NCBI GenBank assembly: GCA_041650935.1 | Contig: JBAZKH010000001.1 | Coordinates: forward strand, 219,337-283,336 | Reading direction: 5' to 3' | Source: Candidatus Omnitrophota bacterium | GTDB lineage: Bacteria; Omnitrophota; Gorgyraeia; 2-01-FULL-45-10 | DNA: 64,000 bases | Shown: positions 1 through 64,000 of the stretch, piece by piece | How positions within the stretch are numbered: position 1 is the stretch's first letter | Layout of the letters: each line of letters opens with the position of its first letter | Notes under the pieces: model-generated | Databases searched by the model: none | The model's input: only the letters and a program-made list of their open reading frames with translations | What the model was told of the DNA's origin: nothing | Made by a program: the position numbers and the translations under genes

Positions 1-440
1 CGAAAAGAAGACAGCCTGCCAGGGTGATAGTCGATACCCATCTTAAAACCCCGCCGAAAGCCAGGATCTTTTCCATGACGGATATTTCACCCGTTTACAT
101 AGCGACGACGAAACGCTCCGCCGGAAGAAAGGACGTCCTGACGGTCAGGGCCGATGCCGGCAAGGTCGATCTTAAGGACCTGTTGAGTAGGCTGGGGGAG
201 ATGGGTATCATGCATGTCCTGGTAGAGGGCGGCGGCGAGCTTGTTTCGAGCCTTGTCGAAAAGAGGCTCGTCGATGAGTTTCTTTTTTTCATCGCCCCGA
301 AGATAATAGGCGGCAGGCACGCGGTAACGCCGGTAGAGGGGGCGGGGATAAAAAAGATGAGCGAGGCGCTTATCTTGAAACGGTTTACACGGATACGGAA
401 ATTCAAGAGAGATATCTTGATAGAAGCAGAGGCGGGATAA
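1..440 (+). CDS. ribD: riboflavin biosynthesis protein RibD, C-terminal reductase domain (5' partial, runs off window start)
   Basis: Translation ...HVLVEGGGELVSSLVEKRLVDEFLFFIAPKIIGG matches the RibD reductase (RibD_C) domain, sits immediately upstream of riboflavin synthase, and has no start within the window. Confidence 0.7.
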   Translation, partial: KRRQPARVIVDTHLKTPPKARIFSMTDISPVYIATTKRSAGRKDVLTVRADAGKVDLKDLLSRLGEMGIMHVLVEGGGELVSSLVEKRLVDEFLFFIAPKIIGGRHAVTPVEGAGIKKMSEALILKRFTRIRKFKRDILIEAEAG

Positions 441-467
441 TGGCCTGCTTCAGAAGGGCGTAGCAGA

Positions 468-1106
468 ATGTTCACGGGACTTGTAAAAGAGTTGGGAGTT
501 GTGCGTAGTTTTACAAGGTCGGGCGGCGTGCGCAGGCTGGAAGTTTCTTCGGAAATAATTTCGCGGGACGCCGTGACGGGAGATAGTATATCGGTTAACG
601 GGTCCTGCCTGACACTCGTCGAAAAAGAGCGGGAACTTTTAAGATTCGATGTAATGGAAGAGACCGTCCGCAGGACAGCCCTCGCGGCAATAGCTAAGGG
701 TGAGAGCGTGAACCTGGAAGATTCGGTAAAGGCGGGCGGTCCGCTTGGCGGACATTTCGTCCTGGGTCACGTAGATTGCGCGGGCGTAATAAAACGGATA
801 GAAAGAGCAGGGGGAGAATTTATCATAGAAGTGGGATTTCCGCCGGAATTCAGCCATCTGGTGGTCGAAAAGGGATCCGTTGCGCTCGATGGCATAAGCC
901 TGACGGTTGGAGAGGCCGGGGATGGCGGTTTCAAGGTCTATATAATACCACATACCATGAAGATGACGAACCTGTCGAAAAGGCGCGCCCGGGATAAGGT
1001 AAACATAGAATTCGACATCGTCGGTAAATACTTGAGCCGGTTCCGGGAACTGGATAAGCGCCGCGGCGGCGTCACCGAACAATTCCTCAAACAAATGGGG
1101 TTTTAG
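468..1106 (+). CDS. ribE: riboflavin synthase (alpha subunit)
   Basis: N-terminus MFTGLVKELG..., two lumazine-binding repeats, ~212 aa, ATG start. Confidence 0.85.
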   Translation: MFTGLVKELGVVRSFTRSGGVRRLEVSSEIISRDAVTGDSISVNGSCLTLVEKERELLRFDVMEETVRRTALAAIAKGESVNLEDSVKAGGPLGGHFVLGHVDCAGVIKRIERAGGEFIIEVGFPPEFSHLVVEKGSVALDGISLTVGEAGDGGFKVYIIPHTMKMTNLSKRRARDKVNIEFDIVGKYLSRFRELDKRRGGVTEQFLKQMGF

Positions 1107-1180
1107 TAAATTTTTCGTACGAAAGGGCGATTGCCGGTAGCTGTCCTGCAGGACTACGTAAAAATTTCACGGGTGAAAGA

Positions 1181-1212
1181 TTTGACGGGGGTGTGCTTTC
1201 GTGATATATTTT
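1181..1212 (+). promoter_or_regulatory. candidate sigma-70 promoter (TTGACG-17-TATATT) for the downstream small secreted protein
   Basis: tttgacgggggtgtgctttcgtgatatatt followed by AGGAGG RBS; by eye. Confidence 0.3.
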
Positions 1213-1231
1213 ATCCAACAGGAGGATGAGG

Positions 1232-1570
1232 ATGACAAAGAGAGTCGCTCTGATCGGATTGGTAATATTTTTATTTGCGGTTGCGTTTACGACTCAGGGG
1301 TATTGCGATGACCCGATAAAGAAGCTGGGCCGCGGGTTGTGTAATATGGGCACCTGTATTTGCGAAGTGCCCTTGCATGTTTCCAGGGTAAACGAGACAG
1401 ATGGTCCTATGGCAAGTCTCACGTGGGGCATTCTGAAAGGTACAGGGATGACCGTTGTCAGGCTGGCTGCGGGCGCGTACGAGGTATTGACGTTTCCTTT
1501 TCCTATACCTAAGGATTATGTGCCCATAATGCGGGATCCTGAATTTTTCTTCGAAGAGCAAAATTGGTAG
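1232..1570 (+). CDS. small secreted hypothetical protein (signal peptide, Cys-rich)
   Basis: MTKRVALIGLVIFLFAVAFT signal-like N-terminus. The second ATG, spaced from the AGGAGG RBS, is preferred over the track start at 1226. No confident family assignment. Confidence 0.5.
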   Translation: MTKRVALIGLVIFLFAVAFTTQGYCDDPIKKLGRGLCNMGTCICEVPLHVSRVNETDGPMASLTWGILKGTGMTVVRLAAGAYEVLTFPFPIPKDYVPIMRDPEFFFEEQNW

Positions 1571-1596
1571 AAGCCGGATATTGGCGGATTATTGAG

Positions 1597-1632
1597 GCCC
1601 CGGGAACAAAAATCCCGGGGCTTTTTATTTTC
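1597..1632 (+). terminator. rho-independent terminator
   Basis: gccccggga-acaaaaa-tcccggggc stem-loop followed by tttttattttc. Confidence 0.8.
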
Positions 1633-1838
1633 GATAAAAATCAGGATAGAATCCTGCGTTTGCCGAAGGATTTTGTGTTTGCTCATAATTTCGTAATATG
1701 ATAATATAGTGAGGCTAAATATATAATGATACATTCGGGACCAAAAGGTCGTGGGTTCCCCAGCCTTGAGCTATCCTCCGGGCGGGAAAATCCCGATGTA
1801 GTAGAAATTTTTTAGGTTGCAACAATGTTCAAATTCTT

Positions 1839-1915
1839 CGGGGCGTAGCGCAGCTGGCTAGCGCGCTTGGTTCGGGACCAAGAGGTCAGCGGTTCAAATC
1901 CGCTCGCCCCGACCA
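1839..1915 (+). tRNA. tRNA-Pro (anticodon CGG)
   Basis: 77-nt cloverleaf: acceptor CGGGGCG/CGCCCCG, D-arm GCGC..GCGC, anticodon stem CTTGG/CCAAG with loop TTCGGGA (anticodon CGG at 1873-1875), T-arm AGCGG-TTCAAAT-CCGCT, discriminator A and encoded CCA. Confidence 0.9.
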
Positions 1916-1972
1916 TTCTGCTTCGCCGTTCTCGGGTTAAACCGAGGTACGGCTTCGCAGGAATGTGTTCTT

Positions 1973-2263
1973 ATGCCCAAGAAAACTCTTACCAATAAAC
2001 ATCTCCATCTATACTATTCCGGATCGGTCCAGGGTGTGGGTTTCAGATATATGGCCGAGAGGACAGCGGACTCTTTGAAATTGACCGGGTGGGTGCGAAA
2101 TATATCCGACGGCCGGGTAGAGATAGTTTGCGAAGGCCCTGACGCGGACCTGCAAACATTTATCCGCAAGATGGACGAGATGTTTAAGGGCTATATCCGC
2201 GACGTCGATATGGAATGGAATGGGTTTACCGGCGAATTCAGCGGTTTTGATGTAAGGTTCTGA
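1973..2263 (+). CDS. acyP: acylphosphatase
   Basis: 96 aa with the VQGVGFR acylphosphatase signature. Confidence 0.85.
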   Translation: MPKKTLTNKHLHLYYSGSVQGVGFRYMAERTADSLKLTGWVRNISDGRVEIVCEGPDADLQTFIRKMDEMFKGYIRDVDMEWNGFTGEFSGFDVRF

Positions 2264-2265
2264 CT

Positions 2266-2994
2266 ATGCGATACGGCCTGATATCGGATATACACGCTAA
2301 TCTCGAGGCGCTTGATGCTGTTTTGGCCTCAGCTGCCAAAGAGCGTCTCGATGCGTACATGTGTATCGGCGATATAGTCGGCTACGGCGCAAATCCCAAA
2401 GAGTGCGTAGAGATAATAAAAGCGCTTAAACCTAAAGCGGTGATAGCCGGAAATCACGATTGGGGTACGCTGGGGCTATTGGACCTGGAGTATTTCAATG
2501 AGGAGGCGCGCTGCGCTATAGCCTGGACCAGAGGCGTGATCGGCCAGCCGGAAACCGATTATTTGAAGAGTTTTGAGCTGACTTGGTCCGATGATAATAT
2601 TACCCTGGTGCACGGCTCTCTGGACGGGCCCCAGGAATTTCATTACATCTTCGAGGCAAAAGATGCCGGCAATACTTTTCATATTTCCAGGACAGCGTTG
2701 TGTGTTGTCGGGCATTCGCACATCGCCGGTATCTTCTATCACGATGGGCAGGTTTCCGGCCGGGTCGAAGGTGCGTCGGTGCGTATAGAAGACGGAAAAA
2801 AGTACGTTGTTAATATCGGCAGTGTCGGCCAGCCGCGCGACGGTGACCCGCGCTCATCCTATGCGGTATATAATGCGGATGAAGGTGTTGTGGAGATCAA
2901 ACGGGTCGCCTATAATATCGAAAAGGCTCAGCAGAAAATTTTGTCCGCAGGCTTGCCGGAATGGCTCGCCGCGAGACTTGCCAAGGGACGCTAA
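2266..2994 (+). CDS. metallophosphoesterase (calcineurin-like, YfcE-like)
   Basis: LISDIHAN...GDIVGYG...GNHD motifs of the metallophosphatase fold. Confidence 0.8.
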   Translation: MRYGLISDIHANLEALDAVLASAAKERLDAYMCIGDIVGYGANPKECVEIIKALKPKAVIAGNHDWGTLGLLDLEYFNEEARCAIAWTRGVIGQPETDYLKSFELTWSDDNITLVHGSLDGPQEFHYIFEAKDAGNTFHISRTALCVVGHSHIAGIFYHDGQVSGRVEGASVRIEDGKKYVVNIGSVGQPRDGDPRSSYAVYNADEGVVEIKRVAYNIEKAQQKILSAGLPEWLAARLAKGR

Positions 2995-5013
<2,019 letters not shown>

Positions 5014-5099
5014 TTTGTTAAAGCGGGATCCAAATTCGAATTTTGAATTTGCTTGGAATTTCGACGTTCAGATCTCGGATTTGATAAGAGGGGAATCCT

Positions 5100-5642
5100 A
5101 TGGAAAGACGGTTTCATGTGTTGCTTGCGGTTGTTCTAGTCTTAAGCCTTACCGGATGCGATGCGGTCCAGCGAAAATTCACGCGCAAAAAAAAGGTGGT
5201 CAAGGCGCCGCGCATCTACCAGATCAAAAAATATCCGGTCAGACCTCCTGCGGAACTTTATAAGAAACATTACTCATACTGGCAGTCATGGCAGGCGGAG
5301 CTTATACAGGTCTTCGGGCAAAACAGCAAGAAAGATAAGAGATGCGTTGAGGAGGCTATCGGACAGCTTAAAGATATGCGGAATATCCTCATACCGTCGA
5401 AAGCGGAGGAGCTGGAGCGCCATATAGGGAGGATGGAGGAGGCGCGTAATGTCATATTGAGGAGCCAGCTTACCTTTGCTAACAGAGATAGTCTGAGAAT
5501 GACATTCGAGCGGGAGGAGCGTGTTATCAGGAGGGAGTTCGCGTACGATAAAGTTAAGGATTCTCTCAGGAAGACAATGGAAGAAGAGGAGCCTCCAAAA
5601 TTGACTATGGCGGAAGGGGCCGGCATTGAATCCCAGAAATGA
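5100..5642 (+). CDS. hypothetical lipoprotein
   Basis: Signal peptide with lipobox LSLTGC; charged helical remainder; no family recognised. Confidence 0.55.
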   Translation: MERRFHVLLAVVLVLSLTGCDAVQRKFTRKKKVVKAPRIYQIKKYPVRPPAELYKKHYSYWQSWQAELIQVFGQNSKKDKRCVEEAIGQLKDMRNILIPSKAEELERHIGRMEEARNVILRSQLTFANRDSLRMTFEREERVIRREFAYDKVKDSLRKTMEEEEPPKLTMAEGAGIESQK

Positions 5643-6258
5643 TCCCGATATTTTATTAAAGACCTTTATCGTGGGGCCGCTTGCCGTAAATAGCTACCTG
5701 TTGGCCGATAAATCCACAAAAGACGCCTGCCTGATAGACCCGGGCGCGGACCACGGGCGGATAAAAGCATATATAGCCAAGAGCGGTTTCAGCCTGAAGT
5801 TCATAATCAATACACACGGACATGGCGATCACATCGGTTCTAACGGGAATTTCAACGTCCCTATCTATATCCACAGGCTTGACAAAGATTTTTTGACGGA
5901 TCCCGGCAAGAACATGTCGCGCGTTTTCTTCTTCTGCATAAGATCTCCCGAGGCTTCAAGGCTGCTTGAGGACGGCGACCGGATCGATCTCGGGAAGATC
6001 CGGTTGATCGTTATGCATACTCCGGGCCACACGCCGGGGTCGATCTCTTTAAGCGCCGGCGGGATCGTCTTTACCGGCGATACGTTATTCAATATGAGCG
6101 TGGGCAGGACTGATTTCGATTATGGCGACGAGCGGGCGCTATTCGATTCGATAAAAAATAGGCTCTTTACGCTTCCCGACGATACCGTTATCTATCCCGG
6201 CCACGGCGATCCGTCGACGATAGGCGAGGAGAAGAGGTCGAACCCATTTCTGAACTGA
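5626..6258 (+). CDS. MBL-fold metallo-hydrolase
   Basis: HGHGDH zinc-binding motif (INTHGHGDHIG), ~210 aa, glyoxalase-II-like. Confidence 0.85.
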   Translation: MNPRNDPDILLKTFIVGPLAVNSYLLADKSTKDACLIDPGADHGRIKAYIAKSGFSLKFIINTHGHGDHIGSNGNFNVPIYIHRLDKDFLTDPGKNMSRVFFFCIRSPEASRLLEDGDRIDLGKIRLIVMHTPGHTPGSISLSAGGIVFTGDTLFNMSVGRTDFDYGDERALFDSIKNRLFTLPDDTVIYPGHGDPSTIGEEKRSNPFLN

Positions 6259-6289
6259 TAAAAAGAATCTTACCCGGCAGGATAGGTAT

Positions 6290-7177
6290 ATGGAGCATTT
6301 GATCGAAGAGTTTCTGAATTATCTTACGGTCGAAAAGGGCCTTAGCAAGAATACGATAGCGGCCTATGGGGCAGACCTTCGCCGTTTTGCCGGCCGTATG
6401 AGTGCCGTAGGGATAAAAGATATCGGCAGGATAAGGCGGCAGGACGTGATGAGCTACCTTCTTTATCTTAAAGATAAAGGGATAGGCAGTAATTCGATAT
6501 CGCGCGCTCTGGTAGCCATAAAGATGTTCTACAGGTTCCTTGTGCAGGAGCACCTTGCGAAAGAGGATGTCTCGGGCGTGATAGAGTCCCCGAGACTTAT
6601 AAGGGGCCTGCCGGATGTCCTTAATATCGATGAAGTCGATAAACTGCTCGGCATGCCGGACTTAAAAGACAATGTGGGGATACGGGACAGGGCTGTGCTC
6701 GAACTTATGTATGCCTCGGGAATGAGGGTTTCGGAGATAGTCGATATCCCTAAAGAAGGCGTTAATCTCGATGTGGGTTTTGTAAAGTGCAGGGGCAAGG
6801 GCGACAAAGAGCGGATCGTACCCATAGGCAGGAAGGCTAAAGAGGCTATAGCGCGATATCTGGAGAAGGTCAGGCCTGCGATGCTTAAAGGTAAAGAGGA
6901 CCCGCACCTCTTCATTTCGCGGCTCGGCAGGAAGATATCGCGCCAGTCTTTCTGGAAGATGATAAAACGGTACACGAAACTCGCGCGGATAAAGAAAGAG
7001 ATTACGCCGCATACCCTCAGGCACAGTTTTGCGACGCACCTTCTGGAGAAGGGCGCGGATTTGAGGGTCGTGCAGGAGATGCTGGGCCATTCCGATATCG
7101 CGACGACGCAGATCTATACGCACGTCGATAAGACGCGGTTAAAATTAATACACAAACAATTCCATCCGCGGGCGTAA
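6290..7177 (+). CDS. xerD: tyrosine recombinase XerD (XerC/XerD family)
   Basis: Catalytic region HTLRHSFATHLLEKGADLRVVQEMLGHSDIATTQIYTHV and a C-terminal ...HPRA, as in E. coli XerD. Confidence 0.85.
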   Translation: MEHLIEEFLNYLTVEKGLSKNTIAAYGADLRRFAGRMSAVGIKDIGRIRRQDVMSYLLYLKDKGIGSNSISRALVAIKMFYRFLVQEHLAKEDVSGVIESPRLIRGLPDVLNIDEVDKLLGMPDLKDNVGIRDRAVLELMYASGMRVSEIVDIPKEGVNLDVGFVKCRGKGDKERIVPIGRKAKEAIARYLEKVRPAMLKGKEDPHLFISRLGRKISRQSFWKMIKRYTKLARIKKEITPHTLRHSFATHLLEKGADLRVVQEMLGHSDIATTQIYTHVDKTRLKLIHKQFHPRA

Positions 7178-7220
7178 GACGATTCTGCCGTCAGTTTGCA
7201 ATATCCCGAGGCCTATGGCC

Positions 7221-7475
7221 GAGGGGAAAATTTTTCGATGCAACATAGGAATGTGTTGTGTCAATGTGGCTCGCTTAGGACGCGAAATTTTCAGCCATGT
7301 GAAAATTTCGCTCGGTAAAATTTCTCGTACGCTGCCTCGAAATTTTAACGCCTTAGCTCACCACATCGCCACATCACATTCTCGCATATCGGAAAATTTA
7401 ACTGAAGAAACAGTAAACGCCGCTTTAACGCGGCCACAAAAAGTTCCCGCCATCTGAGGAACGAAAAATTTCACC
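7221..7475. repeat. MITE-like palindromic element, copy L (~255 bp; terminal inverted repeats gaggggaaaatttttcga / cgaaaaatttcacc)
   Basis: Internally self-complementary, e.g. ggaatgtgttgtgtcaatgtgg vs ccacatcgccacatcacattc and gcgaaattttcagccatgtgaaaatttcgc. Copy R is its reverse complement over ~170 nt. Carries periodic A4T3-5 tracts. Confidence 0.7.
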
Positions 7476-7507
7476 GATTGTTTACATCAAGGCGGAGTAA
7501 AAATACA

Positions 7508-8254
7508 ATGATGACTGATAACCAAAAACGAGAATTAACGGAAGAATACATTCTAGCCGCCTCTGATGTAAGAAAGTTAATTTCAGAAACAGCAACGTTC
7601 TGTCAGTCATTAAAACACGCTAAAGCTATCGATCATTGCAGGCATGGACTAACGAGAAGAATGTTTTTATTAACAAGATGCTTAGAGCAGTTCCTTAATA
7701 TTTCTCCTCCGCAAAGAACTGAGCATTTGAAAATGGAGGAGAAGTATGATTTAGATATATTTTTACATGCTTTTCTTATGAATATAAGTGGTGGAATTAA
7801 TAATTTGGCTTGGATTTTGTTTTATGAGAAGGGCGTGTGTGAAAAAGAAGATGAAAAGAGGTTTAAAAGAAATATAAATTTGTTTAATAAAGAATTTCAA
7901 CGATATTCGAACGAAACAATTATAAAAAAATGCGATGACTATAAAGATTGGCACAAGAATTTGACAAATTTTCGAGATCCGATAGCTCATCGTATTCCGC
8001 CTTATATTATCCCTTCCATAATGAATGATGCTGAAACAGAAAAACATCGAAAGTTATGGAATGACTTTTTCAAGACCAAAGATTTAGACAAGAGAAACAT
8101 TATTTTGAACGATATGGATAAAATAGGTGTTTATGAACCAACATATACACATTCTTATGTGGAAAAAAGTGATATAATATTTTTCCATCCGCGGAATATT
8201 TCAGATATCAAAATATTTAAAGATATCGTTGAAACAGTAATAAATAATTTTTAA
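7508..8254 (+). CDS. AT-rich hypothetical protein; possible HEPN/abortive-infection-like (Rx4H motif)
   Basis: ~248 aa. Much lower GC than its neighbours. Contains FRDPIAHR (R-x4-H, a HEPN-type motif). RBS GGAG precedes the ATG at 7508; the track start at 7478 is TTG. Tightly bracketed by the two MITE-like copies. Confidence 0.6.
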   Translation: MMTDNQKRELTEEYILAASDVRKLISETATFCQSLKHAKAIDHCRHGLTRRMFLLTRCLEQFLNISPPQRTEHLKMEEKYDLDIFLHAFLMNISGGINNLAWILFYEKGVCEKEDEKRFKRNINLFNKEFQRYSNETIIKKCDDYKDWHKNLTNFRDPIAHRIPPYIIPSIMNDAETEKHRKLWNDFFKTKDLDKRNIILNDMDKIGVYEPTYTHSYVEKSDIIFFHPRNISDIKIFKDIVETVINNF

Positions 8255-8292
8255 ATACCACCTTGGATTTTAGCGGGCATTAGTACTAGTTT

Positions 8293-8525
8293 GAGGGGGA
8301 AAATTTTTCGAGTCTAGTAGTAAGAATGTGATGTGGCGATCGTAGTTGGAAACCGAGGCGTTTGTGCCGAGCAGGGCCTTAAAAGTTCGAGGCAGCGTAC
8401 GAGAACTTTTACGGAGCGAATTTTTTGCATGGTCAAAAAATTCGCGTCCCGCGAGGTACAACGCCGATGGTTTCCGCGAACTACTCGACACAGCACATTC
8501 TTATGGTTTAGCGAAAAATTTTCTG
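8293..8525. repeat. MITE-like palindromic element, copy R (inverted relative to copy L)
   Basis: Starts gagggggaaaatttttcga and ends cgaaaaattttc. Shares agaatgtgatgtggcgat, cgaggcagcgtacgagaa and gcgaattttttgcatggtcaaaaaattcgc with the reverse complement of copy L. Confidence 0.7.
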
Positions 8526-8535
8526 AAGAGAGCCT

Positions 8536-11148
8536 ATGGACTTAATCACAACACACATTAACGCCGATTTTGACGCCCTGGGATCGCTCGTGGCGGCGAA
8601 GAAGCTCTACCCAGACTCGCGTCTGCTCTTGCCCGGCTCACAGGAGGAGGCCGTGCGCGAGTTCCTCGCGCTCGCCAAGGAGCTCGTTGCCGTCGAAAGC
8701 GAACGGGAGTGCCGGCTCGACGATGTCGACAGGCTCATCCTCGTCGATACGCGCCATGCCTCGCGCATCGGCATCGCCGCGGAGCTCGTCGATAAAGATG
8801 CGGAGGTTCACATATACGACCATCACCCTAGGATGAAGGGCGATATAGTGGCCGACAAAGATGTCTATGAGGAAGTCGGCGCCACAGTCACGATCCTTGC
8901 CGATATAATCAGAAAGAAGAAGATAAAATTATCGTATCTCGAGGCCACCATAATGCTCCTCGGGATTTACGAGGAGACGGGCTCGCTTACCTACCGGGCG
9001 ACGACGCGGCTCGATGTGGACATGGTGAGCTTTCTCCTGTCGCAGGGCGCGAACCTGCCGGCGGTATCGAGCTACCTTAACAGGGAGGTGAGCCAGGAGG
9101 CTCTCCCGCTCCTTACCAGGCTCATTAATTCGACCGAAAGAGTCTCCATAAAAGGCGTTTCCGTATCTATTATCGAAATAGACAGCGAAAGTTACGTGAG
9201 CGATTTCGGGGAGCTCCTCCACAAGCTTATGGATATCGAAAACATCAATGTTCTCTTCGTGTTGATAAGATCGCCGAAGGGCAGGATAGATGTCATAGGA
9301 AGGAGCAGGATACCCGGCGTAGATGTCAATAAGGTATTGGGCCATTTCGGCGGCGGCGGCCATCCGGGCGCCGCCAGCGCGAAGATCCGCGGCAAGGATA
9401 GCGCGTCGATAAGGCGCAAGCTTGTTGATCTCCTGAAGTCCGGCATCAAAGTTGCGGTGTATGCGGAAGACATGATGTCGAAAGACGTCCGGGGCTTGAG
9501 CGTAAACAAAACGATAGACGCAGCAAGGCGGCTCTTCGACAGGCGCCGGATCGACGGCATGCCGGTCGTCAAAGGCGGCAGGATAGTGGGGATAATAACT
9601 TCCGACGGTATAAACAAGGCTATAAAACGCGGTTTTGGGCACTCGAGGCTAAAAGGATATATGTCGCGGCGGATTACTGTCGTCAAGCCGAAGACGCCCC
9701 TGCACCTGATACAGAAGATGATCCTCGAAGAAAATATAGGCGTCCTTCCGGTTGTAAAAGAGAAAAAGGTGTTGGGCATCATACGCCGGACCGATATCTT
9801 AAAGAGTATTCACCGGGGGCTCTTCCTGCGGCCGCATCATGCCGTAAAGAGAGTGACCTTGAATCTTTCGAAGAAGATGGAACTCCTGCTGCCGAAGAAT
9901 ATTATGCGCCTTTTGCGGCATATCGGCAATGCCGCCAAGGCAAAAGGCCATACCTCTTTTATTGTCGGAGGACTGGTCCGCGATCTCATCCTGGGCGCGA
10001 AGAATCTCGACCTGGATATAGTCGTGGAAGGGAAGGCCATCGAACTTGGCAGGGAATTGGCGAAAGAGCTGGGCGCAACGCTTGTCGAACATAGAAGGTT
10101 CGGGACCTGTTCGATAATTACCGGAGAGCGGTTGAAGATAGATCTGGCTGCCGCAAGGAGGGAAGTTTATGAAAGACCGGCGGCGCTGCCTACGGTTGAA
10201 TTCAGTTCATTGAAAGACGATCTTATAAGGAGGGACTTTACCATAAACGCCATGGCGGTCAGCCTGAATAAGGAGAGTTTTGGACAGCTGATAGATTTCT
10301 TCGGAGGAGAGCGCGACCTTGCCAGGGGGGTTATAAAGGTGATGCACGACGAAAGCTTCATCGATGATCCGACGCGCATATTCAGGGCGGTGCGGTTCGA
10401 GCAGAGATTCGGTTTTGCGATAGACGGCCACACGGAGGACCTCATAAAATTTGCTATCAAAAAAGAGATGTTCAAGAAAGTCGAGCCGCAGAGGATACGC
10501 GACGAGGTGGTCCTGATCCTGAAAGAGGAGGACCCGTATAAGGCCATCAGGCGCATGGCCGAGCTAGACGAGCTCAGGTTCCTCCACTCGAAGATAAAAT
10601 TCGATAAGTCCGCCGCGCGGCTGTACGGTGCGGTGAGCATGATTTGTGATTGGTTCGAAGGCTCGACATTCAAAAAACGCGCCGCCGAAAGGTGGCTCAT
10701 CTATCTTATGGCGTTATTCGACCGTTTGAGTTATAATGATGTCTCCTCGATCTGCGGTAAATTCGTATTCAGGCGGTCAGAAAAGATAAGGTTGTTGTCG
10801 GCCAAAGAGAGCGCCGATAAGGTCGTGAGGGTTCTCGGCGCTAAACGGGCTCTGCCGCCCAGCCGTATATTCAAACTTCTGGAACCTCTTTCATTCGAGG
10901 CGATACTATTTATAATGGCAAAAACCGAATCCGGGAAGGTGAGGGGCCGGATCGAAGACTTCTTCCGCAAGTTTAACGGCGCAAGAGTGGCGATAAAGGG
11001 CGAGGACATCAAGAAGATGGGTTTAAAGCCGTGCCCGCAGTATAAAACCATTCTCGATAAAGTTTTGCTGGCCAAACTGGACGGCAAAGTCGGTACACGC
11101 GCACGAGAGCTTGCCTATGCCGCGCGGCTGGTAAAGAAGGTAATGTAA
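8536..11148 (+). CDS. multidomain DHH/DHHA1 phosphoesterase - CBS pair - tRNA nucleotidyltransferase/poly(A) polymerase (CCA-adding enzyme family)
   Basis: N-terminal DHH (DFDALGS, DHH-like motifs, GGGGH of DHHA1), two CBS-like segments, then the NTase head GGLVRDLILGAKNLDLDIVVEG and an RNA-binding tail; 870 aa. Confidence 0.8.
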   Translation: MDLITTHINADFDALGSLVAAKKLYPDSRLLLPGSQEEAVREFLALAKELVAVESERECRLDDVDRLILVDTRHASRIGIAAELVDKDAEVHIYDHHPRMKGDIVADKDVYEEVGATVTILADIIRKKKIKLSYLEATIMLLGIYEETGSLTYRATTRLDVDMVSFLLSQGANLPAVSSYLNREVSQEALPLLTRLINSTERVSIKGVSVSIIEIDSESYVSDFGELLHKLMDIENINVLFVLIRSPKGRIDVIGRSRIPGVDVNKVLGHFGGGGHPGAASAKIRGKDSASIRRKLVDLLKSGIKVAVYAEDMMSKDVRGLSVNKTIDAARRLFDRRRIDGMPVVKGGRIVGIITSDGINKAIKRGFGHSRLKGYMSRRITVVKPKTPLHLIQKMILEENIGVLPVVKEKKVLGIIRRTDILKSIHRGLFLRPHHAVKRVTLNLSKKMELLLPKNIMRLLRHIGNAAKAKGHTSFIVGGLVRDLILGAKNLDLDIVVEGKAIELGRELAKELGATLVEHRRFGTCSIITGERLKIDLAAARREVYERPAALPTVEFSSLKDDLIRRDFTINAMAVSLNKESFGQLIDFFGGERDLARGVIKVMHDESFIDDPTRIFRAVRFEQRFGFAIDGHTEDLIKFAIKKEMFKKVEPQRIRDEVVLILKEEDPYKAIRRMAELDELRFLHSKIKFDKSAARLYGAVSMICDWFEGSTFKKRAAERWLIYLMALFDRLSYNDVSSICGKFVFRRSEKIRLLSAKESADKVVRVLGAKRALPPSRIFKLLEPLSFEAILFIMAKTESGKVRGRIEDFFRKFNGARVAIKGEDIKKMGLKPCPQYKTILDKVLLAKLDGKVGTRARELAYAARLVKKVM

Positions 11149-11214
11149 GCGCATAGTGAATAGCGGAGTGGCGATACTATACGCTATTTGTTACACGTTG
11201 CTAGAGAGGATAAT

Positions 11215-11592
11215 ATGTCATCACAGAGGTCCGAGAGGGTTCAGGAAGCGTTACGGCAGGAGATATCCAGGATCGTCCAGGGCGAGATGAAGGATCCGCG
11301 GCTCGGTTTCATAACTATTACTAAAGTCGAGTTGACGAAAGACCTGAGGTATTCCAGGGTATACTTCAGCGTTCTGGGTGAGGAGAAAGATAAGAAATTG
11401 GCGCTTAAAGGGTTGAATAACGCCAAAGGCTATATAAAGGGCCTGCTCTCGGACAGGATAAAGTTAAGGTTTATGCCCGAAGTGGCATTTGTCATAGACG
11501 AGTCGCTGGAGCACACCAAGCATATATATGACATCCTCGATAAGATAAAAAAGGAGCGAAAAGATGAAACAGGTAATAGAGGCGATAAATAG
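11215..11592 (+). CDS. rbfA: ribosome-binding factor A
   Basis: RVQEALRQEISRIVQ...DPRLGFITITKVELTKDLRYSRVYFSV is an RbfA signature. The ATG at 11215 with a GAGAGGA RBS is preferred over the track start at 11188. Confidence 0.85.
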   Translation: MSSQRSERVQEALRQEISRIVQGEMKDPRLGFITITKVELTKDLRYSRVYFSVLGEEKDKKLALKGLNNAKGYIKGLLSDRIKLRFMPEVAFVIDESLEHTKHIYDILDKIKKERKDETGNRGDK

Positions 11593-12523
11593 GTACGACA
11601 AATTCCTGATTACCGCCCACGTTAATCTCGAAGGCGATTCTTTAGGAAGCCAGCTTGGCATGAAGGCGCTTCTCGATAGCCTTGGCAAGAAATCGATCAT
11701 AGTCGACAACGATCCCGTGCCGGATCATTATAAATTTTTACCGAAGGCCGACGAGGTATCGAGCGACCTGGCCCTTACGCGGGATTTTGACGCGGCGGTT
11801 ATCCTTGACTGCCCGACCATGAAGAGGATAGGCAAGGTGCGTGACCTTATTACGAAGGATAAATTTATCATAAATGTCGACCACCACATCTCCAATGAAA
11901 AATTCGGCGGTGTCAACTGGGTCGACCCCAACGCCAGTTCGGCCGGGGAGATGGTCTATAAGATATATAAAGAGATGGGGATAAAATTGACCAAAGAGAC
12001 CGCGCTCGTCCTGTATATCGCCATACTTACCGATACGGGCTCGTTCAATTATGACAACACCTCGAGCGTTACTCACGAGATAGCGGGAGAACTGCTCGGC
12101 TACGGCATCGATCCTGCGCGCGTCTCCGAAAGCGTCTATGAAAGGCGCTCCGTTGCGGACATAAAATTATTGAGCCGTGTCCTATCCACGATCAGGGTGA
12201 ATAAGACGGGCGACGTGGCATATCTGGAGATAACTAAGAAAATGCTCAAGGAGACCGGCGCCGATCTCGTCAAATCGGAAGGTTTCGTCAACTACGCGCG
12301 ATCGATCGATAAAGCGAGAGTTGCGGTGATATTCAAAGAGGATGCAGGCGACAAAGTGAACGTGAGTTTCCGGTCCAAAGGCGATGTGGACGTTAATAAA
12401 ATAGCGTCGTTCTTCAACGGCGGCGGCCACGTAAAGGCCTCCGGATGCATCGTCGAGGGGAGCCTGCCCGACGTTGAGAAAAAAGTCCTTGATAGGATCG
12501 AAGAGGCCTTGCGCGGGAAGTAA
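11564..12523 (+). CDS. nrnA: DHH-family bifunctional oligoribonuclease / pAp phosphatase NrnA
   Basis: DHH motifs (ITAHVNLEGDSLGS, DHH) and DHHA1 GGGH; its position in the rbfA-truB block is typical. Confidence 0.8.
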   Translation: MKQVIEAINRYDKFLITAHVNLEGDSLGSQLGMKALLDSLGKKSIIVDNDPVPDHYKFLPKADEVSSDLALTRDFDAAVILDCPTMKRIGKVRDLITKDKFIINVDHHISNEKFGGVNWVDPNASSAGEMVYKIYKEMGIKLTKETALVLYIAILTDTGSFNYDNTSSVTHEIAGELLGYGIDPARVSESVYERRSVADIKLLSRVLSTIRVNKTGDVAYLEITKKMLKETGADLVKSEGFVNYARSIDKARVAVIFKEDAGDKVNVSFRSKGDVDVNKIASFFNGGGHVKASGCIVEGSLPDVEKKVLDRIEEALRGK

Positions 12524-12555
12524 ATTTCGCTTATTTCCGCCGGATAGCCGCGCTG

Positions 12556-12590
12556 TTTCCACCCCGGGGTGGAAATGTGATGTGGCGAAC
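12556..12590. repeat. 20-nt perfect palindrome tttccaccccggggtggaaa plus adjacent box tgtgatgtggcgaac (degenerate relative of the MITE-like element)
   Basis: The palindrome core ttccaccccggggtggaa recurs in-frame at 49395 and 50727. gtgatgtggcga recurs in both MITE copies. Downstream cgaaaaaatccgaac (12619) resembles the MITE terminal repeat. Confidence 0.55.
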
Positions 12591-12636
12591 CACAGAGACA
12601 CATCGCATTAGACCGAATAACGAAAAAATCCGAACT

Positions 12637-13308
12637 ATGGATGGAGTATTAATAGTAAATAAGCCGCAGGGGATGACGAGCCACGACGTCGTCGATCTTA
12701 TCCGGCGGCGTTTCCGCATTAAGAAAGTCGGCCATGCCGGCACGCTCGACCCGATGGCAACAGGGGTCCTGGTCATCCTTCTGGGCAGCTATACGAAATT
12801 ATCTAACCAGTTCATGTCCGAGGAGAAAGATTATGAGGGCTCGCTCGTCCTTGGCGCGTCATCCGATACATGTGACGCGTGGGGCAAAGTAACACCCTCC
12901 GGCAAGGTTGTGGATTTTACCGCGGACGAAATAAGGACCGCATTCGAAAAATATCTGGGCCCTACGGAACAGACCCCTCCGCATTACTCGGCCGTCAAAG
13001 TAGAGGGACGCAAACTTTATGAACTCGCCAGGAAAGGCTTAAAGGTGGAGGTTCCACCCCGGAAAATAATAATAAAGAGCATGGAAGTGCTCAGAGTGGA
13101 TCTCCCGGAAGTTTCTTTCAGGCTTACGTGCTCGAAGGGGACTTATGTGCGCCAACTTTGCGACGACATCGGCAAAGACCTTGACTGCGGGGCTTATATG
13201 AGCCGTCTTGTCAGGACGAGATCGGGGCAATTCACGATAGATAAGTCGTTACCGCTGGAAGAACTGAGAAAGATGAATGCGGCCGGCCTGGAGAAGATAG
13301 TCAATTGA
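12637..13308 (+). CDS. truB: tRNA pseudouridine(55) synthase
   Basis: [19 protein letters not shown]...[14 protein letters not shown] is the TruB catalytic motif. The track ORF starts at 12577 but the extension covers a repeat element, so the ATG at 12637 is preferred. Confidence 0.9.
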
Positions 13309-14255
13309 AGATTATACATGGTTTGCGATATTTGAAGCGGCAGCCAAAAGGCTCTGTCATAACGATAGGGGTCTTCGACGGAGTTCATACGGGGCATAAA
13401 AAGATAATAAAAGAAGCCGCGGCCGCCGCGGATAAGGCGCGCCTGGCGAACGTTGTCATAACTTTTGATCCCCATCCGGCCCGGGTTTTAAGGCTGTCCG
13501 ATAATGCTCCCAGTCTCATATCTTTACGGCACCGCGCGCGGCTCATCGCGGCGCTCGGCGCGGCGGTCCTGGTCGTAATAAAATTTACTAGAGCATTTGC
13601 GAGGACGTCCCCGGAAAGTTTTGTGAAGAATGTGCTGGTGGATAAATTGAGGGTTAGAGAGATCCGCATGGGCGGAGATTTTCATTTCGGCCGTGACGCT
13701 GATGCCGGCGCTGGAATTTTGCGGAAGTTTTCAAAGCCATACAACTATAAGGTTACTGTCATAAAACCGGTAAAGCGCGGCGGCCGCGTTGTAAGCTCAA
13801 GCCTGATCCGTAGATTCATAACGGATGGCAAACTCTCCGGAGCGGCAAAACTTCTCGGAAGGCCCGTTTCGGTACTTGGCACGATAGTTAAGGGTTCCGG
13901 CCTCGCAAAAGGGCTGGGTTACCCGACTGCCAATATCAATCCGCATCATGAGGTGATCCCGCCCCGCGGAGTCTATGCTGTAATAGCGCGTATTGGCGGG
14001 AAAAAAATACGGGGCGCCCTCAATATAGGCTTCAGGCCGACATTCTACAGCTCGCGTGACAAGGAACCCACCATCGAGGTTCACTTATTCGATTTTAAAG
14101 GCAATCTATATGGTAAGGATATAGAAGTATATTTTATCAAAAAGATAAGGGATGAGGTGAGATTCAAATCCGCGGCAGCATTGACGGCCCAGATAAGGAA
14201 AGATATGCGCGCGGTACAAAATGCTTTACAAAGTATGGGAAGTGTGTTAATATGA
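13305..14255 (+). CDS. ribF: bifunctional riboflavin kinase / FAD synthetase
   Basis: VITIGVFDGVHTGH (FAD synthetase) plus C-terminal riboflavin kinase; 4-nt overlap with truB; likely a TTG start. Confidence 0.9.
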   Translation: MKIIHGLRYLKRQPKGSVITIGVFDGVHTGHKKIIKEAAAAADKARLANVVITFDPHPARVLRLSDNAPSLISLRHRARLIAALGAAVLVVIKFTRAFARTSPESFVKNVLVDKLRVREIRMGGDFHFGRDADAGAGILRKFSKPYNYKVTVIKPVKRGGRVVSSSLIRRFITDGKLSGAAKLLGRPVSVLGTIVKGSGLAKGLGYPTANINPHHEVIPPRGVYAVIARIGGKKIRGALNIGFRPTFYSSRDKEPTIEVHLFDFKGNLYGKDIEVYFIKKIRDEVRFKSAAALTAQIRKDMRAVQNALQSMGSVLI

Positions 14256-14277
14256 TCAAAAAGCGAGGTAATATAAG

Positions 14278-14547
14278 ATGACATTAGTAAAAGAGAAGAA
14301 GAAAGAGTTGATAGAGAAATTTAAAGAGCACGAGAAAGACACCGGCTCGCCGAGTGTGCAGATAGCGCTTCTTACGGAGCGGATAAATTCGCTTTCGGAG
14401 CATTTCAAGTCCCACAAGCGCGATCACCACTCAAGACGCGGCCTGCTCAGGATGGTAAGTGTCCGGAGAAGGCTTCTGGAGTACCTTAAGAAAAGCGACG
14501 AAAAAGAATATCACACTCTTATAAAGCGGCTTGACCTCAGGAAATAG
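14278..14547 (+). CDS. rpsO: 30S ribosomal protein S15
   Basis: 89 aa; [35 protein letters not shown] is the S15 signature. Confidence 0.95.
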
Positions 14548-14594
14548 AGTCCCCCCGGCAGTTCCCGCGGGGCGGATAACAGACAAAGGATAAA

Positions 14595-16745
14595 ATGACT
14601 AAAAAATTCGAAACAAAATTAGGCGAAAATGTTTTAATTATAGAAACCGGCAGGATGGCAAAACAGGCGGATGGCGCGGTGACGGTACAACTGGGCGGGA
14701 CGATCGTACTTGTAACGGCAGTCTGTTCGGGCGAACCGAGGGAAGGTATCGACTTTTTTCCGCTGACGTGCGAGTACCAGGAGAAGACGTACGCGGCCGG
14801 AAAAATTCCCGGCGGGTTCTTTAAGAGAGAAGGCAGGCCCTCCGAAAAAGAGATATTATCGGCCCGTTTGATGGACAGGCCTATAAGGCCGCTATTCCCG
14901 AAAGGATTTATATACGAGACCCAGATAGTCGCCATGGTAATTTCGAGCGATGGTGAGAACGATTCCGATGTGCTCGCAATGATAGGCGCGTCGACGGCGC
15001 TCTCCATCTCCGACATCCCGTTCGCCGGCCCGATAGGCACGATACGGGTAGGCAGGATCGACGGCAAGTTCGTCATAAATCCGACATTTCAACAGCTCGA
15101 ATCGAGCGACCTCGATCTCGTCGTTGTCGGGACGCGTTCGTCCGTAGTCATGGTCGAGTCCGGTTCGAACGAGCTTAGCGAAGATGTCATAGCGGAAGCT
15201 ATTAAAGCGGGTCATAAAGAGCTCCAGAAGGTAATCGACATCCAGGAAGAGATGATAAAGGCTGTCGGTAAGTCAAAGAGGCAGGTGGAATTTTACACTA
15301 TAGACGAAGAGCTGATCAAAAAAGTGAGGGACCTGTCGGTTGCGCGGCTCGATGAGATAAACAGGATGAGCACTAAGGAACAGCGCGAAGAGGCGATGAG
15401 CATACTCTCGAAAGGTCTGGTCGAAAAACTCGTGACGGAAGAGTCCGAATATTCCTTATCCGACGTCAAGAGCGCCTTGAACGAAGTCGAAGAGGAAGAG
15501 ATCAGGAAATTTATCGTAAAGAACAGGAAGAGAGTCGACGGCAGGGCATTTGACGAGATACGGAAGATTTCCTGCGAGACCGGGATCCTGCCGAGGACGC
15601 ACGGCTCCGGGCTGTTTACCCGGGGGCAGACACAATCGCTTTCGGTTACGACACTGGGCACCAGCCAGGACGAGCAGACAATAGATGCGCTCGAGGGCGA
15701 GACGCAAAAGAGCTTTATGCTCCACTATAATTTCCCGCCGTTCTCGGTGGGCGAGGCAAGGCCGATGAGAGGGCCCGGAAGACGCGAAATAGGGCACGGT
15801 GCGCTTGCGGAACGGGCGCTTAAGGCGGTCATGCCGTCGAAGGACAAATTCCCATACACCGTCAGGGTGGTTTCCGATATATTGGAGTCGAACGGTTCGT
15901 CCAGCATGGCGACGGTATGCGCCAGTTCGCTTTCGCTGATGGATGCGGGCGTCCCCATAAAAGAGCCGGTCAGCGGTATAGCGATCGGACTTGTAAAAGA
16001 GGGGAAAGAGGAGATACTGCTGATAGATATAGGCGGCGTCGAGGATCATTACGGGGACATGGATTTCAAGGTCGCCGGCACAAAGAACGGTATCACCGCT
16101 CTTCAGATGGATCTGAAGATACAGGGTGTCAGCCACGAGCTTATCAAAAAGGCGCTCGATGCCGGCAAGGCGGCCCGCGCGTTCATAATGGATAAGATGG
16201 TGAACACCATCTCCAGGCCGAAAGAGGCTATATCGGAATTTGCGCCGCATATCACGAGCTTCAAGATACCACAGTCGAAGATCGGCGAAGTTATAGGCCC
16301 CGGCGGAAAGAATATAAAGAAGATAATCCAGGAGTTCAGCGTTACCGTCGATATCGATGATGACGGTATTGTCCAGGTTGCTTCTACGGACGGCATGGCC
16401 ATAGAGAAAGCGGTCGCGGTGATAAGAGGGATGGTCGAAGAGCCGGAAATCGGCAGGATATATAAGGGTAAGGTCAAAAGGATAATGAATTTCGGCGCGT
16501 TCTGCGAGATACTTCCGGGCAAGGAAGGCCTGGTCCATGTCTCGGAGCTCGCAAATAAATTCGTAAAGACCGTAGAAGAAGTAGTCAAGATCGGCGACGA
16601 GATAACGGTTAAGGTCATAGAGATAGACGATCAGGGCAGGGTCAATCTCTCGAAGAGACAGGCGGACCCGGATTGGACCCCGGAAATGGCGGAGAAGGCG
16701 GAACGTGAAAAGCGGGACCGCCCGCCGCGCCGTAAGAGAGAATAG
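14595..16745 (+). CDS. pnp: polyribonucleotide nucleotidyltransferase (PNPase)
   Basis: 716 aa; two RNase PH domains, KH and S1 (GKVKRIMNFGAFCEILPGKEGLVHVSEL). Confidence 0.95.
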   Translation: MTKKFETKLGENVLIIETGRMAKQADGAVTVQLGGTIVLVTAVCSGEPREGIDFFPLTCEYQEKTYAAGKIPGGFFKREGRPSEKEILSARLMDRPIRPLFPKGFIYETQIVAMVISSDGENDSDVLAMIGASTALSISDIPFAGPIGTIRVGRIDGKFVINPTFQQLESSDLDLVVVGTRSSVVMVESGSNELSEDVIAEAIKAGHKELQKVIDIQEEMIKAVGKSKRQVEFYTIDEELIKKVRDLSVARLDEINRMSTKEQREEAMSILSKGLVEKLVTEESEYSLSDVKSALNEVEEEEIRKFIVKNRKRVDGRAFDEIRKISCETGILPRTHGSGLFTRGQTQSLSVTTLGTSQDEQTIDALEGETQKSFMLHYNFPPFSVGEARPMRGPGRREIGHGALAERALKAVMPSKDKFPYTVRVVSDILESNGSSSMATVCASSLSLMDAGVPIKEPVSGIAIGLVKEGKEEILLIDIGGVEDHYGDMDFKVAGTKNGITALQMDLKIQGVSHELIKKALDAGKAARAFIMDKMVNTISRPKEAISEFAPHITSFKIPQSKIGEVIGPGGKNIKKIIQEFSVTVDIDDDGIVQVASTDGMAIEKAVAVIRGMVEEPEIGRIYKGKVKRIMNFGAFCEILPGKEGLVHVSELANKFVKTVEEVVKIGDEITVKVIEIDDQGRVNLSKRQADPDWTPEMAEKAEREKRDRPPRRKRE

Positions 16746-16813
16746 CTGTTATAATTAAAATTTGGAAATTGATTTGTCATTTGAATTTAGACATTGAGCA
16801 TTTCGGCTAAACG

Positions 16814-17263
16814 TTGAAAACAGTCAAGGTAGGCCTTAAAAGAAAAGATGGTTGCGAGGATCTCCCTCTTCCGCGGTATGCTACACCCGGTGCGAGCGGC
16901 ATGGATCTATGCGCCGATGTAGAAGGAGAAATCGTAATACTGCCAGGCGAGATCAAGCTCATATCGTCTGGCATTTATTTAAGCATACCGCATGGATATG
17001 AAGCCGAGATAAGGCCGAGGAGCGGGTTGGCGCTGAAACACGGCGTGAGCCTGGTCAATACGCCCGGTACCATAGATTCCGATTATAGGGGGCTTCTCAG
17101 CCTCATAATGATCAATCACGGCAAGGCCCCTTTTACGATACGGCGCGGCGACAGGGTCGCGCAGATGGTGATAAAAGAGGTTACAAAGGCCGAGATCGAA
17201 ATAAGAGATTCCCTGGATGAAACTGTAAGGTCCGCCGGAGGTTTCGGCCATACAGGCCGGTGA
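16814..17263 (+). CDS. dut: dUTP diphosphatase
   Basis: LPLPRYATPGASGMDL and GTIDSDYRG dUTPase motifs; TTG start inferred from alignment to the canonical N-terminus. Confidence 0.85.
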   Translation: MKTVKVGLKRKDGCEDLPLPRYATPGASGMDLCADVEGEIVILPGEIKLISSGIYLSIPHGYEAEIRPRSGLALKHGVSLVNTPGTIDSDYRGLLSLIMINHGKAPFTIRRGDRVAQMVIKEVTKAEIEIRDSLDETVRSAGGFGHTGR

Positions 17264-17320
17264 AACTATAAATACGAGATTCGTATTTCGAATTTACCGC
17301 ATTGCGAGCGACTATTAATT

Positions 17321-19558
17321 ATGGATAAGACCAGGTGGAACGAGATCCAGGCAATATTACTCTTCGCTGTAGCCATCCTTATCTTTACCAGCCTGATCAC
17401 ATTCAGCTTTCAGGATTTGTCCGCGTTTACATCTAATCCAAACGTCCCGGTCAGGAATTTCGCCGGACTCTTCGGTGTATACATAGGCGCGGCCCTCTTC
17501 TTTCTTATGGGGCTGAGCTCGTACGTCATACCGCTTCTTGTTGTCAGCTGGGCTGTCGCCAGGCTCTATGGGATAACTCCGCAGAAGATTCTTTTCAAGC
17601 TCTTCGGGACACTCTTTCTTATACTTGCTTCCAGCTCGATATTTTCACTGATCGGGCGGGGCGATAATTCATTCAGGTTTTCGCTGGGCGGGATCGCCGG
17701 CCTGATATTTTCCGATTTTCTTGTAAAGTACCTGGGCAGGGGCGGCGCCATCCTTGTAATAGTCGTCCTATTCCTCCTCTCCGTATTACTGGCGACCGAA
17801 TTCCTGCTGCTGCCTTTCCTTGTCAATCTATTCTCAAGGATAAGAGGCAAAGGGCGGAACCTTGCCGGGATAGATCTTTTACCCGGCACAGCGTCTGCCG
17901 CAAGGTCAAGGGGCAAGGCCGCTGTTAACCTAACGGTCAAAAAGCCGGTTATGAAACTTCCTGTGGTGGAGGATAAGACAGCTGTGCGTGCCCCCGAAAA
18001 ACCCAGAGAGCGTGAACCGATAAAGATAGTATCGGCTGAGGAAAATAGGAAGGAGACCCCCAGCCGTTCGGCGAGCATCCGCGCCTCAGGTTCGGGGCAA
18101 ACGCCGGTCCAGGAGGTATTGAAGACGGATCCGAGCCGCTCGGGCGTATTTAATCTCCCTGGGATTGACCTGCTCGATACGCCGCCGCCAATAGAGACAA
18201 GGCGCATCAAGGACGATCTCGAAGGGAACGCGCGCATCCTCGAAGAGACGCTTATGGATTTCGATATCGAAGCGAAGGTCGTCGAGATAAATAAGGGCCC
18301 GGTTATAACGCGATATGAAATGGAGCCGGCGCCGGGGGTAAAGATACACAGGATAACGTCTTTAAGCGACAACATAGCGCTGGCGATGAAGGCCCAGTCC
18401 GTGAGAATCGTCGCTCCGGTGCCGGGTAAGGGCACGATCGGTTTCGAAGTCCCGAATTCCTCGAGCTCATTGGTATATTTGAAAGACGTCCTCGATTCGA
18501 AGGAGCACAGGGAGTCGAAATCGAAATTAAAACTCGCTCTCGGCAAAGATATCGCCGGTGCGTCCGTGATCGCGGATCTCGCGACGATGCCGCATCTTTT
18601 GATAGCGGGCGCCACGGGCTCAGGCAAGACGGTCTGCGTAAATACTATAATCACGACTCTCCTCTATAATTTGACTCCGGAAGAGGTCAAATTTATTATG
18701 ATAGATCCAAAAAGGGTCGAGCTTGCGGTATTTAACGATCTGCCGCATCTATTGTCACCGGTCGTGACGGATGCGAAGAAGGTGGCGAGCACGCTCGATT
18801 GGGTCGTCAGCGAGATGGATTCGCGGTATGAACTCTTCGCGAAGTCCGGAGTGAGGAATATCGATCTTTACAATGAAAAATTCGGGAAAGAGCCCAATAG
18901 CAAGCTTCCTTATATAGTTATAATCATAGATGAGCTGGCCGATCTTATGATGGTGGCGCAGGCGGATGTTGAGGGCGCCATAACGAGGCTAGCCCAGCTT
19001 TCGCGCGCCGTCGGTATTCATATTATAATAGCCACCCAGCGCCCGTCCGTTGACGTAATTACCGGCGTCATCAAGGCCAATTTCCCGGCGAGGATATCTT
19101 TCAAGGTCGCTTCCAAGGTCGATTCCCGAACGGTGCTCGATATAAACGGCGCGGACAAACTTCTCGGACGAGGGGACATGCTCTTCGTGGAGCCGGGCGC
19201 ATCGAAGCCGGTGAGAGCGCAGTGCAGCCTTATAAGCGATAAAGAGATCGAGAGGATAACGGGTTTCATAAAGGCGCAGCGCGGGCCGGAATATGTCAGC
19301 GGTATCCTGGATGTCCAGAAGAAGACCAGTTTCAAGAAGTTCGAAAAGGACGAGGTCTACGAAGAGGCGGTGAAGCTTATACTCGAATCCCGCCAGGCTT
19401 CCGTTTCCGTCCTTCAGCGGCGCCTCGGGCTCGGTTACACCAGGGCCGCGCGTCTCATAGATATGATGGAAGATGAGGGGCTCGTAGGGCCTTATCAGGG
19501 CTCCAAGCCAAGGGATATACTTGTATCCGTAGAGGAATACCAGACGAAGAATGGCTAA
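17321..19558 (+). CDS. ftsK: DNA translocase FtsK
   Basis: N-terminal TM helices, linker, then the FtsK/SpoIIIE motor with Walker A GATGSGKT and a C-terminal gamma wHTH. Confidence 0.95.
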   Translation: MDKTRWNEIQAILLFAVAILIFTSLITFSFQDLSAFTSNPNVPVRNFAGLFGVYIGAALFFLMGLSSYVIPLLVVSWAVARLYGITPQKILFKLFGTLFLILASSSIFSLIGRGDNSFRFSLGGIAGLIFSDFLVKYLGRGGAILVIVVLFLLSVLLATEFLLLPFLVNLFSRIRGKGRNLAGIDLLPGTASAARSRGKAAVNLTVKKPVMKLPVVEDKTAVRAPEKPREREPIKIVSAEENRKETPSRSASIRASGSGQTPVQEVLKTDPSRSGVFNLPGIDLLDTPPPIETRRIKDDLEGNARILEETLMDFDIEAKVVEINKGPVITRYEMEPAPGVKIHRITSLSDNIALAMKAQSVRIVAPVPGKGTIGFEVPNSSSSLVYLKDVLDSKEHRESKSKLKLALGKDIAGASVIADLATMPHLLIAGATGSGKTVCVNTIITTLLYNLTPEEVKFIMIDPKRVELAVFNDLPHLLSPVVTDAKKVASTLDWVVSEMDSRYELFAKSGVRNIDLYNEKFGKEPNSKLPYIVIIIDELADLMMVAQADVEGAITRLAQLSRAVGIHIIIATQRPSVDVITGVIKANFPARISFKVASKVDSRTVLDINGADKLLGRGDMLFVEPGASKPVRAQCSLISDKEIERITGFIKAQRGPEYVSGILDVQKKTSFKKFEKDEVYEEAVKLILESRQASVSVLQRRLGLGYTRAARLIDMMEDEGLVGPYQGSKPRDILVSVEEYQTKNG

Positions 19559-20342
19559 CGTCCAGGGAAACGATAAGAAGATCACGATCGCCGATATAGG
19601 GGAGCGGCTGCGCCAGGCCAGGGAGAAGCGGGGCCTGACCCTCGAGCAGGTGCAGAAGCAGACGCATATACATTCGACCGTCCTGACGGCGCTGGAAGAC
19701 GGCCGGTGCGATGATATCCTGACACCCAATTACGTAAAGAGCTTCCTAAAAGAATATGCCGGTTATCTCGGGTTCGACCACGAAGCGCTCGTCGGAGAGT
19801 ACCTGACCATCCACCCCGAGCTGAAGGGTAAGAATATAAATTTTAATATGGGCAAGATACCCGGCGGGCCGTATCCGAATCTTGGCAGGATCGTACGGAT
19901 AGGACGGTCGGTAATAATATTTTTCCTTGCGATATCCCTGGTAATATTCGTGAGCGTCAAGACCGCCGCGTTTTTAAAAAATTCGAAAGCCGTGAAAAAA
20001 GCGCCCATCTCCAAGTACGCCAAGGCTGCTCCCCGGGAGAACCCTGCCGCTCCCAGGGCCGCTTCTCAAAAAAAACCGTTTACGAAGAACGTCCCGTTCA
20101 CCATGACATTGAAGGTCAGGAACCCCGTTATGGTCCAGCTTAAGAAAGACGGTGTCATTATATTCAAACGCGTCCTGCCTAAAGGCATGGAAGAGGCCTT
20201 CGCGGCCAATAACACCATAAATATGTTTGTCGGCCGGGCGGAGGCAATCGAAATAGCGGTAAACGGCAAATCTCTCGGCTCCCCGGGCAGGGGTGTCATG
20301 AGAAATATAGAAGTTACATCAAACGGCGTAAAGGTCAGGTAA
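19551..20342 (+). CDS. rodZ: RodZ-like cytoskeleton protein (N-terminal HTH, TM, C-terminal DUF4115-like)
   Basis: IGERLRQAREKRGLTLEQVQKQTHIHSTVLTALE XRE-type HTH, a single TM segment and a conserved C-terminal beta-domain. Confidence 0.6.
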   Translation: MANVQGNDKKITIADIGERLRQAREKRGLTLEQVQKQTHIHSTVLTALEDGRCDDILTPNYVKSFLKEYAGYLGFDHEALVGEYLTIHPELKGKNINFNMGKIPGGPYPNLGRIVRIGRSVIIFFLAISLVIFVSVKTAAFLKNSKAVKKAPISKYAKAAPRENPAAPRAASQKKPFTKNVPFTMTLKVRNPVMVQLKKDGVIIFKRVLPKGMEEAFAANNTINMFVGRAEAIEIAVNGKSLGSPGRGVMRNIEVTSNGVKVR

Positions 20343-20380
20343 GATGCGCTATCCTGTAACGGCCTTGCCGGTCCAATCTT

Positions 20381-21718
20381 ATGTCTAAAGTCAGCATAAT
20401 CTCTCTCGGTTGCCCGCGAAATCAGCTCGATTCGGAAATCATGGCAGGAGCCATCAAGAAGGGCGGTTTCCGGATATGCGGCGATTTGCGCGATGCGGAT
20501 ATATGCGTCATAAATACGTGCGCGTTCATACAGTCGGCCAGGGAAGAGTCTATCGAAAGGATCCTGGAGGCTGCCCGGCTTAAAAAAGAGGGCAGATTAA
20601 AGCAGCTCGTAATATGCGGATGCCTTCCGCAGCTATATAAGGCAAAACTGGCGGACGAGCTTCGCGAAGCGGATCTTATTATCGGAACGAGCGATTTCCC
20701 TGGATTACCCGGCCTCCTGAAAAGAGGCATGCGCCGCAGGCGGATCGTAGTCTCTGCCGTCCCGGATTACCTTTATGACGAAAGATCTCCGAGGCTTACC
20801 TTTACACCCCCGCATTACGCTTATGTAAAGATCGCCGAAGGCTGCAGTAATTTCTGCAGCTATTGCATAATATCGCGCCTCCGGGGGGCGTTCAGGAGCC
20901 GTTCAATAAAGTCGGTGGTCGAAGAGGTCAGGCGGCTGTCGGGTGACGGCAAGCTTAAAGAGATCATCCTGATAGGCCAGGATACGACGCTATTCGGCAT
21001 CGATAGATACGGCAAGGCCGTTTTCGGCGAACTTTTGCGCCGGATATGCGCGCTTAAGAATAGCGTCGAATGGATCAGGATATTGTATACTCACCCGGCC
21101 CATTACAATGATGAGCTTATCTCGGTTATCCGGGACGAACCGCGGATATGCAAGTATCTCGACCTGCCGATACAACATATCTCCGATAATATCCTTAAGC
21201 GGATGAACCGCCGTGTTACGCATAGAGAGATTACGGCCCTGATAGGAAAGCTTAGGAAAAATATCCCGGGACTTGCCCTGAGGACATCGGTGATCGCAGG
21301 GTTCCCGGGAGAGACGGATAAAGATTTTCGCGAGCTCGTCGCTTTTATGCGTGATGTAAAATTCGAGCGTCTAGGCGCTTTTATATACTCAAAGGAAGAT
21401 AGGACGAAGGCCTCCAGATTGGATGGCCAGGTGCCGGAAGAGGTGAAACAGGAGCGGTTCGATATCATAATGAAGACACAGCAGGCCGTATCGCGCGGTA
21501 TAAACAAGAAGTGGTTAGGCAAAACCATCGATGTATTGATCGACGAAAAAATTCCCGCAGCGAACAACGAATTTATCGGCCGCTCGGAATTTGACGCGCC
21601 GGAGATAGACGGTACGGTCTATCTGTCAGGTGATGATATAAAAATAGGCGGGATTTATAAAGCCGGGATTAAGGATACGCTGGAGTATGATCTCGTCGGA
21701 GAGAAGGTGCGCGGATGA
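20381..21718 (+). CDS. rimO: ribosomal protein S12 methylthiotransferase RimO (radical SAM MTTase)
   Basis: N-terminal MTTase domain (ISLGCPRN), radical SAM CxxxCxxC (CSNFCSYC) and C-terminal TRAM; closest to RimO in length and architecture. Confidence 0.75.
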   Translation: MSKVSIISLGCPRNQLDSEIMAGAIKKGGFRICGDLRDADICVINTCAFIQSAREESIERILEAARLKKEGRLKQLVICGCLPQLYKAKLADELREADLIIGTSDFPGLPGLLKRGMRRRRIVVSAVPDYLYDERSPRLTFTPPHYAYVKIAEGCSNFCSYCIISRLRGAFRSRSIKSVVEEVRRLSGDGKLKEIILIGQDTTLFGIDRYGKAVFGELLRRICALKNSVEWIRILYTHPAHYNDELISVIRDEPRICKYLDLPIQHISDNILKRMNRRVTHREITALIGKLRKNIPGLALRTSVIAGFPGETDKDFRELVAFMRDVKFERLGAFIYSKEDRTKASRLDGQVPEEVKQERFDIIMKTQQAVSRGINKKWLGKTIDVLIDEKIPAANNEFIGRSEFDAPEIDGTVYLSGDDIKIGGIYKAGIKDTLEYDLVGEKVRG

Positions 21719-22305
21719 ACCTTCCGAATAAACTTACGCTTTCGAGAATAGCGCTGACCTTTGTCTTTATGGCGTTTTTGTATACAAACGGCGTGACGGC
21801 GAAGGTCTTCGCGCTGTGCGCGTTCGTGCTTGCGGCGCTGACCGATGCTCTTGACGGATATATTGCCAAAAAAATAAACCAGGTAACGGATTTTGGACGG
21901 CTCATGGATCCGATAGCGGACAAGATACTGGTCCTGGCCGCACTCCTGGCCTTTGTCGAGCGCGGAATCGTACCGGCATGGATGGTTGTCCTGATAATCT
22001 TCAGAGAAGTGGCGGTTACGGGCCTGCGCATACTGGCCCTCACAAAGGGCAGGGTCCTGCAGGCGGACGGGGGAGGCAAACATAAGACCGTTTGGCAGCT
22101 CTCGACAATAATAATAATACTATTCTTTTTCATATTCAAGGAGGGCGGGCACGCTCTCTTTAATTTCTGGAACACAAAGGTCGAAACCATTTACAAAGAC
22201 GGCATATTCGTTATAATGTTGATAGCGGTTGTTTTGACCTTGTCCAGCGGGATAGCTTATCTTGTAAAAAATAGGGAGGTCTATTCCAATGAAGAGACGG
22301 ATTAA
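21715..22305 (+). CDS. pgsA: CDP-diacylglycerol--glycerol-3-phosphate 3-phosphatidyltransferase
   Basis: CDP-alcohol phosphatidyltransferase motif DALDGYIAKK...GRLMDPIADK. Confidence 0.85.
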   Translation: MNLPNKLTLSRIALTFVFMAFLYTNGVTAKVFALCAFVLAALTDALDGYIAKKINQVTDFGRLMDPIADKILVLAALLAFVERGIVPAWMVVLIIFREVAVTGLRILALTKGRVLQADGGGKHKTVWQLSTIIIILFFFIFKEGGHALFNFWNTKVETIYKDGIFVIMLIAVVLTLSSGIAYLVKNREVYSNEETD

Positions 22306-22741
22306 ATTTATCACAAGCTTCTTTTACCTGGGACATTCCCGCTTCATGCCGGGGACGATGGGCTCTCTGGGCGGATTGGTTATCTATTTCCTCGTGAGGA
22401 ATAACGAACTGCTCTATGGTTTTTCCATACTCTTCCTATTCGTGCTGGGCATAATGTTTTCCGGCGAAGCGGAGAAGATCTACAAAAGAAAAGATGCAAA
22501 GATGATAGTGATAGACGAAGCATGCGGAATGCTTCTTAGCCTTTTCTTCGTGCCCATGAGCCCATATTCCGTGATCCTCGGGTTCTTTATCTTCCGTCTC
22601 CTCGATATCCTGAAGCCGCCGCCTGCCAGAAGGATGGAGCGGTTGACGGGATCTCTCGGTGTGATGTTCGACGATATCGTAGCGGCGATATATACAAATC
22701 TTTTCTTACAGGTACTATTCAGGCTCCTGGTCAAGGTTTAA
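22289..22741 (+). CDS. pgpA: phosphatidylglycerophosphatase A
   Basis: PgpA family: GHSRFMPGTMGSLGG...VIDEACGML. Confidence 0.8.
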   Translation: MKRRIKFITSFFYLGHSRFMPGTMGSLGGLVIYFLVRNNELLYGFSILFLFVLGIMFSGEAEKIYKRKDAKMIVIDEACGMLLSLFFVPMSPYSVILGFFIFRLLDILKPPPARRMERLTGSLGVMFDDIVAAIYTNLFLQVLFRLLVKV

Positions 22742-22758
22742 CAAAATTATCTTTCCTC

Positions 22759-22787
22759 TTGCAAATTTGATAAATTGCGTGTATAAT
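22759..22787 (+). promoter_or_regulatory. near-consensus sigma-70 promoter (TTGCAA-17-TATAAT)
   Basis: -35 at 22759-22764, -10 at 22782-22787, followed by an AGGAGG RBS (22803-22808) 12 nt before the ATG. Confidence 0.6.
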
Positions 22788-22820
22788 ATTTGATATACAA
22801 GTAGGAGGTTCGAGCGATAT

Positions 22821-23006
22821 ATGAAGAAACTAAAACGGTGTGATGGATTCTTGGGATGCAGGACGAGTAAGGCGATAGAAGAGAAGATAAAGGCCCTCTG
22901 CACGGAGAATAATAGAGAGGTGAGCGAAGTCATCAATTATATGTGCAGGATATTTATCGAGGATTTCAGCGGGATACGAACTAAGTTCTTTAAGCGCGAA
23001 GAATAA
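22821..23006 (+). CDS. small hypothetical protein (61 aa; possible ribbon-helix-helix-like regulator)
   Basis: Consensus promoter and strong RBS. Predicted beta-strand followed by two helices (KAIEEKIKALCTENN / REVSEVINYMCRIF). Immediately upstream of the giant ORF. Confidence 0.45.
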   Translation: MKKLKRCDGFLGCRTSKAIEEKIKALCTENNREVSEVINYMCRIFIEDFSGIRTKFFKREE

Positions 23007-23036
23007 TTAAAATATAAAAAAGTTAGTTATGTTTCC

Positions 23037-23065
23037 TTGACTCACCCTAGCTAATATGATACTAT
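23037..23065 (+). promoter_or_regulatory. candidate promoter (TTGACT-17-TACTAT) for the giant-ORF leader
   Basis: By eye, upstream of the leader hairpins. Confidence 0.3.
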
Positions 23066-23143
23066 TACAGTACATATTTTCTAGGATCCCCGTTTGAGTT
23101 TAACTCGGGGGAGTCGAGGGTCTTAAGAAGAGAAACCATGCTT

Positions 23144-23167
23144 TTGCCGGGTGAATTCACCCGGCAA
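23144..23167 (+). promoter_or_regulatory. 24-nt perfect palindrome ttgccgggtgaattcacccggcaa in the giant-ORF leader (copy 1)
   Basis: Nearly identical to the palindrome that immediately follows the giant ORF stop codon (52192-52220). Confidence 0.6.
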
Positions 23168-23184
23168 GATGTAAGGTTTTTATA

Positions 23185-23233
23185 GACCAGATAGCCTAGA
23201 ATTGACGCTTGGCAATCTGGTCTTTTTCTTTTT
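23185..23233 (+). terminator. intrinsic-terminator-like hairpin (agaccagat...atctggtct + T-run) between the small ORF and the giant ORF
   Basis: 9-bp stem with a 21-nt loop followed by tttttcttttt; it lies in the 5' leader, so it could be a terminator or an attenuator. Confidence 0.55.
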
Positions 23234-23261
23234 GTGTGTTAAGAGAACAAAATAGATAGGA

Positions 23262-26200
23262 ATGATGAAAGCCGAAGAAGTCTTGCCAAAATTGAGCCAT
23301 CACAGGTTACCTTTTGCGGTCAGGATAATTGCGTCGATCCTGGTCGTCACTTTCCTTGCCCAGGATATCGTCTGGGCCCATCCGGATCCATTCGTAGATC
23401 AATCCGCGCAGAATAACACGCTTGCTCCCAGCACATTCTTTAAGCTGAAAGATTCAAAAGATAGAGGCGGCGCGCTCTTCGTCGAGTATCTTATAGAAAG
23501 GCATCCTAAATTTCATTCAAATATATCTCTAATAGCGATACAACATATACTTGAAGATAAGGATATACTCGCCTGGTTTGATGAAAATAAGATCACATGC
23601 AAGCCGGATTATGCTAACGGCGGCCAGTTGGGTGCGATAAGCATAAATATTCCGACAGGATACACGTTTCGTTATTATGATCCTGATTTTGACCGGGAAA
23701 ATTCATTTACTTGCGATCCGCAGAGCGTAATAGATTCAAAAGAGCTCAATCCTCGCCTGCATAAGCAGATCATAAGAGCGGGAGACAAGACAGCGACGCC
23801 GACAGCACAGGCGCAGCCAGAAGGACCCCCAGCCACATTGGCTACTCCCCTGACCCGCGAAAAGGCGATAACTCATTATACGGATAAGATGGGAGGATAC
23901 ACATGGGACAATCTCGGCGCAAAGGCGCAGGAGTCCCTGATTGCTAAATACTCTGCTTTAAGAGAGATATTTCATGTATTCGATCCGGTATGGTTCTTAA
24001 GGCAGCATATCAACAGGAGTTGGAAGGAAGAACTTGCGCATAGCTTAGGCATAATAGCCATATGGGCGGGCATGGCGCTCTCTTTTGTCATAATGACTAT
24101 CTTAACTTCCTCGTTCCTCGATATAGCCTATATTAATGCCGTACCTTACGCTTACCCCATAGCGGTTCCGATAGCGCTTCTTGCCGACTGGCTGATCCAT
24201 AGGGCCTGCGATATGCTGGTCATCAACTATAGCGTCGCGCTTTCACGAGGCCCAGACCAGTACGATTTCACCAACATAGTCGATGCGGAGACGCTCTCCA
24301 ATTTTGTCGATAAACTTCAGGAGAGCCAGACGTATGACTACGGAGAGTATGACAGCAGATTCCTACGGCCGCTATTCGAGCTTTTATTCACGAAACTCAG
24401 ACAGGATTTTTCAGGTTCGGAATATTTTATAGCGGAATGCAGAAAAGTGCTTGCCGAAAAAGACTCGTATGAGTTAAGGCGCATGATGAGCGGAGCATTT
24501 TTAAAATCTTTCGAAAAAATTACACAGAAACCCGGCACTGAAAAAGCCTCGGTCGGGTTCTACGGGATGCTCTTTTATTATCTTACGCGCCGCCCGCGCC
24601 CGTACTTTGGGCATCTATACCGCACCTTCATTATTACAAGGCCGGAAGCGCAGCTGGCATTCGGAAAACGCGGCAGGTCGTATTATAGCCGCGGGGAGAG
24701 CGCGGCCAGTTATTACCGTAAGGGGTTTCTGTACGGGCAGTATGAGAATCCGTATTTTACCTCTTCCATACATATGTATGAAACTACATCCCGCGCCGAC
24801 AGGCGGAATACCAAAAATGCGCTGAAGATCCAAAAAGCTTTAGCGATATGGCAGGCGGAGGCAAACCGGCGTGACGATTGGCGCATGCGCCGGCGTATAA
24901 ATAATTTCATAAATAGAACAACCGTCCTCGAGATCGATGTCAAGACAAGCTTGTTTTTCTCGGATCCGGAAAATAACGTAGTGCGTCTTATCCATGCGGA
25001 AGGACGGCGATGCGCGCTGAACCTGCCCGCGCCTTACCTCGCCAGGCTCAGACTTGACAGCGAAAATGACGATGATATGAGAGAACTTGCTACCTACCTG
25101 AATTTCGGGCAGGAGCTTATCGACATATCCGGCAGGGTGATAAAGATGGAAGCCGGCAGTGAAATGGATCGGGAAGCCCGGACCATTGCTACCGTCTCTT
25201 TCCTGAATAATACGAAAGATCATTTTGTAAGTACCGATCGTTTACGCAGGAACCTGGCTGCCTTCATGGAAGAAGATACCATGTCTATCTACACGGACCT
25301 GGCCCGCGAACGGTTTGACAGGGAAAAGGAAGCAGAGTCCTCTTTAAAGGCGGGCATAAAGGGCGGGGAGAGGGAGCAGTTTGCTCGCGCAAGAGACATC
25401 TATAGCCGGTTGATGTACCGCTATGATGGCGCGGGTATGTACTCGAAAGCGCAGGAGTCCTGTGACCATATGTTTTCCGCCACAGAAGGGGCGATACTTC
25501 ATGACAGGGGTGTTCTTACCTGCCCGTATTCCATAGAGAATTTATTTACAGCGCTTCGTTTTGGGCGCCGTGATGAGTTCTTGTCGGGCTTGAGGACCGT
25601 AACTACGGGAAGAGGACTGCCGCGTTATATCGAAAGAAGGGAGGTGGAGATCTTTAAGACCATGCTTTCGCCTTCGAACGAAAAGCGCAATTCATTCCAG
25701 GATGATGTGCTGGAGACCCTATCCGCGCAGGCTGAGGCTATGGATATCGAGAAAACCGGCTCGTTTATGGAGTCTGCCAAGTCTATCCTACATAATTATT
25801 TTGGAAAGAAGATAGATGATAGATTCGGCGATCTGGAGCCGTATGAAATAGAGTACCCTGATTTGTACTATAGCGCGGAAAAACCCGTCATATCTATCAT
25901 TAGCGGCGGACATTACATATCGGGCGAAGAAGTAACAAGAAACGCCGGCATTATAATAGACGCGGTGAGGAGGAGAGTGCCGGCTTCAAGCGGCAGGGAT
26001 TATCTTTCCGGCGGAGGGATAAGGGAAATTATAAATTCTGTCTCCGGGAGATTGGATGCCCACAGGTCCGGATTTTTGCCGAAAGAAAGGGAACTTTTGC
26101 AAACCGCGCTCAAGAGCCTCCGGGTCCTCAATATAACAGAACTGAATTCAATAACGCTTCATAGCGAAAAATCTCCGGCATGCCCCGACTTATGGATGTT

Positions 26201-29200
26201 TGGACTTAATACAAGCCTGCCTTATCATACAAAAGCCGATTTGGATGAATTGCCGGCCGCGCTCAATAGGGATATCCGGGAAGAATTTCCGAATACGCTC
26301 CTTCTATCCTCCGACATACTAGATAGTATCGAGAATGATAAAGCGCTTTTACATGAATATATCTTATGCGTACTTCTTTTATCGCATGTCGACCAGGCGA
26401 CATCCAGATATTTACGCGCGGCCCTATTTCCAGAGAACCAGCGGGACGTAAAAGCACAGGTTTTGAGGCGGGGTGAAAAGTTTCAGACATTGAACAATGT
26501 GCGCATGCTGGAGCAAATTTTCGGAAATCGCATCGCTTCCGAAGAACCGTCTTCCGATGGGCCCATTCTTACTACTCCAAAGACCCGCGAAAAGGCCATA
26601 GCTTATTACACGCGTAAGATGGGCGAAAGGGAATGGAACAGGCTAACCAGTGTGGACCAGGAGCTCTCGATCGGCAAGTATGCCGCACGAAGGGAGATAT
26701 TCCATCTATTCAATCCTATATGGTTTTTTAGACAGCATCCGAATACGTCATGGAAAGAAGAATTGATCCGCGGGTTGGGCATTATAGCTATATGGGCAGG
26801 CATGACGCTATCTTTTGTCATCGTGACTGCCATAACTTCCTTACTCCTCGATATATCGTATAGCAGTGCCGTACCTTACGCGTATCCCATAGCAGTTCCA
26901 ATAGCGCTTCTTGTTAACTGGCTGATCCACAGGACTTACAATATTCTTGCCGTAAAACATAAATTCGCGATGCTCGCTGCGGGAGACGGGTCCGAATCCG
27001 ACAAGCTACCAAGCGCTACCGACGCGGAGAGAAAGAAGGCTCTTGATGCCAGGCTGGCCGCCGCGTTGCGCAAACTCTTCTTCAAAGATAGCCGGGCTAT
27101 GACGGCTCTGGAAGCAGGACTTCCTCATTTCAGCAAAAAAGAGCGGGGGAGAGATACGGCTATATCTCTCTTAGGTATTATCGCCGCCGGCTGGTCTGCC
27201 GAAGCGAAGGATCTCATATTAAAGTGGACGGGGATGGAGGAAGGCGGGCTCGTCCCTAACGTTATCCGCCATGATAATAATCCGCAGGACGATGCGCTAT
27301 ATGCCGCGCCTCCGCCTACATCGGACGCCGCATTGTGGCTCGTTGAGGCCGTCCATAAATATATCGAAAAGTCCGGCGACAGGGCGATGCTCGATTGCGT
27401 AGTCGACAATAAAGGTAAGAAGGTTATCGACGTCCTGCGTAATATTTATAATCGATATTCGACGCCGGGTGGCAGTGATAGTGTGGTCTGTAGTGATCCG
27501 GCTACAGGTTTTGTGTGGGTCCGCAAGAAGACCACCTGGATGGATACGGATAGTACCGAACGGCAGGGATATCCTGTCGAGATCCAGGCGTTATGGTATA
27601 ACGCCCTGAACAAGATGTGCTCCCTCGACAAATCCGTCGCGGCGGAATATAAGAGTCTGGCGGATAAGGTGAAATCGAATTTCCATGAATATTTCTGGAA
27701 TAGCGCGGAAAGTACTGTGTTCGATATTCTGGGCGCGGACGGTTTTGAAACGGCAGCAGAGTCTAAGGACAGAAACAGGCGCGATCCGGCAGTGAGATGT
27801 AACCAGATATTTACGGTATACTTCGGGCTGGCCGAAGGTGCGGACGCAAAGCGGATACTTGAATCGACGAAGAGGCGGCTGCTTGTGCCGGGCGGGCTCA
27901 AGACGCTGGCGGCTCCGGAAAGGATCTATGTGCAGGATACCAGGGACGATGGCGCAAGGGCGAAAGATGAGGCCGAGGGCAGGGTTATAGGCTGGCCGCA
28001 TGCCGTATATTACAAATATTACGATAGCAATAAGTCGGCGGATGACAGGAATAAGGCCTACCATAACGGGACGGCGTGGCCGTGGCTCTACCCGTTCTAC
28101 TGGGCGGCGGCCGTAAAGTGCGGGTCCGAGGCGAAGGATACCTCGGTAGATACTATGGTCAAGGAGTATCTAGAATTGATGAGCGACCCGTGGACCGGAG
28201 GAAACGCTTCGTCTGGAGGAAGCTTGCCGGAACTCCTGGACGCGGAAGCTTCACCCGCGCCGGATGGCAGGACGAAACACTATCCAAAAGGCTGCGGAGA
28301 GCAAGCGTGGAGCATAGCGTGCGCCATCTGGGGGCTTGACGAGCTTTCACCCGCGCCGGTTCAGCCGGGCCGGTTTACTAACGGGGACAATCCTAAGACA
28401 AAGAGGAGCGGGATACGTTATTGCCGTTTCAAATCCGATAAGATAGGCATATCACCAATAGATGCGCTAATGGGTATATCTCAGACAGCCGTATTGACGC
28501 CTGAGACCCGGAAAGATTTTTCGGATATTGTCAGAAAAGTTAAAGCCGGTATTAATGACAGAGAGGCAAACGGCCCTATCGATGAGGATGCATCGGATTT
28601 CCTAGATGAATTAATAGAGGAAGGCAGGGTTCGTGCTGCGCAAATGGACTTCGAAGCTATCTATCTGGACGATATCCTCTATATAGATGAAGGTCTTCTC
28701 GCGGATGATAAAGAGGATGAGCTGGTCAAGTGTCTGCGTGAAGCGGTCAGGACCTCTGCCAGGTCCGGCAAACTTATTATCGAGGTCGATGCCCATGGCC
28801 TGGCTAATGCTTTCGGGACGACGATCGATAATATCCCCGATATTATTATGGACGGAGGCCTGGGAGATATCCCGGCGAAGATTATCCGGAGTAGCGATAA
28901 AGCCCCCGGTGTCCTTCACCTTAACCCCGGATATTTGCATTGTGACCACAGGTTGATAAAGGATATATGGGACTGGTTTGCGTTTGAATTAGGCGCGGAT
29001 ACCGTCTGGTTGAAGGGTGTTTGGGAGGAGAGTATGCTATCCCGGGCCATGGCGAAAGAGTGGCATAGGCTTGATGTGGCGGCGGGCAGGGATAGTCCCC
29101 ATGCCAAGAGAGAGAATGGAAGCAGGTATGATGTCTATAACTACATGGTCGATAAAAGGCTTATCGGATCCGGTAATGGAGCCGCCAATACCAATGAGGC

Positions 29201-32200
29201 GATGAGGAATTTTGTAAAGAGCTGTATTAAACCTAAAGGGCTTAATATAATGCTCGATTTTGTAACAAACCAGATAGCAGCCGACGCTCCGTGTATATTC
29301 AATGATAACACTAAGAACCTTGTCTGGTCGTGGGATAGCGACGCAGAGTTTTATGCGCATATGCGCAGGTTGGGCCGCGCGGATTGGAGCGACAAGCGGC
29401 TTGAAGAAACATTTCTGATTGGCGCCGAGGTGCGGGGATATCGCGAATATTCCCGTGTGGCCAAAGGCATGCTCTCCGGGACAGGCGGAATAAGAGCGAT
29501 GGATGAAGACGAACTGCAGATATGGATAAATAAGGGAACGCTTCCTCCCAGGTTTACTTCTTACAGGATTGTACGGCATCTCGAGAATGGTTCGCTTACC
29601 ACAGCTTTGATCAATTATTCGGAAGAGGTCAATCGCCGTTACATGGGCGGCATCGTAAATATGATGGCTGATATGACGCTTGAAGGCGGGATACGCGGTG
29701 ATATAGTCCATCGCGCATACTGGAATAAATATTTCGACGATCATCTCGCGCCGCTTGGTATGTCAAGAGAGGAAGCCGGCAAAAAGATGCCGGGTGAGAT
29801 CATGGATGAGCTTATGGCGGACTTACGCAGAGAACATCCCGGCACTCGATTCCTGGGTGAGGTGCACGATTCGCCCGGCAAGGACGGCAATATTAAGTTC
29901 TTTGCCCGGATGGGCGAACGGCAGGGGATCAATGCCACTGCCTATTACAAAGATTATTCCGATGAGGTGCTTTCAAGAGGCGCTGCACAAAATGTGAGGG
30001 CATATCTATTCGGAGTGAATGATGAAGAGCAGAGAGGCCGGACGACGATGTTTACGAACCACGACGAGGCGACCGGACTCGAGGCGCTCGGCTCCATAGA
30101 GCGCGTGCGGGCGGCGGCAGGAATGTGCGCCATGCATGGAGGCCCTGTGCTTATACCTCTTACCGAGATCCTGCCGGAGCGACGACCAGACGAGCTATGG
30201 CCTTCCGATCGCGGCCACCCGGCGCACAAGAACTGGCGAGACTCGGCAGTCCATATACCACAGTATGATTTTACCCGTCTCGATGTACCTTTAGCCGGCC
30301 AGTGTCATTTCTTCGGCCGCCCCGGGTTTACCAAGGCCCGGAGGCATTGGGTTAATGCGGAATGTGTGCGGAAATTCCAGGAAGATATTGCCGTTGCGCT
30401 GGAAAACGATGAAGGTATTCACGCAATCGTGAAGCCGGCATATATAGATTCCCTGGAGAATAGCGGCCTTGTGGCGATGATCCGCCGCTCCAGGAAAGAA
30501 GATCTTCTTACGATATGCAACGATTCGGACGTTTCTACCGAGATAATGATCTGTCTCGACCGCGTATTCGGCGCAAACAGTACAGAACCTCCAATCGAAG
30601 GGGAACTCGGTAAAGTGCTCTATTCGGAAGGCACGAAAGTCTATTCGGGACCCAGGACACTTATAGTGGAGTTACCGGCATACGGGTACAGCAACTTCTC
30701 TTTCCGCAAAACGGAAGCTTCCAGGAAAAAGGAAGAGGCCGTAAAAGCGCTTGTGGAAGAGGTGCATAAAAGGGCGCGGGCGGAAGAGAAAACATGGGCC
30801 GGTAATTTCTATCAGCATTACCGTGACCGTCTGGGTGAACGTGAATTCGGGGTCGTCTTTGAAGATGCTCTTGAGAGGCTTCTTTTTTCCGGCGAGGATA
30901 TTGAGCGCCGGGGAGCGGCATGGATAATATCGCATGACGAATTTTTGGGTCCGGTTGCGTTAAAGCAGGACTGGGACCGGATGAAGCTCGAAGAGCTCTT
31001 CAGGCCGCTGGAAGACCGCGCCGTCTTACCGTTTGTTCTTGCGCATGAAACGAAAGGACTCTGGGCCATCACCAAATTCCTGGAAGAGGTTCCGTCCAGA
31101 AAAGAGCACTGGATCGTGGCCCAGCTTCTTGCCGCGGCGATGTCGGTTACGGATATGCAGTTGCGTACCGAGATAATGAAAGAGGTATTCTCCTCGATGC
31201 CCGTCACTTTGCCGTCGATATCCGGCGAAGGGCGCCTGCTTATGCCGTCGGGCACGGAAGAGACATTGATGCAGCAGCATTATAAGCAGACGTCTTTAGT
31301 AAGCGTCAAGAAACTTACGGATATGATCGGCCCGGAACTTGCAGCGAAGATATACCTCAAGAGATACGGCAACCATAATAACGATGAGCCTGCTTATGAG
31401 ATCGCCGGCGAAGAGACGAACCTGACCTTAAAAGACGCTGCTTCGAAAAATGGTTGGATAGCGGCGAATACGTCCTGGAGCCAGGCTAATGGCAATACAT
31501 TGGCACGGCAGCAATTGGTCAAGCTTAAAGCGGAATCCCGGGAGGCGATGGATGCGTTTGCGCTTACCGTAGGCGGTGAAGCATATCTGCTCTTTTTCGG
31601 CGATGGGCATAAAGGCAAGATCCTGCCGGAGAGCTTCGAATTCTTACCCGAGCCCGATCCTGCGCACAATTCCCCCGGGCTATACATCCTATTCGACGCC
31701 TGGAAGAAGGACTCGTACGGCGTTGTTACGAAATCCGGGCTTATATCGGACGGCCTGCCCGTAGATATACCCGCCGGCGGACAGATGATCCTGATGCTTG
31801 CTCCCCCGGAAAAGGAGCGGCCCGAGATACTGCAGGTGTCGGTCGAATTTTTAGGCGGTATGGACAAGCTTGGAGACAATCTGAAGCAGTTACTCGACGA
31901 TATTTACGCGGCGCCCGGCGGCATTATATGGTTTGTCGGCGCGCATCCGAAAGGCGAAATAGGCAAGCTTCTGAATGACGGACCGAATCTGTCGGGTATA
32001 TATGCCCGCGATATCGAGCATGGCGGCAGGAACTATCGTGTGGCTACGCATGGTCCGGTAAAGAGCGTGACGAGCGGCGATACGGCATCGGCATTCTGTG
32101 TTACGGACCTGAAAGATCCCGTGGTTATCGGAAAGATGAAGACGGTTCTCGATGCGCTCGGTAGACGCAGGCCCATAACCGTATTCGATTTAACAGGGCA

Positions 32201-35200
32201 TCTTAGTATCGACAGTCCCGTCATCCTTGAACATCCCGACTGGTGTAGACCTTTTACCGGGGTTCTTCAGGAGTGGCGGCAAGGCGGTATTCCGGAAAAC
32301 TTAAAGGAAGAAGACATACTGTCTATGCCGGGGATCTGGGGATGGGGTTTCCTGCTTTCGGTGCCTTTGGCAGATCCGAAAAAACCTTTGGTGGAAGACC
32401 CTATTGTCCGGAAATTGACAGAGCGGGGTTTTGTCTTTGGGCGGGATCCTCTGGATAAAGACAGGATAAGAGTGCTTGTTTGTCATCATACCAGCGATTT
32501 TGGGCCGATGCCGGATATTGCCAGCCTGGACCTCAATCATCCGGAAGTGCGCCAGTATTATCTGGATACGTTCCGGGCATGGCTGGAGGCCGGCGGCAAT
32601 GGATTCCGAATCGACCTTGCCTATCATTTCCCGTCTGAACTTTTGGGCCTCTTCAAAAAGAGATTCCCGAAGCTTACATGTATTACCGAATATTACAATG
32701 TATTCGGCCAAATGATCGATGTCCATCATCGCACAGGTATAGACGGTTTCTACGACCATGAAGAGTTATGGAAGAAGGTCCGCGATTCATTTTCAATGGC
32801 AGATTCATCAGAGCCTCTCCAGGCGTGGCTATTCGATTTCCAGAAATATCTGGCCTCTGGCGTTTTCGTACATTATCTATCCAATCATGATGAGGATACA
32901 GCCCTGAACATATTTGGCGGAGACAGGAGAAAATATCTTGCCGCTCTTGCGTTCATCGCATTCCTACCGGGGTATCTGATGATAAACTTTCCGGATGCCC
33001 TGGGATTGATGTGGCGCGGATATACTGATGCCGCCGGAAAGACGAAGTATGACATATTAAGAGAATTGCCGTTTGCGAAATTTATGAGATTAGCGCGCCG
33101 GGCCAATCAGGGCCTTGACGGTGAGACTTATGAAGGGCTGCCGTATGATGTTTCGCTATTGGGAAATGTAAATAATATAGTAGCAAGTAGATCTGCCGAT
33201 ATATTCCGCAAAGGGATCGGTTTTGTGGTCCCGAGAAGAGAAGATGGCATTGCATGGTACAAGCGTACCTATCACGGCAAGACGGCCATCGTAATGATAA
33301 ATTACTCCCCCCTTCCTAAGCAAGTCGATCTAAAAAGATATATAACAGAACCCGGCATAAATGTCGGCACCGCCCATTTCCTGCCGTTCGAGAGCCGTAT
33401 CTATTTTATAGAGGACGGCCGTCTCTCCACCCCGCGGGGAATAGTCAATTTTAACGAATTTTATAGAAAGGCGCTGGAGGAATTTTACGGCGACGTGAGT
33501 GACGGTGCGTGGGCGGAGCGGTTCTGTGTTATGTGCCGTAATGAGTTCCAGGGCCGGTCCGATAGGGATTTCAGGGCTGTCTTCAGGGATATTAAATCCG
33601 CTTTAAGGTTTATGTTCCGCTATGGCCCGGATAATGTTAAGTCCGCTGCCGACTGGATGGTGAAGGATCACGAGAAGGGACTGTGGGAACAGTTTAAGTA
33701 TGCCATAGAAGCCGATTTTTACGCAATGGCGGATCAAAGTGATCCGGATTCTCCCCAGGCCAGGCGTATTTTACGGGGGCTGCTCGAAGATACAGCTACG
33801 TTCCCAGGGTTGAGGGATACAGCATTCGGATATGTTAATAATGCACTTGGTGAAGCGTTCAATAGCGGGGACGTTATGCGGATGCGCAATATCTTTTACG
33901 TAGAGGCGGGCCTTCTCCGGCAGGAAGACGAGCTGTCGTGGGCCGGCAAATTTATCGAGAAACATAAAAACTCGTGGGCCGGCAAATTCGACGGTACGCA
34001 CAAGATCGATTGGCGTTCGGACGGGTTACTGCTTGCTTTCCGCGACGTGGTACTTGCGTGGAACCGGTCCGAGGGCCCCATGCATGACGCGGCGCAATGG
34101 ATACTATATAATTTACAGTCTGATTTTTCCGCGCCTTTCCTAGGCTATTACCGCCTGACGATAGCCGATATAAACAGCCGTCTTGAGCGCGGAGAAAGAT
34201 CGACGCTCGGTGACATGAAAGATCTTCTCTCTGAGGTTGCGGAGATACCCGGTTTAGCGGCACAGATCGGTAATGATGCTATAGGGGGCATGCATAAAGG
34301 GGTTCCCAATCTAACCAATGAAGACTCATTGGCCGGCCTGCTTGGCATGGAAGCTTCTTTGTTGCAACAAATGCATGGATCGGGCTGGGCGAAGATATTT
34401 ACGGAAAACTACAAAGATAAATGGCAAGGTCCTTCAGGGCGGGAGCAGAACAGGGTGTTTCTTGCGGCTTTCCGCAACGTAGCGCTTGATTGGAACTCCA
34501 GCAATGACGAGTCCACCAGTTTTGCCGCCAAATGGATGCTCTATAATCCCGATTCTCCGTATTCGGCCGAATTTTCAAGACCTTATGTGGAAGAGCTCGA
34601 TGAGATAGGGCGGGCATTTAAAAAGCCGGGCTCGCCGGCTTTTGATGCGCTGGCGGCATTCCTTGCCCGTGCCGATAAGATATCGGGCTTAAGAGAGCAT
34701 CTTACCGGCAAGGCTATCGAGACGGTGCGCGGTGCGGCAGAGTCATGCTCGGGAGATCGGCTTAAGAGCCTTCTCCGTCTCGAGGCGAACTTCCTGAAGG
34801 AGTTGCGCCGCGAAGGATGGGCGCGCGAATTCATCGAAAGCCATCGCAAACAGTGGAAAGACCATGACTTTACGGATGTAATTCTCGAATGGAACCGCAG
34901 CGAAGACGTTCCAACCTTTGCGGCGGCCCAATGGATGCTATTTGGTCCGGATTCTAATTTTTCATCGGTATTTTTCGATAAGTATAAAAGCGATATCAAT
35001 GACATGCTGGAGAGCGTAAAGAAGACGCCATCGGAGCATGGTCCAGAGGTTTCCCGTACCCTGGAGTTGCTGCTTCATGATGCGCGATATATACGGGGGC
35101 TTAACAAGCGCCTCCTCGAAGAGATGACTCAAAGGATAAATATTGGACATGCGCCCGAGGATATTGTCTTCTATTGTGAGATAGCCGCCGAACTGGCCCG

Positions 35201-38200
35201 TGCTCAAGCCGACCCGCAACTCGCTGCCAGGATATTTAAATTGGTGCAGGATGCCCGTTCACACCCTCCGCAGCCCGAGCTATCCGCTTTCCTTATGACG
35301 TATAACCTGTTTATATTAACCGTATCGTTCGTCACCTGGTTGACGGGGGAGATGCTGGGCACAAATAATCTGATAGGTTTGTATGGAATGTCAGGATATC
35401 TATTTGCCGTCTTCCTGCCGTTTGCCGCATCTATTCTTGTCCATGAATTCGCGGACTATTTCGCCACATGGATCAAGACAGGAGAACGCCCCTACTTACC
35501 AAGATTCAAAGGATTATCATTACAGGTCACGCCGTCTTTCGAAGGCCAGGAGATCGTAAACATCGGCCCGTACGCCAGCGCCGCATTAACATTCATCGCC
35601 TTACCTATATTATACCTTGCAGGAGTAAGTCCGCTCTTCCTGGCCATTACAGCCGCCTACTCATTCGTCCACACTATATTCAGCGATAACTTCCTGTTCC
35701 TGAAGGCGGCCGCCAAAAAGCTTGGAATGCTACAAGCAACATATTGGTGGAACGAAAAAAAACACGGCGGGATCCTATGCTCGCTATTCTCCGGTAAAAG
35801 GAAGGATGACCAGGGCATAGGCGATCTTAAGTGGCTGGATATGTTTATAGATTTTGCCGACAAACAGGGTGCAGATATGATTTTCCTGCTTCCTACAACC
35901 CAGATAAATCCGGGTGGGATCCCCGGCCTTTCAACGCCTTATGGCAGTATAAGTACATTTGCGCAAAGCGCCATCATGTACCTTCCTCTTGACGAATATC
36001 TGGACAAAGCAAAGCTTGGCGAATATATCGATTCGTTTGTCGCGGGCGACGAAGCGAAGAGGCAAAAATTATTGGAAGCCCTGCGGTCGCGGAAGATCGA
36101 CTACCCGTTCATCTATGCGTTTAAGAAACATTGCTGGTGGCAGGTATTCAAAGACCGCTATCCGGGAATGAGCGTCGACGAGAACACCGAGTTCGATTCG
36201 TACGTGCGGCAAAACAGGGATTGGATTGAAGATTACTCGCTATTCCATGCTCTTTTTGCCAAATTTGATAAGGCGTGGTGGGATTGGGACGATAAATACA
36301 AAAATCGGGACGAGAAAGCGCTGGATGAGGCCAGAGAAACATGCAAAGAAGAGATATCGTTCTACAAGTATATGCAGTGGCTTTACGATAAGCGATGGAA
36401 AGAAGTAAGAGTGCATGCCCGCGAAAAGGGTAAACGTATAATAGGTGATATGCCGCTTTATCCCGAACCAAATAGCGCCGATGTTTGGGCGTATCAGGAC
36501 TTGTTTATCGGATCGAAACGCGCCGGCGCGCCCCCAGAACCAGGCATTTCAGATTTAGGACAGAAATGGCAATTCTGGCCGTATAACTGGAAGTATAAAA
36601 GTAAGGAGGTGCTGGGATTCCTTGAAAAACGTATACGGCATATGGCGCAACTCTATGATGGTATCCGTATAGATCACGTTTTAGGGCTTCTTCAGGAGTG
36701 GAATGTGGACAAAAGTGACGAAGTAAAACCCACCGAAGGTGAGTGGGTTCCGGAAGATAATAAGGTAGCTATAAAATTCGGCAGAAAAAATCTCCGCCGG
36801 TTAGCAAAGGTAGCCGCCCGGACAAATACGCTGCTTATAGGAGAAGATATAGGCGGCAGAGATAAGTCTATCATAAAAATGATGGACGATGTTTGTGAAA
36901 GGCTGCCCAACTTCTATCTTTTCCATATGATAGGCTGGTTGGAAGATAAGAGGCAGGATAAAAAGCATCTATGGACGTTTGACGCCGGCCACGATCAGCC
37001 GTGCCGCTTTGCTTTCCGTTGGGAAGAAATGAAAAGCGTTAATAATGAGATAGATATGAGAGGGGTGAGGCATTTCTTAGCCTCTCATGGCGAGACCATC
37101 GCCGATTCCGATACTCCGGAAGATGTGGAGAAGAAGGTGTCGAGGGCCTTGAGGCGGATGCCGTTCTACTCGTTTACATTGCAGGCATTGCTGAAAGCGC
37201 CGAAAGAAGCCAGGATAAATTCGCCGGGCACGCAGAATTTTGAGAACTGGTCATGGAGATCGCAGGATATCGAAGATCTTCTGGAGATGGAAGACCTTGG
37301 CTATTACTACAGGGAGGAACCGCTGGCTGTCGCGGAGGAAAAGAATAACCGCGGGGTCGGTACGCCGTTTGCCGGGGACGCCGCGTTTTCGAATGACAAT
37401 GTATCGGTCAGTTCGCTCATTGCCGGTCTTGGGCTGAAGCCGGGAGCGAGCCAGGACGATATCGACGGAGTGATTATAGAAGCCGTCAATGACCCGGCCG
37501 GTAACGACACATTATTGCAGATATTAGGTTTTAATAAAACACAAAGAGAGGCCCTGGCTCAGGCCTTAATGCCCTCGCCTAAAGTGAGAAGCCTTTTCGA
37601 AAAAGAGAGAAATTTTGCGGGGATTGAGTATATAGTCAGAGTCCCGGGCATTAAAGAGGCAAGGATAGAGAGTGCCCGCGAGAAGGTAATGCTGGGTATC
37701 CAATGCTGGCATGATTACGGGCACAAATTTGCAAAGTTTGTGGCACTCGCTTACAATATCAAAAAGGGCGACAAGGAAGATGAAGTGCGCGGAAAGATAG
37801 AAAAGATCATGGGGGAATACGCACCAATTTTAAGGGACAGGGAATTCCTGGAAAAGATGTCTGACTATTTTGAGCATTATCCGCCGGTTATGCTATCGCT
37901 TGTTTACGTTTTGTGGGCCCAGATACGCGCCGGCCCGGAAGAGGAGATCAAGCCCTTAACAGAAGCCCTTCTTAAAGTTTCACGGATTAATATTGGCACG
38001 CCGTTAGAATATATCCCATATTATAAATTAATTGCTGTAAAGTATCTAGCCCTCTTAGGCGTAGATAATACCCACTCCATAATAGTTCCGCTTGCCCAGC
38101 ATCCTCAGGAGGATGATTTCTTTAGGACCGCTTTTCAGACACTTGTATTTATAGCTGCATCTAACAGGCTGAGAAGCCTCTTTGACTTTGTAGGTCCCAA

Positions 38201-41200
38201 GGCAGATCCTAAAGCGGCCAGGCTTGCCGTAAGGATTGTGGTTGCGGCACACCCGGCCGATAGCGTCTACGCAAAGTTCCTTGATCTTGCGGCGCAATAC
38301 CCTGATGCTGAAGTCCGGCGCATGGCCGAAGAGGCTAAAGAGAAGGCGTTTCCTTCTTCCGCTGCTCCGTGGGAAATCGATGATCAGGCTAACCGGGCAG
38401 CCGATCCTAATGACGGCTTGACTCCGACTGATATGTGGGGCGAAGAAGATCTTTCGGGAAAAGCTCCCCAAAAAGAGGATGGCGAGATATACCAGCAAGT
38501 TCAATTGATGCTGCAGGTTGCGCCTCCGGTTCTCGTTGAAGTAACCAATATAAAAGTTTGGAAGCGATTGTTGCAGGAATTAGGACACAAAGGTGAAGCG
38601 TACTTTCTGGGCGAGACAGATGATATGCCGCTCAAGACAACCGCCGCATGGGCAAATAAAATCTATCCTGAGCATACCTCGGAGGATGTTCAGCATATAT
38701 ATGAAGATGCCACGCGCATACCGCTTGCAAACATGTTTAAGATGTTTGTGTTCGGCGATTTTCCCGCCGTAAAGTTTCATGAGAGGCTGCACGCTGCCAT
38801 GTCCTTAAGAGCGCTAAAGGAAGGCACTTTATATAGAAAAGAAGACGATTCAGTCTTTAATGGTACGGAAAGAAATGATGCCAAAGCGCTGAAGGCTCTA
38901 TCGGGTAAGTATGACGATGCGAGGGAAGCCTTCAGGGGGCTGGAAAGCGCTTTAAGTAATTATCCTGGCGGGGAATTATCCCAGGAATTATTCGCGTGGC
39001 TGGGTACAATTGATCGTTATCCGGATTTTATAGGGAAACCTTCTTTCCCTGAAGGCTCGGAGGAGGCCGAATATTTAAAGCATTACTTTGATCCAAAAAA
39101 GAGAAGCACGGCCGTAATGCTTGAGCCCACACGGCAATTTATTGCGGTCGCCCGGAGACATCCTGAGATCGTGGAATTTCTGCGCCAATATTATGGAAGG
39201 CTCCAAAAATTCACCCAGGAGACTGCGCCATTTCTCGGTTTTACAAGCGGCCAGATAGCGGCGGCGTTTGGAGGGTATGCGCCTCGAAACGGCGGCGGAG
39301 GAGCGGGGATGGTCTTGGGTTGGGCGCCGTTAAAAAAACGGCACGGATGGTTGCCGACAAGCTGGATGTTGTTTCTGCCGATCTTTGGCCTTTATGTTGT
39401 GGATTGGAATCGCGGTATCAATAGGCCGGAACCGCCGGAAATACCTGTTTTTGAAAATGGCCACGCTGGTGGTGAACTCTTTTGTTTAAGCAAAAAGAGG
39501 GCTATGATACCGGTAGCGGGTGCTGTCAAGGTAAAACGGGACGGAGAATATATCGTATTTTATCATGAGAATGAGGCGGATGTCCTTTATACAAAAGATG
39601 GGGAAGAGGCGCGTATTAAAGTAATAAGTGAAGATCAAAATTCCGGAATCGCGATTATCGAGGAGAATAACAATATCTGCGGGTTCAACGGTGAAAATGT
39701 GGCTTATGCAACGCGTGCCGTTTTGAATAGAGAGGTAGAGTTCTTTAGAGAAAGGAGGCTCCGGCATTACGCTGCCGCGCCCTTGACGGCAAAAAAGAAA
39801 GAACCTATCGATGATCCTGTATCCCTGAACCGGAGGGTGACGGAAGATGTTAGCCACAATCTAAAGCGCCTGACCCGCGACGGCCTGGTCTTTATGGATA
39901 TTTGCGCCGGGCTTTTTAAATTGATAAAAAAACGCCCACCGTCAAATTATGCGGAACTTTCCAGATGGGTGGATTCAAAGGACCATTCAAATACGCCTTT
40001 CCCCGCAAGGGAAGATTTGGATTACGATCTTGACGCTTTAATGGAAGGCCATTCTTCGTTCAGCCTGATCCGGCAAAGATTGAATTTTCCGGCGGTCGAT
40101 ATTAGTGAATACAACTGGCTCAGGCAGGGATGGGCTGTGCTCTGTCCGGAATTGATAACTTTGCTGAAAGAATACGGAAATGACCGGCAAAAGGGCTACG
40201 CGGCAATGTGGGATCACCTGAATGAACTTTCATCCGCCGCTAAAATTGTAATGGTTGGCAATGCGCTGGAAGAAGAGGTGAGAATACGCCGTGAATTGTC
40301 TGAAGGTGAACGTTTGGAACTTGTCAAAATCAAGTTATTGTCGAAGCTTGCCGTCGAGCATCCGGGTGTCCTTATAGGAATAGTCAGGCAGTTATACGGA
40401 TTGCGGTATTACCATGAGCTAGGCATTATAGAGGATATGTACGCGAGGATTGAATGCGATATTCCGCTTGAGATAAAAGATATAGTTATCGATGCTTCGC
40501 AAAAGATAGACATAGCGAAAAAACTACATCGCATATATGGGCTGCCTTTAGAAGAGGGCCTTTATTGCGTGACGGACGAAGAGATAAATGGCCGCCTGAA
40601 AGAGAAATTTCTAACTGCCGAAAATAGCAACCGCCTGTCGTTTGAGAAACTCAAGAATCTTATAATGGTACTGGATAATTTTGTCAATGCACCGCCCTAC
40701 TCTAAAAGCGCTAAAGTAAGTGCGAAAAAAGATCTCAGGTTCAATGATTATGAACGAGCCTCAAATATCGTGCATCGGTTAAGAGCGATAGACGAGCATA
40801 GGTTTGCCGTTACCTTGCAGAGGTTAGAAAGGGTGGTGAGCAGGTGGGAAGAACGCGTTGATCGCCAAGGCGCTTATTCGCAAGCCGGTTTGGTAAAATT
40901 GCTATGGACTTTCTGGCATTCGACAAATATCGGTGAGGAGATGGCCAGATATACAACCGATATGATAGGCAAGCCGCCTGTCTTTACCGACCTTAAGTAC
41001 AACATTATCTTCGGAATAGAGGACGATGTCAGCGCGGGCCCAAAGAAGTCGAAGGCGAAACCGGGGAGGCCAAGAGGCTCATATAAGAAAAAAGCCGGCA
41101 AAGACAGCATAGAGCCCGGCATGCTTGACGCGGTTCTCGCCGTAGGCAGGTGGTGGTATAACAAGGTAAAGAAGCTGGGTCTGGACGAAGAAGATCTGCG

Positions 41201-44200
41201 CGACAGGACCGCCCTTAACATAGCGCCGTGGCTCGAAGAGACGGTTAAAGGTATAATCTTCGCGGGCATATACGCATTGCTTTGCTGTTACAACCCCGCA
41301 CATCCGTTATTGAATATCGCTATGTTTACGGTAATGGACATAGGAGTCGGCATAGTATTTACGCTCCTTCATCTGGACAGTGCCAGGGCTCCGCCTCAGA
41401 CCCCGAGAGATATTCTTATCGCTCCCGCGTTGATAAGCCTTTTCGACGCCATTATGTTCCCATTGGCCGTCATTGTTACTACGCTGACCGTATCAAATTC
41501 TATCCTTATAGTCATAGCCATAATGATGATCGCGATTCCCCAGGTCACCATATTCCATTATGAGATAAACAGAAGAGTCTACGAATTGCGCAAAGAAGGC
41601 GCGAATTTAGGGTACGCCATGCTGGGCGGCGATAAGCCGTCCGCCGCGGCGGGTGAGGCGGTAAGCGATCCGTCAGGATCGGCAAATATTACCCGGCGCA
41701 TAGCAGATATCCTTTCCGACGGCCGTCCTAGGGCGCGTGAAAAGTTGGTACGCATGTTTAAAGGTAGTATACCGTCGGATCAGGTAATGGATGCAATAGA
41801 TAAGATGATAGAGTTGCGCGATATTACAGAAGACGGAAGCGTCCTGAGAAGCGAGTCGTCCTTAGTGTCTCCAGAAGAATTGCTTATTAGAGACGCGGTA
41901 AGATTCATGGCAGATGCAGGGTATCCCATCAGTCCGAAAAGAAATGAGTATTTAAGCGCGGAAGATGAACGGAGGCTTGTTGAGGATGGGAGTGAAAAGT
42001 CCAAGCATATCCTTCTCTTGTCTCAACTATTATGGATCAAGAGCCACGCCGAATATCTTCACCGGAGAAATCGCGGCATTCCGGTTATTGATTTTATGCA
42101 TGCGGGGATAAAAGCGGTTAACGATGTTTTGAATGAAGAAGATGCCGCGACGCGGTTCGACCCGTCTAAGAGCCGGCTAAGCACCTACGTAAAACGCCCT
42201 ATTACGTGGAAGATGGCCAAGCTGGTTGAAAAAAAATCTCCCTTGAGATTACAAAGCATTAGCCATGACAAGGAACTTGCGTATAGAGACGCGGGACCTA
42301 TGCCTCAGGCGTCCCGGGCCCAAAAAGATGAAATCAGGAAACTCCTTCTCTATGTAGACGAACGGGAAAGCGAGATAATCCAGCTATTTTTTGGGCTGAA
42401 CGGAGTTTCGTTATCCCCGGAGGAGATCAGTGTCTTGTACAAAGGCCGCCTATTGCCGGATTCGATTCAAAATAGCGTATCGAATATCTTGAAAAAGCTG
42501 GGCTTGCCGAAAGACGGAGGACAGGGCTGTGTCGCGCCGCTTAGCCCGTCTCAGAGAGAGCACCTTTTCTCGCTTAAAACGATCCGCATGGTGGAAGATT
42601 TTATGAATAATCCGCAGAGGGCCGATAGGCTAGCGCCGCGCGACCGTGAAGTCATCCGGCTGATGTACGGGTTGGAAGGCCGGCAAACGCTCTCTTCAAG
42701 AAGCACGGCCGGTCTTTTAGGCATAGCCCATAGCCGGGTCGACCAATTGCGCGATAGGGCAATGTCGAAAATCAGGAAAGAGTATGAATCGACATGGGAA
42801 GAGGCTAGCCGCATGGCCGGCGGCATTACGGAAGAGGAGATGTGCCTGGCCCATGAAGAGGCGATCAGGAAACTGCAGTTCGACGATGATTTTACTCCAA
42901 ACGGCAACCTTCCCACCGTATACGAATTTGCTTTAGAACTTCCGCATAGAGCAGAGAACCTTAGCGTAAAAATGGTTAAGCGTTTGATCGATATTTATAA
43001 TTTAAGGCATCCGGCAGCTCCTCTGGAGTTTCGCGGATATTCGACGCCGGGCACCCTCGGGGAACCGGAGCCGCTGCCGGTGACGGACGGTCTGCGTGAA
43101 AGCGCCGGCTATTCAATGGAAGCTTTGGTGAATGGGGAGGTTTTGACGCCCCGGGCCAATTTCGTTTCGTTGATAGCCAGGCAGAAGGCTCTTGCATATA
43201 GCATAGAACAAGGCGACCTGCCGCGCGTGAAGAGCCAGGTTACTCAGGCTATTACCAGGCTGAGTATGCGCGCGCGAAACTTACAGGCCGGGAAAGTAGC
43301 GAGAAAACTTGTAGGATCACCCGCCGTAAAACTTGCGAATAACAAAAATTTATTAGGCAATGCGGTAGGTTATCTGCAGAAGTTGGTAGAAGCAGGCATG
43401 GTCTTTTCCAGCGAGCCTGCCGGTACAGATATTCCCGCCTGTGCCTTAGGCAGTGCGGCGCTTGTCCTGGAGGAGCGTTTGCTTCAAGGGGATGCGCTGA
43501 TCTTCGATTTAATGCTTGCCAAAGAAGGATATACGCTATATGCGAACTCTGTAGGCAGTAAGCGCGATGCTTTTGACAAAGAAGCGCGTGGCATGATGGC
43601 AGCGTTTGCGGTCTATTGCACTTTCAGTGGTGATGAGAGAAAACATTTAGAAAGCATATATGTTCTTAAAGATGGAACCGGTAAAAAGAAACTCGGCTTC
43701 CTGCCGCTTTTAAAAAATATATATGACAAGGCCGTGATCAATGAAGCATTCGACATCGAGGGGCCGATCAAGGAGTACGTTAAAGGTGCCTACCCCGGTA
43801 TCGAAAACGAAGAGAGTTTTAAATTGACCAGGGAGGATTTATCTGTAGGCAGCCAAAATGACCTATTACCCGCCTATGATCCCGAATTTTTAAAATCTAC
43901 CAGGAGGCATCCGTGCAATATTACCGAACTTCCGGACGGTTTTAATTATAGCCGCATTGTAAGTGTTGGAACAAAGAGTGTGGTTGTGAAGGTCTATAAG
44001 CCAAAGGCTGGGTCGACCGATTACGATCTTCTAAGTATAAAATATTACAATGATTTTCAAGGAGAGGGAACTATAACACTAACGGCAAAAACCGGTGGTG
44101 AATATACTTTAGGTGGAGAAGGCGGACTGCCGTGTTATGATGCGGCAGGCATGATCGCACACCTTAACGGAACCCGAGTTGCCTTAAGGGCTATTTTAGA

Positions 44201-47200
44201 TCCCGCGCAGAATAAAGAGATTGTGGCGTTATTGGATGGATTGAGCTTTTTAGCGAAACCGGTAGAAATAACCAGTAAAATTTCAAATAGAGAGAATAGA
44301 ACTATATATGTACAATTTGTAACTAAGGAACAAGTTGAAATAGCTAGAAGGCAATCGGCTCGCAAAACAACTCAAGCGAGAGAATTTGTTCCAGTGGAAC
44401 AAATGTTAGATACCGGCATTCTCATCGTCCCCGGGGAAAACTTAGAGGATAAGGATCGTATAGGCGAAAAAGCGGAAGGACTTAAGAAAGCTTTCAATGG
44501 TATGGGATTTGAGAATGTAAGCATCGGGTCTCTCGATGCCGCGGCAAACTATGCCCATGTTGTGATATTTGTAGAGCCGGATGAGGAGACTTATGGCGCG
44601 TGGAATAGTACTTTTGAAACCGCGTCAAGGATGTATCCCGGGACTGAGATCTTTAAGTGGTCGACTAAAAGCGGAGGATTGTACCGGTGCTTTAAAGGTT
44701 GGGACGGGGAGCGCATTAAGGGGCACTGGACGGTTCCTGTGGCAGCGCAATATATCGCTCATAGCATAGAGTACGATTTTAAGTTCTACGTCGGCGACCG
44801 GTTTCGCTTTGCGTTCCCTCCGGAAGTGATCGACCTTCCAGCGGCAAAAAAATCTGGATACGATAATCCGGAGAGGACGGATCGGGCAGGATTAAAAGAA
44901 AAGATGGACAAACTCCTGAGAGCGGCCGAAACATATGTCGAGAAATCGAGCGCTTACGAAAAAGAGATCGTGGACCGCAGTGAACTCGCGTTCAATTCAC
45001 GGCCCGCGTATGAATTTGCAGACCGGGTGCCGCGCCTGATATTTGAAAACTTAAAGAGTGCGGGAGCTGAAGAAGCTCGCGGATTGAGTCTGCGGGAAGA
45101 CGATGAGATAAAGATACAATTTGGAGATGATGGCGAAATTTGGAATGCCGTTGTAGCAGAAGTGGACGAAGGCAGGGTCGTGTGCACTGTGCCGCAGGGC
45201 CTGGACCTGAAACAAGACCTTGGAAAGACCGGAAGAATAAAGAAGAGATATAACGATGTCCCGGCAAAGGTGCAATTAGAATTTTTGCAGTATGCCATGG
45301 AACCTGATAGCGGGCATGAGAGCCGTAAACCTCTCGTGGACATAGCGCTGGGCCTTCAGCCTAATCGAACTACAGATGGCAAAGATATTACCCGTAATGC
45401 AATTCTTTTCAACGATAAAGTCGGCAATAATGAAAATCAGCTCCAGATGGTATCGCAGGCGCTGAACGGCCGCTCCATAGAACTCGGCTGGGGGCCGCCG
45501 GGCACCGGCAAGACTCAGGCAGCGGCCGCCGAGGTAATATACCAGAATTGGTGCATGGGGAAGACCCAGCTCATAGCGGCGCAGACAAATAAGGCCGTGG
45601 ATAACCTTCTCCTTAAAGCGAAAGAGATGGGGATAAAAGTTTACAGGGTAGGTAATCATCCCGGAGTCATCGATCCGAAACTGCGCGAGAACTGGATATA
45701 CGCGGACAGGCCAAGAGAACCCCGCGAAGAAGATTTCAAGACGAACCAGGAGTATATTTCAGCCAGGCGCAAATATAAGGATGATTATGATGCATGGCGC
45801 ATGGCATTAGTGAATGAGATCGTATCCGGCAGGGCCATAGTTGGCGGCACGTGCATGGGTATTGCTATGGACAGGTTCATAAATAAGGAGCTGTTGGGCC
45901 ATTATCTGGAGGATTTCCGGTACTTTAAGTTCGACAGGTGCATTATCGAAGAGGCGAGCGTGGCATCCTTCGCGGAGCTATTGCTGGTTTTAGGCAAGGC
46001 CAAAGAGAAGGCTTTTATAATAGGCGATCACCATCAATTGGGATTATCTCCAATGCAACCGGAGCTTGTAGAGAGATTGAAAGCGGCCTCGCTGGGAAAA
46101 GATGAGATCGATGCGATGCAAACGAGCCTGTTTGAGTTTTTGCTCAACCAGGACCATTTTACCCTGACGATGCTTGAGGACTGTTACCGCCTGACCCCAC
46201 TGCAGGTTAAGTTGACCAATTTCTTCTATGATGGAAAACTGAAGGCGATGAGAGAGGTCTCTCCGGAACGAAATCGCGCATCCTTGGTTGTAATAGATAC
46301 TAAGAATGTGCCTCACAGCGATGAACAGATAGGCACGTCCTGGATCAATGGATACGAGGCCGACCTTGCGCTTGGAGTGATAGAGCGCCTGGGTAAGGCG
46401 GCGGATATGGATGTAGCGCACTTAGGACTGATAACGCCTTATAACGCTCAAATTACATATCTCAGAAATGAATTGAGGAAAGATATGCTGCGGAATTGGC
46501 CGGGCCGTGAAGCGTATGAGCGGATCTCGAGGGTCATGGGCAATGTAGGTACGGTATGGCCGTTCCAGGGGCGCGAGAAGCCGGTGATAGTAATTTCTCC
46601 GGTTTGCAGCAACTCGAGCGGCAGGACCGGATTTATGTCGTGGAAGATGTGGAACGTGATGACTTCCAGGGCGCAGGAATCTCTGATAGTAATTCTGGAT
46701 TCCGACACATTCCTGGCATCCCGCCAGGAAAAAGTACCGGAGTTTACAAGGCATATGCTCAAGCTTGCGAAAGAAGAGGGGACTTATATAGAGCTTACGC
46801 CCGGTAAGCCTAAACCCAACCTGTCAGGAATAGTTACTGTTTTAAAACAAACTTTAGCCGGTGAGTATAAAGGAAGACTCCCGCTATTTCCAGGAAGGTC
46901 TTCCGGAGGCACGCAAGGCCGGCCTGCTCCCGCCGCGCCGGCGGAGGGATCGGGCGAGGATAAAGAGAAAGGCCAGATCGCGCGCGGGGATCCTAAGGCG
47001 CTGGTCGATGCGTTATTGGCGCAGCCGATCAAGCCGATGAGGGGCTCAATAGATAAGCAATGGATATCGGAATCGCTGAAAAGAAGAGTGGGCCGTTCCC
47101 GGTTATCTTTACGTGAGAAGGCAATTATGCGCGCCAGGATAGATGATGTGCTGAAGAATAACCGCTTAGCCGAATTCGACGCGATAGTATTGAAAGACCA

Positions 47201-50200
47201 GGCCGATAGCAAACTTATCAAAGGATGGCTGCTGGGATTTAATACCCTGCCCAGGGCTCCCGATGCCGCAGGTGATGAACATTTAACCGCCCTCCAGAAA
47301 CGCCTCTCAATGCAGGGGAAACTATCCAATACTATAGGTCTCGCAACCCAGGCCCTCGATTATATCGGATGCGATGAGTCTCTCCTCCAGGAGTATCTAT
47401 TCCATGAATTTTTCTGCCCATATTTGGGTCATGAGCGGACAAGGATCACGCAAGAAGAGATATTCAAAGAAAATTATCCGCAAGGCTCTTCCACTGCCAT
47501 TGGGCTCGATACCCGCCCGGGCCACAAAGACGGCGAACTGTCGGCGGTATTGCAATTGGTTATAAGCGCTATGCATGATGGAGTGCCGGGGTCCCGGCCC
47601 GGATGGTATAGGAAAAAGAGCGGCCATACATATCTCATGAGGCCGCTATATCCCGAAAAAGCTGTTTCAAGGGCGAAGTTATTGGACCCCGCGGATGTAA
47701 GGATAGACCTGGGGAGCATAAGAAAATATATGGATGAACTTATGCGGAGCGGTAAAAGATTTATTGTCGTGACTTCGCCTCATGTTGTCGAACAGATGAG
47801 GGTTTGGGGATTCCCTTACTATAAGGAATTGCGCAAGAAAAGCATTCTTGTGAAATCCGTGCACTATAAATACATGGACGGGCGGTTGGGGCGTTACGTG
47901 AAAGACGCTCTTAAGATCGAAGACCGCCCGGATGTGATATTGGGGATAGGCATGGGATCCGTATCGGACTGGTCGAAGATCATGGGGCATAAATTTTCCT
48001 GTGATGTTACGTTGATCCCCAGCGCTCTTTCGACGAACGCGCCGTTTTCCGCGAATGTGGCCGTGCGCGATGAGAATAAGGACGGCGGGGAGTTCGGTGT
48101 ATATGGATGGCCTGCGGGCGCCGCGCGCACCGTTTGCGTCGACAGCAGTTTCATCTCCATGAACTGCCGCGGAAACCTGTCCGGAGCGGGGGATCTTATC
48201 AGCTGCTGGACGGCGCTTCTTGACTGGAGGTTTGCCTATGAACACGGCGCTGAGCCGAAGGATCCGGAAAGGGATAAGGTGTTTAAAGAGGCATTGGAGC
48301 ATCTTAACGAGCTAGCCGATACAGCCCCCCGCATCAACGCGAATACTCCCGATGGTATTGAGACGGCCGCGAGGCTTAATGCCAAAGTTTCCAGGCTGAT
48401 GACTAAGTTCGGTTCGGGCAGGCCCAAAGCCGGCAGTGAGCATATACTGTCGGATACTCTTGAAAGGGTGACCAGGCCCAGGAAGATACTTCATGGCGAG
48501 CAGGTGGGCGTATCGACTCTTATAATGATGTATCTCTATAGCAAAATTTACCGGCGAAAAGGCGGGAGATACCCGAAAAATGTTGATGTTAAAGATCTCT
48601 TTAAATTAGTTAAGGCCATGGGGATATCTTTGGACCTGGAAAGGATAGGGCTTACGAAAGATGATCTGGAAGAGGCGCTCATTTCCGCAGAACCCAGGCC
48701 GGGAAGATTTTCCTATTTCGATGTGAATAAAGTTACCCGCGAAGAAGCCCTCGAAGCCGTAAACGCGATCTTCCCGGATAAACCGGCTAGGCCTGCCGCG
48801 GCGGTAAACCCGGCCGCCAAAATTACCCGTCGTTCACTGACCCGGCCAGTGGATGGAGCGGATAACAAGGTTTCCGGGGCCTCTACGGTTGAGGTGACTG
48901 CGGAGGACCTTATGGGTTGGGAGAACGATGTCAGGGACAGGCTGGCGTATCTTAACGACAAGATCGGAGGCTTGGAAGATACGATAGGGATGCGCAAATC
49001 TGATGAGGTGAATCTCTCCCCGTTTAAGCGGGATGAGTATGATTATTACCCGCTTCATACGATAGAAAAACTTATCGATATTAAAGCGAAGTTTGAAGAG
49101 GAGCTCCGATGGGCGCGGAGATTTGAGCAGGTTATTCAGGCCGCCGCGCCGCGATCTTATGACTGGACCGCAGGTCCTGAAGTGACACGCGCGTATCCCG
49201 TATGGGCGCTCGGTAAATTCAATCCAAGATTAAGGAGGGCCTTTATACATTGGGGTATTATAACGGTCGGAGATTTAGTGAACCGGACACCCAAAGATAT
49301 TGTCTCTGCCTGGGATTGCGACAAAGGAATGCTTAAAGAGTTGCAAGCCAGGCTTAGCGAACGCGGCCTTGCGTTAAGAGAGGATCCGGTTAGTTTCCAC
49401 CCCGGGGTGGAAGATTCGAGCAGGGTGCCTCAAAATGGGACGTCTACGGGAATACTTTGGAATAATATCTGTCTTTTGGGTTATAATCCGCCGGAATATC
49501 CGGACGACAAGCCTCTAATTGTTACGGAAAAAGATTCATTGAACGCGGTTCGTGATTTCTTTACACGCGAAAATGGAAAAAATGCCACTTTTATTCTGTA
49601 TGATATTTTTAAAGAAGATATAAATCTCAACTCCATCCGTTCAATAACTGCATCGGGATGTCAGGCCGGATGGTTCTACCAGGTATATCGAGCCGCTATT
49701 GAATTGAATGACGGCAGGAGAGGAGTTGTTATTTTACAACTTCCAGCAAGGTATGGCGACAGAAACGAGCTTATCGCCACAGATTATAATAATTTACAGC
49801 ATCTGTATCGACTCCATCCGGGTATCGTAGTGCGTCCAATTTGTATTTCCGAAAGCCGTACAGGCAGAGACGATGGGACTTCTGCGCTTAATATTATTGC
49901 TGCCGAATGTTTAAGCGAATATATGGAACTCAATCCACGCCAATATTCGCCTTATGCTGTAGTGTCCCCTTATTATGGTTTCGAGCTTAATGCTTTCAGG
50001 CGAAGAGAGCCTGCCGCGCAATATCAGCTTGACGCCGATCGTCAGAATTCAGAAAACGTATTGAAAGGACTTGTAAAGAATATGGTTATTCTGGCGGACA
50101 TAAATCTCGAGACAGAAGCGGTAAGCTTTGTAAGTCAGATAGACATTGGCGCCGGTGATTTTATGGTAAGGCCGCGTGTTGACGGACAATTTGACGCTAA

Positions 50201-52184
50201 ACTCATTACCGCAAGACATATTGAGCGCAATGCCAGGCCGGAGGATTTTATGGAGTATCTTCTCCGCGGGCGTCTTTTCTTTAAGGCCAAACCATCTGGA
50301 TTTCAGGCAAAGCCAATTTTGGATGGCTTCGCACAAGGTTTAGCGGAGAGGTTCGGAGAAAAAGAAGGCGAAAGATATTACAGAAAATGGGTGAGATTGC
50401 TTATGAGAGAAACGGAAAGCAGGCTTGAGACATTGCAATCTTTATATTCTGCGCTTCAAGATGAACAAGGGCCGATATCAATACCGCCGATATTCGAAGC
50501 GTGGCTTAGAAAATATTCCGAAGAAGAGCTTTGTGAAACACGATTATATCCAAGGCAAAAAAGAGTTGTATTGGGATATTTGGATCACGGAAAGGATCGT
50601 GATAAGTTTCGTGAATTCATCAAAGAGGAAATAGGCGAGATACAAAACGTTACAGACGCTCTTTGGGAAACGATAGATCATGACTTTAGCCAGACCATCA
50701 GCCAACAAAATAAAATTACCTATAGTTTCCACCCCGGGGTGGAAGATTTAGGCGAGGGACAGGAGAAAACAGAACCGTCCCCAAGGCTGGCAGCATTTAT
50801 AATAGACGCAGTGACAGGCCGGCAAGTTGAAGCTGTGATAAGAGAGACTGAACCTGGCCACATTGTTGTAGAGGTGGATGGAGAAAAAGAAGGGCATCTT
50901 ACTTATACTATAGGTACATTCAAAGGGCAGAGCATGTTGTATATCAGAGATATTAATGTGGAACCGCGTAATCGGTTTAGCGCTAAACCGGAAAGAAGAT
51001 ATAAAGGCGTCGGGTTGAGGCTTATGCAAGCGGTTGCCGCGATCAGTTTAGAGTCTAATATAGCTAAAGGCGCGCTTCGTCTATCTTCAAGGAGAAATAA
51101 TAAAGATGCTCAAGCATTCTATGAGACTCTTGAGTATTTACGTTTCGCCAACAGGCGCGGGCTTTGGCGCTCTAAGTCCGAGCCTGGGGATGTTATGATC
51201 CAGTGGAACCTCAGGTCTCATGACGCCCGAACGTTCATCAATAACATCGAATCACTGATTAAGCGCGGTCATTTTAAGAATGGGGGCGGTCCGGAAAGAA
51301 CCGTCCTGAACCACTCCCCAGCACCCGAGGTACAAAGTGCAAGTGGTGCTGGATCGGGTTCAGGACAGTCCCCAGCCGCCAGCTTTACTGTGTCGGATGA
51401 GTCAGGGAAGATAGCGTCCGGCGTTCAAGCGCCGGTGCCGCAACCGGTGACTATGACAAATACTATCGCCGCGGAGCATTATATGACTTCGAGAGATGCC
51501 GGCTGGCAGCCTGCGGCTGCAGCGGTAACCGCAATAACGCCCGCGCCCGCAGCGCCTATGGCAATAGAAGGCAACGCGGCCGGCATTGTCGAATTGATAA
51601 ACGAGAGATTCAAAGACGTCAATGTCAAGAGCGGCGCCGGTGTGGTGCTTTCAGAGAACCTGTTCCTGGATAGCGAAGAGGACAGGGAGGAACTGGAGAG
51701 GATAAAGCTCGTCTTCGCCGAGGCAATAAAGAGCGGCGCTATGGCTATACTGAATCTTGAGGAGATACGGACAAGGGCCAAGAGAAGCTCGTCCAAGGAA
51801 AAATTGGCCGTAATACTGGCCAGGGAAGACTATGAGAGCGATAAAGCGCTGTGGGAAGGTAATGGCAAAATGGTCCCGGCGAAAGCGAGCGTCCTGATAT
51901 TGGGTGATAAACTGACAGGCGCGAACTATCTCTATCTGCAGGGCGTGGTCGGCCTGGCGAGGGCGATCATGTCGGGCAACGCTCAGGCGATCGGCTATTA
52001 TTATAAGGTGCTCGCCGGCGTGGATATAGACGACAGCGTTTTGAAACTTCTCGACTCTGCCGAGTGGAACAATATTGCTTTTGCGGTCAAGGCGATATTG
52101 AGTTTCAGAAGTTTGGGCAGGATAGACGACAAAAAATTTACCGCGCATCGGGAGAGGATGGAGACACTGCTTATAGCGGCGTAA
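23262..52184 (+). CDS. giant mosaic membrane-anchored protein (9,640 aa). Contains GDE-like, 2x GH13 and GH77 alpha-glucan enzyme domains; sigma-70 region 2 + 2x region 4; AT-hook; Upf1-like SF1 helicase; Fe-ADH/DHQS-like; RNAP alpha-CTD-like; GNAT
   Basis: A single uninterrupted 28,923-nt reading frame. N-terminal hydrophobic anchor (LPFAVRIIASILVVTFLAQDIVWA). The domain signatures are listed in the separate domain features. Confidence 0.85.
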   Translation: MMKAEEVLPKLSHHRLPFAVRIIASILVVTFLAQDIVWAHPDPFVDQSAQNNTLAPSTFFKLKDSKDRGGALFVEYLIERHPKFHSNISLIAIQHILEDKDILAWFDENKITCKPDYANGGQLGAISINIPTGYTFRYYDPDFDRENSFTCDPQSVIDSKELNPRLHKQIIRAGDKTATPTAQAQPEGPPATLATPLTREKAITHYTDKMGGYTWDNLGAKAQESLIAKYSALREIFHVFDPVWFLRQHINRSWKEELAHSLGIIAIWAGMALSFVIMTILTSSFLDIAYINAVPYAYPIAVPIALLADWLIHRACDMLVINYSVALSRGPDQYDFTNIVDAETLSNFVDKLQESQTYDYGEYDSRFLRPLFELLFTKLRQDFSGSEYFIAECRKVLAEKDSYELRRMMSGAFLKSFEKITQKPGTEKASVGFYGMLFYYLTRRPRPYFGHLYRTFIITRPEAQLAFGKRGRSYYSRGESAASYYRKGFLYGQYENPYFTSSIHMYETTSRADRRNTKNALKIQKALAIWQAEANRRDDWRMRRRINNFINRTTVLEIDVKTSLFFSDPENNVVRLIHAEGRRCALNLPAPYLARLRLDSENDDDMRELATYLNFGQELIDISGRVIKMEAGSEMDREARTIATVSFLNNTKDHFVSTDRLRRNLAAFMEEDTMSIYTDLARERFDREKEAESSLKAGIKGGEREQFARARDIYSRLMYRYDGAGMYSKAQESCDHMFSATEGAILHDRGVLTCPYSIENLFTALRFGRRDEFLSGLRTVTTGRGLPRYIERREVEIFKTMLSPSNEKRNSFQDDVLETLSAQAEAMDIEKTGSFMESAKSILHNYFGKKIDDRFGDLEPYEIEYPDLYYSAEKPVISIISGGHYISGEEVTRNAGIIIDAVRRRVPASSGRDYLSGGGIREIINSVSGRLDAHRSGFLPKERELLQTALKSLRVLNITELNSITLHSEKSPACPDLWMFGLNTSLPYHTKADLDELPAALNRDIREEFPNTLLLSSDILDSIENDKALLHEYILCVLLLSHVDQATSRYLRAALFPENQRDVKAQVLRRGEKFQTLNNVRMLEQIFGNRIASEEPSSDGPILTTPKTREKAIAYYTRKMGEREWNRLTSVDQELSIGKYAARREIFHLFNPIWFFRQHPNTSWKEELIRGLGIIAIWAGMTLSFVIVTAITSLLLDISYSSAVPYAYPIAVPIALLVNWLIHRTYNILAVKHKFAMLAAGDGSESDKLPSATDAERKKALDARLAAALRKLFFKDSRAMTALEAGLPHFSKKERGRDTAISLLGIIAAGWSAEAKDLILKWTGMEEGGLVPNVIRHDNNPQDDALYAAPPPTSDAALWLVEAVHKYIEKSGDRAMLDCVVDNKGKKVIDVLRNIYNRYSTPGGSDSVVCSDPATGFVWVRKKTTWMDTDSTERQGYPVEIQALWYNALNKMCSLDKSVAAEYKSLADKVKSNFHEYFWNSAESTVFDILGADGFETAAESKDRNRRDPAVRCNQIFTVYFGLAEGADAKRILESTKRRLLVPGGLKTLAAPERIYVQDTRDDGARAKDEAEGRVIGWPHAVYYKYYDSNKSADDRNKAYHNGTAWPWLYPFYWAAAVKCGSEAKDTSVDTMVKEYLELMSDPWTGGNASSGGSLPELLDAEASPAPDGRTKHYPKGCGEQAWSIACAIWGLDELSPAPVQPGRFTNGDNPKTKRSGIRYCRFKSDKIGISPIDALMGISQTAVLTPETRKDFSDIVRKVKAGINDREANGPIDEDASDFLDELIEEGRVRAAQMDFEAIYLDDILYIDEGLLADDKEDELVKCLREAVRTSARSGKLIIEVDAHGLANAFGTTIDNIPDIIMDGGLGDIPAKIIRSSDKAPGVLHLNPGYLHCDHRLIKDIWDWFAFELGADTVWLKGVWEESMLSRAMAKEWHRLDVAAGRDSPHAKRENGSRYDVYNYMVDKRLIGSGNGAANTNEAMRNFVKSCIKPKGLNIMLDFVTNQIAADAPCIFNDNTKNLVWSWDSDAEFYAHMRRLGRADWSDKRLEETFLIGAEVRGYREYSRVAKGMLSGTGGIRAMDEDELQIWINKGTLPPRFTSYRIVRHLENGSLTTALINYSEEVNRRYMGGIVNMMADMTLEGGIRGDIVHRAYWNKYFDDHLAPLGMSREEAGKKMPGEIMDELMADLRREHPGTRFLGEVHDSPGKDGNIKFFARMGERQGINATAYYKDYSDEVLSRGAAQNVRAYLFGVNDEEQRGRTTMFTNHDEATGLEALGSIERVRAAAGMCAMHGGPVLIPLTEILPERRPDELWPSDRGHPAHKNWRDSAVHIPQYDFTRLDVPLAGQCHFFGRPGFTKARRHWVNAECVRKFQEDIAVALENDEGIHAIVKPAYIDSLENSGLVAMIRRSRKEDLLTICNDSDVSTEIMICLDRVFGANSTEPPIEGELGKVLYSEGTKVYSGPRTLIVELPAYGYSNFSFRKTEASRKKEEAVKALVEEVHKRARAEEKTWAGNFYQHYRDRLGEREFGVVFEDALERLLFSGEDIERRGAAWIISHDEFLGPVALKQDWDRMKLEELFRPLEDRAVLPFVLAHETKGLWAITKFLEEVPSRKEHWIVAQLLAAAMSVTDMQLRTEIMKEVFSSMPVTLPSISGEGRLLMPSGTEETLMQQHYKQTSLVSVKKLTDMIGPELAAKIYLKRYGNHNNDEPAYEIAGEETNLTLKDAASKNGWIAANTSWSQANGNTLARQQLVKLKAESREAMDAFALTVGGEAYLLFFGDGHKGKILPESFEFLPEPDPAHNSPGLYILFDAWKKDSYGVVTKSGLISDGLPVDIPAGGQMILMLAPPEKERPEILQVSVEFLGGMDKLGDNLKQLLDDIYAAPGGIIWFVGAHPKGEIGKLLNDGPNLSGIYARDIEHGGRNYRVATHGPVKSVTSGDTASAFCVTDLKDPVVIGKMKTVLDALGRRRPITVFDLTGHLSIDSPVILEHPDWCRPFTGVLQEWRQGGIPENLKEEDILSMPGIWGWGFLLSVPLADPKKPLVEDPIVRKLTERGFVFGRDPLDKDRIRVLVCHHTSDFGPMPDIASLDLNHPEVRQYYLDTFRAWLEAGGNGFRIDLAYHFPSELLGLFKKRFPKLTCITEYYNVFGQMIDVHHRTGIDGFYDHEELWKKVRDSFSMADSSEPLQAWLFDFQKYLASGVFVHYLSNHDEDTALNIFGGDRRKYLAALAFIAFLPGYLMINFPDALGLMWRGYTDAAGKTKYDILRELPFAKFMRLARRANQGLDGETYEGLPYDVSLLGNVNNIVASRSADIFRKGIGFVVPRREDGIAWYKRTYHGKTAIVMINYSPLPKQVDLKRYITEPGINVGTAHFLPFESRIYFIEDGRLSTPRGIVNFNEFYRKALEEFYGDVSDGAWAERFCVMCRNEFQGRSDRDFRAVFRDIKSALRFMFRYGPDNVKSAADWMVKDHEKGLWEQFKYAIEADFYAMADQSDPDSPQARRILRGLLEDTATFPGLRDTAFGYVNNALGEAFNSGDVMRMRNIFYVEAGLLRQEDELSWAGKFIEKHKNSWAGKFDGTHKIDWRSDGLLLAFRDVVLAWNRSEGPMHDAAQWILYNLQSDFSAPFLGYYRLTIADINSRLERGERSTLGDMKDLLSEVAEIPGLAAQIGNDAIGGMHKGVPNLTNEDSLAGLLGMEASLLQQMHGSGWAKIFTENYKDKWQGPSGREQNRVFLAAFRNVALDWNSSNDESTSFAAKWMLYNPDSPYSAEFSRPYVEELDEIGRAFKKPGSPAFDALAAFLARADKISGLREHLTGKAIETVRGAAESCSGDRLKSLLRLEANFLKELRREGWAREFIESHRKQWKDHDFTDVILEWNRSEDVPTFAAAQWMLFGPDSNFSSVFFDKYKSDINDMLESVKKTPSEHGPEVSRTLELLLHDARYIRGLNKRLLEEMTQRINIGHAPEDIVFYCEIAAELARAQADPQLAARIFKLVQDARSHPPQPELSAFLMTYNLFILTVSFVTWLTGEMLGTNNLIGLYGMSGYLFAVFLPFAASILVHEFADYFATWIKTGERPYLPRFKGLSLQVTPSFEGQEIVNIGPYASAALTFIALPILYLAGVSPLFLAITAAYSFVHTIFSDNFLFLKAAAKKLGMLQATYWWNEKKHGGILCSLFSGKRKDDQGIGDLKWLDMFIDFADKQGADMIFLLPTTQINPGGIPGLSTPYGSISTFAQSAIMYLPLDEYLDKAKLGEYIDSFVAGDEAKRQKLLEALRSRKIDYPFIYAFKKHCWWQVFKDRYPGMSVDENTEFDSYVRQNRDWIEDYSLFHALFAKFDKAWWDWDDKYKNRDEKALDEARETCKEEISFYKYMQWLYDKRWKEVRVHAREKGKRIIGDMPLYPEPNSADVWAYQDLFIGSKRAGAPPEPGISDLGQKWQFWPYNWKYKSKEVLGFLEKRIRHMAQLYDGIRIDHVLGLLQEWNVDKSDEVKPTEGEWVPEDNKVAIKFGRKNLRRLAKVAARTNTLLIGEDIGGRDKSIIKMMDDVCERLPNFYLFHMIGWLEDKRQDKKHLWTFDAGHDQPCRFAFRWEEMKSVNNEIDMRGVRHFLASHGETIADSDTPEDVEKKVSRALRRMPFYSFTLQALLKAPKEARINSPGTQNFENWSWRSQDIEDLLEMEDLGYYYREEPLAVAEEKNNRGVGTPFAGDAAFSNDNVSVSSLIAGLGLKPGASQDDIDGVIIEAVNDPAGNDTLLQILGFNKTQREALAQALMPSPKVRSLFEKERNFAGIEYIVRVPGIKEARIESAREKVMLGIQCWHDYGHKFAKFVALAYNIKKGDKEDEVRGKIEKIMGEYAPILRDREFLEKMSDYFEHYPPVMLSLVYVLWAQIRAGPEEEIKPLTEALLKVSRINIGTPLEYIPYYKLIAVKYLALLGVDNTHSIIVPLAQHPQEDDFFRTAFQTLVFIAASNRLRSLFDFVGPKADPKAARLAVRIVVAAHPADSVYAKFLDLAAQYPDAEVRRMAEEAKEKAFPSSAAPWEIDDQANRAADPNDGLTPTDMWGEEDLSGKAPQKEDGEIYQQVQLMLQVAPPVLVEVTNIKVWKRLLQELGHKGEAYFLGETDDMPLKTTAAWANKIYPEHTSEDVQHIYEDATRIPLANMFKMFVFGDFPAVKFHERLHAAMSLRALKEGTLYRKEDDSVFNGTERNDAKALKALSGKYDDAREAFRGLESALSNYPGGELSQELFAWLGTIDRYPDFIGKPSFPEGSEEAEYLKHYFDPKKRSTAVMLEPTRQFIAVARRHPEIVEFLRQYYGRLQKFTQETAPFLGFTSGQIAAAFGGYAPRNGGGGAGMVLGWAPLKKRHGWLPTSWMLFLPIFGLYVVDWNRGINRPEPPEIPVFENGHAGGELFCLSKKRAMIPVAGAVKVKRDGEYIVFYHENEADVLYTKDGEEARIKVISEDQNSGIAIIEENNNICGFNGENVAYATRAVLNREVEFFRERRLRHYAAAPLTAKKKEPIDDPVSLNRRVTEDVSHNLKRLTRDGLVFMDICAGLFKLIKKRPPSNYAELSRWVDSKDHSNTPFPAREDLDYDLDALMEGHSSFSLIRQRLNFPAVDISEYNWLRQGWAVLCPELITLLKEYGNDRQKGYAAMWDHLNELSSAAKIVMVGNALEEEVRIRRELSEGERLELVKIKLLSKLAVEHPGVLIGIVRQLYGLRYYHELGIIEDMYARIECDIPLEIKDIVIDASQKIDIAKKLHRIYGLPLEEGLYCVTDEEINGRLKEKFLTAENSNRLSFEKLKNLIMVLDNFVNAPPYSKSAKVSAKKDLRFNDYERASNIVHRLRAIDEHRFAVTLQRLERVVSRWEERVDRQGAYSQAGLVKLLWTFWHSTNIGEEMARYTTDMIGKPPVFTDLKYNIIFGIEDDVSAGPKKSKAKPGRPRGSYKKKAGKDSIEPGMLDAVLAVGRWWYNKVKKLGLDEEDLRDRTALNIAPWLEETVKGIIFAGIYALLCCYNPAHPLLNIAMFTVMDIGVGIVFTLLHLDSARAPPQTPRDILIAPALISLFDAIMFPLAVIVTTLTVSNSILIVIAIMMIAIPQVTIFHYEINRRVYELRKEGANLGYAMLGGDKPSAAAGEAVSDPSGSANITRRIADILSDGRPRAREKLVRMFKGSIPSDQVMDAIDKMIELRDITEDGSVLRSESSLVSPEELLIRDAVRFMADAGYPISPKRNEYLSAEDERRLVEDGSEKSKHILLLSQLLWIKSHAEYLHRRNRGIPVIDFMHAGIKAVNDVLNEEDAATRFDPSKSRLSTYVKRPITWKMAKLVEKKSPLRLQSISHDKELAYRDAGPMPQASRAQKDEIRKLLLYVDERESEIIQLFFGLNGVSLSPEEISVLYKGRLLPDSIQNSVSNILKKLGLPKDGGQGCVAPLSPSQREHLFSLKTIRMVEDFMNNPQRADRLAPRDREVIRLMYGLEGRQTLSSRSTAGLLGIAHSRVDQLRDRAMSKIRKEYESTWEEASRMAGGITEEEMCLAHEEAIRKLQFDDDFTPNGNLPTVYEFALELPHRAENLSVKMVKRLIDIYNLRHPAAPLEFRGYSTPGTLGEPEPLPVTDGLRESAGYSMEALVNGEVLTPRANFVSLIARQKALAYSIEQGDLPRVKSQVTQAITRLSMRARNLQAGKVARKLVGSPAVKLANNKNLLGNAVGYLQKLVEAGMVFSSEPAGTDIPACALGSAALVLEERLLQGDALIFDLMLAKEGYTLYANSVGSKRDAFDKEARGMMAAFAVYCTFSGDERKHLESIYVLKDGTGKKKLGFLPLLKNIYDKAVINEAFDIEGPIKEYVKGAYPGIENEESFKLTREDLSVGSQNDLLPAYDPEFLKSTRRHPCNITELPDGFNYSRIVSVGTKSVVVKVYKPKAGSTDYDLLSIKYYNDFQGEGTITLTAKTGGEYTLGGEGGLPCYDAAGMIAHLNGTRVALRAILDPAQNKEIVALLDGLSFLAKPVEITSKISNRENRTIYVQFVTKEQVEIARRQSARKTTQAREFVPVEQMLDTGILIVPGENLEDKDRIGEKAEGLKKAFNGMGFENVSIGSLDAAANYAHVVIFVEPDEETYGAWNSTFETASRMYPGTEIFKWSTKSGGLYRCFKGWDGERIKGHWTVPVAAQYIAHSIEYDFKFYVGDRFRFAFPPEVIDLPAAKKSGYDNPERTDRAGLKEKMDKLLRAAETYVEKSSAYEKEIVDRSELAFNSRPAYEFADRVPRLIFENLKSAGAEEARGLSLREDDEIKIQFGDDGEIWNAVVAEVDEGRVVCTVPQGLDLKQDLGKTGRIKKRYNDVPAKVQLEFLQYAMEPDSGHESRKPLVDIALGLQPNRTTDGKDITRNAILFNDKVGNNENQLQMVSQALNGRSIELGWGPPGTGKTQAAAAEVIYQNWCMGKTQLIAAQTNKAVDNLLLKAKEMGIKVYRVGNHPGVIDPKLRENWIYADRPREPREEDFKTNQEYISARRKYKDDYDAWRMALVNEIVSGRAIVGGTCMGIAMDRFINKELLGHYLEDFRYFKFDRCIIEEASVASFAELLLVLGKAKEKAFIIGDHHQLGLSPMQPELVERLKAASLGKDEIDAMQTSLFEFLLNQDHFTLTMLEDCYRLTPLQVKLTNFFYDGKLKAMREVSPERNRASLVVIDTKNVPHSDEQIGTSWINGYEADLALGVIERLGKAADMDVAHLGLITPYNAQITYLRNELRKDMLRNWPGREAYERISRVMGNVGTVWPFQGREKPVIVISPVCSNSSGRTGFMSWKMWNVMTSRAQESLIVILDSDTFLASRQEKVPEFTRHMLKLAKEEGTYIELTPGKPKPNLSGIVTVLKQTLAGEYKGRLPLFPGRSSGGTQGRPAPAAPAEGSGEDKEKGQIARGDPKALVDALLAQPIKPMRGSIDKQWISESLKRRVGRSRLSLREKAIMRARIDDVLKNNRLAEFDAIVLKDQADSKLIKGWLLGFNTLPRAPDAAGDEHLTALQKRLSMQGKLSNTIGLATQALDYIGCDESLLQEYLFHEFFCPYLGHERTRITQEEIFKENYPQGSSTAIGLDTRPGHKDGELSAVLQLVISAMHDGVPGSRPGWYRKKSGHTYLMRPLYPEKAVSRAKLLDPADVRIDLGSIRKYMDELMRSGKRFIVVTSPHVVEQMRVWGFPYYKELRKKSILVKSVHYKYMDGRLGRYVKDALKIEDRPDVILGIGMGSVSDWSKIMGHKFSCDVTLIPSALSTNAPFSANVAVRDENKDGGEFGVYGWPAGAARTVCVDSSFISMNCRGNLSGAGDLISCWTALLDWRFAYEHGAEPKDPERDKVFKEALEHLNELADTAPRINANTPDGIETAARLNAKVSRLMTKFGSGRPKAGSEHILSDTLERVTRPRKILHGEQVGVSTLIMMYLYSKIYRRKGGRYPKNVDVKDLFKLVKAMGISLDLERIGLTKDDLEEALISAEPRPGRFSYFDVNKVTREEALEAVNAIFPDKPARPAAAVNPAAKITRRSLTRPVDGADNKVSGASTVEVTAEDLMGWENDVRDRLAYLNDKIGGLEDTIGMRKSDEVNLSPFKRDEYDYYPLHTIEKLIDIKAKFEEELRWARRFEQVIQAAAPRSYDWTAGPEVTRAYPVWALGKFNPRLRRAFIHWGIITVGDLVNRTPKDIVSAWDCDKGMLKELQARLSERGLALREDPVSFHPGVEDSSRVPQNGTSTGILWNNICLLGYNPPEYPDDKPLIVTEKDSLNAVRDFFTRENGKNATFILYDIFKEDINLNSIRSITASGCQAGWFYQVYRAAIELNDGRRGVVILQLPARYGDRNELIATDYNNLQHLYRLHPGIVVRPICISESRTGRDDGTSALNIIAAECLSEYMELNPRQYSPYAVVSPYYGFELNAFRRREPAAQYQLDADRQNSENVLKGLVKNMVILADINLETEAVSFVSQIDIGAGDFMVRPRVDGQFDAKLITARHIERNARPEDFMEYLLRGRLFFKAKPSGFQAKPILDGFAQGLAERFGEKEGERYYRKWVRLLMRETESRLETLQSLYSALQDEQGPISIPPIFEAWLRKYSEEELCETRLYPRQKRVVLGYLDHGKDRDKFREFIKEEIGEIQNVTDALWETIDHDFSQTISQQNKITYSFHPGVEDLGEGQEKTEPSPRLAAFIIDAVTGRQVEAVIRETEPGHIVVEVDGEKEGHLTYTIGTFKGQSMLYIRDINVEPRNRFSAKPERRYKGVGLRLMQAVAAISLESNIAKGALRLSSRRNNKDAQAFYETLEYLRFANRRGLWRSKSEPGDVMIQWNLRSHDARTFINNIESLIKRGHFKNGGGPERTVLNHSPAPEVQSASGAGSGSGQSPAASFTVSDESGKIASGVQAPVPQPVTMTNTIAAEHYMTSRDAGWQPAAAAVTAITPAPAAPMAIEGNAAGIVELINERFKDVNVKSGAGVVLSENLFLDSEEDREELERIKLVFAEAIKSGAMAILNLEEIRTRAKRSSSKEKLAVILAREDYESDKALWEGNGKMVPAKASVLILGDKLTGANYLYLQGVVGLARAIMSGNAQAIGYYYKVLAGVDIDDSVLKLLDSAEWNNIAFAVKAILSFRSLGRIDDKKFTAHRERMETLLIAA
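23828..24260 (+). other. giant ORF: duplicated module A, copy 1 (TREKAI..Y..KMG...WKEEL...GIIAIWAGM, with TM helices)
   Basis: ~140-aa module repeated at 26571-26980 with high amino-acid identity and extended nucleotide identity. Confidence 0.7.
26571..26980 (+). other. giant ORF: duplicated module A, copy 2
   Basis: TTPKTREKAIAYYTRKMG...SWKEELIRGLGIIAIWAGMTLSFVIVTAITSLLLDISYSSAVPYAYPIAVPIALLVNWLIHR parallels copy 1. Confidence 0.7.
27230..28340 (+). other. giant ORF: (alpha/alpha)6-barrel glycoside hydrolase domain, glycogen-debranching-enzyme (GDE_C / amylo-alpha-1,6-glucosidase)-like
   Basis: YHNGTAWPW hallmark, upstream GLVPNVIRHD...YPVEIQALWYNAL, downstream GCGEQAWS. Confidence 0.6.
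28900..30720 (+). other. giant ORF: GH13 alpha-amylase-family module 1 (divergent) with C-terminal beta-sandwich domain
   Basis: Region I-like MLDFVTNQ, region II-like GGIRGDIVH, region III FLGEVHD, region IV FTNHDE. A domain-C-like segment follows: LVAMIRRSRKEDLLTICNDSD...TLIVELPAYGYSNFSF. Confidence 0.45.
32250..33420 (+). other. giant ORF: GH13 alpha-amylase-family module 2 with domain C
   Basis: DLNHPEVRQYYLDTFRAWLEAGGNGFRIDLAYH (region II, nucleophile Asp), ITEYYN (region III Glu), YLSNHDE (region IV), LPGYLMINFPDALGL. Domain C: IAWYKRTYHGKTAIVMINYSPLPKQVDL. Confidence 0.7.
33640..35150 (+). repeat. giant ORF: four tandem ~145-aa repeats (W.(E/K)F.E.H...W......D..L.WNRSE....AA.WML..PDS.FS)
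   Basis: Repeat starts at ~33650, 33940, 34378 and 34813, i.e. a period of ~435 nt. Confidence 0.65.
35275..35740 (+). other. giant ORF: internal transmembrane block 1 (about 4-5 predicted helices)
   Basis: LSAFLMTYNLFILTVSFVTWL ... AALTFIALPILYLAGVSPLFLAITAAYSFV. Confidence 0.55.
35763..37100 (+). other. giant ORF: GH77 4-alpha-glucanotransferase (amylomaltase/MalQ-like) domain
   Basis: GIGDL, STPYGS, DMPLYPEPNSADVWAYQDLF, GAPPEPGISDLGQKWQFWPYNW, RIDHVLG, LLIGEDIGG. These match the conserved GH77 blocks in order. Confidence 0.75.
41040..41100 (+). other. giant ORF: AT-hook-like motif (KKSKAKPGRPRGSYKKK)
   Basis: GRP core flanked by basic residues. Confidence 0.45.
41255..41570 (+). other. 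giant ORF: internal transmembrane block 2
   Basis: IIFAGIYALLCCY..., IAMFTVMDIGVGIVFTLL, ILIAPALISLFDAIMFPLAVIVTTLTV, ILIVIAIMMIAIPQV. Confidence 0.55.
42040..42790 (+). other. giant ORF: sigma-70-family-like module (region 2 followed by two region-4-like HTH segments)
   Basis: GIPVIDFMHAGIKAVNDVL...RFDPSKSRLSTYVKRPITWKMAK compares to sigma region 2 (DLIQEGNIGLMKAVEKFDP..FSTYATWWIRQ). SEIIQLFFGLNGVSLSPEEISVLYKG...SIQNSVSNILKKL and REVIRLMYGLEGRQTLSSRSTAGLLGIAHSRVDQLRDRAMSKIRK compare to region 4. Confidence 0.6.
45440..46720 (+). other. giant ORF: SF1 helicase domain, Upf1/DNA2-like (AAA_11/AAA_12)
   Basis: Walker A GPPGTGKT, IEEAS (motif II), IGDHHQLG (III), ITPYNAQ, TVWPFQGREK (V), VMTSRAQESLIVI (VI). 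Confidence 0.75.
47750..48730 (+). other. giant ORF: Fe-dependent alcohol dehydrogenase / glycerol dehydrogenase / dehydroquinate-synthase-like domain
   Basis: RFIVVTSPHV..., ILGIGMGSVSDWSKIM (GGGS-like loop), LIPSALSTNAPFS, HGEQVGVST. Confidence 0.5.
49195..49385 (+). other. giant ORF: RNA polymerase alpha-subunit C-terminal-domain-like helix-hairpin-helix
   Basis: LGKFNPRLRRAFIHWGIITVGDLVNRTPKDIVSAWDCDKGMLKELQARLSERGLAL aligns with alpha-CTD [53 protein letters not shown]. Confidence 0.55.
50790..51175 (+). other. giant ORF: C-terminal GNAT N-acetyltransferase-like domain
   Basis: Motif A RYKGVGLRLMQAV and motif B AQAFYETLEY. Confidence 0.6.
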
Positions 52185-52186
52185 CC

Positions 52187-52225
52187 ATTTTCTTGCCGGG
52201 TGAAAATTTCACCCGGCAAGAAAAT
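52187..52225 (+). terminator. 39-nt perfect palindrome immediately after the giant ORF stop (attttcttgccgggtgaaaatttcacccggcaagaaaat); likely bidirectional terminator
   Basis: Core cttgccgggtga...tcacccggcaag is identical to the leader palindrome at 23144-23167; convergent with thpR on the - strand. Confidence 0.6.
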
Positions 52226-52316
52226 ATTCAAATTTGGTGCCCGGGCAACCGGGATAAGGGAAGCCTTTCCCCCGAGTTAGGCGACCTTTATCCCGACCCG
52301 GGCGCTGTTTTTGTGT

Positions 52317-52895
52317 TTAGCAGGTGAATTTTGTTTCGTAGAGTTTTGTGTAGACCGGACCGGCGGGTGTCAGTTTACTGCGGAATAATATGACAGACTT
52401 TATTATTTCTTGCCCCTTGACCTTGCCGGGAAAGATCTCCTGGCCGGCAACGTCTCTTTCCCGGCAAGATTTCGCTTTCTCTTTCAACGCTTGTTTATTC
52501 TTCGGCGAACGGACGCGGCCGATAGTCAGGTGGGCGGTAAATGCCCTGGTCTCTTCCTGAAATCCCAGTTTTGACAGGCTTAGGTCTATCTTCTTCGCAA
52601 GCTCGGTCGATTCTTTTGCGCCTTTGTCTAAACCCACCCAGATCACCCTCGGGAACATGCCGATATCCTTTAATGAAATTTCGAACGGTTGTGTATCTTT
52701 TGCGATTGTATCGAGCGCCACCTTTACATCCGCGCACAGCTTTTCGTCGATCTCGCCCAGGAATTTTAAAGTGAGATGGATATTGTTCTTCTCGACCCAT
52801 TTGACGTCGGCGCCGGCGTATTTTAAGTGAGATTGGACCTGCGCGAGGGAATCTTTAATCTCTTCGGAGAGTTCGATGGCTATAAAAGTACGCAT
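52317..52895 (-). CDS. thpR: RNA 2',3'-cyclic phosphodiesterase (2H phosphoesterase, LigT/ThpR)
   Basis: Two H-x-T-x motifs (IHLTLKFLGE and AHLTIGRV), ~190 aa. Confidence 0.85.
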   Translation of the reverse strand: MRTFIAIELSEEIKDSLAQVQSHLKYAGADVKWVEKNNIHLTLKFLGEIDEKLCADVKVALDTIAKDTQPFEISLKDIGMFPRVIWVGLDKGAKESTELAKKIDLSLSKLGFQEETRAFTAHLTIGRVRSPKNKQALKEKAKSCRERDVAGQEIFPGKVKGQEIIKSVILFRSKLTPAGPVYTKLYETKFTC

Positions 52896-52912
52896 CTACT
52901 AAACCCTGCACC

Positions 52913-54145
52913 CTATATGTTTCGTCTGACTAAATTTAACACTTCTTGGGTTGTCTGGAATTTGATCTCTTCCCGCGTGCCTTTAAAACGGAATTCTTTA
53001 ATGACCTTCTTCCTGCCGATAGCGATCGCGGCATAGACCAGCCCGACCGGTTTTGCTATCGTCCCGCCGCCGGGGCCGGCAATACCGGTTATGGATACTC
53101 CGATGTCGCTTCCGGCCAAGAGCCTTATCCTGTCGGCCATCTCGAGCGCCACTTCCTGCGAAACCGCCCCGTAATTTTGCAAAGAATCGCCCGGGACACC
53201 GAGAATATTCTCTTTTATTGCATTAGAATAAGCGACGAGCCCCATGACGAAGTATTTCGAGCTTCCGGGGATGTTTGTAATGCGGTTTGCGAGTAGCCCG
53301 CCCGTACAGGATTCGGCAACGGCCAACGTTAGTTTCTTTCTGGTTAAGATCTTACCCAGGACGCTTTCGAGCGTATCGTCGTTATAGCCGAATATAAAGT
53401 CTTTCAGCCTTTCGCGGATCTTCGTCTTTATCCTTAAAATCGCGGCCGCGGCATCTTTTTCATTCCTGGCTTTCGCCATTATCCTTAGTTCCACCTGCCC
53501 GAGCTTCGCGTAAATCCCTACCGTGGTGGGAGGCTTCATCTTGAGGAGGCGCTTAACCGATTTATTCACCTGAGATTCGGCGTCGCCGGCCAGTTTGACC
53601 GTATACGACCTTATGACCCAGGTGCCCTTTGCCCGTTTCTTCAGATATGGGGCGATGCTGTTCTCGAACATGGGCTGGAGTTCTCTCGGAGGACCGGGAA
53701 GACATATAATTATCCTCCCGTTATACTTCGTGATCAGCCCCGGCGCTATACCGACTTTATTACGTACGTGCCGGACGCCTTTCGGGATATATGCCTGGCG
53801 CACGCTGGAGGTCAGAACCTTCAGCTTCCTTGTCCTGAAGTAATTTTCGAGGTCTTTCAGTATCCTGTGGTTAAGGACCATCCGCTTGCGGAGGAGCATC
53901 GATATCGTCTGGCTCGTAATATCGTCGACGGTAGGGCCGAGCCCGCCGGTCATTATCACTATATCGGAGCGTCCCGCGGCGAGCCTGATGGCTTCGAGAA
54001 GCCTTTTGCGGTTATCTCCTATGATAGAAGAGTGGTAGACGTCGATACCCAGCTCGGCGAGCTTCTGGGACAGGAAGGTGGCATTGGTATTAACTACGTG
54101 GCCCAGGAGCAACTCAGTGCCTATGGCTATTATTTCCGCGGTCAT
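52913..54145 (-). CDS. cinA: competence/damage-inducible protein CinA (MoCF-binding N-domain + PncC-type NMN deamidase C-domain)
   Basis: MTAEIIAIGTELLLG...TGGLGPTVDDIT N-domain and a C-terminal CinA domain. Confidence 0.9.
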   Translation of the reverse strand: MTAEIIAIGTELLLGHVVNTNATFLSQKLAELGIDVYHSSIIGDNRKRLLEAIRLAAGRSDIVIMTGGLGPTVDDITSQTISMLLRKRMVLNHRILKDLENYFRTRKLKVLTSSVRQAYIPKGVRHVRNKVGIAPGLITKYNGRIIICLPGPPRELQPMFENSIAPYLKKRAKGTWVIRSYTVKLAGDAESQVNKSVKRLLKMKPPTTVGIYAKLGQVELRIMAKARNEKDAAAAILRIKTKIRERLKDFIFGYNDDTLESVLGKILTRKKLTLAVAESCTGGLLANRITNIPGSSKYFVMGLVAYSNAIKENILGVPGDSLQNYGAVSQEVALEMADRIRLLAGSDIGVSITGIAGPGGGTIAKPVGLVYAAIAIGRKKVIKEFRFKGTREEIKFQTTQEVLNLVRRNI

Positions 54146-54256
54146 AGTACCAAATTATACACTGCGAATCGGCTGCGGAAAAGGAAAAAAATAAAATAAT
54201 TTGCAACAAATAGGCTCGCTTTTGCGTCTTTATAGGTGAGGGATGGGAAAATTGCT

Positions 54257-54285
54257 TTACATAAAGGAGGTGATAAATGTATAAT
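54257..54285 (+). promoter_or_regulatory. candidate recA promoter (TTACAT-15-TGnTATAAT extended -10)
   Basis: By eye; an AAGGGAG RBS lies 7 nt before the recA ATG. Confidence 0.4.
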
Positions 54286-54348
54286 ATAAGCTCAAAAAAC
54301 ACCTAATAGTTATAATATTGATAGTAAACCTAAAAAAGGGAGAAAGCG

Positions 54349-55410
54349 ATGGTAAAGACGAAGGCAAAAGAGCGGGAAGATGTTAAGGTTGAAAGGGATA
54401 CAACCGCAGAGGCGAAGGCAAAGATTCTCGAGCAGAAGACCAAGGCGCTTGACCTGGCGCTTGAACAGATAGAGAAACAGTTTGGTAAGGGCTCGATCAT
54501 GAAGCTCGGCCAGGACTTTAAGTTAGATGTGCCGGCTATTCCCACGGGTTCCGCCGCGGTCGATATAGCGCTTGGCGTAGGCGGTGTACCGCGCGGAAGG
54601 GTCATCGAGATATTCGGCCCGGAATCGAGCGGAAAGACGACACTTACCTTAAGTATAATATCGAATGCCCAGAGGGCGGGCGGACAGGCGGCATTCATCG
54701 ACGCCGAACACGCGTTCGATCCCGGCTATGCCAAGATAATCGGCGTAAATCTCGATAACCTCCTGATGTCTCAGCCGGATACGGGCGAACAGGCCCTCGA
54801 GATCGCGGAGACGCTGGTAAAATCGAACGCTGTCGATATTATCGTAATCGACTCTGTCGCCGCGCTCACTCCGAAAGCGGAGATAGAGGGCGAGATGGGG
54901 CAGTCGCACATGGGATTGCAGGCGAGGCTGATGAGCCACGCCCTGCGCAAACTTTCCGGCGCGATATCCAAGTCGAAGACGTGCGTCATATTCATCAACC
55001 AGATACGCGATAAGATCGGCGTCATGTTCGGTAACCCCGAGACGACGCCGGGCGGCAGAGCGCTTAAATTTTATGCCTCGGTGAGGATAGATTTGCGGCG
55101 CATCGCATCGCTCAAGAAGGATGATGTGGCCGTCGGTAACCGTGTAAGGGCATCGATAGTCAAAAATAAGGTCGCTCCGCCGTTCCGGAAAGCGGAATTC
55201 GACATAATGTTCGACGAGGGTATCTCCAGGGCGGGGAGCGTGCTCGACATGGCCGAGACGTACGGCGTGACGCAGAAGAGCGGCGCGTGGGTGACTTACG
55301 GTGAAGAGAAGATCGGCCAGGGCAAAGAGAATGCGCGGGTATTCTTAAAGGATAACCCGAAGGTTATGGCCAAGATCGAGAAGGAAGTGCTGGAAAAGGC
55401 GCTTAAGTAA
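54349..55410 (+). CDS. recA: recombinase RecA
   Basis: Walker [24 protein letters not shown], 353 aa. Confidence 0.97.
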
Positions 55411-55448
55411 TAAGCTAAAATTCGAAATCCGAATGTCGAAATTAAACT

Positions 55449-55925
55449 TTGGAAAATAGTAAAATCAAAAAGAGGGCTCTAAATAATGCCTATGCGCTCC
55501 TGCGGCAGAGGCCGAGGAGCGAATTCGAGATACGCAGCCGCCTCAAGCTAAAAGGGTATAACGGTGAGGTAGTCGATCTTGTCGTAGAGGATCTGAGACG
55601 TCTCGGTGAGATCGACGACGCGAGATTTGCCAAGCTCTGGGTCGACAACCGTATGCACCTGAACCCGGTCGGCGATGTCATTCTCCGTCATGAGCTGAAG
55701 GCTAAGGGCGTAAACGAGGCGATAATCGAGGCCGCATTGGCAAAGAAGGCCGGTGAGTATGATGAGTACGGCCTGGCGCTTAATATGGCCCGCGAGCAAT
55801 TCGGCCGGTTCAAGAAACTGGATCGTAAGAAGGCATTGAAGCGGGTGTATGATTTTCTGCTCAGGCGCGGATTCAAATTCGAGACGGTGCAAAAGATTGT
55901 GGAAGATGTCGTAGGGGACGTTTAA
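55449..55925 (+). CDS. recX: regulatory protein RecX
   Basis: RecX repeat family immediately after recA; TTG start; stop codon embedded in hairpin ggggacgtttaaacgtcccc. Confidence 0.8.
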   Translation: MENSKIKKRALNNAYALLRQRPRSEFEIRSRLKLKGYNGEVVDLVVEDLRRLGEIDDARFAKLWVDNRMHLNPVGDVILRHELKAKGVNEAIIEAALAKKAGEYDEYGLALNMAREQFGRFKKLDRKKALKRVYDFLLRRGFKFETVQKIVEDVVGDV

Positions 55926-55950
55926 ACGTCCCCTACGATGTGGATAACTT
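55915..55950. repeat. 36-nt intergenic unit: perfect-palindrome hairpin ggggacgtttaaacgtcccc + tacgatgtggataactt (contains the TGTGGATAA 9-mer, the reverse complement of the DnaA box TTATCCACA)
   Basis: A near-identical copy lies at 58513-58550 after alaS; a variant lies at 62726-62765. Confidence 0.7.
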
Positions 55951-55951
55951 T

Positions 55952-58513
55952 ATGCGAACGGATGAAATACGACAATCATTCCTGGAGTTTTTCAAATCGA
56001 AGGGCCACGCTATAGTGCCGAGCGATTCGCTCGTGCCTAGGGACGACCCGACGCTTCTCTTTACCGGCGCCGGTATGAACCAGTTCAAGGAGAAGTTTCT
56101 CGGCCGCAACGTTACTTATCGCAGGGCGGCGTCGAGCCAGAAATGCCTGCGGACGGGCGATCTCGATAATGTCGGCAGGACGAGCGGCCATCATACTTTC
56201 TTCGAGATGCTCGGTAACTTCTCTTTCGGCGATTACTTCAAGAAAGAGGCGATCGGCTGGGCGTGGGAATATTTTACGCGGGTCCTGCGGATCGATCCGG
56301 ATAGATTATGGGCCTCTGTCTACAAAGATGATAAAGAGGCGTATGGCATCTGGAGGGATACGATAAAGATCGCCGAAAACAGGATTATGAAGTTCGGGGA
56401 GAAGGATAATTTCTGGCCGTCCGAAGCTCCGACAAAGGGCCCCAACGGGCCGTGCGGGCCATGTTCAGAGATATTTTACGATTACGGCAAGGATGTCGGC
56501 TGTGGTAAGGCGGGGTGTACCCCAGCCTGCGATTGCGGCAGGTTCGTTGAAGTGTGGAACATGGTATTTACGCAGTTCGATAGGCAGTCCGACGGTACAT
56601 TGAAGCCGCTCCCGGCTAAGAATATCGATACCGGCATGGGGCTCGAGCGCCTCGCTTCGGTGATGCAGGGTGTTAAGACTAATTTCGAGATAGATATATT
56701 CGCGGCGCTGGCGAGTGAGATAGAAAAGATAGCGGGTCACCAGTTACCAGTTGCCAGTCACCAGTCTAAGGTAAATGCCATTGCCGACCATATCCGCGCG
56801 GTGACGTTCTGTATAGCCGACGGTGTAATGCCGTCGAATGAGGAACGCGGATATGTCGTAAGGAAGCTGATCCGCCGGGCGATGCTGCATGGCCGCGACA
56901 TCGGGATCGAAAAACCCGCGTTCTATAAACTCGTCGGTGTCGTAGCCGATGTCATGAAAGGGCAGTACCCGGAGATGAAGCCGCGGCACGAGGAGATAGC
57001 GCAGATAGTAAAGCGGGAGGAAGAGCTCTTTTTGAACGTGGTGGCCACGCAGCTTCCCAGGGTCGAGGAGGCGTTTGCCCAGGTTTCGGGCAGGGGCAAG
57101 ATCGATAAGGCGGATGTGGCAGCGCTTGCGTTCAATTTTTACGATACGTACGGGATGCCATACGACCTGCTGGAAGATATTGCCGAAAAACTTAAATTGA
57201 TAATAGATAAAGATGCCTTCGAAGGATTGCTGGAGAAACAGCGCGAGCAGTCCCGCTCCAGGACGAAGATAAAAGGCGAGATATTCTCCGAGACGTTTGC
57301 TAAAAGAGTCGAGGCGCTGGGACTTAAAACGGAATTTTTAGGATATGAGAAGGCGCACGCCGAGGCCAAGGTCGTCGCGGTGCTCGAAGGCGGCGAAGTG
57401 ATACTCGACAGGACGCCGTTCTACGGCGAGTCGGGCGGGCAGGCCGGCGACTGGGGTCGTATCGAGACGCCGTCGGGTGCCATGGAGGTCGAGGATGCGA
57501 AGAAGATTGCCTATACGATAGTCCATATCGGCAAGGTTCTTCGCGGCAAGATCGTGAAGGGCGAAACGGCAAAAGTTTCGATAGATGAAGGTGTCCGTAA
57601 AAAAGTAGCGGCCAATCATACAGCGACGCATCTTTTACAGGCTGCGTTAAGAAAAGTTTTAGGCGAGCACGTCCATCAGACGGGTTCATTAGTAGACAGC
57701 GGGCACTTAAGGTTCGATTTTACCCACATGAAGAAGATGGAAGAGCGTGAGGTCGCGCGCGTCGAGGAGCTTGTCAATGAGTGGATAAAAGCCGGCCACG
57801 CCGTTTCGAAGAAGATAGAGAATCTCGAATCTGCCAGGGGCGAAGGTGCGATGGCATTATTCGGCGAGAAATATGAGGAAAAGGTGCGCGTCGTAACCGT
57901 AAAAGATATCTCGAAGGAGCTTTGCGGCGGCACGCACGTCGACAATACGCGGGATATAGGGATATTTAAGATTACAAGCGAAAGCTCGATCGCCTCCGGG
58001 GTGCGCAGGATAGAAGCGTTTACCGGCGCCGGCGCGGATAAGTGGATGGAAAGACAGCGTGAAATCCAAAATTCAAAAATAAAAGCCGAAAAAGAGAAAG
58101 CGGAAGAACGGAAGATGATGACGGCGCGTCTTGAAGAAGCCTCTGCCGGTATCGATGGGATACTGGCCGGGGCAAAAGCCGCCGGCGGCGCGAAGATTAT
58201 AGTAAAGAGACTCGAGGGTATGAATATCGAGAGCCTCCGGGTTTTGGCGGACAGGATAAAAACTAAAGAAGGTTCGGCGGTTATTATTCTTGCTACAACA
58301 GGTGACGATAAGGTATCTTTCATAGTCTCGGTTAGCGAGGGCTTGTCCAAAAAAGGTTTAAGCGCCGGTGCGCTTGCTAAAGAGCTTGCTGTGTTGATAG
58401 GCGGCTCGGGCGGCGGTAAGCCGCTCTTTGCGCAGGGCGGCGGTAAGGATGCTGCCGGCCTTGAGAAAGCGCTGGAGCAGATAAGAGACAGTATCGCGAA
58501 TAAGCAAACGTAG
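55952..58513 (+). CDS. alaS: alanine--tRNA ligase
   Basis: Class II aaRS motifs (FEMLGNFSFGDYFK), editing domain HxxxH/CxxxH (HTATHLL...CGGTHV) and C-terminal DHHA1-like; ATG at 55952 preferred over the GTG at 55940. Confidence 0.95.
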   Translation: MRTDEIRQSFLEFFKSKGHAIVPSDSLVPRDDPTLLFTGAGMNQFKEKFLGRNVTYRRAASSQKCLRTGDLDNVGRTSGHHTFFEMLGNFSFGDYFKKEAIGWAWEYFTRVLRIDPDRLWASVYKDDKEAYGIWRDTIKIAENRIMKFGEKDNFWPSEAPTKGPNGPCGPCSEIFYDYGKDVGCGKAGCTPACDCGRFVEVWNMVFTQFDRQSDGTLKPLPAKNIDTGMGLERLASVMQGVKTNFEIDIFAALASEIEKIAGHQLPVASHQSKVNAIADHIRAVTFCIADGVMPSNEERGYVVRKLIRRAMLHGRDIGIEKPAFYKLVGVVADVMKGQYPEMKPRHEEIAQIVKREEELFLNVVATQLPRVEEAFAQVSGRGKIDKADVAALAFNFYDTYGMPYDLLEDIAEKLKLIIDKDAFEGLLEKQREQSRSRTKIKGEIFSETFAKRVEALGLKTEFLGYEKAHAEAKVVAVLEGGEVILDRTPFYGESGGQAGDWGRIETPSGAMEVEDAKKIAYTIVHIGKVLRGKIVKGETAKVSIDEGVRKKVAANHTATHLLQAALRKVLGEHVHQTGSLVDSGHLRFDFTHMKKMEEREVARVEELVNEWIKAGHAVSKKIENLESARGEGAMALFGEKYEEKVRVVTVKDISKELCGGTHVDNTRDIGIFKITSESSIASGVRRIEAFTGAGADKWMERQREIQNSKIKAEKEKAEERKMMTARLEEASAGIDGILAGAKAAGGAKIIVKRLEGMNIESLRVLADRIKTKEGSAVIILATTGDDKVSFIVSVSEGLSKKGLSAGALAKELAVLIGGSGGGKPLFAQGGGKDAAGLEKALEQIRDSIANKQT

Positions 58514-58550
58514 GGGACGTTTAAACATCCCCTGCGTTGTGGATAACTTC
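58513..58550. repeat. second copy of the hairpin + TGTGGATAACTT unit (ggggacgtttaaacatcccc-tgcgttgtggataactt)
   Basis: Direct repeat of 55915-55950 with 3 mismatches; overlaps the alaS stop codon and precedes the hisD RBS. Confidence 0.7.
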
Positions 58551-58563
58551 AGGGAGATATGAC

Positions 58564-59784
58564 ATGAAATTAGTCAAGGTTGGAAGCAAGAGTTTTAACA
58601 AACTTTGCGAACGTAATTCCGGCCGCAATAAACGCGTTACGGAGAGCGTGCGCAAGATCCTCGAGAACGTAAAAGTCAGCGGTGACGAGGCGCTCATAAA
58701 TTATACGAAGAAGTTCGACAATGTAAAACTCTCCGCCAAAGACCTTAGAGTGTCGGCATGCGAAACCTCCGGCGCTTATCAGGACATAAAGCCGGAATTT
58801 GTCTCGACGCTTAAGGTTGTCCTGGAGAACGTCCAGAAATTTTACAAAAAACAACTTAAGAAATCCTGGAAGATAAAAGATGCTGACGGCGTGCTTTTGG
58901 GTGAGCAGATAACACCGCTCGAGCGTGTCGGTGTCTATGTGCCGAGCGGGACGGTGCCATTAGTCTCCAGCGTCTACATGACCGTGATACCGGCGAAGAT
59001 GGCGGGGGTGAAGAAGATAGTGCTTATGACGCCGCCGAACGAGTACAAGTCCGTAGATCCGCATATCCTTGTAGTCGCCGATCTTCTCAAAGTTGACGAG
59101 ATCTATAAGGTGGGCGGCGCCCAGGCGATAGGGGCGCTTGCCTTCGGTACCCGAAGCGTGCCTAAGGTCGATAAGATAGTCGGGCCGGGCAATGCCTACG
59201 TTACCGAGGCGAAGAGGCAGGTCTTCGGTTACTGCGATATCGATATGCTTGCGGGTCCGACGGAGGTTGTGATAATCGCGAACCAGCAGTCGAATATAAA
59301 TTTCATTAAGGCGGATCTCGAGGCCCAGGCCGAGCATTTTATGGGGCTCTCGATACTTATAACAAATTCAAAGCGGCTGGCGCGTATACTCAAGAAGGAG
59401 AATATCCGCGGTTATGTGATCTTGGTCAAAAATATGGACGAGGCGGCCGATGTTGCTAACAGCCTGGCGGCGGAGCACCTGCAGATATTGATCAATAATC
59501 CCAAGAAGGTCGCCAAGAGGATATCCAATGCCGGCGCGATATTCTTAGGGCCGTACACGCCGGTCGCTGTCGGCGATTATGTCGCGGGCCCCAGCCACGT
59601 ATTACCGACGGGTGGAAGCGCGCGCTTCTTCTCGGGCCTCGGCGTATCCGATTTCTACAAGAGTTCGCATATAATTTCGTATACAAGGAAAGCGCTCGAG
59701 AAGGTGCGCGAACCTTTGGAGAAGGTGGCGGGGATAGAGAGGCTTACCAAGCACTTAGACTCAGTGAAGGTAAGGTTTGAATAA
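58564..59784 (+). CDS. hisD: histidinol dehydrogenase
   Basis: GPGNAYVTEAKRQVFG, CDIDMLAGPTEV, HD Zn-binding motifs; ATG with an AGGGAG RBS preferred over the TTG at 58537. Confidence 0.9.
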   Translation: MKLVKVGSKSFNKLCERNSGRNKRVTESVRKILENVKVSGDEALINYTKKFDNVKLSAKDLRVSACETSGAYQDIKPEFVSTLKVVLENVQKFYKKQLKKSWKIKDADGVLLGEQITPLERVGVYVPSGTVPLVSSVYMTVIPAKMAGVKKIVLMTPPNEYKSVDPHILVVADLLKVDEIYKVGGAQAIGALAFGTRSVPKVDKIVGPGNAYVTEAKRQVFGYCDIDMLAGPTEVVIIANQQSNINFIKADLEAQAEHFMGLSILITNSKRLARILKKENIRGYVILVKNMDEAADVANSLAAEHLQILINNPKKVAKRISNAGAIFLGPYTPVAVGDYVAGPSHVLPTGGSARFFSGLGVSDFYKSSHIISYTRKALEKVREPLEKVAGIERLTKHLDSVKVRFE

Positions 59785-59888
59785 ATTCGAAATACGAATA
59801 TCTAAATTCTAAACAAATACGAATTTTGATTAGAATTTGTTTAGGATTTCGGATTTAGAATTTCGAAATTACATCGGGAGAATACGAT
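59785..59888. promoter_or_regulatory. 104-nt AT-rich imperfect palindromic spacer between hisD and hisB, bounded by AAATTCGAAAT / AATTTCGAAATT
   Basis: The left half (aaattcgaaatacgaatatctaaattctaaacaaat) is roughly reverse-complementary to the right half (atttgtttaggatttcggatttagaatttcgaaatt). Confidence 0.45.
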
Positions 59889-60494
59889 ATGGCTAAGAAG
59901 ATGCGCGGCGCTAATATCAAGCGTAAGACAACAGAAACCGATATCTCCGGCAAGCTCGTTATCGACGGCGCCGGCAAGACTGCTATAGATACCGGGATAG
60001 GCTTTCTCAACCACATGCTGACGTTATTTGCTTTTCACGGGTTATTTGACCTGACGCTGAAGGCGAAAGGCGATCTGAAGGTCGATATGCACCACACGAA
60101 TGAGGATGTGGCGATATGCCTTGGCAAGGCTTTTAAGGCGGCTCTCGGTGACTGCAAGGGGATTAAGCGCTACGGGTCCAGGGAGGTGCCGATGGACCTT
60201 GCCGCGGCAAAAGTCATGATCGATATCGGCGGGAGATACGCCTTTGTCTGGAAGGTGCCGCCATATTCGGGCACATCTGCCGCCGAAGGTTACGCGATAG
60301 ATGACGGCAAGGATTTTCTCGATACGTTCGCCAAGAACGCCAATATAAATCTCCATGCGGAGGTCTATTCGGGCCGGGATACCCACCATGTGCTCGAGGC
60401 TATATTCAAGGCGCTCGGGATCGCGCTCGACGAAGCGACGCAGATAGATGCGCGCCGCAAAGGAGTACCGTCGACGAAGGGGACTATTGACTGA
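59889..60494 (+). CDS. hisB: imidazoleglycerol-phosphate dehydratase
   Basis: IGPD motifs D.HHxxE (DMHHTNEDVAI) and HH..E. Confidence 0.92.
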   Translation: MAKKMRGANIKRKTTETDISGKLVIDGAGKTAIDTGIGFLNHMLTLFAFHGLFDLTLKAKGDLKVDMHHTNEDVAICLGKAFKAALGDCKGIKRYGSREVPMDLAAAKVMIDIGGRYAFVWKVPPYSGTSAAEGYAIDDGKDFLDTFAKNANINLHAEVYSGRDTHHVLEAIFKALGIALDEATQIDARRKGVPSTKGTID

Positions 60495-60597
60495 GATAGA
60501 GTTTAGGTCGTAGCTCGTAGCTCATAGGTCATAGGAAATAATTTTCTATAACCTGCCGCCTAAGAGCTATGAGCTAAGCGGTGAGTTTGAGGGCGAT

Positions 60598-61251
60598 ATG
60601 ATTGCAGTCATCGACTACGGTATGGGAAACTTGCGCAGTGTCCAGAAGGCGCTGGAGATCTCCGGGGCGCGGACGGTTATTACCTCGTCGCCGCGGGAGA
60701 TCAAAAGATGCGCTAAGATCGTATTCCCCGGCGTCGGCGCATTCGGCGAATCGATGAAGGAGCTTAAGCGGCGCGGGCTCGTCGGGCCGATAAAGGACGC
60801 GATAGGCGCGAGCAAGCCGTTTCTCGGGTTATGTTTGGGGCTGCAGCTCTTATTCGAGAAGAGCCAGGAGTCGCCGGGCGTCAAGGGGCTCTGCGTATTC
60901 GAAGGTGAATCCAAACGATTTTGCTTCATGCGCAACACTCTCAAAGTGCCCCATATGGGCTGGAATAATATCAAAGTTACCCCTGCCCATGAGACAAACG
61001 GCGGGGCAGAGATGTCGCCGGGCTGCCGGTCCGGCGGGATATTGAAAGGTATTCCTAAAGATGCATACATGTATTTTGTCCATTCGTATTACGTTGTGCC
61101 GGAGGACAAGAGCATGATACTTACGACGACAGGTTACGGCATCAATTTCGTATCCGGAATTTGTAAAGATAATGTCTACGGATTCCAGTTCCATCCCGAA
61201 AAGAGCCAGGACCTGGGATTAAGGATACTTAAAAATTTCGTGAGGTTATAA
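60598..61251 (+). CDS. hisH: imidazole glycerol phosphate synthase, glutamine amidotransferase subunit
   Basis: Class I GATase: GLCLGLQ catalytic Cys and FHPEKS. Confidence 0.92.
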   Translation: MIAVIDYGMGNLRSVQKALEISGARTVITSSPREIKRCAKIVFPGVGAFGESMKELKRRGLVGPIKDAIGASKPFLGLCLGLQLLFEKSQESPGVKGLCVFEGESKRFCFMRNTLKVPHMGWNNIKVTPAHETNGGAEMSPGCRSGGILKGIPKDAYMYFVHSYYVVPEDKSMILTTTGYGINFVSGICKDNVYGFQFHPEKSQDLGLRILKNFVRL

Positions 61252-61982
61252 TGCTGGTCATTCCCGCTATAGATATCAGGGGCGGCAAGGTCGTCAGGCT
61301 TACCCAGGGCATGGCTGATAAAGAGACGGTATATTCCGAAGCTCCGGTCGAGATCGCCGAGATATGGTCGTCGCTCGGCGCCGGCATGATACATATAGTC
61401 GACCTCGACGGCGCGTTGCAGGGCGAGCTGAAGAACCTGAAAGTGGTAAGCCGGATCGTACAGGCTGTGGAGAGCGAAGTCGAGCTCGGCGGCGGTATAC
61501 GTGATATCGAAACGATAGAGCGGGTGCTCGATGCGGGCGTGCAGCGGGTGTGCATAGGCACAAAAGCGCTCGATACCAAATTCCTGGCGGCTATCTCAAA
61601 GAGTGACTTCAGGCGGACCGTTGTTGTGGCAATCGATGCAAAAGAAGGCTTTGTCCACACCAAGGGCTGGGTCAACAAGACCGACGTCAAAGCCGTGGAC
61701 CTTGTTAAGGAAGTCGCCGACTTCGGTATTGCCACGGTAAATTATACGGATATTTCGAAGGATGGCATGCTCGAAGGGCCGAATCTGCGCAGCTTAAAAG
61801 AGCTGCTGGCTACAGCGCATGTAGATGTAGTGGCGGCAGGCGGTATTACAACTATCGACGATGTAAAGCGGCTGAAGGCGCTGGAGCGGGACGGTTTGAA
61901 AGGTATGATTATAGGTAAAGCTTTATACGAGGGTAAGATCGATCTGGAAGAGGCTATGAAGATATGCTTACAAAAAGAATAA
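61251..61982 (+). CDS. hisA: ProFAR isomerase (1-(5-phosphoribosyl)-5-[(5-phosphoribosylamino)methylideneamino]imidazole-4-carboxamide isomerase)
   Basis: [17 protein letters not shown]; (beta/alpha)8 HisA family. Confidence 0.92.
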
Positions 61983-62719
61983 TCCCGTGCCTCGACATAA
62001 AAGACGGCAGAGTCGTCAAAGGCGTTAATTTCGTAAATCTTCGCGATGCCGGCGGCGCCGTCGAGAACGCCAGGTTCTACGATAAAGCCGGCGCCGACGA
62101 GCTCGTCTTCCTGGATATAACGGCAAGCTGCGAAAAAAGAAAGACGACGCTTGGACTTGCCAGAGAGGTTGCCGAAAGCGTCTTTCTCCCGTTCACCGTC
62201 GGCGGCGGTATCCGGACGATAAATGATATCAGGGACCTTCTTAGCGCGGGCTGTGACAAGGTCTCCATAAATACCGCGGCGGTTAAGGATCCGCAGTTTG
62301 TAAAAAAAGCGGCAACCAGGTTTGGCAGCCAGTGCATAGTCGTTGCGATAGACGCAAGACGCGCAACGCGCAAATGGGAAGTCTACATTAACGGCGGCCG
62401 GACGCCGACAGGGCTCGATGCGGTCGGGTGGGCGAAAACGGTTGAGCGTCTGGGCGCGGGTGAGATACTTTTGACGAGCATGGACTATGACGGGACGAAA
62501 GCGGGTTACGATATCCCGCTGACCAGGCGGATAAGCGCGCAGGTGGGTATCCCGGTGATCGCTTCCGGCGGCGCCGGGTCGCTCGAGCATCTCTGCGAGG
62601 CGCTGACGAAAGGTAAGGCCGACGCGGTCCTCGCCGCGTCGATATTCCATTTCAGGGAACATACGGTGCGTGAAGCTAAAGAGTATTTAAGCAAGCGGAG
62701 AGTGAGTGTCAGGCTGTAG
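61964..62719 (+). CDS. hisF: imidazole glycerol phosphate synthase, cyclase subunit
   Basis: [25 protein letters not shown] motifs. Confidence 0.95.
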
Positions 62720-62725
62720 AAGACA

Positions 62726-62765
62726 GTACTTCACGCTTAAGGGTGAAGTACGTTGTGGATAACTT
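62726..62765. repeat. variant hairpin (gtacttcac-gcttaagg-gtgaagtac) + gttgtggataactt box, third copy of the TGTGGATAACTT unit
   Basis: Same 14-nt box as at 55937-55950 and 58537-58550, positioned just before the hisI RBS. Confidence 0.6.
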
Positions 62766-62778
62766 TGTAAGGAGCGCT

Positions 62779-63171
62779 ATGAACAAACTTTTGGGATCAA
62801 TAAAATTCGACGATAAAGGGTTGATACCGGCCATTATACAGGACGAAAGATCTAAGGCGGTGCTTACGCTTTGCTACATGAACAAGGACGCGTTTCTTAA
62901 GACGCTCGCAGAAGGTAAAATTTACGTCTTCCGCCGTTCCAAAGGGCGGCTCATGCTCAAAGGCGAGACGAGCGGATGCGTTCAGACGGTGAAGTCGCTC
63001 TGTGTCGACTGCGAGGGGAATTCGCTCCTCTTCGGCGTCGACCAGGAGCGCGCAGCCTGCCACGAGGGGTACTTCACCTGTTATTTCAGGCGGCTGAAGA
63101 AGGACGGGAGTTTTGAGGTTATCGGGGAACGCATATTCGACCCTAAAAAGGTCTATCCCGCCCAGACGTAA
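62779..63171 (+). CDS. hisI: phosphoribosyl-AMP cyclohydrolase
   Basis: 131 aa; GETSGCVQ...CDCEG...CH (Zn/Cys motif of HisI); ATG with an AAGGAG RBS preferred over the GTG at 62743. Confidence 0.85.
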   Translation: MNKLLGSIKFDDKGLIPAIIQDERSKAVLTLCYMNKDAFLKTLAEGKIYVFRRSKGRLMLKGETSGCVQTVKSLCVDCEGNSLLFGVDQERAACHEGYFTCYFRRLKKDGSFEVIGERIFDPKKVYPAQT

Positions 63172-63183
63172 AATTGGGGCGGG

Positions 63184-64000
63184 ATGTCGCAAAAGGAATG
63201 GAGCTGTGGCTCCATAAATAAGATGTACTATCCGTCGAAGAAAGAATTCATAGCTCTTGCGCGCAAAGGAAATCTTATACCAGTCTATACTGAGATCATG
63301 GCGGATTTCGAGACGCCGCTCTCCGCTTTTACAAAGATAGACCGCGGTGAGTACTCGTTCCTGCTGGAGTCGGTCGAAGGCGGGGAGAGGATCGCGCGAT
63401 ATTCGTTTTTAGGGAGCAAACCTTCTTTAGTATTCTCGAGCCGCGGCAACAGGGTCACGCTGCGTGCGGGCGGATTAACTAAGAATATGGTAGTGATGGA
63501 TCCCATAGCCGAGCTTAAGAAGCTTTTAAGCGTATATAAGGTCGTGAACGTTGCGGGCCTGCCGCGGTTCTACGGCGGATTCGTGGGATTTTTAGGCTAC
63601 GACATGGTCCGTTTCATGGAGAAGATCCCGGACGAGAACGTCGACGACCTGAAGGTTCCCGATTCGGTATTCATGATGACGGATACGATACTCGTATTCG
63701 ACCACGTCGACCATAAGATAAAAGTCGTATCGAACGCGCATGTAACCAAGGATCCTGCCAGGGCTTACGACGAAGCGATCCGCAAAATCAAAAGAATAGT
63801 AAAGGCGCTGAAGGCGGCTCCCGCCAAGAAGAGACCCGCGCGGCCGCGGGCGGTTGGCGCGTTAAAGATCAAATCCAATTTTTCCAGGCGGGAATTCGAA
63901 AATGCCGTGAGAAAAGCCAAGGAATATATCAGGAAAGGCGATATCGTGCAGGTCGTGCCGTCGCAGAGGTTCGCGGTCTCCGTTACGGCGCATCCGTTCC
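63184..64000 (+). CDS. trpE: anthranilate synthase component I (3' partial, runs off window end)
   Basis: Not in the ORF track because it has no stop in the window. My own translation gives MSQKEWSCGSINKMYYPSKKEFIALARKGNLIPVYTEIMADFETPLSAF...YSFLLESVEGGERIARYSFLGS...GDIVQVVPSQRF, which are typical TrpE N-terminal motifs. Confidence 0.8.
   Translation, partial: MSQKEWSCGSINKMYYPSKKEFIALARKGNLIPVYTEIMADFETPLSAFTKIDRGEYSFLLESVEGGERIARYSFLGSKPSLVFSSRGNRVTLRAGGLTKNMVVMDPIAELKKLLSVYKVVNVAGLPRFYGGFVGFLGYDMVRFMEKIPDENVDDLKVPDSVFMMTDTILVFDHVDHKIKVVSNAHVTKDPARAYDEAIRKIKRIVKALKAAPAKKRPARPRAVGALKIKSNFSRREFENAVRKAKEYIRKGDIVQVVPSQRFAVSVTAHPF

What the first reader, a model, noticed from the sequence alone, without database searches (positions are those of the whole stretch)
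27230..37100. A complete alpha-glucan (glycogen/maltodextrin) enzyme set fused within the giant protein: GDE-like, two GH13 modules and GH77 amylomaltase
Four catalytic-type modules appear in order. First, an (alpha/alpha)6 GDE_C-like domain (YHNGTAWPW, GCGEQAWS). Second, a divergent GH13 module whose conserved regions I-IV all carry the catalytic Asp/Glu/Asp, plus a domain C. Third, a canonical GH13 module (DLNHPEVRQYYLD..GNGFRIDLAYH, ITEYYN, YLSNHDE) with domain C. Fourth, a GH77 4-alpha-glucanotransferase with all conserved blocks (GIGDL, DMPLYPEPNSADVWA, GAPPEP..GQKWQFWPYNW, RIDHV, IGEDIG). These enzymes are normally separate cytoplasmic proteins (GlgX/GlgB/MalQ-like). Here they are linked by about 1.5 kb of tandem repeats and a transmembrane block.
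Basis: partly seen in the sequence, partly recalled or inferred. Interest (0 to 1): 0.7.

Follow-up and report, generated by a model that had tools for sequence, protein, structure and literature searches.

The report
Alpha-glucan enzyme cassette in giant protein
A 9,640-residue membrane-anchored protein, most likely from an Omnitrophota bacterium, carries four apparently intact glycogen/maltodextrin-processing enzyme modules fused in a row; this is a new domain combination in an already known class of giant multi-enzyme proteins, and it links the bacterial GDE-type glucosidase to glucan transferases.

Summary
Window 23262..52184 (+) is one uninterrupted 9,640-aa ORF.

**The four modules**
- GDE_C/GH133-type barrel, aa 1276-1688 (Pfam E=5e-58).
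- A divergent GH13-like module, aa 1830-2490. Pfam and NCBIfam miss it. Its AlphaFold model (pLDDT 87) matches only GH13 enzymes.
- A second, paralogous GH13 module, aa 2861-3400, with an N-terminal beta-domain and a domain C.
- A GH77 amylomaltase, aa 4181-4668 (E=5e-79).

Each module keeps its family-invariant catalytic residues.

**Linkers and relatives**
- Modules 3 and 4 are joined by about 1.56 kb of ~146-aa helical repeats and a four-helix membrane block.
- The cassette is colinear in independently assembled giant proteins, two of them in Candidatus Omnitrophota MAGs. The fusion is therefore real and conserved, not an assembly artefact.

**Caveats**
- "Complete set" is overstated. There is no phosphorylase, synthase or recognisable branching enzyme.
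- The Glu in GCGEQAWS is not the conserved catalytic base.

**Most likely function:** a membrane-tethered, probably cytoplasm-facing glycogen/maltodextrin remodelling and indirect-debranching line (transferase plus alpha-1,6-glucosidase). The compartment is not settled.

**Novelty:** a new variant of a known kind, the Omnitrophota multi-enzyme giant proteins.

The parts
23262..52184 (+). Giant ORF, 9,640 aa. A multi-pass membrane protein that carries the cassette.
   Evidence: ORF listing and translation without internal stops. Colinear orthologs in L005, L006, L003 and L001.
27087..28325 (+). Module 1: GDE_C / GH133-type (alpha/alpha)6 amylo-alpha-1,6-glucosidase barrel, aa1276-1688, without the usual GDE_N domain.
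   Evidence: Pfam PF06202 E=5.3e-58, profile positions 11-365 of 367. TIGR01561 archaeal-type GDE E=9e-36, C-terminal part only. Family-invariant G-R-D1298, W-M-D1428, YHNGT1600-1604 and E1657 are kept in a 38-sequence alignment. D1298 aligns with CgGDE D1078 and Y1584 with Y1407 (PMC4837477).
28749..30731 (+). Module 2: divergent GH13-like (beta/alpha)8 barrel plus C-terminal beta-sandwich, aa1830-2490.
   Evidence: No Pfam, NCBIfam or PDB sequence hit. The exhaustive HMMER search finds 35 relatives, most of them inside other giant proteins. AlphaFold2 pLDDT 87.1, pTM 0.89. Foldseek top 50 are all GH13, best E=2.3e-15. Invariant residues are R2145, D2147, E2200, H2267 and D2268; D1999 and N2003 are near-invariant.
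30774..31211 (+). Single copy of the ~146-aa helical spacer unit, aa2505-2650.
   Evidence: Iterative profile search. Predicted all-helical, residues 1-156 of model mb9978d857c10. The same unit occurs in P0007, P0013, P0023 and P0036.
31212..31841 (+). Beta-rich N-domain preceding module 3, about aa2651-2860.
   Evidence: Beta strands at residues ~160-370 of the model. Matches to N-domain-bearing GH13 enzymes (4aef, TVAII, GlgE) span 600-770 alignment columns.
31842..33461 (+). Module 3: GH13 catalytic barrel plus domain C, aa2861-3400, neopullulanase-like and paralogous to module 2.
   Evidence: PDB phmmer 4aef E=6.6e-8. Pfam Alpha-amylase 24.9 bits against 22, plus weak C-domain hits. Model pLDDT 74.8 with GH13 as the Foldseek top 50. 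The module 2 profile hits it at E=2e-15 and aligns D2976/H2980, D3118, E3143 and H3208/D3209 to regions I-IV. These residues are conserved in L006, L003 and P0015.
33477..35033 (+). Tandem helical repeats, aa3406-3924: one partial and three full ~146-aa units.
   Evidence: Self-BLAST of pieces. Profile search gives units at 3406-3496, 3507-3654, 3655-3800 and 3801-3924. They are present in P0002, P0003 and P0004 at only 34-40% identity.
35280..35687 (+). Transmembrane block, aa4007-4142: four predicted helices with a Lys-rich C-terminal flank.
   Evidence: Kyte-Doolittle scan. Hand-curated helices and K+R counts. 75% identical in L005. Absent from the P0003 ortholog.
35802..37265 (+). Module 4: GH77 4-alpha-glucanotransferase (amylomaltase), aa4181-4668.
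   Evidence: Pfam PF02446 E=5.3e-79, 266.7 bits. NF011081 E=5e-75. Aquifex amylomaltase 1tz7 E=8e-39. D4471, E4528 and D4578 align with E. coli MalQ D448, E496 and D548 and are invariant in 5 sequences. 86% identical to the L005/P0004 ortholog, the best-conserved part.

Best explanation
This is a chromosomal gene of a bacterium most likely belonging to Omnitrophota. It encodes a 9,640-aa membrane-anchored protein of the 'multi-enzyme' giant class.

**What the cassette contains.** Residues ~1276-4668 form a conserved alpha-glucan processing cassette, in this order:
1. A GH133-type amylo-alpha-1,6-glucosidase barrel.
2. Two paralogous divergent GH13-type modules.
3. Helical spacer repeats.
4. 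A four-helix membrane block.
5. A GH77 4-alpha-glucanotransferase.

**What is shown.** The identity, the fold and the retained catalytic residues of all four modules are shown. So is conservation of their order in related giant proteins.

**What is inferred.**
- The modules work together as a tethered glycogen/maltodextrin remodelling line.
- The GH13 modules and GH77 cut and transfer alpha-1,4 chains. This includes moving the malto-oligosyl stub off a short branch.
- The GH133 barrel then hydrolyses the remaining single alpha-1,6-linked glucose. This is the two-step 'indirect' debranching known from the eukaryotic debranching enzyme and proposed for archaea.
For: **Module identities and catalytic residues:**

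**The fusion is real and conserved.**
- L006/P0002 is colinear over q1256-4003 at 45% identity.
- L003/P0003 is colinear over q1427-3990 and has a GH77 further on.
- L005/L001 cover module 2 through GH77.
- L005 and L006 are titled Candidatus Omnitrophota MAGs.

**Selection acts on the enzymes.** Against L005, GH77 is 86% identical and module 2 65%, while the repeats are 40% and the N-terminus 34%.

**Functional linkage outside the giants.** A stand-alone module 2 homolog (P0006, no signal peptide) lies directly downstream of a stand-alone GH77 gene.

**Cytoplasmic side.**
- All internal membrane blocks have an even helix count (2, 2, 4, 4).
- K+R within 15 residues of the helices is 22 on the bulk side against 3 on the other.
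- The same polypeptide carries sigma-70 region 4, an SF1 helicase ATPase, Fe-ADH-like and GNAT domains. By established knowledge these need DNA, ATP, NAD(P) and acetyl-CoA.
- Ortholog P0003 has the whole cassette with no membrane segment.

**Literature.**
- Omnitrophota MAGs encode glycogen synthesis (PMC8542988).
- Their long proteins commonly carry starch-synthase, GT1 and PGM 'sugar metabolism' modules, read as compatible with a cytoplasmic face (10.64898/2026.06.07.730766).
- A GH133 null mutant in Sulfolobus accumulates glycogen, and transferase plus amylo-1,6-glucosidase debranching is described for archaea (PMC11046441).
Against: - No activity or substrate was tested. The GH13 subfamilies, and hence the specificities of modules 2 and 3, are unknown.
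- Module 2 has Gln in place of the region I His.
- phmmer alignments to 4aef and 1wza place Q3150, not E3143, opposite the acid/base Glu of module 3. Ortholog conservation, the predicted strand position and the family profile favour E3143.
- The N-terminal hydrophobic segment (aa17-37, then VWA|H) looks like a signal peptide or an N-in signal anchor. With even membrane blocks, that would put the whole protein outside the cell.
- West-Roberts et al. predict most domains of Omnitrophota giants to be extracellular, while noting that such predictions are unreliable.
- The L005 lineage has lost GDE_C and has a decayed module 3. Not every module is indispensable.
- No phosphorylase is present to produce the limit dextrin on which indirect debranching normally acts.
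Confidence: 0.55

Rival explanations
1. The cassette is exported and displayed on the cell surface or in the periplasm. There it digests external or prey-derived alpha-glucan, for example glycogen released from or accessed in a host cell. This fits the predatory or epibiotic lifestyle proposed for Omnitrophota giant proteins.
For: - The N-terminal segment has a positively charged n-region, a 20-residue hydrophobic core and a VWA|H site, like a Sec signal peptide or N-in anchor. All later membrane blocks have even helix counts, so everything downstream would share the outside.
- This segment is almost identical in the L005 ortholog.
- The literature reads many Omnitrophota giants as signal-peptide-plus-membrane effectors. 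It predicts most of their domains to be extracellular.
- A distant module 2 relative, P0033, has a signal peptide.
Against: - The positive-inside count strongly favours the bulk being cytoplasmic, 22 against 3 K+R.
- The same side would then have to hold an ATP-dependent SF1 helicase, a sigma-70 region 4 HTH, a GNAT and an Fe-ADH-like domain.
- The neighbourhood is housekeeping genes: rimO, pgsA-like and pgpA-like upstream, cinA, recA and alaS downstream. There are no secretion, pilus or sugar-import genes.
- The closest stand-alone module 2 homolog lacks a signal peptide.
Confidence: 0.25
2. The giant ORF is a polyprotein. It is cleaved after translation, or translated from internal starts, into ordinary-sized GDE, GH13 and MalQ-like enzymes, so the fusion has no mechanistic meaning.
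For: - West-Roberts et al. raise self-cleavage by C39 or S8 peptidase domains for other giants.
- The modules are separated by poorly conserved linkers and repeats.
Against: - No peptidase domain was detected in this protein at E<=0.01.
- The spacer units and membrane blocks are themselves conserved families across orthologs; the membrane block is 75% identical.
- The module order is conserved.
- Nothing here tests processing either way.
Confidence: 0.1
3. The modules are catalytically dead relics or carbohydrate-binding scaffolds within a structural giant protein.
For: - In the L005/P0004 lineage module 3 has R->Q, E->K and HD->PG changes plus two deletions, and GDE_C is absent.
- In the window protein, module 2 has the region I His replaced by Gln.
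Against: - In the window protein every family-invariant catalytic residue checked is intact in all four modules.
- The catalytic modules are markedly better conserved than the linkers.
Confidence: 0.07
4. The giant ORF is an artefact: an assembly chimera, or several genes merged by sequencing errors.
For: None found.
Against: - The frame is open for 28.9 kb, with G+C like its flanks.
- Every module junction is reproduced in at least one independent assembly (NCBI MAGs JAQURV01, JAQTQI01 and JBDRHE01, and JGI 3300013137).
Confidence: 0.02

Closest known systems
Omnitrophota giant multi-enzyme proteins (Archaeovorin-type, West-Roberts et al. 2023 bioRxiv 10.1101/2023.11.21.568195; 'multi-enzyme metabolic cluster' class with a sugar-metabolism module, bioRxiv 10.64898/2026.06.07.730766)
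   Same: - It has Omnitrophota relatives.
- It is a single very long ORF with many membrane helices, tiled with divergent enzyme domains of carbohydrate metabolism plus GNAT and helicase-type domains.
- Glycogen-related domains (GT5/starch synthase, GT1, PGM) are already reported in such proteins.
   Different: - At 9,640 aa it is below the >=30,000-aa set studied by West-Roberts.
- It has no SecA_DEAD, C39 or dockerin domains.
- Its glucan modules are the degradative/remodelling ones (GDE_C, GH13, GH77). The main texts of both papers do not mention these.
- It has housekeeping rather than secretion or pilus neighbours.
Eukaryotic glycogen debranching enzyme (AGL/Gdb1; GH13_25 transferase + GH133 glucosidase; CgGDE structures 5D06/5D0F, PMC4837477)
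   Same: - One polypeptide combines a GH13-type transferase or hydrolase with a GDE_C (alpha/alpha)6 glucosidase barrel.
- D1298 and Y1584 align with CgGDE D1078 and Y1407.
- The family-invariant acid and base candidates are present.
   Different: - The domain order is reversed, with GDE_C first.
- The GH13 modules are not GH13_25.
- There is an additional GH77, spacer repeats and membrane helices.
- Sequence similarity to CgGDE is only local (E=4e-7).
Bacterial/archaeal stand-alone amylo-alpha-1,6-glucosidases (GDE_N PF12439 + GDE_C PF06202; TIGR01561)
   Same: They are the closest relatives of module 1, at 30-37% identity over more than 90% of the module, with the same invariant residues.
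   Different: Module 1 lacks the GDE_N domain and matches only profile positions 266-567 of TIGR01561. It is embedded in a giant protein directly after a membrane hairpin.
MalQ / amylomaltase (GH77; E. coli MalQ, Aquifex 1TZ7, Thermus 1CWY) and known GH77 fusions (GlgX/MalQ PRK14510, TreY/MalQ PRK14507)
   Same: It is a full-length GH77 domain whose catalytic triad aligns with MalQ D448/E496/D548. A GH77 fused to GH13 enzymes has precedent.
   Different: It scores below the NCBIfam equivalog cut-offs (252.8 against 556). It is preceded by a four-helix membrane block. It is fused to GDE_C and to a different kind of GH13.
Neopullulanase / TVAII / cyclomaltodextrinase-type GH13 enzymes (e.g. Pyrococcus 4AEF) and haloarchaeal MalA-like alpha-amylases (NF041321)
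   Same: Module 3 shares regions II-IV, domain C and an N-terminal beta-domain. Stand-alone relatives of module 2 score best against MalA.
   Different: - Identity is only 11-16% in the structural alignments.
- Pfam barely detects module 3 and misses module 2.
- Module 2 belongs to a separate clade, found mostly inside giant proteins, whose region II lacks the canonical His in most members.

Membership tests
GH77 (4-alpha-glucanotransferase) | Significant full-length match to the family profile (PF02446) above its gathering score | tested here: met
   266.7 bits against 25, profile positions 9-460 of 465. NF011081 E=5e-75.
GH77 (4-alpha-glucanotransferase) | Catalytic nucleophile Asp, acid/base Glu and transition-state Asp, as in E. 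coli MalQ D448/E496/D548 (assignment of these residues from my own knowledge of the MalQ literature) | tested here: met
   D4471, E4528 and D4578 align with them and are invariant in the 5-sequence alignment A5.
GH77 (4-alpha-glucanotransferase) | Disproportionation of malto-oligosaccharides | not testable with these tools
   Needs an enzyme assay.
GH13 (module 3, aa2861-3400) | Sequence similarity to characterised GH13 enzymes or the family profile | tested here: met
   4aef E=6.6e-8 and more than 20 further GH13 chains at E<1e-3. Pfam Alpha-amylase is only marginal, 24.9 against 22.
GH13 (module 3, aa2861-3400) | (beta/alpha)8 barrel followed by a beta-sandwich domain C | tested here: met
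   Model pLDDT 74.8. The Foldseek top 50 are all GH13, best E=1.5e-15, TM-score normalised to the target up to 0.67.
GH13 (module 3, aa2861-3400) | Conserved regions I-IV with Asp (II), Glu (III) and His-Asp (IV) | tested here: met
   D2976/H2980, D3118, E3143 and H3208/D3209. Caveat: phmmer against 4aef and 1wza aligns Q3150 to the acid/base Glu. The predicted beta5 end and the family profile favour E3143.
GH13 / clan GH-H (module 2, aa1830-2490) | Match to the Pfam or NCBIfam family profile | tested here: not met
   Alpha-amylase E=0.12, 12 bits. No NCBIfam hit. No PDB sequence hit.
GH13 / clan GH-H (module 2, aa1830-2490) | (beta/alpha)8 barrel plus domain C fold | tested here: met
   pLDDT 87.1, pTM 0.89. 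The Foldseek top 50 are all GH13, E=2e-15 to 1e-12.
GH13 / clan GH-H (module 2, aa1830-2490) | Regions I-IV with catalytic Asp/Glu/Asp | tested here: met
   R2145, D2147, E2200, H2267 and D2268 are invariant in 18 sequences. D1999 and N2003 are near-invariant. The region I His is Gln2004.
GH133 / GDE_C amylo-alpha-1,6-glucosidase | Full-length match to PF06202 | tested here: met
   197.2 bits against 21, profile positions 11-365 of 367.
GH133 / GDE_C amylo-alpha-1,6-glucosidase | Catalytic residues equivalent to CgGDE D1078, D1241 and E1492 (PMC4837477) | tested here: inconclusive
   D1298 aligns with D1078 directly. D1428 (WMD) and E1657 (LPE) are invariant in 38 family members. Their equivalence to D1241 and E1492 is inferred, not aligned, because no CgGDE sequence was available.
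GH133 / GDE_C amylo-alpha-1,6-glucosidase | N-terminal GDE_N (PF12439) domain, as in most bacterial homologs | tested here: not met
   There is no PF12439 hit. Only ~50 residues separate the membrane hairpin from the barrel.
Eukaryote-type bifunctional glycogen debranching enzyme | GH13_25 transferase N-terminal to GDE_C, with M1/M2 domains, about 1,500 aa | tested here: not met
   The order is reversed, the GH13 modules are of another type, and TIGR01531 matches only the GDE_C part. It may work like one, but it is not a member.
Omnitrophota giant multi-enzyme membrane proteins | Encoded in Omnitrophota; one very long ORF with multiple membrane helices tiled with divergent enzyme domains | tested here: met
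   Orthologs lie in two Ca. Omnitrophota MAGs. There are 13 predicted helices and more than 8 enzyme-type domains. The taxon of the window itself is inferred from its relatives, not shown.
Omnitrophota giant multi-enzyme membrane proteins | SecA_DEAD domain and/or N-terminal C39 or S8 peptidase, common in the >=30,000-aa set | tested here: not met
   None detected at E<=0.01.

The most novel reading that the evidence does not exclude
The cassette is displayed outside the cell, or delivered to a host, as a membrane-tethered 'glycogen-mining' machine. It would let an ultra-small predatory or epibiotic Omnitrophota cell debranch and disproportionate a prey cell's storage glycogen into importable sugars. 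Module 2 would then represent a new GH13-like family specialised for giant effector proteins.
Probability: 0.15. Interest if true: 0.8.

Novelty: new variant of a known kind. Interest (0 to 1): 0.5.

Why it matters
1. **A clue to gene function.** The fusion acts as a 'Rosetta stone'. It physically couples a bacterial GDE_C/GH133 glucosidase to GH77 and GH13 transferase-type modules. The biochemical partners of GDE_C in prokaryotes are poorly defined, so this supports a eukaryote- and archaea-like two-step debranching route in bacteria.
2. **A missing half of the pathway.** Glycogen-related content reported so far in Omnitrophota giant proteins is on the synthesis side (GT5 starch synthase, GT1, PGM). 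This cassette adds the degradative and remodelling side. It gives a compact 9.6-kaa test case whose modules are small enough to express.
3. **A GH13-like clade that standard annotation misses.** Module 2 defines a clade invisible to Pfam and NCBIfam that recurs in many giant proteins. Standard CAZyme annotation would miss it.
4. **A handle on topology.** Whether giant proteins face the cytoplasm or the outside is an open argument in this field. The cassette sits on the same side of the membrane as a helicase, a sigma-factor domain and a GNAT, which gives a concrete way to test it.

Tried and rejected
- **Word-indexed homolog searches.** Module 2 gave one weak hit and module 3 gave none. The exhaustive HMMER search was needed to find relatives.
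- **Source contig.** An exact look-up of the window's RecA found nothing. The window's own record and taxon are therefore unknown and are inferred from orthologs.
- **Locus scan.** The search for related loci rejected the 18-sequence alignment as too diverse. A 4-sequence alignment worked.
- **Internal repeats.** Whole-protein self-BLAST returned only the self-hit. Cutting the protein into pieces worked. jackhmmer against the single sequence failed; adding the orthologs worked.
- **Structure job for module 3.** Replacing it with the P0004 segment worked.
- **GDE acid/base mapping.** A PDB sequence search with the C-terminal half of GDE_C gave only weak trehalase and invertase hits. The acid and base could not be mapped on CgGDE directly.
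- **Rejected: GCGEQAWS holds the catalytic base.** That Glu is R or T in the orthologs and is not conserved in the family.
- **Rejected: Q3150 is the module 3 acid/base position**.
- **Rejected: AbpA-like.** The Pfam hit at aa~2683-2753 (E=0.0036, below its cut-off) was not pursued.
- **Non-coding RNA.** An Rfam scan of the window found only one tRNA.
- **Literature.** The supplements of West-Roberts et al. are not held, so I could not check their domain tables for GH77 or GDE_C.

Full report
**1. Observation**

The window contains a single ORF of 9,640 codons at 23262..52184 on the + strand. It translates without an internal stop. Its G+C content (0.48-0.54) resembles that of its flanks.

A Pfam scan of the whole protein gives three hits in the flagged stretch:
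- GDE_C at aa1276-1688 (E=5.3e-58).
- Glyco_hydro_77 at aa4181-4668 (E=5.3e-79).
- A marginal Alpha-amylase hit at aa3086-3123 (24.6 bits, cut-off 22).

**2. Context and origin**

The flanks are ordinary bacterial housekeeping genes:
- Upstream: ribE, ligA, xerD, an A-adding tRNA nucleotidyltransferase, nrnA, truB, ribF, pnp, ftsK, rodZ, rimO, and pgsA- and pgpA-like genes.
- Downstream: cinA (on the minus strand), recA, alaS and hisDBH.

There are no secretion, pilus or sugar-transport genes in the window. The window's own record could not be traced; an exact RecA look-up failed.

A scan of GTDB species genomes with a module 2 alignment found two loci. Both are titled 'MAG: Candidatus Omnitrophota bacterium': L005 at 65% identity and L006 at 55%. 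The window therefore most likely comes from Omnitrophota. This is an inference from relatives.

**3. Module 1 (aa1276-1688)**

- Pfam covers profile positions 11-365 of 367.
- NCBIfam's best model is TIGR01561, 'putative glycogen debranching enzyme, archaeal type'. Only its C-terminal part (positions 266-567 of 569) is matched.
- Stand-alone relatives are 30-37% identical. Most carry GDE_N plus GDE_C, and several come from Planctomycetes, Verrucomicrobia, Kiritimatiellia and Desulfobacterota MAGs. Module 1 is the bare (alpha/alpha)6 barrel.
- In a 38-sequence alignment, the invariant columns that the window protein retains include G-R-D1298, W-M-D1428-T, Y-H-N-G-T (aa1600-1604), E1657 and GC..Q.W.
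- D1298 aligns directly with Candida glabrata GDE D1078, and Y1584 with Y1407. Both residues are needed for glucosidase activity (PMC4837477).
- D1428 and E1657 are my candidates for the general acid and base (CgGDE D1241 and E1492). That equivalence is inferred, not aligned.

**4. Module 2 (aa1830-2490)**

Sequence tools fail on this module: no PDB hit, Pfam Alpha-amylase E=0.12, no NCBIfam hit, and one weak hit in the word-indexed search.

The exhaustive HMMER search found 35 relatives. They fall into three groups:
- Most lie inside other giant proteins of 1,800-7,695 aa.
- A few are stand-alone: P0006 (580 aa), P0009, and P0033, which has a signal peptide.
- The most distant are ~480-aa actinobacterial-type proteins with a 'YEINTWxWL' motif.

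NCBIfam relates the stand-alone relatives weakly to haloarchaeal alpha-amylase MalA.

In an 18-sequence alignment the invariant columns are R2145 and D2147 (region II), E2200 (region III) and H2267 and D2268 (region IV). D1999 and N2003 (region I) are near-invariant. The region I His is Gln in the window protein.

The AlphaFold2 model built on this alignment is confident (pLDDT 87.1, pTM 0.89). It shows a beta/alpha barrel followed by a beta-sandwich. All 50 best Foldseek matches in the PDB are GH13 enzymes, with E from 2e-15 to 1e-12.

**5. Module 3 (aa2861-3400, with an N-domain from about aa2651)**

- phmmer against the PDB finds the Pyrococcus neopullulanase-type amylase 4AEF (E=6.6e-8) and many TVAII, CGTase and maltogenic amylase chains. 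The matches cover regions II-IV and domain C.
- A model of aa2490-3400 (pLDDT 74.8) shows four parts: a helical unit, a beta-rich N-domain, a beta/alpha barrel and a C-terminal beta-sandwich. Again all 50 top PDB matches are GH13.
- The module 2 family profile hits module 3 at E=2e-15. It aligns VFDLTGH, GFRIDLAYH, ITEYY and SNHDE to regions I-IV. Modules 2 and 3 are therefore paralogs.
- The catalytic residues D3118, E3143 and D3209 are conserved in L006, L003 and P0015.
- One discrepancy: the PDB phmmer alignments put Q3150 opposite the acid/base Glu. Ortholog conservation, the end of the predicted beta5 strand and the family profile all point to E3143.

**6. Module 4 (aa4181-4668)**

- There are strong matches to Pfam GH77, to NCBIfam 4-alpha-glucanotransferase models and to Aquifex amylomaltase 1TZ7 (E=8e-39).
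- Aligned with E. coli MalQ taken from NC_000913.3, D4471, E4528 and D4578 coincide with MalQ D448, E496 and D548. They are invariant in all five sequences.

**7. Linkers**

- A ~146-aa helical unit occurs once after module 2 (aa2505-2650). It occurs as one partial plus three full tandem copies after module 3 (aa3406-3924, 1.56 kb).
- The same unit occurs in the orthologs and in unrelated giants P0007, P0013, P0023 and P0036.
- aa4007-4142 holds four hydrophobic helices.

**8. Conservation of the fusion**

| Ortholog | Source | What it carries |
|---|---|---|
| L006 / P0002 | Ca. Omnitrophota MAG | GNAT, GDE_C, module 2, spacer unit, module 3 and repeats, colinear over q1256-4003 at 45% identity; the contig then ends |
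| L003 / P0003 | JGI metagenome 3300013137 | GDE_C (cut by the contig start), module 2, module 3, repeats and a divergent GH77 with insertions |
| L005 and L001 / P0004 | Ca. Omnitrophota MAG (L005); NCBI assembly GCA_028712245.1 (L001) | Module 2 to GH77 |

- The L005/L001 lineage lacks GDE_C. Its module 3 is decayed: two deletions plus R->Q, E->K and HD->PG changes.
- Catalytic modules are better conserved than linkers. Against L005, GH77 is 86% identical, the membrane block 75% and module 2 65%. The repeats are 40% and the N-terminus 34%.
- A stand-alone module 2 homolog lies immediately downstream of a stand-alone GH77 gene in L002.
- Other giants with a module 2-like domain have no GH77 or GDE_C. 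The full cassette is confined to a small clade.

**9. Compartment**

Hand-curated helices number 1 (aa17-37), then 2, 2, 4 and 4. With all internal blocks even, everything after the first helix lies on one side of the membrane.

*For a cytoplasmic bulk:*
- Lys+Arg counts within 15 residues of the helices are 22 on the bulk side against 3 on the other. The positive-inside rule therefore puts the bulk in the cytoplasm.
- The same side carries sigma-70 region 4, an SF1 helicase, Fe-ADH-like and GNAT domains.
- Ortholog P0003 has no membrane segment in 5,885 aa.

*Against:*
- The N-terminal segment looks like a signal peptide or N-in anchor, and it is almost identical in L005.

The literature on Omnitrophota giants reports the same ambiguity. 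I therefore rate the cytoplasmic reading as more likely, but not settled.

**10. Mechanism**

*Shown:* four modules with intact family-invariant catalytic residues, in a conserved order, tethered to a membrane.

*Inferred:* they cooperate on glycogen or maltodextrin.
- A 4-alpha-glucanotransferase (GH77, possibly also a GH13 module) followed by an amylo-alpha-1,6-glucosidase is the two-step indirect debranching route. It is known from the eukaryotic debranching enzyme (PMC4837477) and described for archaea. In archaea a GH133 knockout accumulates glycogen (PMC11046441).
- Omnitrophota MAGs encode glycogen synthesis (PMC8542988).
- Their long proteins often carry starch-synthase, GT1 and PGM modules.

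The set is not complete. Phosphorylase, synthase, GlgC and a recognisable branching enzyme are absent from the protein.

**11. Comparison and novelty**

Giant multi-enzyme membrane proteins of Omnitrophota are known, and glycogen-synthesis domains in them have been reported. GH77-GH13 fusions exist, and the eukaryotic debranching enzyme fuses GH13 with GDE_C.

What I did not find described in the texts I could search is the combination GDE_C + two GH13-like modules + GH77 in one polypeptide, nor the module 2 clade (supplements not available).

I class the finding as a new variant of a known kind and give it moderate interest (0.5). The more novel reading, an exported prey-glycogen-mining machine, is not excluded. 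I give it about 0.15.

Noticed in passing
window 23766..24290 and 26457..27029 (aa169-343 and aa1066-1256 of the giant ORF): An internal duplication at 54-57% identity. The duplicated module ends in a two-helix membrane hairpin (LGIIAIWAGM...VPYAYPIAVPIALL). The second copy sits directly before the GDE_C barrel, and P0002 has a related module after its repeats.
   Followed up: partly
window 26133..26603 and 47166..47669 (aa958-1114 and aa7969-8136): A second, more distant internal duplication (24-28% identity, E=1e-8) of an unassigned region. One copy precedes the cassette and the other precedes the Fe-ADH-like domain.
   Followed up: no
window ~41900..51150 (aa ~6230-9290): The C-terminal third of the same ORF carries cytoplasm-type domains: sigma-70 region 4 (aa~6455-6506, with a second HTH-like copy upstream), an SF1 helicase AAA_11/AAA_12 (aa~7390-7813), an Fe-ADH-like domain (aa~8143-8273) and a GNAT (aa~9193-9290). 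A sigma-factor-like domain inside a membrane giant is odd.
   Followed up: partly
window 23262..23390 (aa1-43) and L005 5732..5860: The N-terminal hydrophobic segment AVRIIASILVVTFL(A/T)QD(I/V)VWAHPDPF is almost identical between the window protein and the L005 ortholog, while the rest of the N-terminus is 34% identical. That is unusually conserved for a mere signal peptide. Its orientation conflicts with the positive-inside count of all the other helices.
   Followed up: partly
window 35439..35459 (aa4060-4066, inside the membrane block): A 'VHEFADY' motif lies at the end of the second helix of the four-helix block. It is reminiscent of intramembrane metalloprotease HExxH sites but lacks the second His. 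Not analysed.
   Followed up: no
L005 5723..21595 and L001 (P0004): The closest ortholog lineage lacks GDE_C. Its module 3 has two deletions and substituted catalytic residues (FQID, VKYE, SSPGED). It carries a protein-kinase domain (Pfam E=8.6e-11) downstream of GH77 that was not detected in the window protein.
   Followed up: partly
L002 50..3981: In an unrelated metagenome contig, a stand-alone GH77 gene (698 aa) is followed directly by a stand-alone module 2-type gene (P0006, 580 aa). PilZ and peptide-type ABC permease genes come next.
   Followed up: partly
window 30774..31211 and 33477..35033; also P0007, P0013, P0023, P0036: The ~146-aa helical spacer unit (W..NFY....F...F..AL.RLLF....RGAAWI.S..EFLGP) is a family of its own. 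It recurs between enzyme modules in several otherwise unrelated giant proteins and has no Pfam match.
   Followed up: partly
window 8536..11148 and 11564..12523: An 870-aa A-adding tRNA nucleotidyltransferase (NF041569, E=4e-219, below its cut-off) has an N-terminal DHH/NrnA-like part and a CBS part. A separate nrnA-like gene follows it.
   Followed up: no
window 21715..23261: pgsA-like (21715..22305) and pgpA-like (22289..22741) phospholipid genes lie upstream, identified by eye from their sequences only. They are followed by a ~520-bp lower-GC intergenic stretch with one 61-aa ORF (22821..23006) before the giant gene's start.
   Followed up: no

Follow-up and report, generated by a model that had tools for sequence, protein, structure and literature searches.

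The question raised by this locus is why a giant membrane protein should carry pieces of the bacterial transcription machinery, and whether these pieces still work as such. The window, the whole stretch of 64,000 nucleotides analysed from an Omnitrophota bacterium, contains an ORF (23262..52184, + strand) for a membrane-anchored mosaic protein of 9,640 aa, and its reading frame is unbroken across 28.9 kb. The ORF is flanked by housekeeping genes: PNPase, FtsK, RodZ, RimO/MiaB and PgsA on one side, and CinA, RecA, RecX, AlaS and HisD on the other. Pfam domains of the giant are GDE_C (aa 1276-1688), alpha-amylase (aa ~3086-3360), GH77 (aa 4181-4668), Sigma70_r4 (aa 6455-6506), SF1 helicase (aa 7390-7813), Fe-ADH-like (aa 8143-8274) and GNAT (aa 9193-9291). 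Long proteins of Omnitrophota have been described as membrane-anchored multi-enzyme mosaics (Nielsen and Lui, 2026, preprint 10.64898/2026.06.07.730766). The giant resembles the very long proteins reported there and by West-Roberts et al. (2023, preprint 10.1101/2023.11.21.568195) in phylum, in its multiple membrane helices and in its many unrelated Pfam domains, sugar-metabolism enzymes and GNAT among them, but its 9,640 aa fall just short of the 10,000-aa threshold of the catalogue. Sigma or alpha-CTD domains are mentioned in neither preprint. A 6,480-aa relative (P0001) has its N-terminus, its C-terminus and one internal block in common with the giant. In a first-pass annotation, it was proposed that one sigma-70 region 2, two copies of region 4, a C-terminal domain of the RNA polymerase alpha subunit (alpha-CTD) and an AT-hook are embedded in this protein, captured for DNA binding rather than for sigma function. 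All six peptides quoted in its support are in frame, once each, within this single ORF.

The proposed region 2 was borne out. A domain similar to sigma-70 regions 1.2/2.1-2.4 spans aa 6228-6322 (41943..42227, +) and includes RFDPSKSRLSTYVKRPITWKMAK (aa 6298-6320, nt 42153-42221). Pfam Sigma70_r2 does not match this segment, also when it is tested alone; as for the first region-4 copy, the evidence is provided by intermediate sequences and by custom profiles, the latter built from 24 free-standing sigma factors only. When the segment alone was searched against 1.84 billion proteins, it matched P0036, a protein of 201 aa with a Pfam Sigma70_r2 domain (E 3.6e-9), at 41.7 bits (E 1.1e-5). The custom region-2 profile scores 6.2 bits, and the AF2 pLDDT of the segment is 85-92. 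Two region-4 segments are present, as had been proposed. The first (r4a, aa 6355-6415; 42324..42506, +), with IQLFFGLNGVSLSPEEISVLYKG (aa 6373-6395) and SIQNSVSNILKKL (aa 6401-6413), starts 33 aa past region 2, at the distance usual in ECF sigma factors. Tested alone, it has no Pfam match; it is recognized by the custom region-4 profile (aa 6355-6390, 9.5 bits), by proteins with tandem region-4 repeats (65-80 bits) and, weakly and at region-4 positions, by the NCBIfam models SigB, SigC and MzaA. Four helices are predicted in it by AF2 (pLDDT 64-77). The second (r4b, aa 6455-6508; 42624..42785, +), containing REVIRLMYGLEG...SKIRK (aa 6462-6506, nt 42645-42779), is the best-conserved piece. It scores 33.0 bits with Pfam Sigma70_r4 (E 4.3e-8; gathering threshold 24.1) and 30.2 bits with the custom profile (aa 6456-6508), it is matched by more than 20 NCBIfam sigma families, and its PDB sequence matches are region 4 of SigA, SigB and RpoD (AF2 pLDDT 88-95).

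Together, these domains form a cassette of ~370 aa: region 1.2/2, a 33-aa linker, region 4, region 4 and a conserved tail of 90 aa. The unit is longer than first annotated; it starts at aa ~6228 (nt 41943) with the region 1.2/2.1-like part, and it extends to aa ~6598 (nt 43055) because the tail (aa 6509-6598; 42786..43055, +), ending in YNLRHPAAPLEFRG, belongs to it. The tail has no family match in the profile libraries, and its AF2 confidence is low. On the whole sigma segment, the NCBIfam sigma70-ECF model TIGR02937 scores 43.1 bits, barely above its cutoff of 42.9; without the second region-4 copy, E is 1.2e-4, with aa 6268-6390 aligned to profile positions 24-140. The custom profiles match the giant at three sites only (aa 6228-6322, 6355-6390 and 6456-6508), and none of 300 block-shuffled copies of the whole giant reached the observed scores (maxima, 5.0 bits for region 2 and 0.9 bits for region 4). 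The cassette found 119 matches at E<1e-3 among 1.84 billion proteins. Small free-standing sigma factors are among the nearest, together with a Planctomycetia giant and tandem region-4 repeat proteins; one of the free-standing factors, P0025, aligns to query residues 65-308, across region 2 and region 4. Pfam confirms P0036, P0022, P0013, P0091 and P0025 as Sigma70_r2 and/or r4 proteins. Every sigma sub-segment is significant when searched singly (library-wide E 1e-5 or better), and a profile of this cassette and that of the Planctomycetia giant finds nothing but bona fide sigma-70 factors (24 of 24 matches; best E 2e-5, 5.8 billion proteins). For the AF2 model of the cassette, the structures matched are exclusively sigma factors of RNAP holoenzymes (top 50, E from 1.9e-7). 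This model was built on an alignment of canonical sigma factors, however, and a sigma-like fold in it adds no independent support. The sigma segments are confirmed as true, strongly diverged homologues of sigma-70 region 2 and, twice, region 4.

The Planctomycetia giant (P0009/P0163, 6,109-6,121 aa, contig CAYSFB010000008.1, from a MAG) is the only other giant in which the cassette was found. Aa 6245-6598 of the Omnitrophota giant align with aa 4579-4940 of P0009 (6,109 aa) at 27% identity over 377 columns (E 2.5e-23). Profiles made without either giant find region 2, a weak region 4 and a strong region 4 in P0009, in the same order as here, and the tail ends likewise in YNL-HPA-PL-F-G. In P0009, too, the QEGN core-binding motif is missing, and LP replaces WW. 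The remainder of the two proteins is unrelated, and P0009 has no alpha-CTD-like segment. Since the cassette is the sole region common to both giants, it behaves as one conserved unit.

The alpha-CTD parallel, noted at aa ~8650-8703 (LGKFNPRL...SERGL, nt 49209-49370), also held. In the segment of aa 8647-8714 (49200..49403, +), about 50 residues align without gaps over helices 2-4 and the RGL-L tail of the RpoA alpha-CTD. The top 18 PDB phmmer matches are all RpoA chains (best E 9.8e-5), six to seven NCBIfam rpoA models match (E 0.0014-0.08), and a 3-sequence alpha-CTD profile matches the giant only at aa 8665-8714 (25.4 bits; shuffle maximum 0.7). Pfam RNA_pol_A_CTD (PF03118) gives 12.5 bits, under its gathering threshold of 23.8. 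Single-sequence AF2 gave no usable model (pLDDT 42.7) and Foldseek no matches. These matches support the view that the segment is a true, strongly diverged homologue of the RpoA C-terminal domain. It differs from the authentic domain in that it is not joined to an alpha N-terminal domain, and in its functional residues. From the DNA-binding determinant, R265 of E. coli alone is retained, whereas N268, C269, N294, G296, K298 and S299 are replaced by R, A, D, D, G and M; the second hairpin thereby changes from NLGKKS to DCDKGM. L and K stand at the positions of D259 and E261.

The sigma segments have changed in a similar manner. In E. coli sigma-70, Q406, E407 and N409 serve core binding through the grip on the beta-prime clamp helices, and W433 and W434 serve promoter melting, the opening of the -10 element. 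In the giant, the former align with H6280, A6281 and I6283 (QEGN to HAGI) and the latter with R6312 and P6313 (WW to RP). No basic residue occurs in the recognition helix of r4a; in r4b, the equivalents of R586 and Q589 in the -35 recognition helix are conserved. Divergent sigma factors (ECF, phage) also differ at many canonical positions, so that loss of these residues is no proof of lost RNAP binding. Because the clamp-grip, -10-opening and most UP-element residues are replaced, the modules most likely no longer serve as an initiation factor or polymerase subunit, and a classical sigma function of the cassette seems unlikely. To this extent the first-pass annotation was right. Its other half, capture for DNA binding, is unproven: in the alpha-CTD-like segment only R265 is left, r4a is non-basic in its recognition helix, and the AT-hook is set apart by membrane helices. 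Of all the modules, only r4b and the AT-hook seem able to contact DNA.

The AT-hook-like motif KKSKAKPGRPRGSYKKK (aa 5929-5945; 41046..41096, +) consists of a GRP core with lysine-rich flanks. GRPRG (aa 5935-5939, nt 41064-41078) lies within it and occurs once in the giant against 0.011 expected. The motif reads PGRP instead of the canonical RGRP, and it is too short for any profile in the libraries. It is placed, as annotated, ~1.1 kb upstream of the sigma-like segment, but outside the interval 42040-49385 to which it had been assigned. Between the motif and the cassette, three to four hydrophobic helices are clustered at aa ~5996-6099 (41247..41558, +), forming the last predicted membrane anchor ahead of the C-terminal arm; the topology is taken from hydropathy only (Kyte-Doolittle scan and sequence reading). 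If the cluster has three helices and not four, the AT-hook and the cassette would be on opposite membrane sides. The cassette starts ~130 aa past the cluster. The C-terminal arm is read as cytoplasmic from its ATP-, NAD(P)- and acetyl-CoA-dependent domains (helicase, Fe-ADH-like, GNAT) and from the basic residues immediately behind the last membrane helix. The helicase, a Upf1-like SF1 enzyme (aa 7390-7813; 45429..46700, +; Pfam AAA_11 and AAA_12; PADLOC MkoA, E 1.7e-55), follows the sigma cassette and precedes the alpha-CTD-like domain.

The explanation that we favor, at about even confidence, is that the modules are re-used for docking or DNA contact on the cytoplasmic arm and would no longer act as working sigma or alpha. 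One alternative, which we regard as unlikely, is that the cassette is a working membrane-tethered sigma or pro-sigma, inactive at the membrane, which acts after proteolytic release or directs promoters locally. ECF sigma factors fused to membrane-spanning extensions and the processing of pro-sigma-K/E are known for comparison. As in ECF-like two-domain sigma factors (TIGR02937; PF04542, PF04545), a complete region 2 is followed after ~30 aa by a complete region 4 with no region 3, the scores lie at the TIGR02937 cutoff and, for r4b, above the Pfam threshold, and the predicted helices and fold are those of sigma factors in holoenzyme structures. The closeness to the membrane helices, the conservation of the cassette in giants of two phyla and the R586 and Q589 equivalents fit this idea as well, and 10-11 recurrent GARLA motifs between the modules of the Planctomycetia giant could be processing sites. 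However, the Omnitrophota giant has no GARLA motif, and neither a protease domain nor a recurrent cleavage motif was found in it. Whereas sigma factors are free 20-70 kDa subunits, the cassette is embedded at aa 6228-6598 in a membrane protein of 9,640 aa; known sigma factors have nothing equivalent to its additional region 4 and 90-aa tail, a region 3.2-type finger is absent from the cassette, and the core-binding and melting positions are replaced in both giants.

Equally improbable, in our estimate, is that giant mosaics accrete fragments of housekeeping genes and that the sigma and alpha-CTD copies are passengers drifting without specific function. The patchwork of glycogen enzymes, helicase, ADH-like and GNAT domains is in keeping with this, as are the largely lost functional residues, the alpha-CTD-like domain without counterpart in the other giants examined, and the report that long proteins of Omnitrophota are mostly sequence singletons (Nielsen and Lui, 2026). 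Against it, the retention of the cassette with its non-sigma tail between two otherwise unrelated giants would be difficult to account for if the unit were not under selection, the long frame is intact, and hydrophobic cores and helix patterns are kept in the cassette. Omnitrophota have also been described as host-dependent or predatory, with prey-directed giant proteins (West-Roberts et al., 2023), so that the arm or its pieces might enter a host or prey cell, where mimics with changed core-binding surfaces could serve as decoys that disturb transcription; this is very improbable, as Pfam detected neither a secretion or translocation domain nor a SecA-like, dockerin or C39 peptidase domain in the giant, the cofactor-dependent enzymes on the arm are typical of cytoplasm, and the cassette is present in the Planctomycetia giant too. 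Finally, generic helix-turn-helix or helix-hairpin-helix similarity arising by chance, to which the failures of Pfam at region 2, r4a and the alpha-CTD and of structure prediction at the latter could point, is scarcely credible and is contradicted by the library-wide E-values, the collinear order of the domains, the shuffled controls and the significant PDB matches, which are confined to sigma factors and RpoA, other HTH and HhH families being absent.

Re-use of region 4 is also seen in the tandem region-4 repeat proteins (P0002-P0008, P0010, P0016, P0017), the top relatives of both region-4 copies (65-102 bits), which carry from 3 to more than 9 Pfam Sigma70_r4 units each. These proteins differ from the giant in being 300-1,700 aa long, soluble-looking and from A+T-rich organisms; some consist of one full sigma factor and many repeats. 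There is no giant membrane protein among them, and both the cassette tail and the region-2 variant of the giant are missing from all of them. They show that multi-copy re-use of region 4 occurs outside classical sigma factors. In the Omnitrophota giant, diverged domains of the transcription machinery have become part of the C-terminal arm of a multi-enzyme protein anchored in the membrane. In the docking role that we propose, DNA contact would fall to the HTH of r4b, perhaps together with the AT-hook, and the binding of protein partners to the diverged region 2, r4a and the alpha-CTD-like segment. With the adjoining Upf1-like helicase, these modules may tether nucleic acid or transcription-related proteins to the giant at the membrane.

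The uninterrupted open reading frame at window positions 23262-52184 on the forward strand encodes a giant protein of 9,640 aa, for which an exact-sequence look-up gave no match. It lies among ordinary chromosomal genes, with PNPase, FtsK, RodZ, RimO/MiaB and PgsA upstream and, downstream, a LigT-like gene and CinA on the opposite strand followed by RecA, RecX, AlaS and HisD; its base composition is even along its length. A Pfam search of the whole protein matched seven unrelated families: GDE_C (aa 1276-1688), the alpha-amylase core (aa ~3086-3360), GH77 4-alpha-glucanotransferase (aa 4181-4668), Sigma70_r4 (aa 6455-6506), the SF1 helicase domains AAA_11/AAA_12 (aa 7390-7813; window 45429-46700, forward strand), an Fe-ADH-like domain (aa 8143-8274) and a GNAT domain (aa 9193-9291). 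Five membrane-helix clusters were located by a hydropathy scan at aa 16-37, 262-320, 1173-1230, 4042-4129 and ~5996-6099. Very long proteins of Omnitrophota have been described as membrane-anchored mosaics of unrelated enzymes (preprints 10.1101/2023.11.21.568195; 10.64898/2026.06.07.730766), and the Omnitrophota host, the five helix clusters and the seven families give the present protein the same architecture. It is slightly shorter than the catalogued Omnitrophota giants, for which an arbitrary cutoff of at least 10,000 aa was applied. Neither of the two preprints mentions sigma or alpha-CTD domains, and literature searches on sigma domains inside giant proteins returned nothing relevant and no report of such modules there.

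Other features of the giant were recorded along its length. Within aa 1-4668 (window 23262-37300) lie three predicted glycogen/starch enzymes (GDE_C debranching, alpha-amylase core and GH77), with membrane-helix clusters between them. An internal duplication relates aa 163-343 to aa 1079-1256 (window 23748-24290 and 26496-27029) with 52.7% identity over 184 aa (E 1.3e-51), and each copy has a pair of hydrophobic helices (LGIIAIWAGM..., AVPYAYPIAVPIALL...). The SF1 helicase, of Upf1-like type, has the Mokosh helicase MkoA as its top match in the PADLOC defence library (E 1.7e-55); other Mokosh components are absent. When the C-terminal 4,641 aa were used as query in a word-indexed homologue search, P0001 alone was returned, a protein of 6,480 aa with phosphoglucomutase, methyltransferase and HATPase domains. 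P0001 shares with the giant a block of ~200 aa, 43% identical, at giant aa 7902-8104 (window 46965-47573), and further similarity at the N-terminus and the C-terminus (giant aa 37-174, 367-476, 924-1107 and 9459-9567). Their alignment suggests that the two belong to a family of giants whose ends are conserved while the interior varies.

The first-pass annotation had read two copies of the sigma-70 region-4 helix-turn-helix in this protein, and both quoted stretches occur once and in frame, at aa 6373-6413 and aa 6462-6506. The second copy (aa 6455-6506) is the strongest piece: it is matched by Pfam Sigma70_r4 with 33.0 bits (E 4.3e-8; gathering threshold 24.1), the same residues are matched by more than 20 NCBIfam sigma models, and the closest sequences of solved structure are region 4 of SigA, SigB and RpoD. 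The first copy has no Pfam match, and in NCBIfam it reaches only E 0.07-0.19, at the region-4 positions of SigB and SigC. It is nevertheless matched over aa 6355-6390 by a custom region-4 profile (9.5 bits; shuffled copies reach 0.9 at most), built, like all our custom sigma region profiles, from 24 free-standing sigma factors only. Queried alone, this segment also matches, with 65-80 bits, proteins that consist of tandem region-4 repeats; the cases tested, P0002, P0004 and P0010, are multi-copy Sigma70_r4 proteins by Pfam. The second copy stands by the Pfam threshold, and the first by the custom profile and its tandem-repeat relatives. A recent duplication of the two copies was ruled out: their alignment is limited to the 14-residue region 4.1 helix (RESEIIQLFFGLNG with RDREVIRLMYGLEG), at a score reached by one of 2,000 shuffles. 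Membership of the MzaA family was also rejected, the NCBIfam MzaA resemblance being confined to region 4, and PADLOC gave no defence-system match for the sigma-like part. The tandem-repeat proteins form a set in their own right. P0002-P0008, P0010, P0011, P0016 and P0017, of 300-1,700 aa, consist of nearly nothing except tandem sigma-70 region-4 units (at least nine in P0002 by Pfam), P0003-P0007 each embed one complete sigma factor among the repeats, and P0014 has region 4, region 2, region 4 and region 2 in tandem. No description of such arrays was found in the literature.

A sigma-70 region 2 had likewise been proposed, and its quoted motif is present once, in frame, at aa 6298-6320. Pfam Sigma70_r2 does not match it, whether a 301-aa sigma piece or region 2 alone is queried, and for region 2 alone or the first region-4 copy alone Pfam and NCBIfam together give no match or just E 0.07-0.19. 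The module is supported by other means. First, TIGR02937, the two-domain (region 2 plus region 4) sigma70-ECF model of NCBIfam, matches the 301-aa piece with 43.1 bits against a cutoff of 42.9. When the second region-4 copy is left out the match has E 1.2e-4, with aa 6268-6390 aligned to profile positions 24-140 of 165, a span running from region 2 to the start of region 4 in ECF-type order and spacing, so that the distance between region 2 and the first region 4 is ECF-like. Second, when 1.84 billion representative proteins were searched exhaustively with HMMER, 119 matched at E<1e-3, and for P0022, P0036, P0038, P0076, P0078, P0091 and P0117 the strongest stretch lies within the region-2 part. 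With region 2 alone as query, at the same database size, P0036, which is Sigma70_r2 by Pfam (E 3.6e-9), is found at 41.7 bits (E 1.1e-5). Third, the custom region-2 profile has a single match in the giant, at aa 6228-6322 with 6.2 bits, a score reached by none of 300 block-shuffled copies (maximum 5.0, which is close). Direct reading of the alignment agrees, since LSAEDERRLVEDGSEKSKHILLLSQLLWIKSHAEYLHRRNRGIPVIDFMHAGIKAV...RFDPSKSRLSTYVKRPITWKMAK parallels the sigma factors through regions 1.2 to 2.4. The region-3 profile has no match in the giant, and therefore no sigma region 3 is present.

Region 2 (aa 6228-6322), the two region-4 copies (aa 6355-6415 and 6455-6508) and a tail (aa 6509-6598) make up a sigma cassette that lies ~130 aa past the membrane-helix cluster at aa ~5996-6099. 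A word-indexed homologue search with the 301-aa segment gave nothing at E<=1e-3. The one long relative found is P0009 (6,109 aa), whose cluster mate P0163 (6,121 aa) is encoded on CAYSFB010000008.1 of an uncultured Planctomycetia MAG. BLASTP between the giant and P0009 finds a single common region, giant aa 6245-6598 with P0009 aa 4579-4940 (27% identity over 377 columns, E 2.5e-23), which comprises region 2, both region-4 copies and ~90 aa more ending in YNLRHPAAPLEFRG and YNLAHPATPLKFFG, respectively. Profiles containing neither giant match P0009 in the same pattern, with 9.6 bits for region 2, 7.9 bits for the first region 4 and 34.3 bits for the second. The single common region and the shared profile pattern indicate that the cassette, with its extra region 4 and its tail, has been kept together in two otherwise unrelated giants from two phyla of the PVC superphylum. 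The first-pass annotation had asked whether close homologues are free-standing sigma factors, and small ones of this kind are among the nearest relatives, next to this giant and the tandem region-4 proteins. All 24 proteins retrieved by a profile of the two cassettes from 5.8 billion sequences are bona fide members of the sigma-70 family (best E 2e-5), with 72-74% of the query aligned in two of them, and small free-standing relatives such as P0022 and P0091 share a sequence variant with the giant. Run over genome and metagenome contigs, the cassette profile found just the Planctomycetia giant (L002) and an ordinary sigma factor of 286 aa (L003). AF2 modelling of aa 6225-6600, from an alignment of 24 sigma factors, gave a mean pLDDT of 69, with 85-92 in region 2, 64-77 in the first region 4, 88-95 in the second and below 55 in the tail. 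The top 50 Foldseek matches of this model in the PDB are all sigma factors in RNAP holoenzymes (E from 1.9e-7, ~300 aligned columns), a result which is consistent with the assignment and is not independent proof of it, because the input alignment was itself made of sigma factors.

P0009 shows a repeat of its own. Between aa 523 and 6089 it has 10-11 copies of the pentapeptide G-A-R-L-A/S, spaced by 110-1,260 aa and apparently lying between modules; on a rough estimate, fewer than 0.1 copies would be expected by chance, and copies at aa 4494 and 5409 flank its sigma cassette. They could be linkers or polyprotein processing sites. No recurrent motif of this kind was found in the Omnitrophota giant, in which the search turned up just the octapeptide SFHPGVED, present twice, at aa 8710-8717 and 9154-9161 (window 49389-49412 and 50721-50744). 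It stands immediately past the alpha-CTD-like segment and ~30 aa ahead of the GNAT domain, and may be a module-boundary motif.

The alpha-CTD-like segment (aa 8647-8714) had been compared with the C-terminal domain of RpoA, and the quoted stretch is found once, in frame, at aa 8650-8703. In a phmmer search of all PDB sequences the top 18 matches are all RpoA (best E 9.8e-5), with ungapped alignments, for instance that of HWGIITVGDLVNRTPKDIVSAWDCDKGMLKELQARLSERGLALREDPVSFHPG to the mycobacterial alpha-CTD. In NCBIfam, six to seven rpoA models align with the segment through their last ~50 positions (E 0.0014-0.08), as does PRK07758, a 95-residue 'hypothetical protein' model. A three-sequence alpha-CTD profile, made from Escherichia coli and Bacillus subtilis sequences and a Mycobacterium smegmatis fragment taken from the phmmer result, scores 25.4 bits over aa 8665-8714; shuffled copies reach 0.7 at most. 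Pfam RNA_pol_A_CTD (PF03118) reaches just 12.5 bits (E 0.13), below its gathering threshold of 23.8. Single-sequence AF2 gave a pLDDT of 42.7 and a model for which Foldseek found no match, so that the alpha-CTD fold is unconfirmed; the predicted helices (aa 8655-8663, 8669-8674, 8677-8685 and 8688-8700) coincide with the aligned alpha-CTD helices 1-4. The DNA-binding '265 determinant' of the E. coli alpha-CTD consists of R265, N268, C269, N294, G296, K298 and S299. Here R265 alone is kept (R8656); the other six positions hold R, A, D, D, G and M, and DCDKGM thus takes the place of NLGKKS as the second hairpin. The E. coli alpha-CTD touches sigma region 4 through D259 and E261, and at these positions the segment has L and K. 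The sequence statistics make the segment a homologue, but one that falls short of the Pfam threshold and is without the DNA-binding determinant. No counterpart was detected in P0009 or P0001, and neither an RpoA gene nor a second such segment lies within the window. The end motif RGL(S/A)LRED (aa 8700-8709; window 49359-49388) recurs at aa 7272-7282 (window 45075-45107), upstream of the helicase and without the remainder of the alpha-CTD-like sequence.

An AT-hook had also been pointed out ~1 kb upstream of the sigma-like segment. GRPRG indeed occurs once, in frame, at aa 5935-5939 (nt 41064-41078), with an expected count of 0.011 in the giant, ~1.1 kb upstream of that segment and thus ahead of the start first assigned to these modules. 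Its surroundings, KKSKAKPGRPRGSYKKK (aa 5929-5945; window 41046-41096), have the invariant GRP core in a lysine-rich setting with 9 K/R among 17 residues, and PGRP where the canonical motif has RGRP; no library model reports a motif this short. This AT-hook-like motif precedes the helix cluster at aa ~5996-6099, and four helices there would put it on the cassette's side of the membrane, three on the opposite side.

By sequence comparison, then, the giant carries true homologues of sigma-70 region 2, region 4 (twice) and the alpha-CTD, and at the level of domain homology the sigma-like segments qualify as members of the sigma-70 superfamily. Most of the canonical contact residues are replaced in the alignments. 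In E. coli sigma-70, region 2.2 binds core through D403, Q406, E407 and N409, and the aromatic residues Y430, W433 and W434 of region 2.3 serve in -10 melting. The giant keeps D403 (D6277) and Y430 (Y6309) and has H6280, A6281 and I6283 for Q406, E407 and N409, and R6312 and P6313 for the two tryptophans; the region 2.2 glutamate is at least 90% conserved among the 24 aligned sigma factors. Q437 and T440 of region 2.3/2.4 are W6316 and A6319. P0009 has equivalent replacements, SLGI for QEGN together with LSTWITLP, and W, L and P at the positions of Y430, W433 and W434. The '[KR]P-I-W' variant is also seen in some small free-standing relatives (P0022, P0091), which marks a diverged sigma lineage and not random decay. 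In the second region 4, R584, E585, R586, R588 and Q589 are H, S, R, D and Q, residues which fall in the range of alternative sigma factors and would be compatible with DNA contact; the recognition helix of the first (PDSIQNSVSNILKKL in the giant, SKEEIESRVEMILKRI in P0009) has no basic residues at the R584-Q589 positions. As encoded, the cassette is part of an uninterrupted reading frame of 9,640 aa and not a free, dissociable subunit. In core-binding motif, melting residues and free subunit, the segments thus fail the tests of sigma function that were run, and the modules probably no longer act as sigma or alpha.

Re-purposing as docking modules is the best explanation, one to which we give about half of our belief. 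The C-terminal 3,500 aa of the giant are probably cytoplasmic, because they include ATP-, NAD(P)- and acetyl-CoA-dependent domains and the sequence past the last helix is basic. There, the second region-4 helix-turn-helix, and perhaps the AT-hook too, would contact DNA, and protein binding would fall to region 2 in its altered form, to the first region 4 and to the alpha-CTD-like domain; together with the Upf1-like (MkoA-like) helicase, the modules might hold nucleic acid or transcription-related partners at a giant membrane protein. The original proposal, that the modules may have been captured for DNA binding rather than sigma function, agrees with the lost sigma residues and with the DNA-compatible second region 4; it finds no support in the alpha-CTD-like segment, whose 265 determinant is mostly gone, or in the first region 4. 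A working membrane-tethered sigma factor or pro-sigma factor would agree with a two-domain layout that is complete and a cassette that is conserved, but the loss of core-binding and melting residues makes it unlikely. Equally doubtful is that the modules are passenger fragments without function: the mosaic nature of the protein would favour it, and conservation of the cassette across phyla speaks against it. We consider an effector delivered against a host very improbable, and chance similarity, contradicted by the homology statistics, is scarcely credible.

Beyond re-purposed docking, a more speculative idea, to which we give little weight, is that the cassette represents a previously undescribed membrane-tethered sigma-like device of PVC-superphylum giants, which physically couples RNA polymerase or the chromosome to a giant membrane protein. 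Such a device could be a pro-sigma, freed by processing, under whose control the giant gene or its partners are expressed. Another possibility is a fixed dock for RNA polymerase or DNA, at which one nucleic-acid complex is the shared target of the Upf1-like helicase and the alpha-CTD-like domain.

Published accounts of the very long proteins in Omnitrophota and related bacteria stress carbohydrate enzymes, adhesion and secretion, leaving transcription-machinery domains unmentioned. We rate the novelty as that of known kinds of domain, in variant form, inside a known kind of protein, with no prior report of such modules in giants found. The locus is further evidence that sigma region 4 and the alpha-CTD serve other proteins than RNA polymerase as general-purpose modules. 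Should they prove inert here, it would instead be a record of giant mosaic genes gathering fragments of housekeeping genes and letting them decay. Its interest is moderate, because a cassette fragment of ~370 aa, small enough for expression and testing, offers a handle on what at least some PVC giant proteins do. A conserved sigma-derived cassette beside a membrane anchor, present in giants from two phyla, suggests that at least some such proteins may have a connection to DNA, RNA polymerase or regulators.

Follow-up and report, generated by a model that had tools for sequence, protein, structure and literature searches.

What kind of product is encoded by a 28.9-kb reading frame in a Candidatus Omnitrophota contig, and do the unlike domains in its C-terminal third form the steps of one pathway or a string of separately acquired parts? 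Omnitrophota giants are among the longest proteins known, and their function and origin are still debated. The window, meaning the whole stretch of DNA that was analysed, comprises 64,000 nucleotides of contig JBAZKH010000001.1. A preliminary description assigned positions 45440-51175 to an Upf1-like SF1 helicase, a block resembling Fe-ADH or DHQS and a terminal GNAT acetyltransferase. These modules do lie inside that range, but the start of the helicase unit lies about 180 aa further upstream (aa 7212, nt 44895), and two further modules within the range had been overlooked: a conserved one directly after the helicase (aa 7904-8110) and one with a kinase fold (aa 8743-9153). The reading preferred here, with a probability of roughly 0.6, takes the region for the soluble last third of a single very long, membrane-anchored chain from an Omnitrophota-type bacterium, a mosaic whose modules would fold independently, be tethered separately and face the cytoplasm.

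23262..52184, + strand: giant ORF of 9,640 aa, with an N-terminal signal- or anchor-like hydrophobic segment
Upstream two-thirds of the giant ORF: GDE_C, a weak alpha-amylase match, GH77 and Sigma70_r4 (Pfam)
52187..52225, strand not applicable: perfect hairpin with 19-bp arms, directly 3' of the giant's stop codon and before the convergent ligT

The protein is read from one uninterrupted ORF with no in-frame stop, and all eleven motifs quoted in the preliminary description occur in it verbatim and in frame. At least eight Pfam family matches lie in this single frame. GDE_C, Alpha-amylase, GH77, Sigma70_r4, AAA_11/12, Fe-ADH and GNAT are present in one copy each, and BLASTP of the protein against itself revealed no internal repeats at E <= 1e-3. 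At the DNA level, 300 nt encoding a transmembrane module are duplicated near the N-terminus. No structured RNAs or introns were found in the gene, tRNA-Pro being the only Rfam gathering match within the window; the hairpin is probably a bidirectional terminator of the giant gene and the convergent ligT. Hydropathy reveals hydrophobic clusters at aa 262-295, 1173-1222, 3225, 4007-4130 and 6019-6100 and no hydrophobic segments beyond aa 6100. The total is roughly 11-13 segments, the parity of which hydropathy cannot settle, so the cytoplasmic location of the C-terminal third is deduced only from cofactor logic: its modules would need ATP, NAD(P)H and acetyl-CoA.

46971..47591, + strand: module A, aa 7904-8110, with a Pro/Ala/Gly linker before it
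47598..48833, + strand: glycerol-1-phosphate-dehydrogenase (G1PDH)-like domain of the Fe-ADH superfamily, aa 8113-8524
nt 47937, aa 8226: dehydrogenase motif ILGIGMGSVSDWSKIM
aa 8251: dehydrogenase motif LIPSALSTNAPFS
aa 8411: dehydrogenase motif HGEQVGVST

Module A shares 38-42% identity with the Omnitrophota proteins P0124 and P0125 and gives a weak match to aa 898-1063 of the giant itself; no Pfam or NCBIfam family was found for it. The Rossmann-like block that follows belongs to the Fe-ADH superfamily, as had been suggested, and more narrowly to its glycerol-1-phosphate (G1P)/glycerol dehydrogenase branch. Its reading as DHQS was rejected, since all significant matches are to G1P or glycerol dehydrogenases; the DHQ_synthase family was found neither in Pfam at E <= 0.01 nor among the NCBIfam matches. 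The best solved relative is the G1P dehydrogenase of M. jannaschii (4rgq, E 1.4e-15), and 16 glycerol or G1P dehydrogenase structures in the PDB were matched at E < 1e-3. The best NCBIfam model, NF002022, is covered over profile positions 23-345 of 350 (E 9e-28) with 97.2 bits, far short of the 413 set as equivalog cut-off. In Pfam, Fe-ADH scores 27, below its cut-off of 31.3, and identity with named stand-alone G1PDH is 24-27%. The metal ligands are kept as Asp (GAGDLIS), His (GSEHILS) and His (LHGEQV), with GAGD, GSEH and LHGE aligned to GMGD, GSEH and LHGE of 4rgq. This Asp-His-His set, which the known structures of GldA and G1PDH identify as the metal-binding triad, is retained in four of four Omnitrophota homologues, P0121-P0123 included. 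The glycine loop reads GIGMGS versus GIGGGR in G1PDH, STN stands where the archaeal enzyme has SND, and a part of roughly 100 aa at the N-terminus is clade-specific. Judged by its sequence, the domain is a divergent G1PDH-like one of the Zn/NAD(P) type, and it may act as an NAD(P)H-dependent polyol-phosphate oxidoreductase.

50751..51230, + strand: divergent GNAT acetyltransferase domain, aa ~9164-9323 (Pfam, NCBIfam, profile alignment)
nt 50997, aa 9246: GNAT motif RYKGVGLRLMQAV
aa 9283: GNAT motif AQAFYETL
51264..51611, + strand: Ala/Pro/Gly/Ser low-complexity linker, aa ~9335-9450 (translation)
51621..52181, + strand: C-terminal domain (CTD), aa 9454-9640, 187 aa, alpha/beta fold, ending ...METLLIAA

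The GNAT call was upheld, the Acetyltransf_1 score (29 bits when the domain was searched on its own, 23.5 bits within the long query) being above the Pfam cut-off of 20.7, though the domain is divergent and the call weaker than those for the helicase and dehydrogenase. Motif A (Q/R-x-x-G-x-G/A, the acetyl-CoA pyrophosphate loop) is R-Y-K-G-V-G at aa 9246-9251; in the family alignment its last Gly alone is invariant, and the first is not conserved. Pfam detects two of the ten family members at E <= 0.01, and the family profile has acetyltransferases as its top two PDB matches, at weak E values of about 3e-3. The domain would function as an acetyl-CoA-dependent acetyltransferase. The linker said to follow it is present, but GNAT is not the last structured domain: what had been taken for a short tail is the CTD, for which structure prediction gave a confidently folded model (pLDDT 90.3). 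The CTD had no match in Pfam, NCBIfam or PDB. Of a further 94 protein clusters, with lengths of 72-6,932 aa, 93 have it at most 27 residues from the C-terminal end, and the looked-up clusters with a taxon-bearing NCBI name (7/7) belong to Omnitrophota. No conserved catalytic-type residues are present, and the domain may serve as a common assembly or targeting handle for the whole mosaic-protein family.

A conserved domain at the extreme C-terminus of variable cargo also resembles several secretion signals. The CTD could then be an export signal, and the protein, or just its C-terminal part, an effector delivered to the surface or into a host or prey cell, where it would target host nucleic acids, archaeal-type G1P lipid backbones and glucans. 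The signal peptide- or anchor-like N-terminus agrees with this, as does the dehydrogenase, whose closest relative of solved structure produces the lipid backbone of archaea. For Omnitrophota, a life as predators or in dependence on a host has been proposed, as have giant proteins at the cell surface. Export is nevertheless unlikely. A 187-aa alpha/beta domain with no PDB match is unlike known C-terminal export signals, and the helicase, NAD(P) enzyme and GNAT require cytoplasmic cofactors. The large number of hydrophobic clusters inside the chain speaks for a protein that stays in the membrane, and the genes flanking the giant gene are housekeeping ones, with none for secretion among them.

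49224..49385, + strand: single RpoA-alpha-CTD-like helix-hairpin-helix (HhH) unit, aa 8655-8708 (NCBIfam RpoA models, E 0.0024)
49391..49416, + strand: 26-nt repeat TAGTTTCCACCCCGGGGTGGAAGATT, copy 1, encoding SFHPGVED, aa 8711-8718
49488..50720, + strand: module X, aa 8743-9153, protein-kinase-like fold, between the alpha-CTD-like HhH unit and GNAT
50723..50748, + strand: 26-nt repeat, copy 2, identical, encoding SFHPGVED, aa 9155-9162

Units related to the alpha-CTD-like HhH form tandem repeats in other proteins; an HMM from such repeat-bearing relatives found none in the giant besides aa 8655-8708. The AF2 model of module X (pLDDT 83.7, pTM 0.85) has 72 PDB matches at E <= 1e-3; the best 50 of the 72 are all protein or small-molecule kinases, with probabilities of 0.96-1.00 and TM-scores of only about 0.3-0.4. 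The module as modelled has a bilobal protein-kinase-like fold. Only G, G-D-F, T..R, E and P are nearly invariant and, with the kinase motifs matched by eye, there is no conserved beta3 lysine, no DFG aspartate and no second conserved Asp. No Pfam family was found for the module or for seven of its relatives, some of them short and possibly stand-alone. Its GC3 is the lowest of the giant gene, making it the compositionally most atypical stretch, and the low-GC3 island begins exactly at repeat copy 1.

The two repeat copies lie 1,332 nt (444 codons) apart, in frame, and bracket module X. Each holds a perfect 18-nt palindrome, TTCCACCCCGGGGTGGAA, read as FHPGVE. The palindrome is open in all reading frames and has further copies in the genome as well as on other metagenomic contigs, both between genes and in frame within ORFs; it is found in other frames as well. 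The syntenic gene of a related genome carries two copies around a different module, likewise of low GC3, and no copy was found in the helicase-related loci L001-L006. An interpretation of the palindrome as an inverted pair of uptake-sequence-like 9-mers was discarded, the 9-mer occurring just once outside palindromes. At the protein level, SFHPGVED occurs in the giant exactly twice, both times at module junctions, and was absent from 267 related proteins except the syntenic P0262, for which reason it was rejected as a general protein linker motif. A speculative and rather doubtful extension of these observations is that the large and giant mosaic proteins of this Omnitrophota lineage are one superfamily defined by the CTD as its assembly or targeting handle, with modules swapped as cassettes at in-frame palindromes. 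If true, palindrome-based cassette exchange would be a DNA-level mechanism of domain shuffling inside giant genes.

The octapeptide could also be a cleavage site, the chain being a polyprotein precursor cut at its linkers to free the helicase, dehydrogenase, kinase-fold and GNAT parts. Long low-complexity linkers do separate the modules, SFHPGVED stands precisely at module junctions, P0262 has a related motif pair, and C39 peptidase domains have been proposed to process other Omnitrophota giants (West-Roberts et al., 10.1101/2023.11.21.568195). Such processing is improbable, however, as Pfam detects no peptidase family anywhere in the protein's 9,640 aa at E <= 0.01 and the octapeptide is missing from all but one of the related proteins. 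Conservation is that of a nucleotide palindrome, kept also in other frames and outside genes, which indicates a DNA-level element and not a peptide signal.

43239..44696, + strand: conserved region, aa ~6660-7145 (BLASTP colinearity with P0001-P0003 and L003)
44895..46931, + strand: Upf1-like SF1B helicase unit, aa 7212-7890 (Pfam, PDB, NCBIfam, PADLOC)
45492-45515, + strand: Walker A GPPGTGKT, aa 7411, from nt 45492
~45942-45959, + strand: motif II IIEEAS; IEEAS at aa 7562, nt 45945
aa 7587: IGDHHQLG
aa 7724: ITPYNAQ
aa 7764: TVWPFQGREK
aa 7799: VMTSRAQESL

The helicase had been placed in the Upf1/DNA2/Nam7 branch of SF1, and the profile searches bear this out: AAA_12 (98.3 bits, E 5.5e-28) and AAA_11 (74 bits, E 2.2e-20) are far above their Pfam cut-off of 27. 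In the PDB, the yeast Upf1 structure was matched at E 4.5e-22, and IGHMBP2 and DNA2 structures were matched too. The NCBIfam model TIGR00376 (IGHMBP2 family) gave 134.6 bits, below its trusted cut-off of 348.9, and the top library score was that of PADLOC MkoA (E 1.4e-55, 187 bits). By these similarities the unit is an Upf1/IGHMBP2/MkoA-type SF1B helicase, in which two RecA-like halves are flanked by a clade-specific extension at the N-terminus and a conserved one at the C-terminus. The region at aa ~6660-7145, to which no family was assigned, travels with it in other Omnitrophota proteins. The motif series, previously thought complete, is so with one exception. When yeast Upf1 (8rd3) and six clade members are aligned, motifs I, Ia, III, IV, V and VI are kept (conserved residues GPPGTGKT, AQTNKAVD, GDHHQLG, YR, QGRE and SRA), with Walker A and the motif VI arginine intact, but the Walker B Asp is replaced by Glu (IIEEAS, EE) in seven of seven Omnitrophota clade members; DE is found in the aligned Upf1 homologues P0052 and P0066 and in the bacterial P0010. 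The occurrence of EE in all seven points to a clade trait, not decay. The exchange of Asp for Glu retains the carboxylate and could lower or alter the ATPase activity. The helicase would work as an ATP-driven 5'-3' nucleic-acid translocase.

The best library score being that of MkoA, and an NCBIfam match being to a PLuB-system helicase-like model, the unit might belong to a Mokosh-like anti-phage cassette with the attached enzymes as effectors or sensors. This is very unlikely, given that the MkoA match is limited to profile positions 517-1095 of 1112, the generic helicase core. As for a Mokosh partner, the rest of the C-terminal third had no PADLOC match and the giant no PLD or nuclease match in Pfam. 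The stand-alone homologues L005 and L002 have no conserved defence-type neighbourhood or operon context, recJ/recG and TonB genes being found at the former and unrelated genes at the latter. Hardly credible is an assembly or frame error, or a decayed fusion of inactive relics: the changed Walker B residue, the Fe-ADH and equivalog scores below threshold, the weak GNAT and the atypical kinase fold would suit it, but the frame is stop-free over 28.9 kb with its family matches all in register, similar long frames exist on independent contigs, the neighbouring cinA product is identical on other public contigs, and the substitutions are common to whole clades with the other catalytic residues invariant, which speaks for selection.

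The reading as a membrane-anchored mosaic draws on the distribution of the modules. The helicase cassette forms the C-terminal part of stand-alone proteins of 1,650-1,900 aa (L002, L005, P0003) and is also found inside another open frame of at least 7,374 aa with a different downstream sequence. The five close helicase homologues with a source label come from Candidatus Omnitrophota MAGs, except L003 ('uncultured Planctomycetia'). Elsewhere, HTH, DIT1_PvcA or B12/radical-SAM domains come after the G1PDH-like module, and among proteins carrying module X are ones that also contain PPDK_N, response-regulator and methyltransferase domains. The syntenic locus L012 holds a CTD-bearing gene for 3,357 aa, the content of which is mostly different from that of the giant. 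Since each module recurs in other Omnitrophota proteins with different neighbours, the arrangement is a mosaic and not a pathway, and on such sequence relationships the C-terminal third is a string of separately inherited modules. The order is the helicase cassette (conserved N-terminal region plus Upf1-like SF1B helicase), module A, the G1PDH-like domain, the RpoA-alpha-CTD-like HhH, the kinase fold, GNAT, linker and CTD. Low-complexity linkers join the modules, which may be gained and lost at these positions and probably act as separate tethered enzymes.

The giant is small enough for dissection and illustrates a chain built of such modules. Among its parts are a helicase from an Upf1-like clade whose Walker B site is unusual yet conserved, and a bacterial module akin to the enzyme that builds the lipid backbone of archaea. 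The CTD, which about a hundred large but otherwise unrelated proteins have in common, and the palindrome pair bear on gene assembly and the handling of the product.

With Upf1-like SF1B helicases (Upf1/Nam7, IGHMBP2, DNA2, Sen1 and the MkoA of Mokosh), the helicase shares the AAA_11 plus AAA_12 architecture and the aligned motifs. Unlike them, the Omnitrophota clade has EE instead of DE in motif II and its own N- and C-terminal extensions and inserts, and the giant's helicase has no CH domain, nuclease or PLD partner and is embedded in a membrane giant. The dehydrogenase resembles archaeal EgsA, bacterial AraM and GldA in its 4rgq and NF002022 matches and conserved Asp-His-His triad but, in contrast to stand-alone G1PDH, was found only as a module of large Omnitrophota proteins. 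Likeness to GNAT N-acetyltransferases (PF00583; RimI-like) lies in the Pfam score, the R-x-x-G-x-G motif A and the PDB profile matches, whereas the domain is very divergent and Pfam overlooks most of its family. Short dispersed palindromic repeats inside genes include REP/BIME, the cyanobacterial HIP1 and the Rickettsia palindromic elements, the last being in frame in coding sequences. The giant's element is likewise a repeated exact palindrome, intergenic and in frame, with all frames open. It is much shorter than the Rickettsia elements and much longer than HIP1, and differs from all of these in that two identical copies flank one module of deviant composition, an arrangement recurring in the syntenic gene.

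Multi-enzyme, mostly membrane-anchored Omnitrophota giants, including GNAT-bearing ones, have already been reported (bioRxiv 10.1101/2023.11.21.568195, 10.64898/2026.06.07.730766). The earlier claim of an undescribed architecture does not hold for proteins of this kind, although no second case of the exact domain combination of the C-terminal third was found in the searches run. The 2026 preprint's main text contains no 'helicase', 'AAA', PF13086, PF13087 or PF00465. In that of the 2023 preprint, the helicases are SecA-type domains only and 'dehydrogenase' is absent. 'C-terminal' appears in the main texts in other contexts only, and 'palindrom' does not occur. These main texts were found to mention neither AAA_11/AAA_12 helicases nor Fe-ADH/G1PDH-like domains, and neither the shared CTD nor palindromic junctions. 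At 9,640 aa, the protein is just under the studies' thresholds of 10 kAA or larger (at least 10,000 aa in the 2026 preprint), which are operational, not biological. With the 'class 1' multi-enzyme giants, as characterized in the main text of 10.64898/2026.06.07.730766, it shares many enzyme families tiling one chain with no dominant repeat, a sugar-metabolism and GNAT content in a sequence-unique combination with Omnitrophota homologues closest, and several transmembrane segments without obvious secreted architecture. The giant is a further example of the Omnitrophota multi-enzyme giant proteins, a class already described.

The C-terminal third of the giant protein is read here, with a probability of roughly 0.6, as a set of tethered independent modules and not as a pathway, since its modules each recur elsewhere beside other neighbours. 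The giant is encoded by a single stop-free ORF in the window (23262-52184, + strand; 9,640 aa). All eleven motifs reported in the preliminary description are present in the translation of this ORF, verbatim, in frame and at the positions assigned to them, and the region described there corresponds to aa 7393-9305. The preliminary observation stands, and its family assignments hold for the most part. The C-terminal domains come after a Sigma70_r4 domain found with Pfam.

Domains and motifs located in the giant protein
aa 1276-1688, + strand: GDE_C (Pfam, E 3e-58)
around aa 3086, + strand: alpha-amylase, weak match (Pfam)
aa ~4181-4668, + strand: GH77 (Pfam, E 4e-79)
aa ~6455-6506, + strand: Sigma70_r4 (Pfam, E 1e-5)
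aa 7411 (nt 45492), + strand: GPPGTGKT (translation)
aa 7562, + strand: IEEAS (translation)
aa 8226, + strand: ILGIGMGSVSDWSKIM (translation)
aa 8655-8708, + strand: RpoA-alpha-CTD-like helix-hairpin-helix, single unit (NCBIfam, E 0.0024)
aa 9246, + strand: RYKGVGLRLMQAV (translation)

The giant gene is preceded by ligA, CCA/polyA polymerase, truB, ribF, pnp, ftsK, rodZ, miaB, pgsA and pgpA and followed by the convergent ligT and cinA, then by recA, alaS and his genes. These neighbours are ordinary bacterial housekeeping genes. The Rfam search of the window returned one tRNA-Pro and no match beyond it. Given the housekeeping flanks and this sole Rfam match, the giant gene is chromosomal and does not belong to a mobile element or phage. 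For several parts of the giant, the nearest relatives that have a name nearly all come from metagenome-assembled genomes of 'Candidatus Omnitrophota'. A hairpin (CGTAGGGGACGTTTAAACGTCCCCTACG or a variant) followed by (A/T)TGTGGATAACTT occurs three times downstream, at 55910-55950, 58509-58549 and 62725-62765, close upstream of alaS, hisD and ORF 62743, respectively. TGTGGATAA complements the consensus of the DnaA box.

A hydropathy scan of the giant revealed a signal/anchor-like segment at the N-terminus and hydrophobic clusters at aa 262-295, 1173-1222, 3225, 4007-4130 and 6019-6100. No cluster was found past the last of these, so that the final ~3,540 aa form one soluble stretch. We infer that this stretch is located in the cytoplasm, because the helicase, the NAD(P) enzyme and the GNAT require ATP, NAD(P)H and acetyl-CoA; the membrane side itself is not derivable from hydropathy. 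A duplication within the gene (23842-24227 and 26572-26957, ~74-75% identical, 2,730 nt apart) encodes a transmembrane module (GIIAIWAGM.LSFVI...) that is present at aa ~262 and again at aa ~1173.

The assignment of the helicase to the Upf1 branch of SF1 was borne out by AAA_12 (E 5.5e-28) and AAA_11 (E 2.2e-20), both far over the Pfam cut-offs, and by the structures that match best, those of yeast Upf1/Nam7 (E 4.5e-22), human UPF1, DNA2, IGHMBP2 and Sen1. The NCBIfam IGHMBP2 family scored 134.6 bits, under its cut-off of 348.9, and the PADLOC model of MkoA from the Mokosh system (187 bits) matched the generic helicase core only. Six proteins with 36-53% identity, belonging to Omnitrophota wherever a name exists, group with the helicase of the window in one clade. 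The preliminary description claimed a full motif series and held that degenerate motifs would speak against its reading. The alignment shows conservation of motifs I, Ia, III, IV, V and VI, the arginine of motif VI among them, while motif II is [IVL]-E-E-[AG]-S in all seven clade members, the Walker B Asp being replaced by Glu. Upf1 homologues (P0052, P0066) and the bacterial protein P0010 have D-E at this position. By this measure the helicase is not degenerate, with a clade-wide Asp-to-Glu change in Walker B that could alter its activity. The conserved unit exceeds the block originally delimited: it starts at aa 7212, an extension on the C-terminal side, likewise conserved, carries it to ~aa 7890, and another conserved region (aa ~6660-7145) travels with it.

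The next domain was earlier termed 'Fe-ADH/DHQS-like', of which only the Fe-ADH side held. Pfam and NCBIfam searches returned no dehydroquinate synthase family for it, and Pfam Fe-ADH (27 bits) and Fe-ADH_2 (21.8 bits) are both under cut-off. The best solved structure is the glycerol-1-phosphate (G1P) dehydrogenase of M. jannaschii (E 1.4e-15), followed by glycerol dehydrogenases and other G1P dehydrogenases. Of the NCBIfam models, NAD(P)-dependent G1P dehydrogenase scores best: it is matched at E 9e-28 over positions 23-345 of its 350, but the 97 bits fall short of its equivalog cut-off of 413; the GldA model of NCBIfam gives 45 bits. The Asp in G-x-G-D and the His residues in G-S-E-H and L-H-G-E align, and the domain of the giant and the Omnitrophota homologues P0121-P0123 all keep them. 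As is well established from structures of GldA and G1P dehydrogenase, this Asp-His-His triad binds the metal in the enzyme family. Unlike the archaeal enzyme, the domain has GIGMGS in place of GIGGGR and STN in place of SND, and its N-terminal ~100 aa are specific to the clade. Close relatives number only some half-dozen among 5.8 billion proteins, and named stand-alone G1P dehydrogenases are 24-27% identical. The domain is a divergent member of the G1P dehydrogenase/GldA branch, and naming it a G1P dehydrogenase would claim more than this evidence carries.

The GNAT noted previously passes the Acetyltransf_1 cut-off of 20.7 both within the long query (23.5 bits) and as an isolated domain (29 bits), and has the canonical motif A, R-x-x-G-x-G. 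Its best NCBIfam model is RimI (E 2e-5), and a profile from ten related GNAT modules had acetyltransferases as its two best PDB matches (E about 3e-3). Among the relatives, the last motif A glycine is the sole invariant one. By its sequence, the domain appears to be a real but divergent GNAT. It is not the final structured domain, as had been proposed, and what follows is not a 'short tail': aa 9454-9640 (nt 51621-52181, 187 aa) form a conserved C-terminal domain (CTD) with a confident model (pLDDT 90.3, pTM 0.89), in which helices come after an alpha/beta unit of four strands. The CTD has no Pfam, NCBIfam or PDB match (best PDB E 0.06). It matches 94 other protein clusters of 72-6,932 aa and ends at most 27 residues from the C-terminus in 93 of them. 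The sequence usually closes with x-[AS]-A (-IAA in 27 of 74). Among the clusters looked up, seven have an NCBI name that includes a taxon, which is Omnitrophota in every case; PGAP named these after the protein it recognised (GNAT, 5-formyl-THF cyclo-ligase, RpiA or sigma-70). The conserved positions are mostly hydrophobic and aromatic, which suggests a structural or interaction role rather than a catalytic one.

Region aa 8525-9640 was split into modules by an exhaustive HMMER search against 1.84 billion representatives. The helix-hairpin-helix unit, single in the giant, forms tandem arrays in relatives. Two modules had been overlooked, and the earlier module list was incomplete to that extent. 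Module A (aa 7904-8110) is common to the giant and two Omnitrophota proteins. Module X (aa 8743-9153; nt 49488-50720; ~410 aa) occurs in at least 20 large proteins and in some proteins of 340-385 aa, and corresponds to no Pfam or NCBIfam family. Its AlphaFold model (22-sequence alignment; pLDDT 83.7, pTM 0.85) matched 72 PDB chains at E <= 1e-3, with low TM-scores. The best 50 of the 72 are all protein or small-molecule kinases, and the matches include LAMMER kinase, KIT, NahK, methylthioribose kinase and amicoumacin kinase. Module X is predicted to have a protein-kinase-like fold; its conserved residues are without the canonical beta3 lysine and the DFG aspartate.

The tethered-module reading rests on the company these modules keep elsewhere. 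The helicase cassette forms the C-terminal part of stand-alone proteins of 1,650-1,900 aa (loci L002 and L005, protein P0003). In metagenomic locus L003 it is located mid-way in a frame that stays open for at least 7,374 aa, and the downstream sequence is unrelated. The L003 frame (CAZUQR010000023.1) is open over the entire 22-kb locus; the record is labelled 'uncultured Planctomycetia', and the remaining named close relatives are labelled Omnitrophota. The G1P dehydrogenase-like module elsewhere precedes an HTH, an isonitrile-synthase-type DIT1_PvcA or a B12/radical-SAM domain, and module X is accompanied by PPDK_N, receiver and methyltransferase domains. Metagenomic locus L012 (Ga0172381_10000747) is syntenic with the window at 52238-53494, its ligT/cinA flank being 65% identical. 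The position of the giant is taken there by a CTD-bearing protein of 3,357 aa (P0262), which has only ~360 aa (aa 4680-5040 of the giant) and the CTD in common with it; this indicates rapid turnover of modules at a fixed ligT/cinA-adjacent locus. Between the probable terminator hairpin of the giant gene and the 3' end of ligT lies a very stable ~70-nt hairpin followed by a U-run (52236-52306; -46.5 kcal/mol, z -5.6). It is 87% identical in L012 (2762-2836) and has no Rfam family.

The motif SFHPGVED occurs exactly twice in the giant, directly before and directly after module X. In the DNA, the motif corresponds to a 26-nt repeat whose two copies are identical and separated by 1,332 nt (444 codons). 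Both contain a perfect 18-nt palindrome, TTCCACCCCGGGGTGGAA, which is observed three times in the window against 0.00 expected.

Perfect copies of the palindrome in the window
12557-12574: intergenic, before truB
49395-49412: in frame in the giant gene
50727-50744: in frame in the giant gene

A 20-mer version was found in 16 metagenomic contigs (L007-L022), up to three per ~2 kb. It sits in each of the three reading frames as well as in apparent upstream regions of genes (start codons not fixed), and therefore the palindrome is a DNA-level element. The bracketed segment has a GC3 of 0.38 against 0.54 for the giant gene, and none of 83 same-size sliding windows departs as far from the average codon usage of the gene. 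The lowest-GC3 444-codon window of the gene falls in the bracketed region; the dip begins at the first palindrome and runs on through the GNAT (49413-51230). In the syntenic gene of L012, which encodes P0262, two in-frame copies 606 codons apart (89-1924), of which one is perfect and the other has one mismatch, bracket a module different from that of the window. The GC3 of this bracketed segment is 0.39 against 0.52 past the second copy, with just 29 codons before the first. Palindrome copies marking the joints of module insertion fit these data, and so does a REP-like element persisting in permissive linkers only.

The architecture was initially thought not to have been described. This class of giants is, however, already described for Omnitrophota, with many distinct Pfams per chain and GNAT and sugar-metabolism content; the giants are mostly membrane-anchored, and 80% are sequence singletons (bioRxiv 10.1101/2023.11.21.568195, 10.64898/2026.06.07.730766). 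Term searches of the main texts of both preprints turned up neither an SF1B helicase nor an Fe-ADH/G1P dehydrogenase-like domain nor a shared C-terminal domain, and the helicase domains mentioned there are of the SecA type only. The giant belongs to this class as a new member, and it merits follow-up chiefly for its shared CTD and its palindrome-bracketed module.
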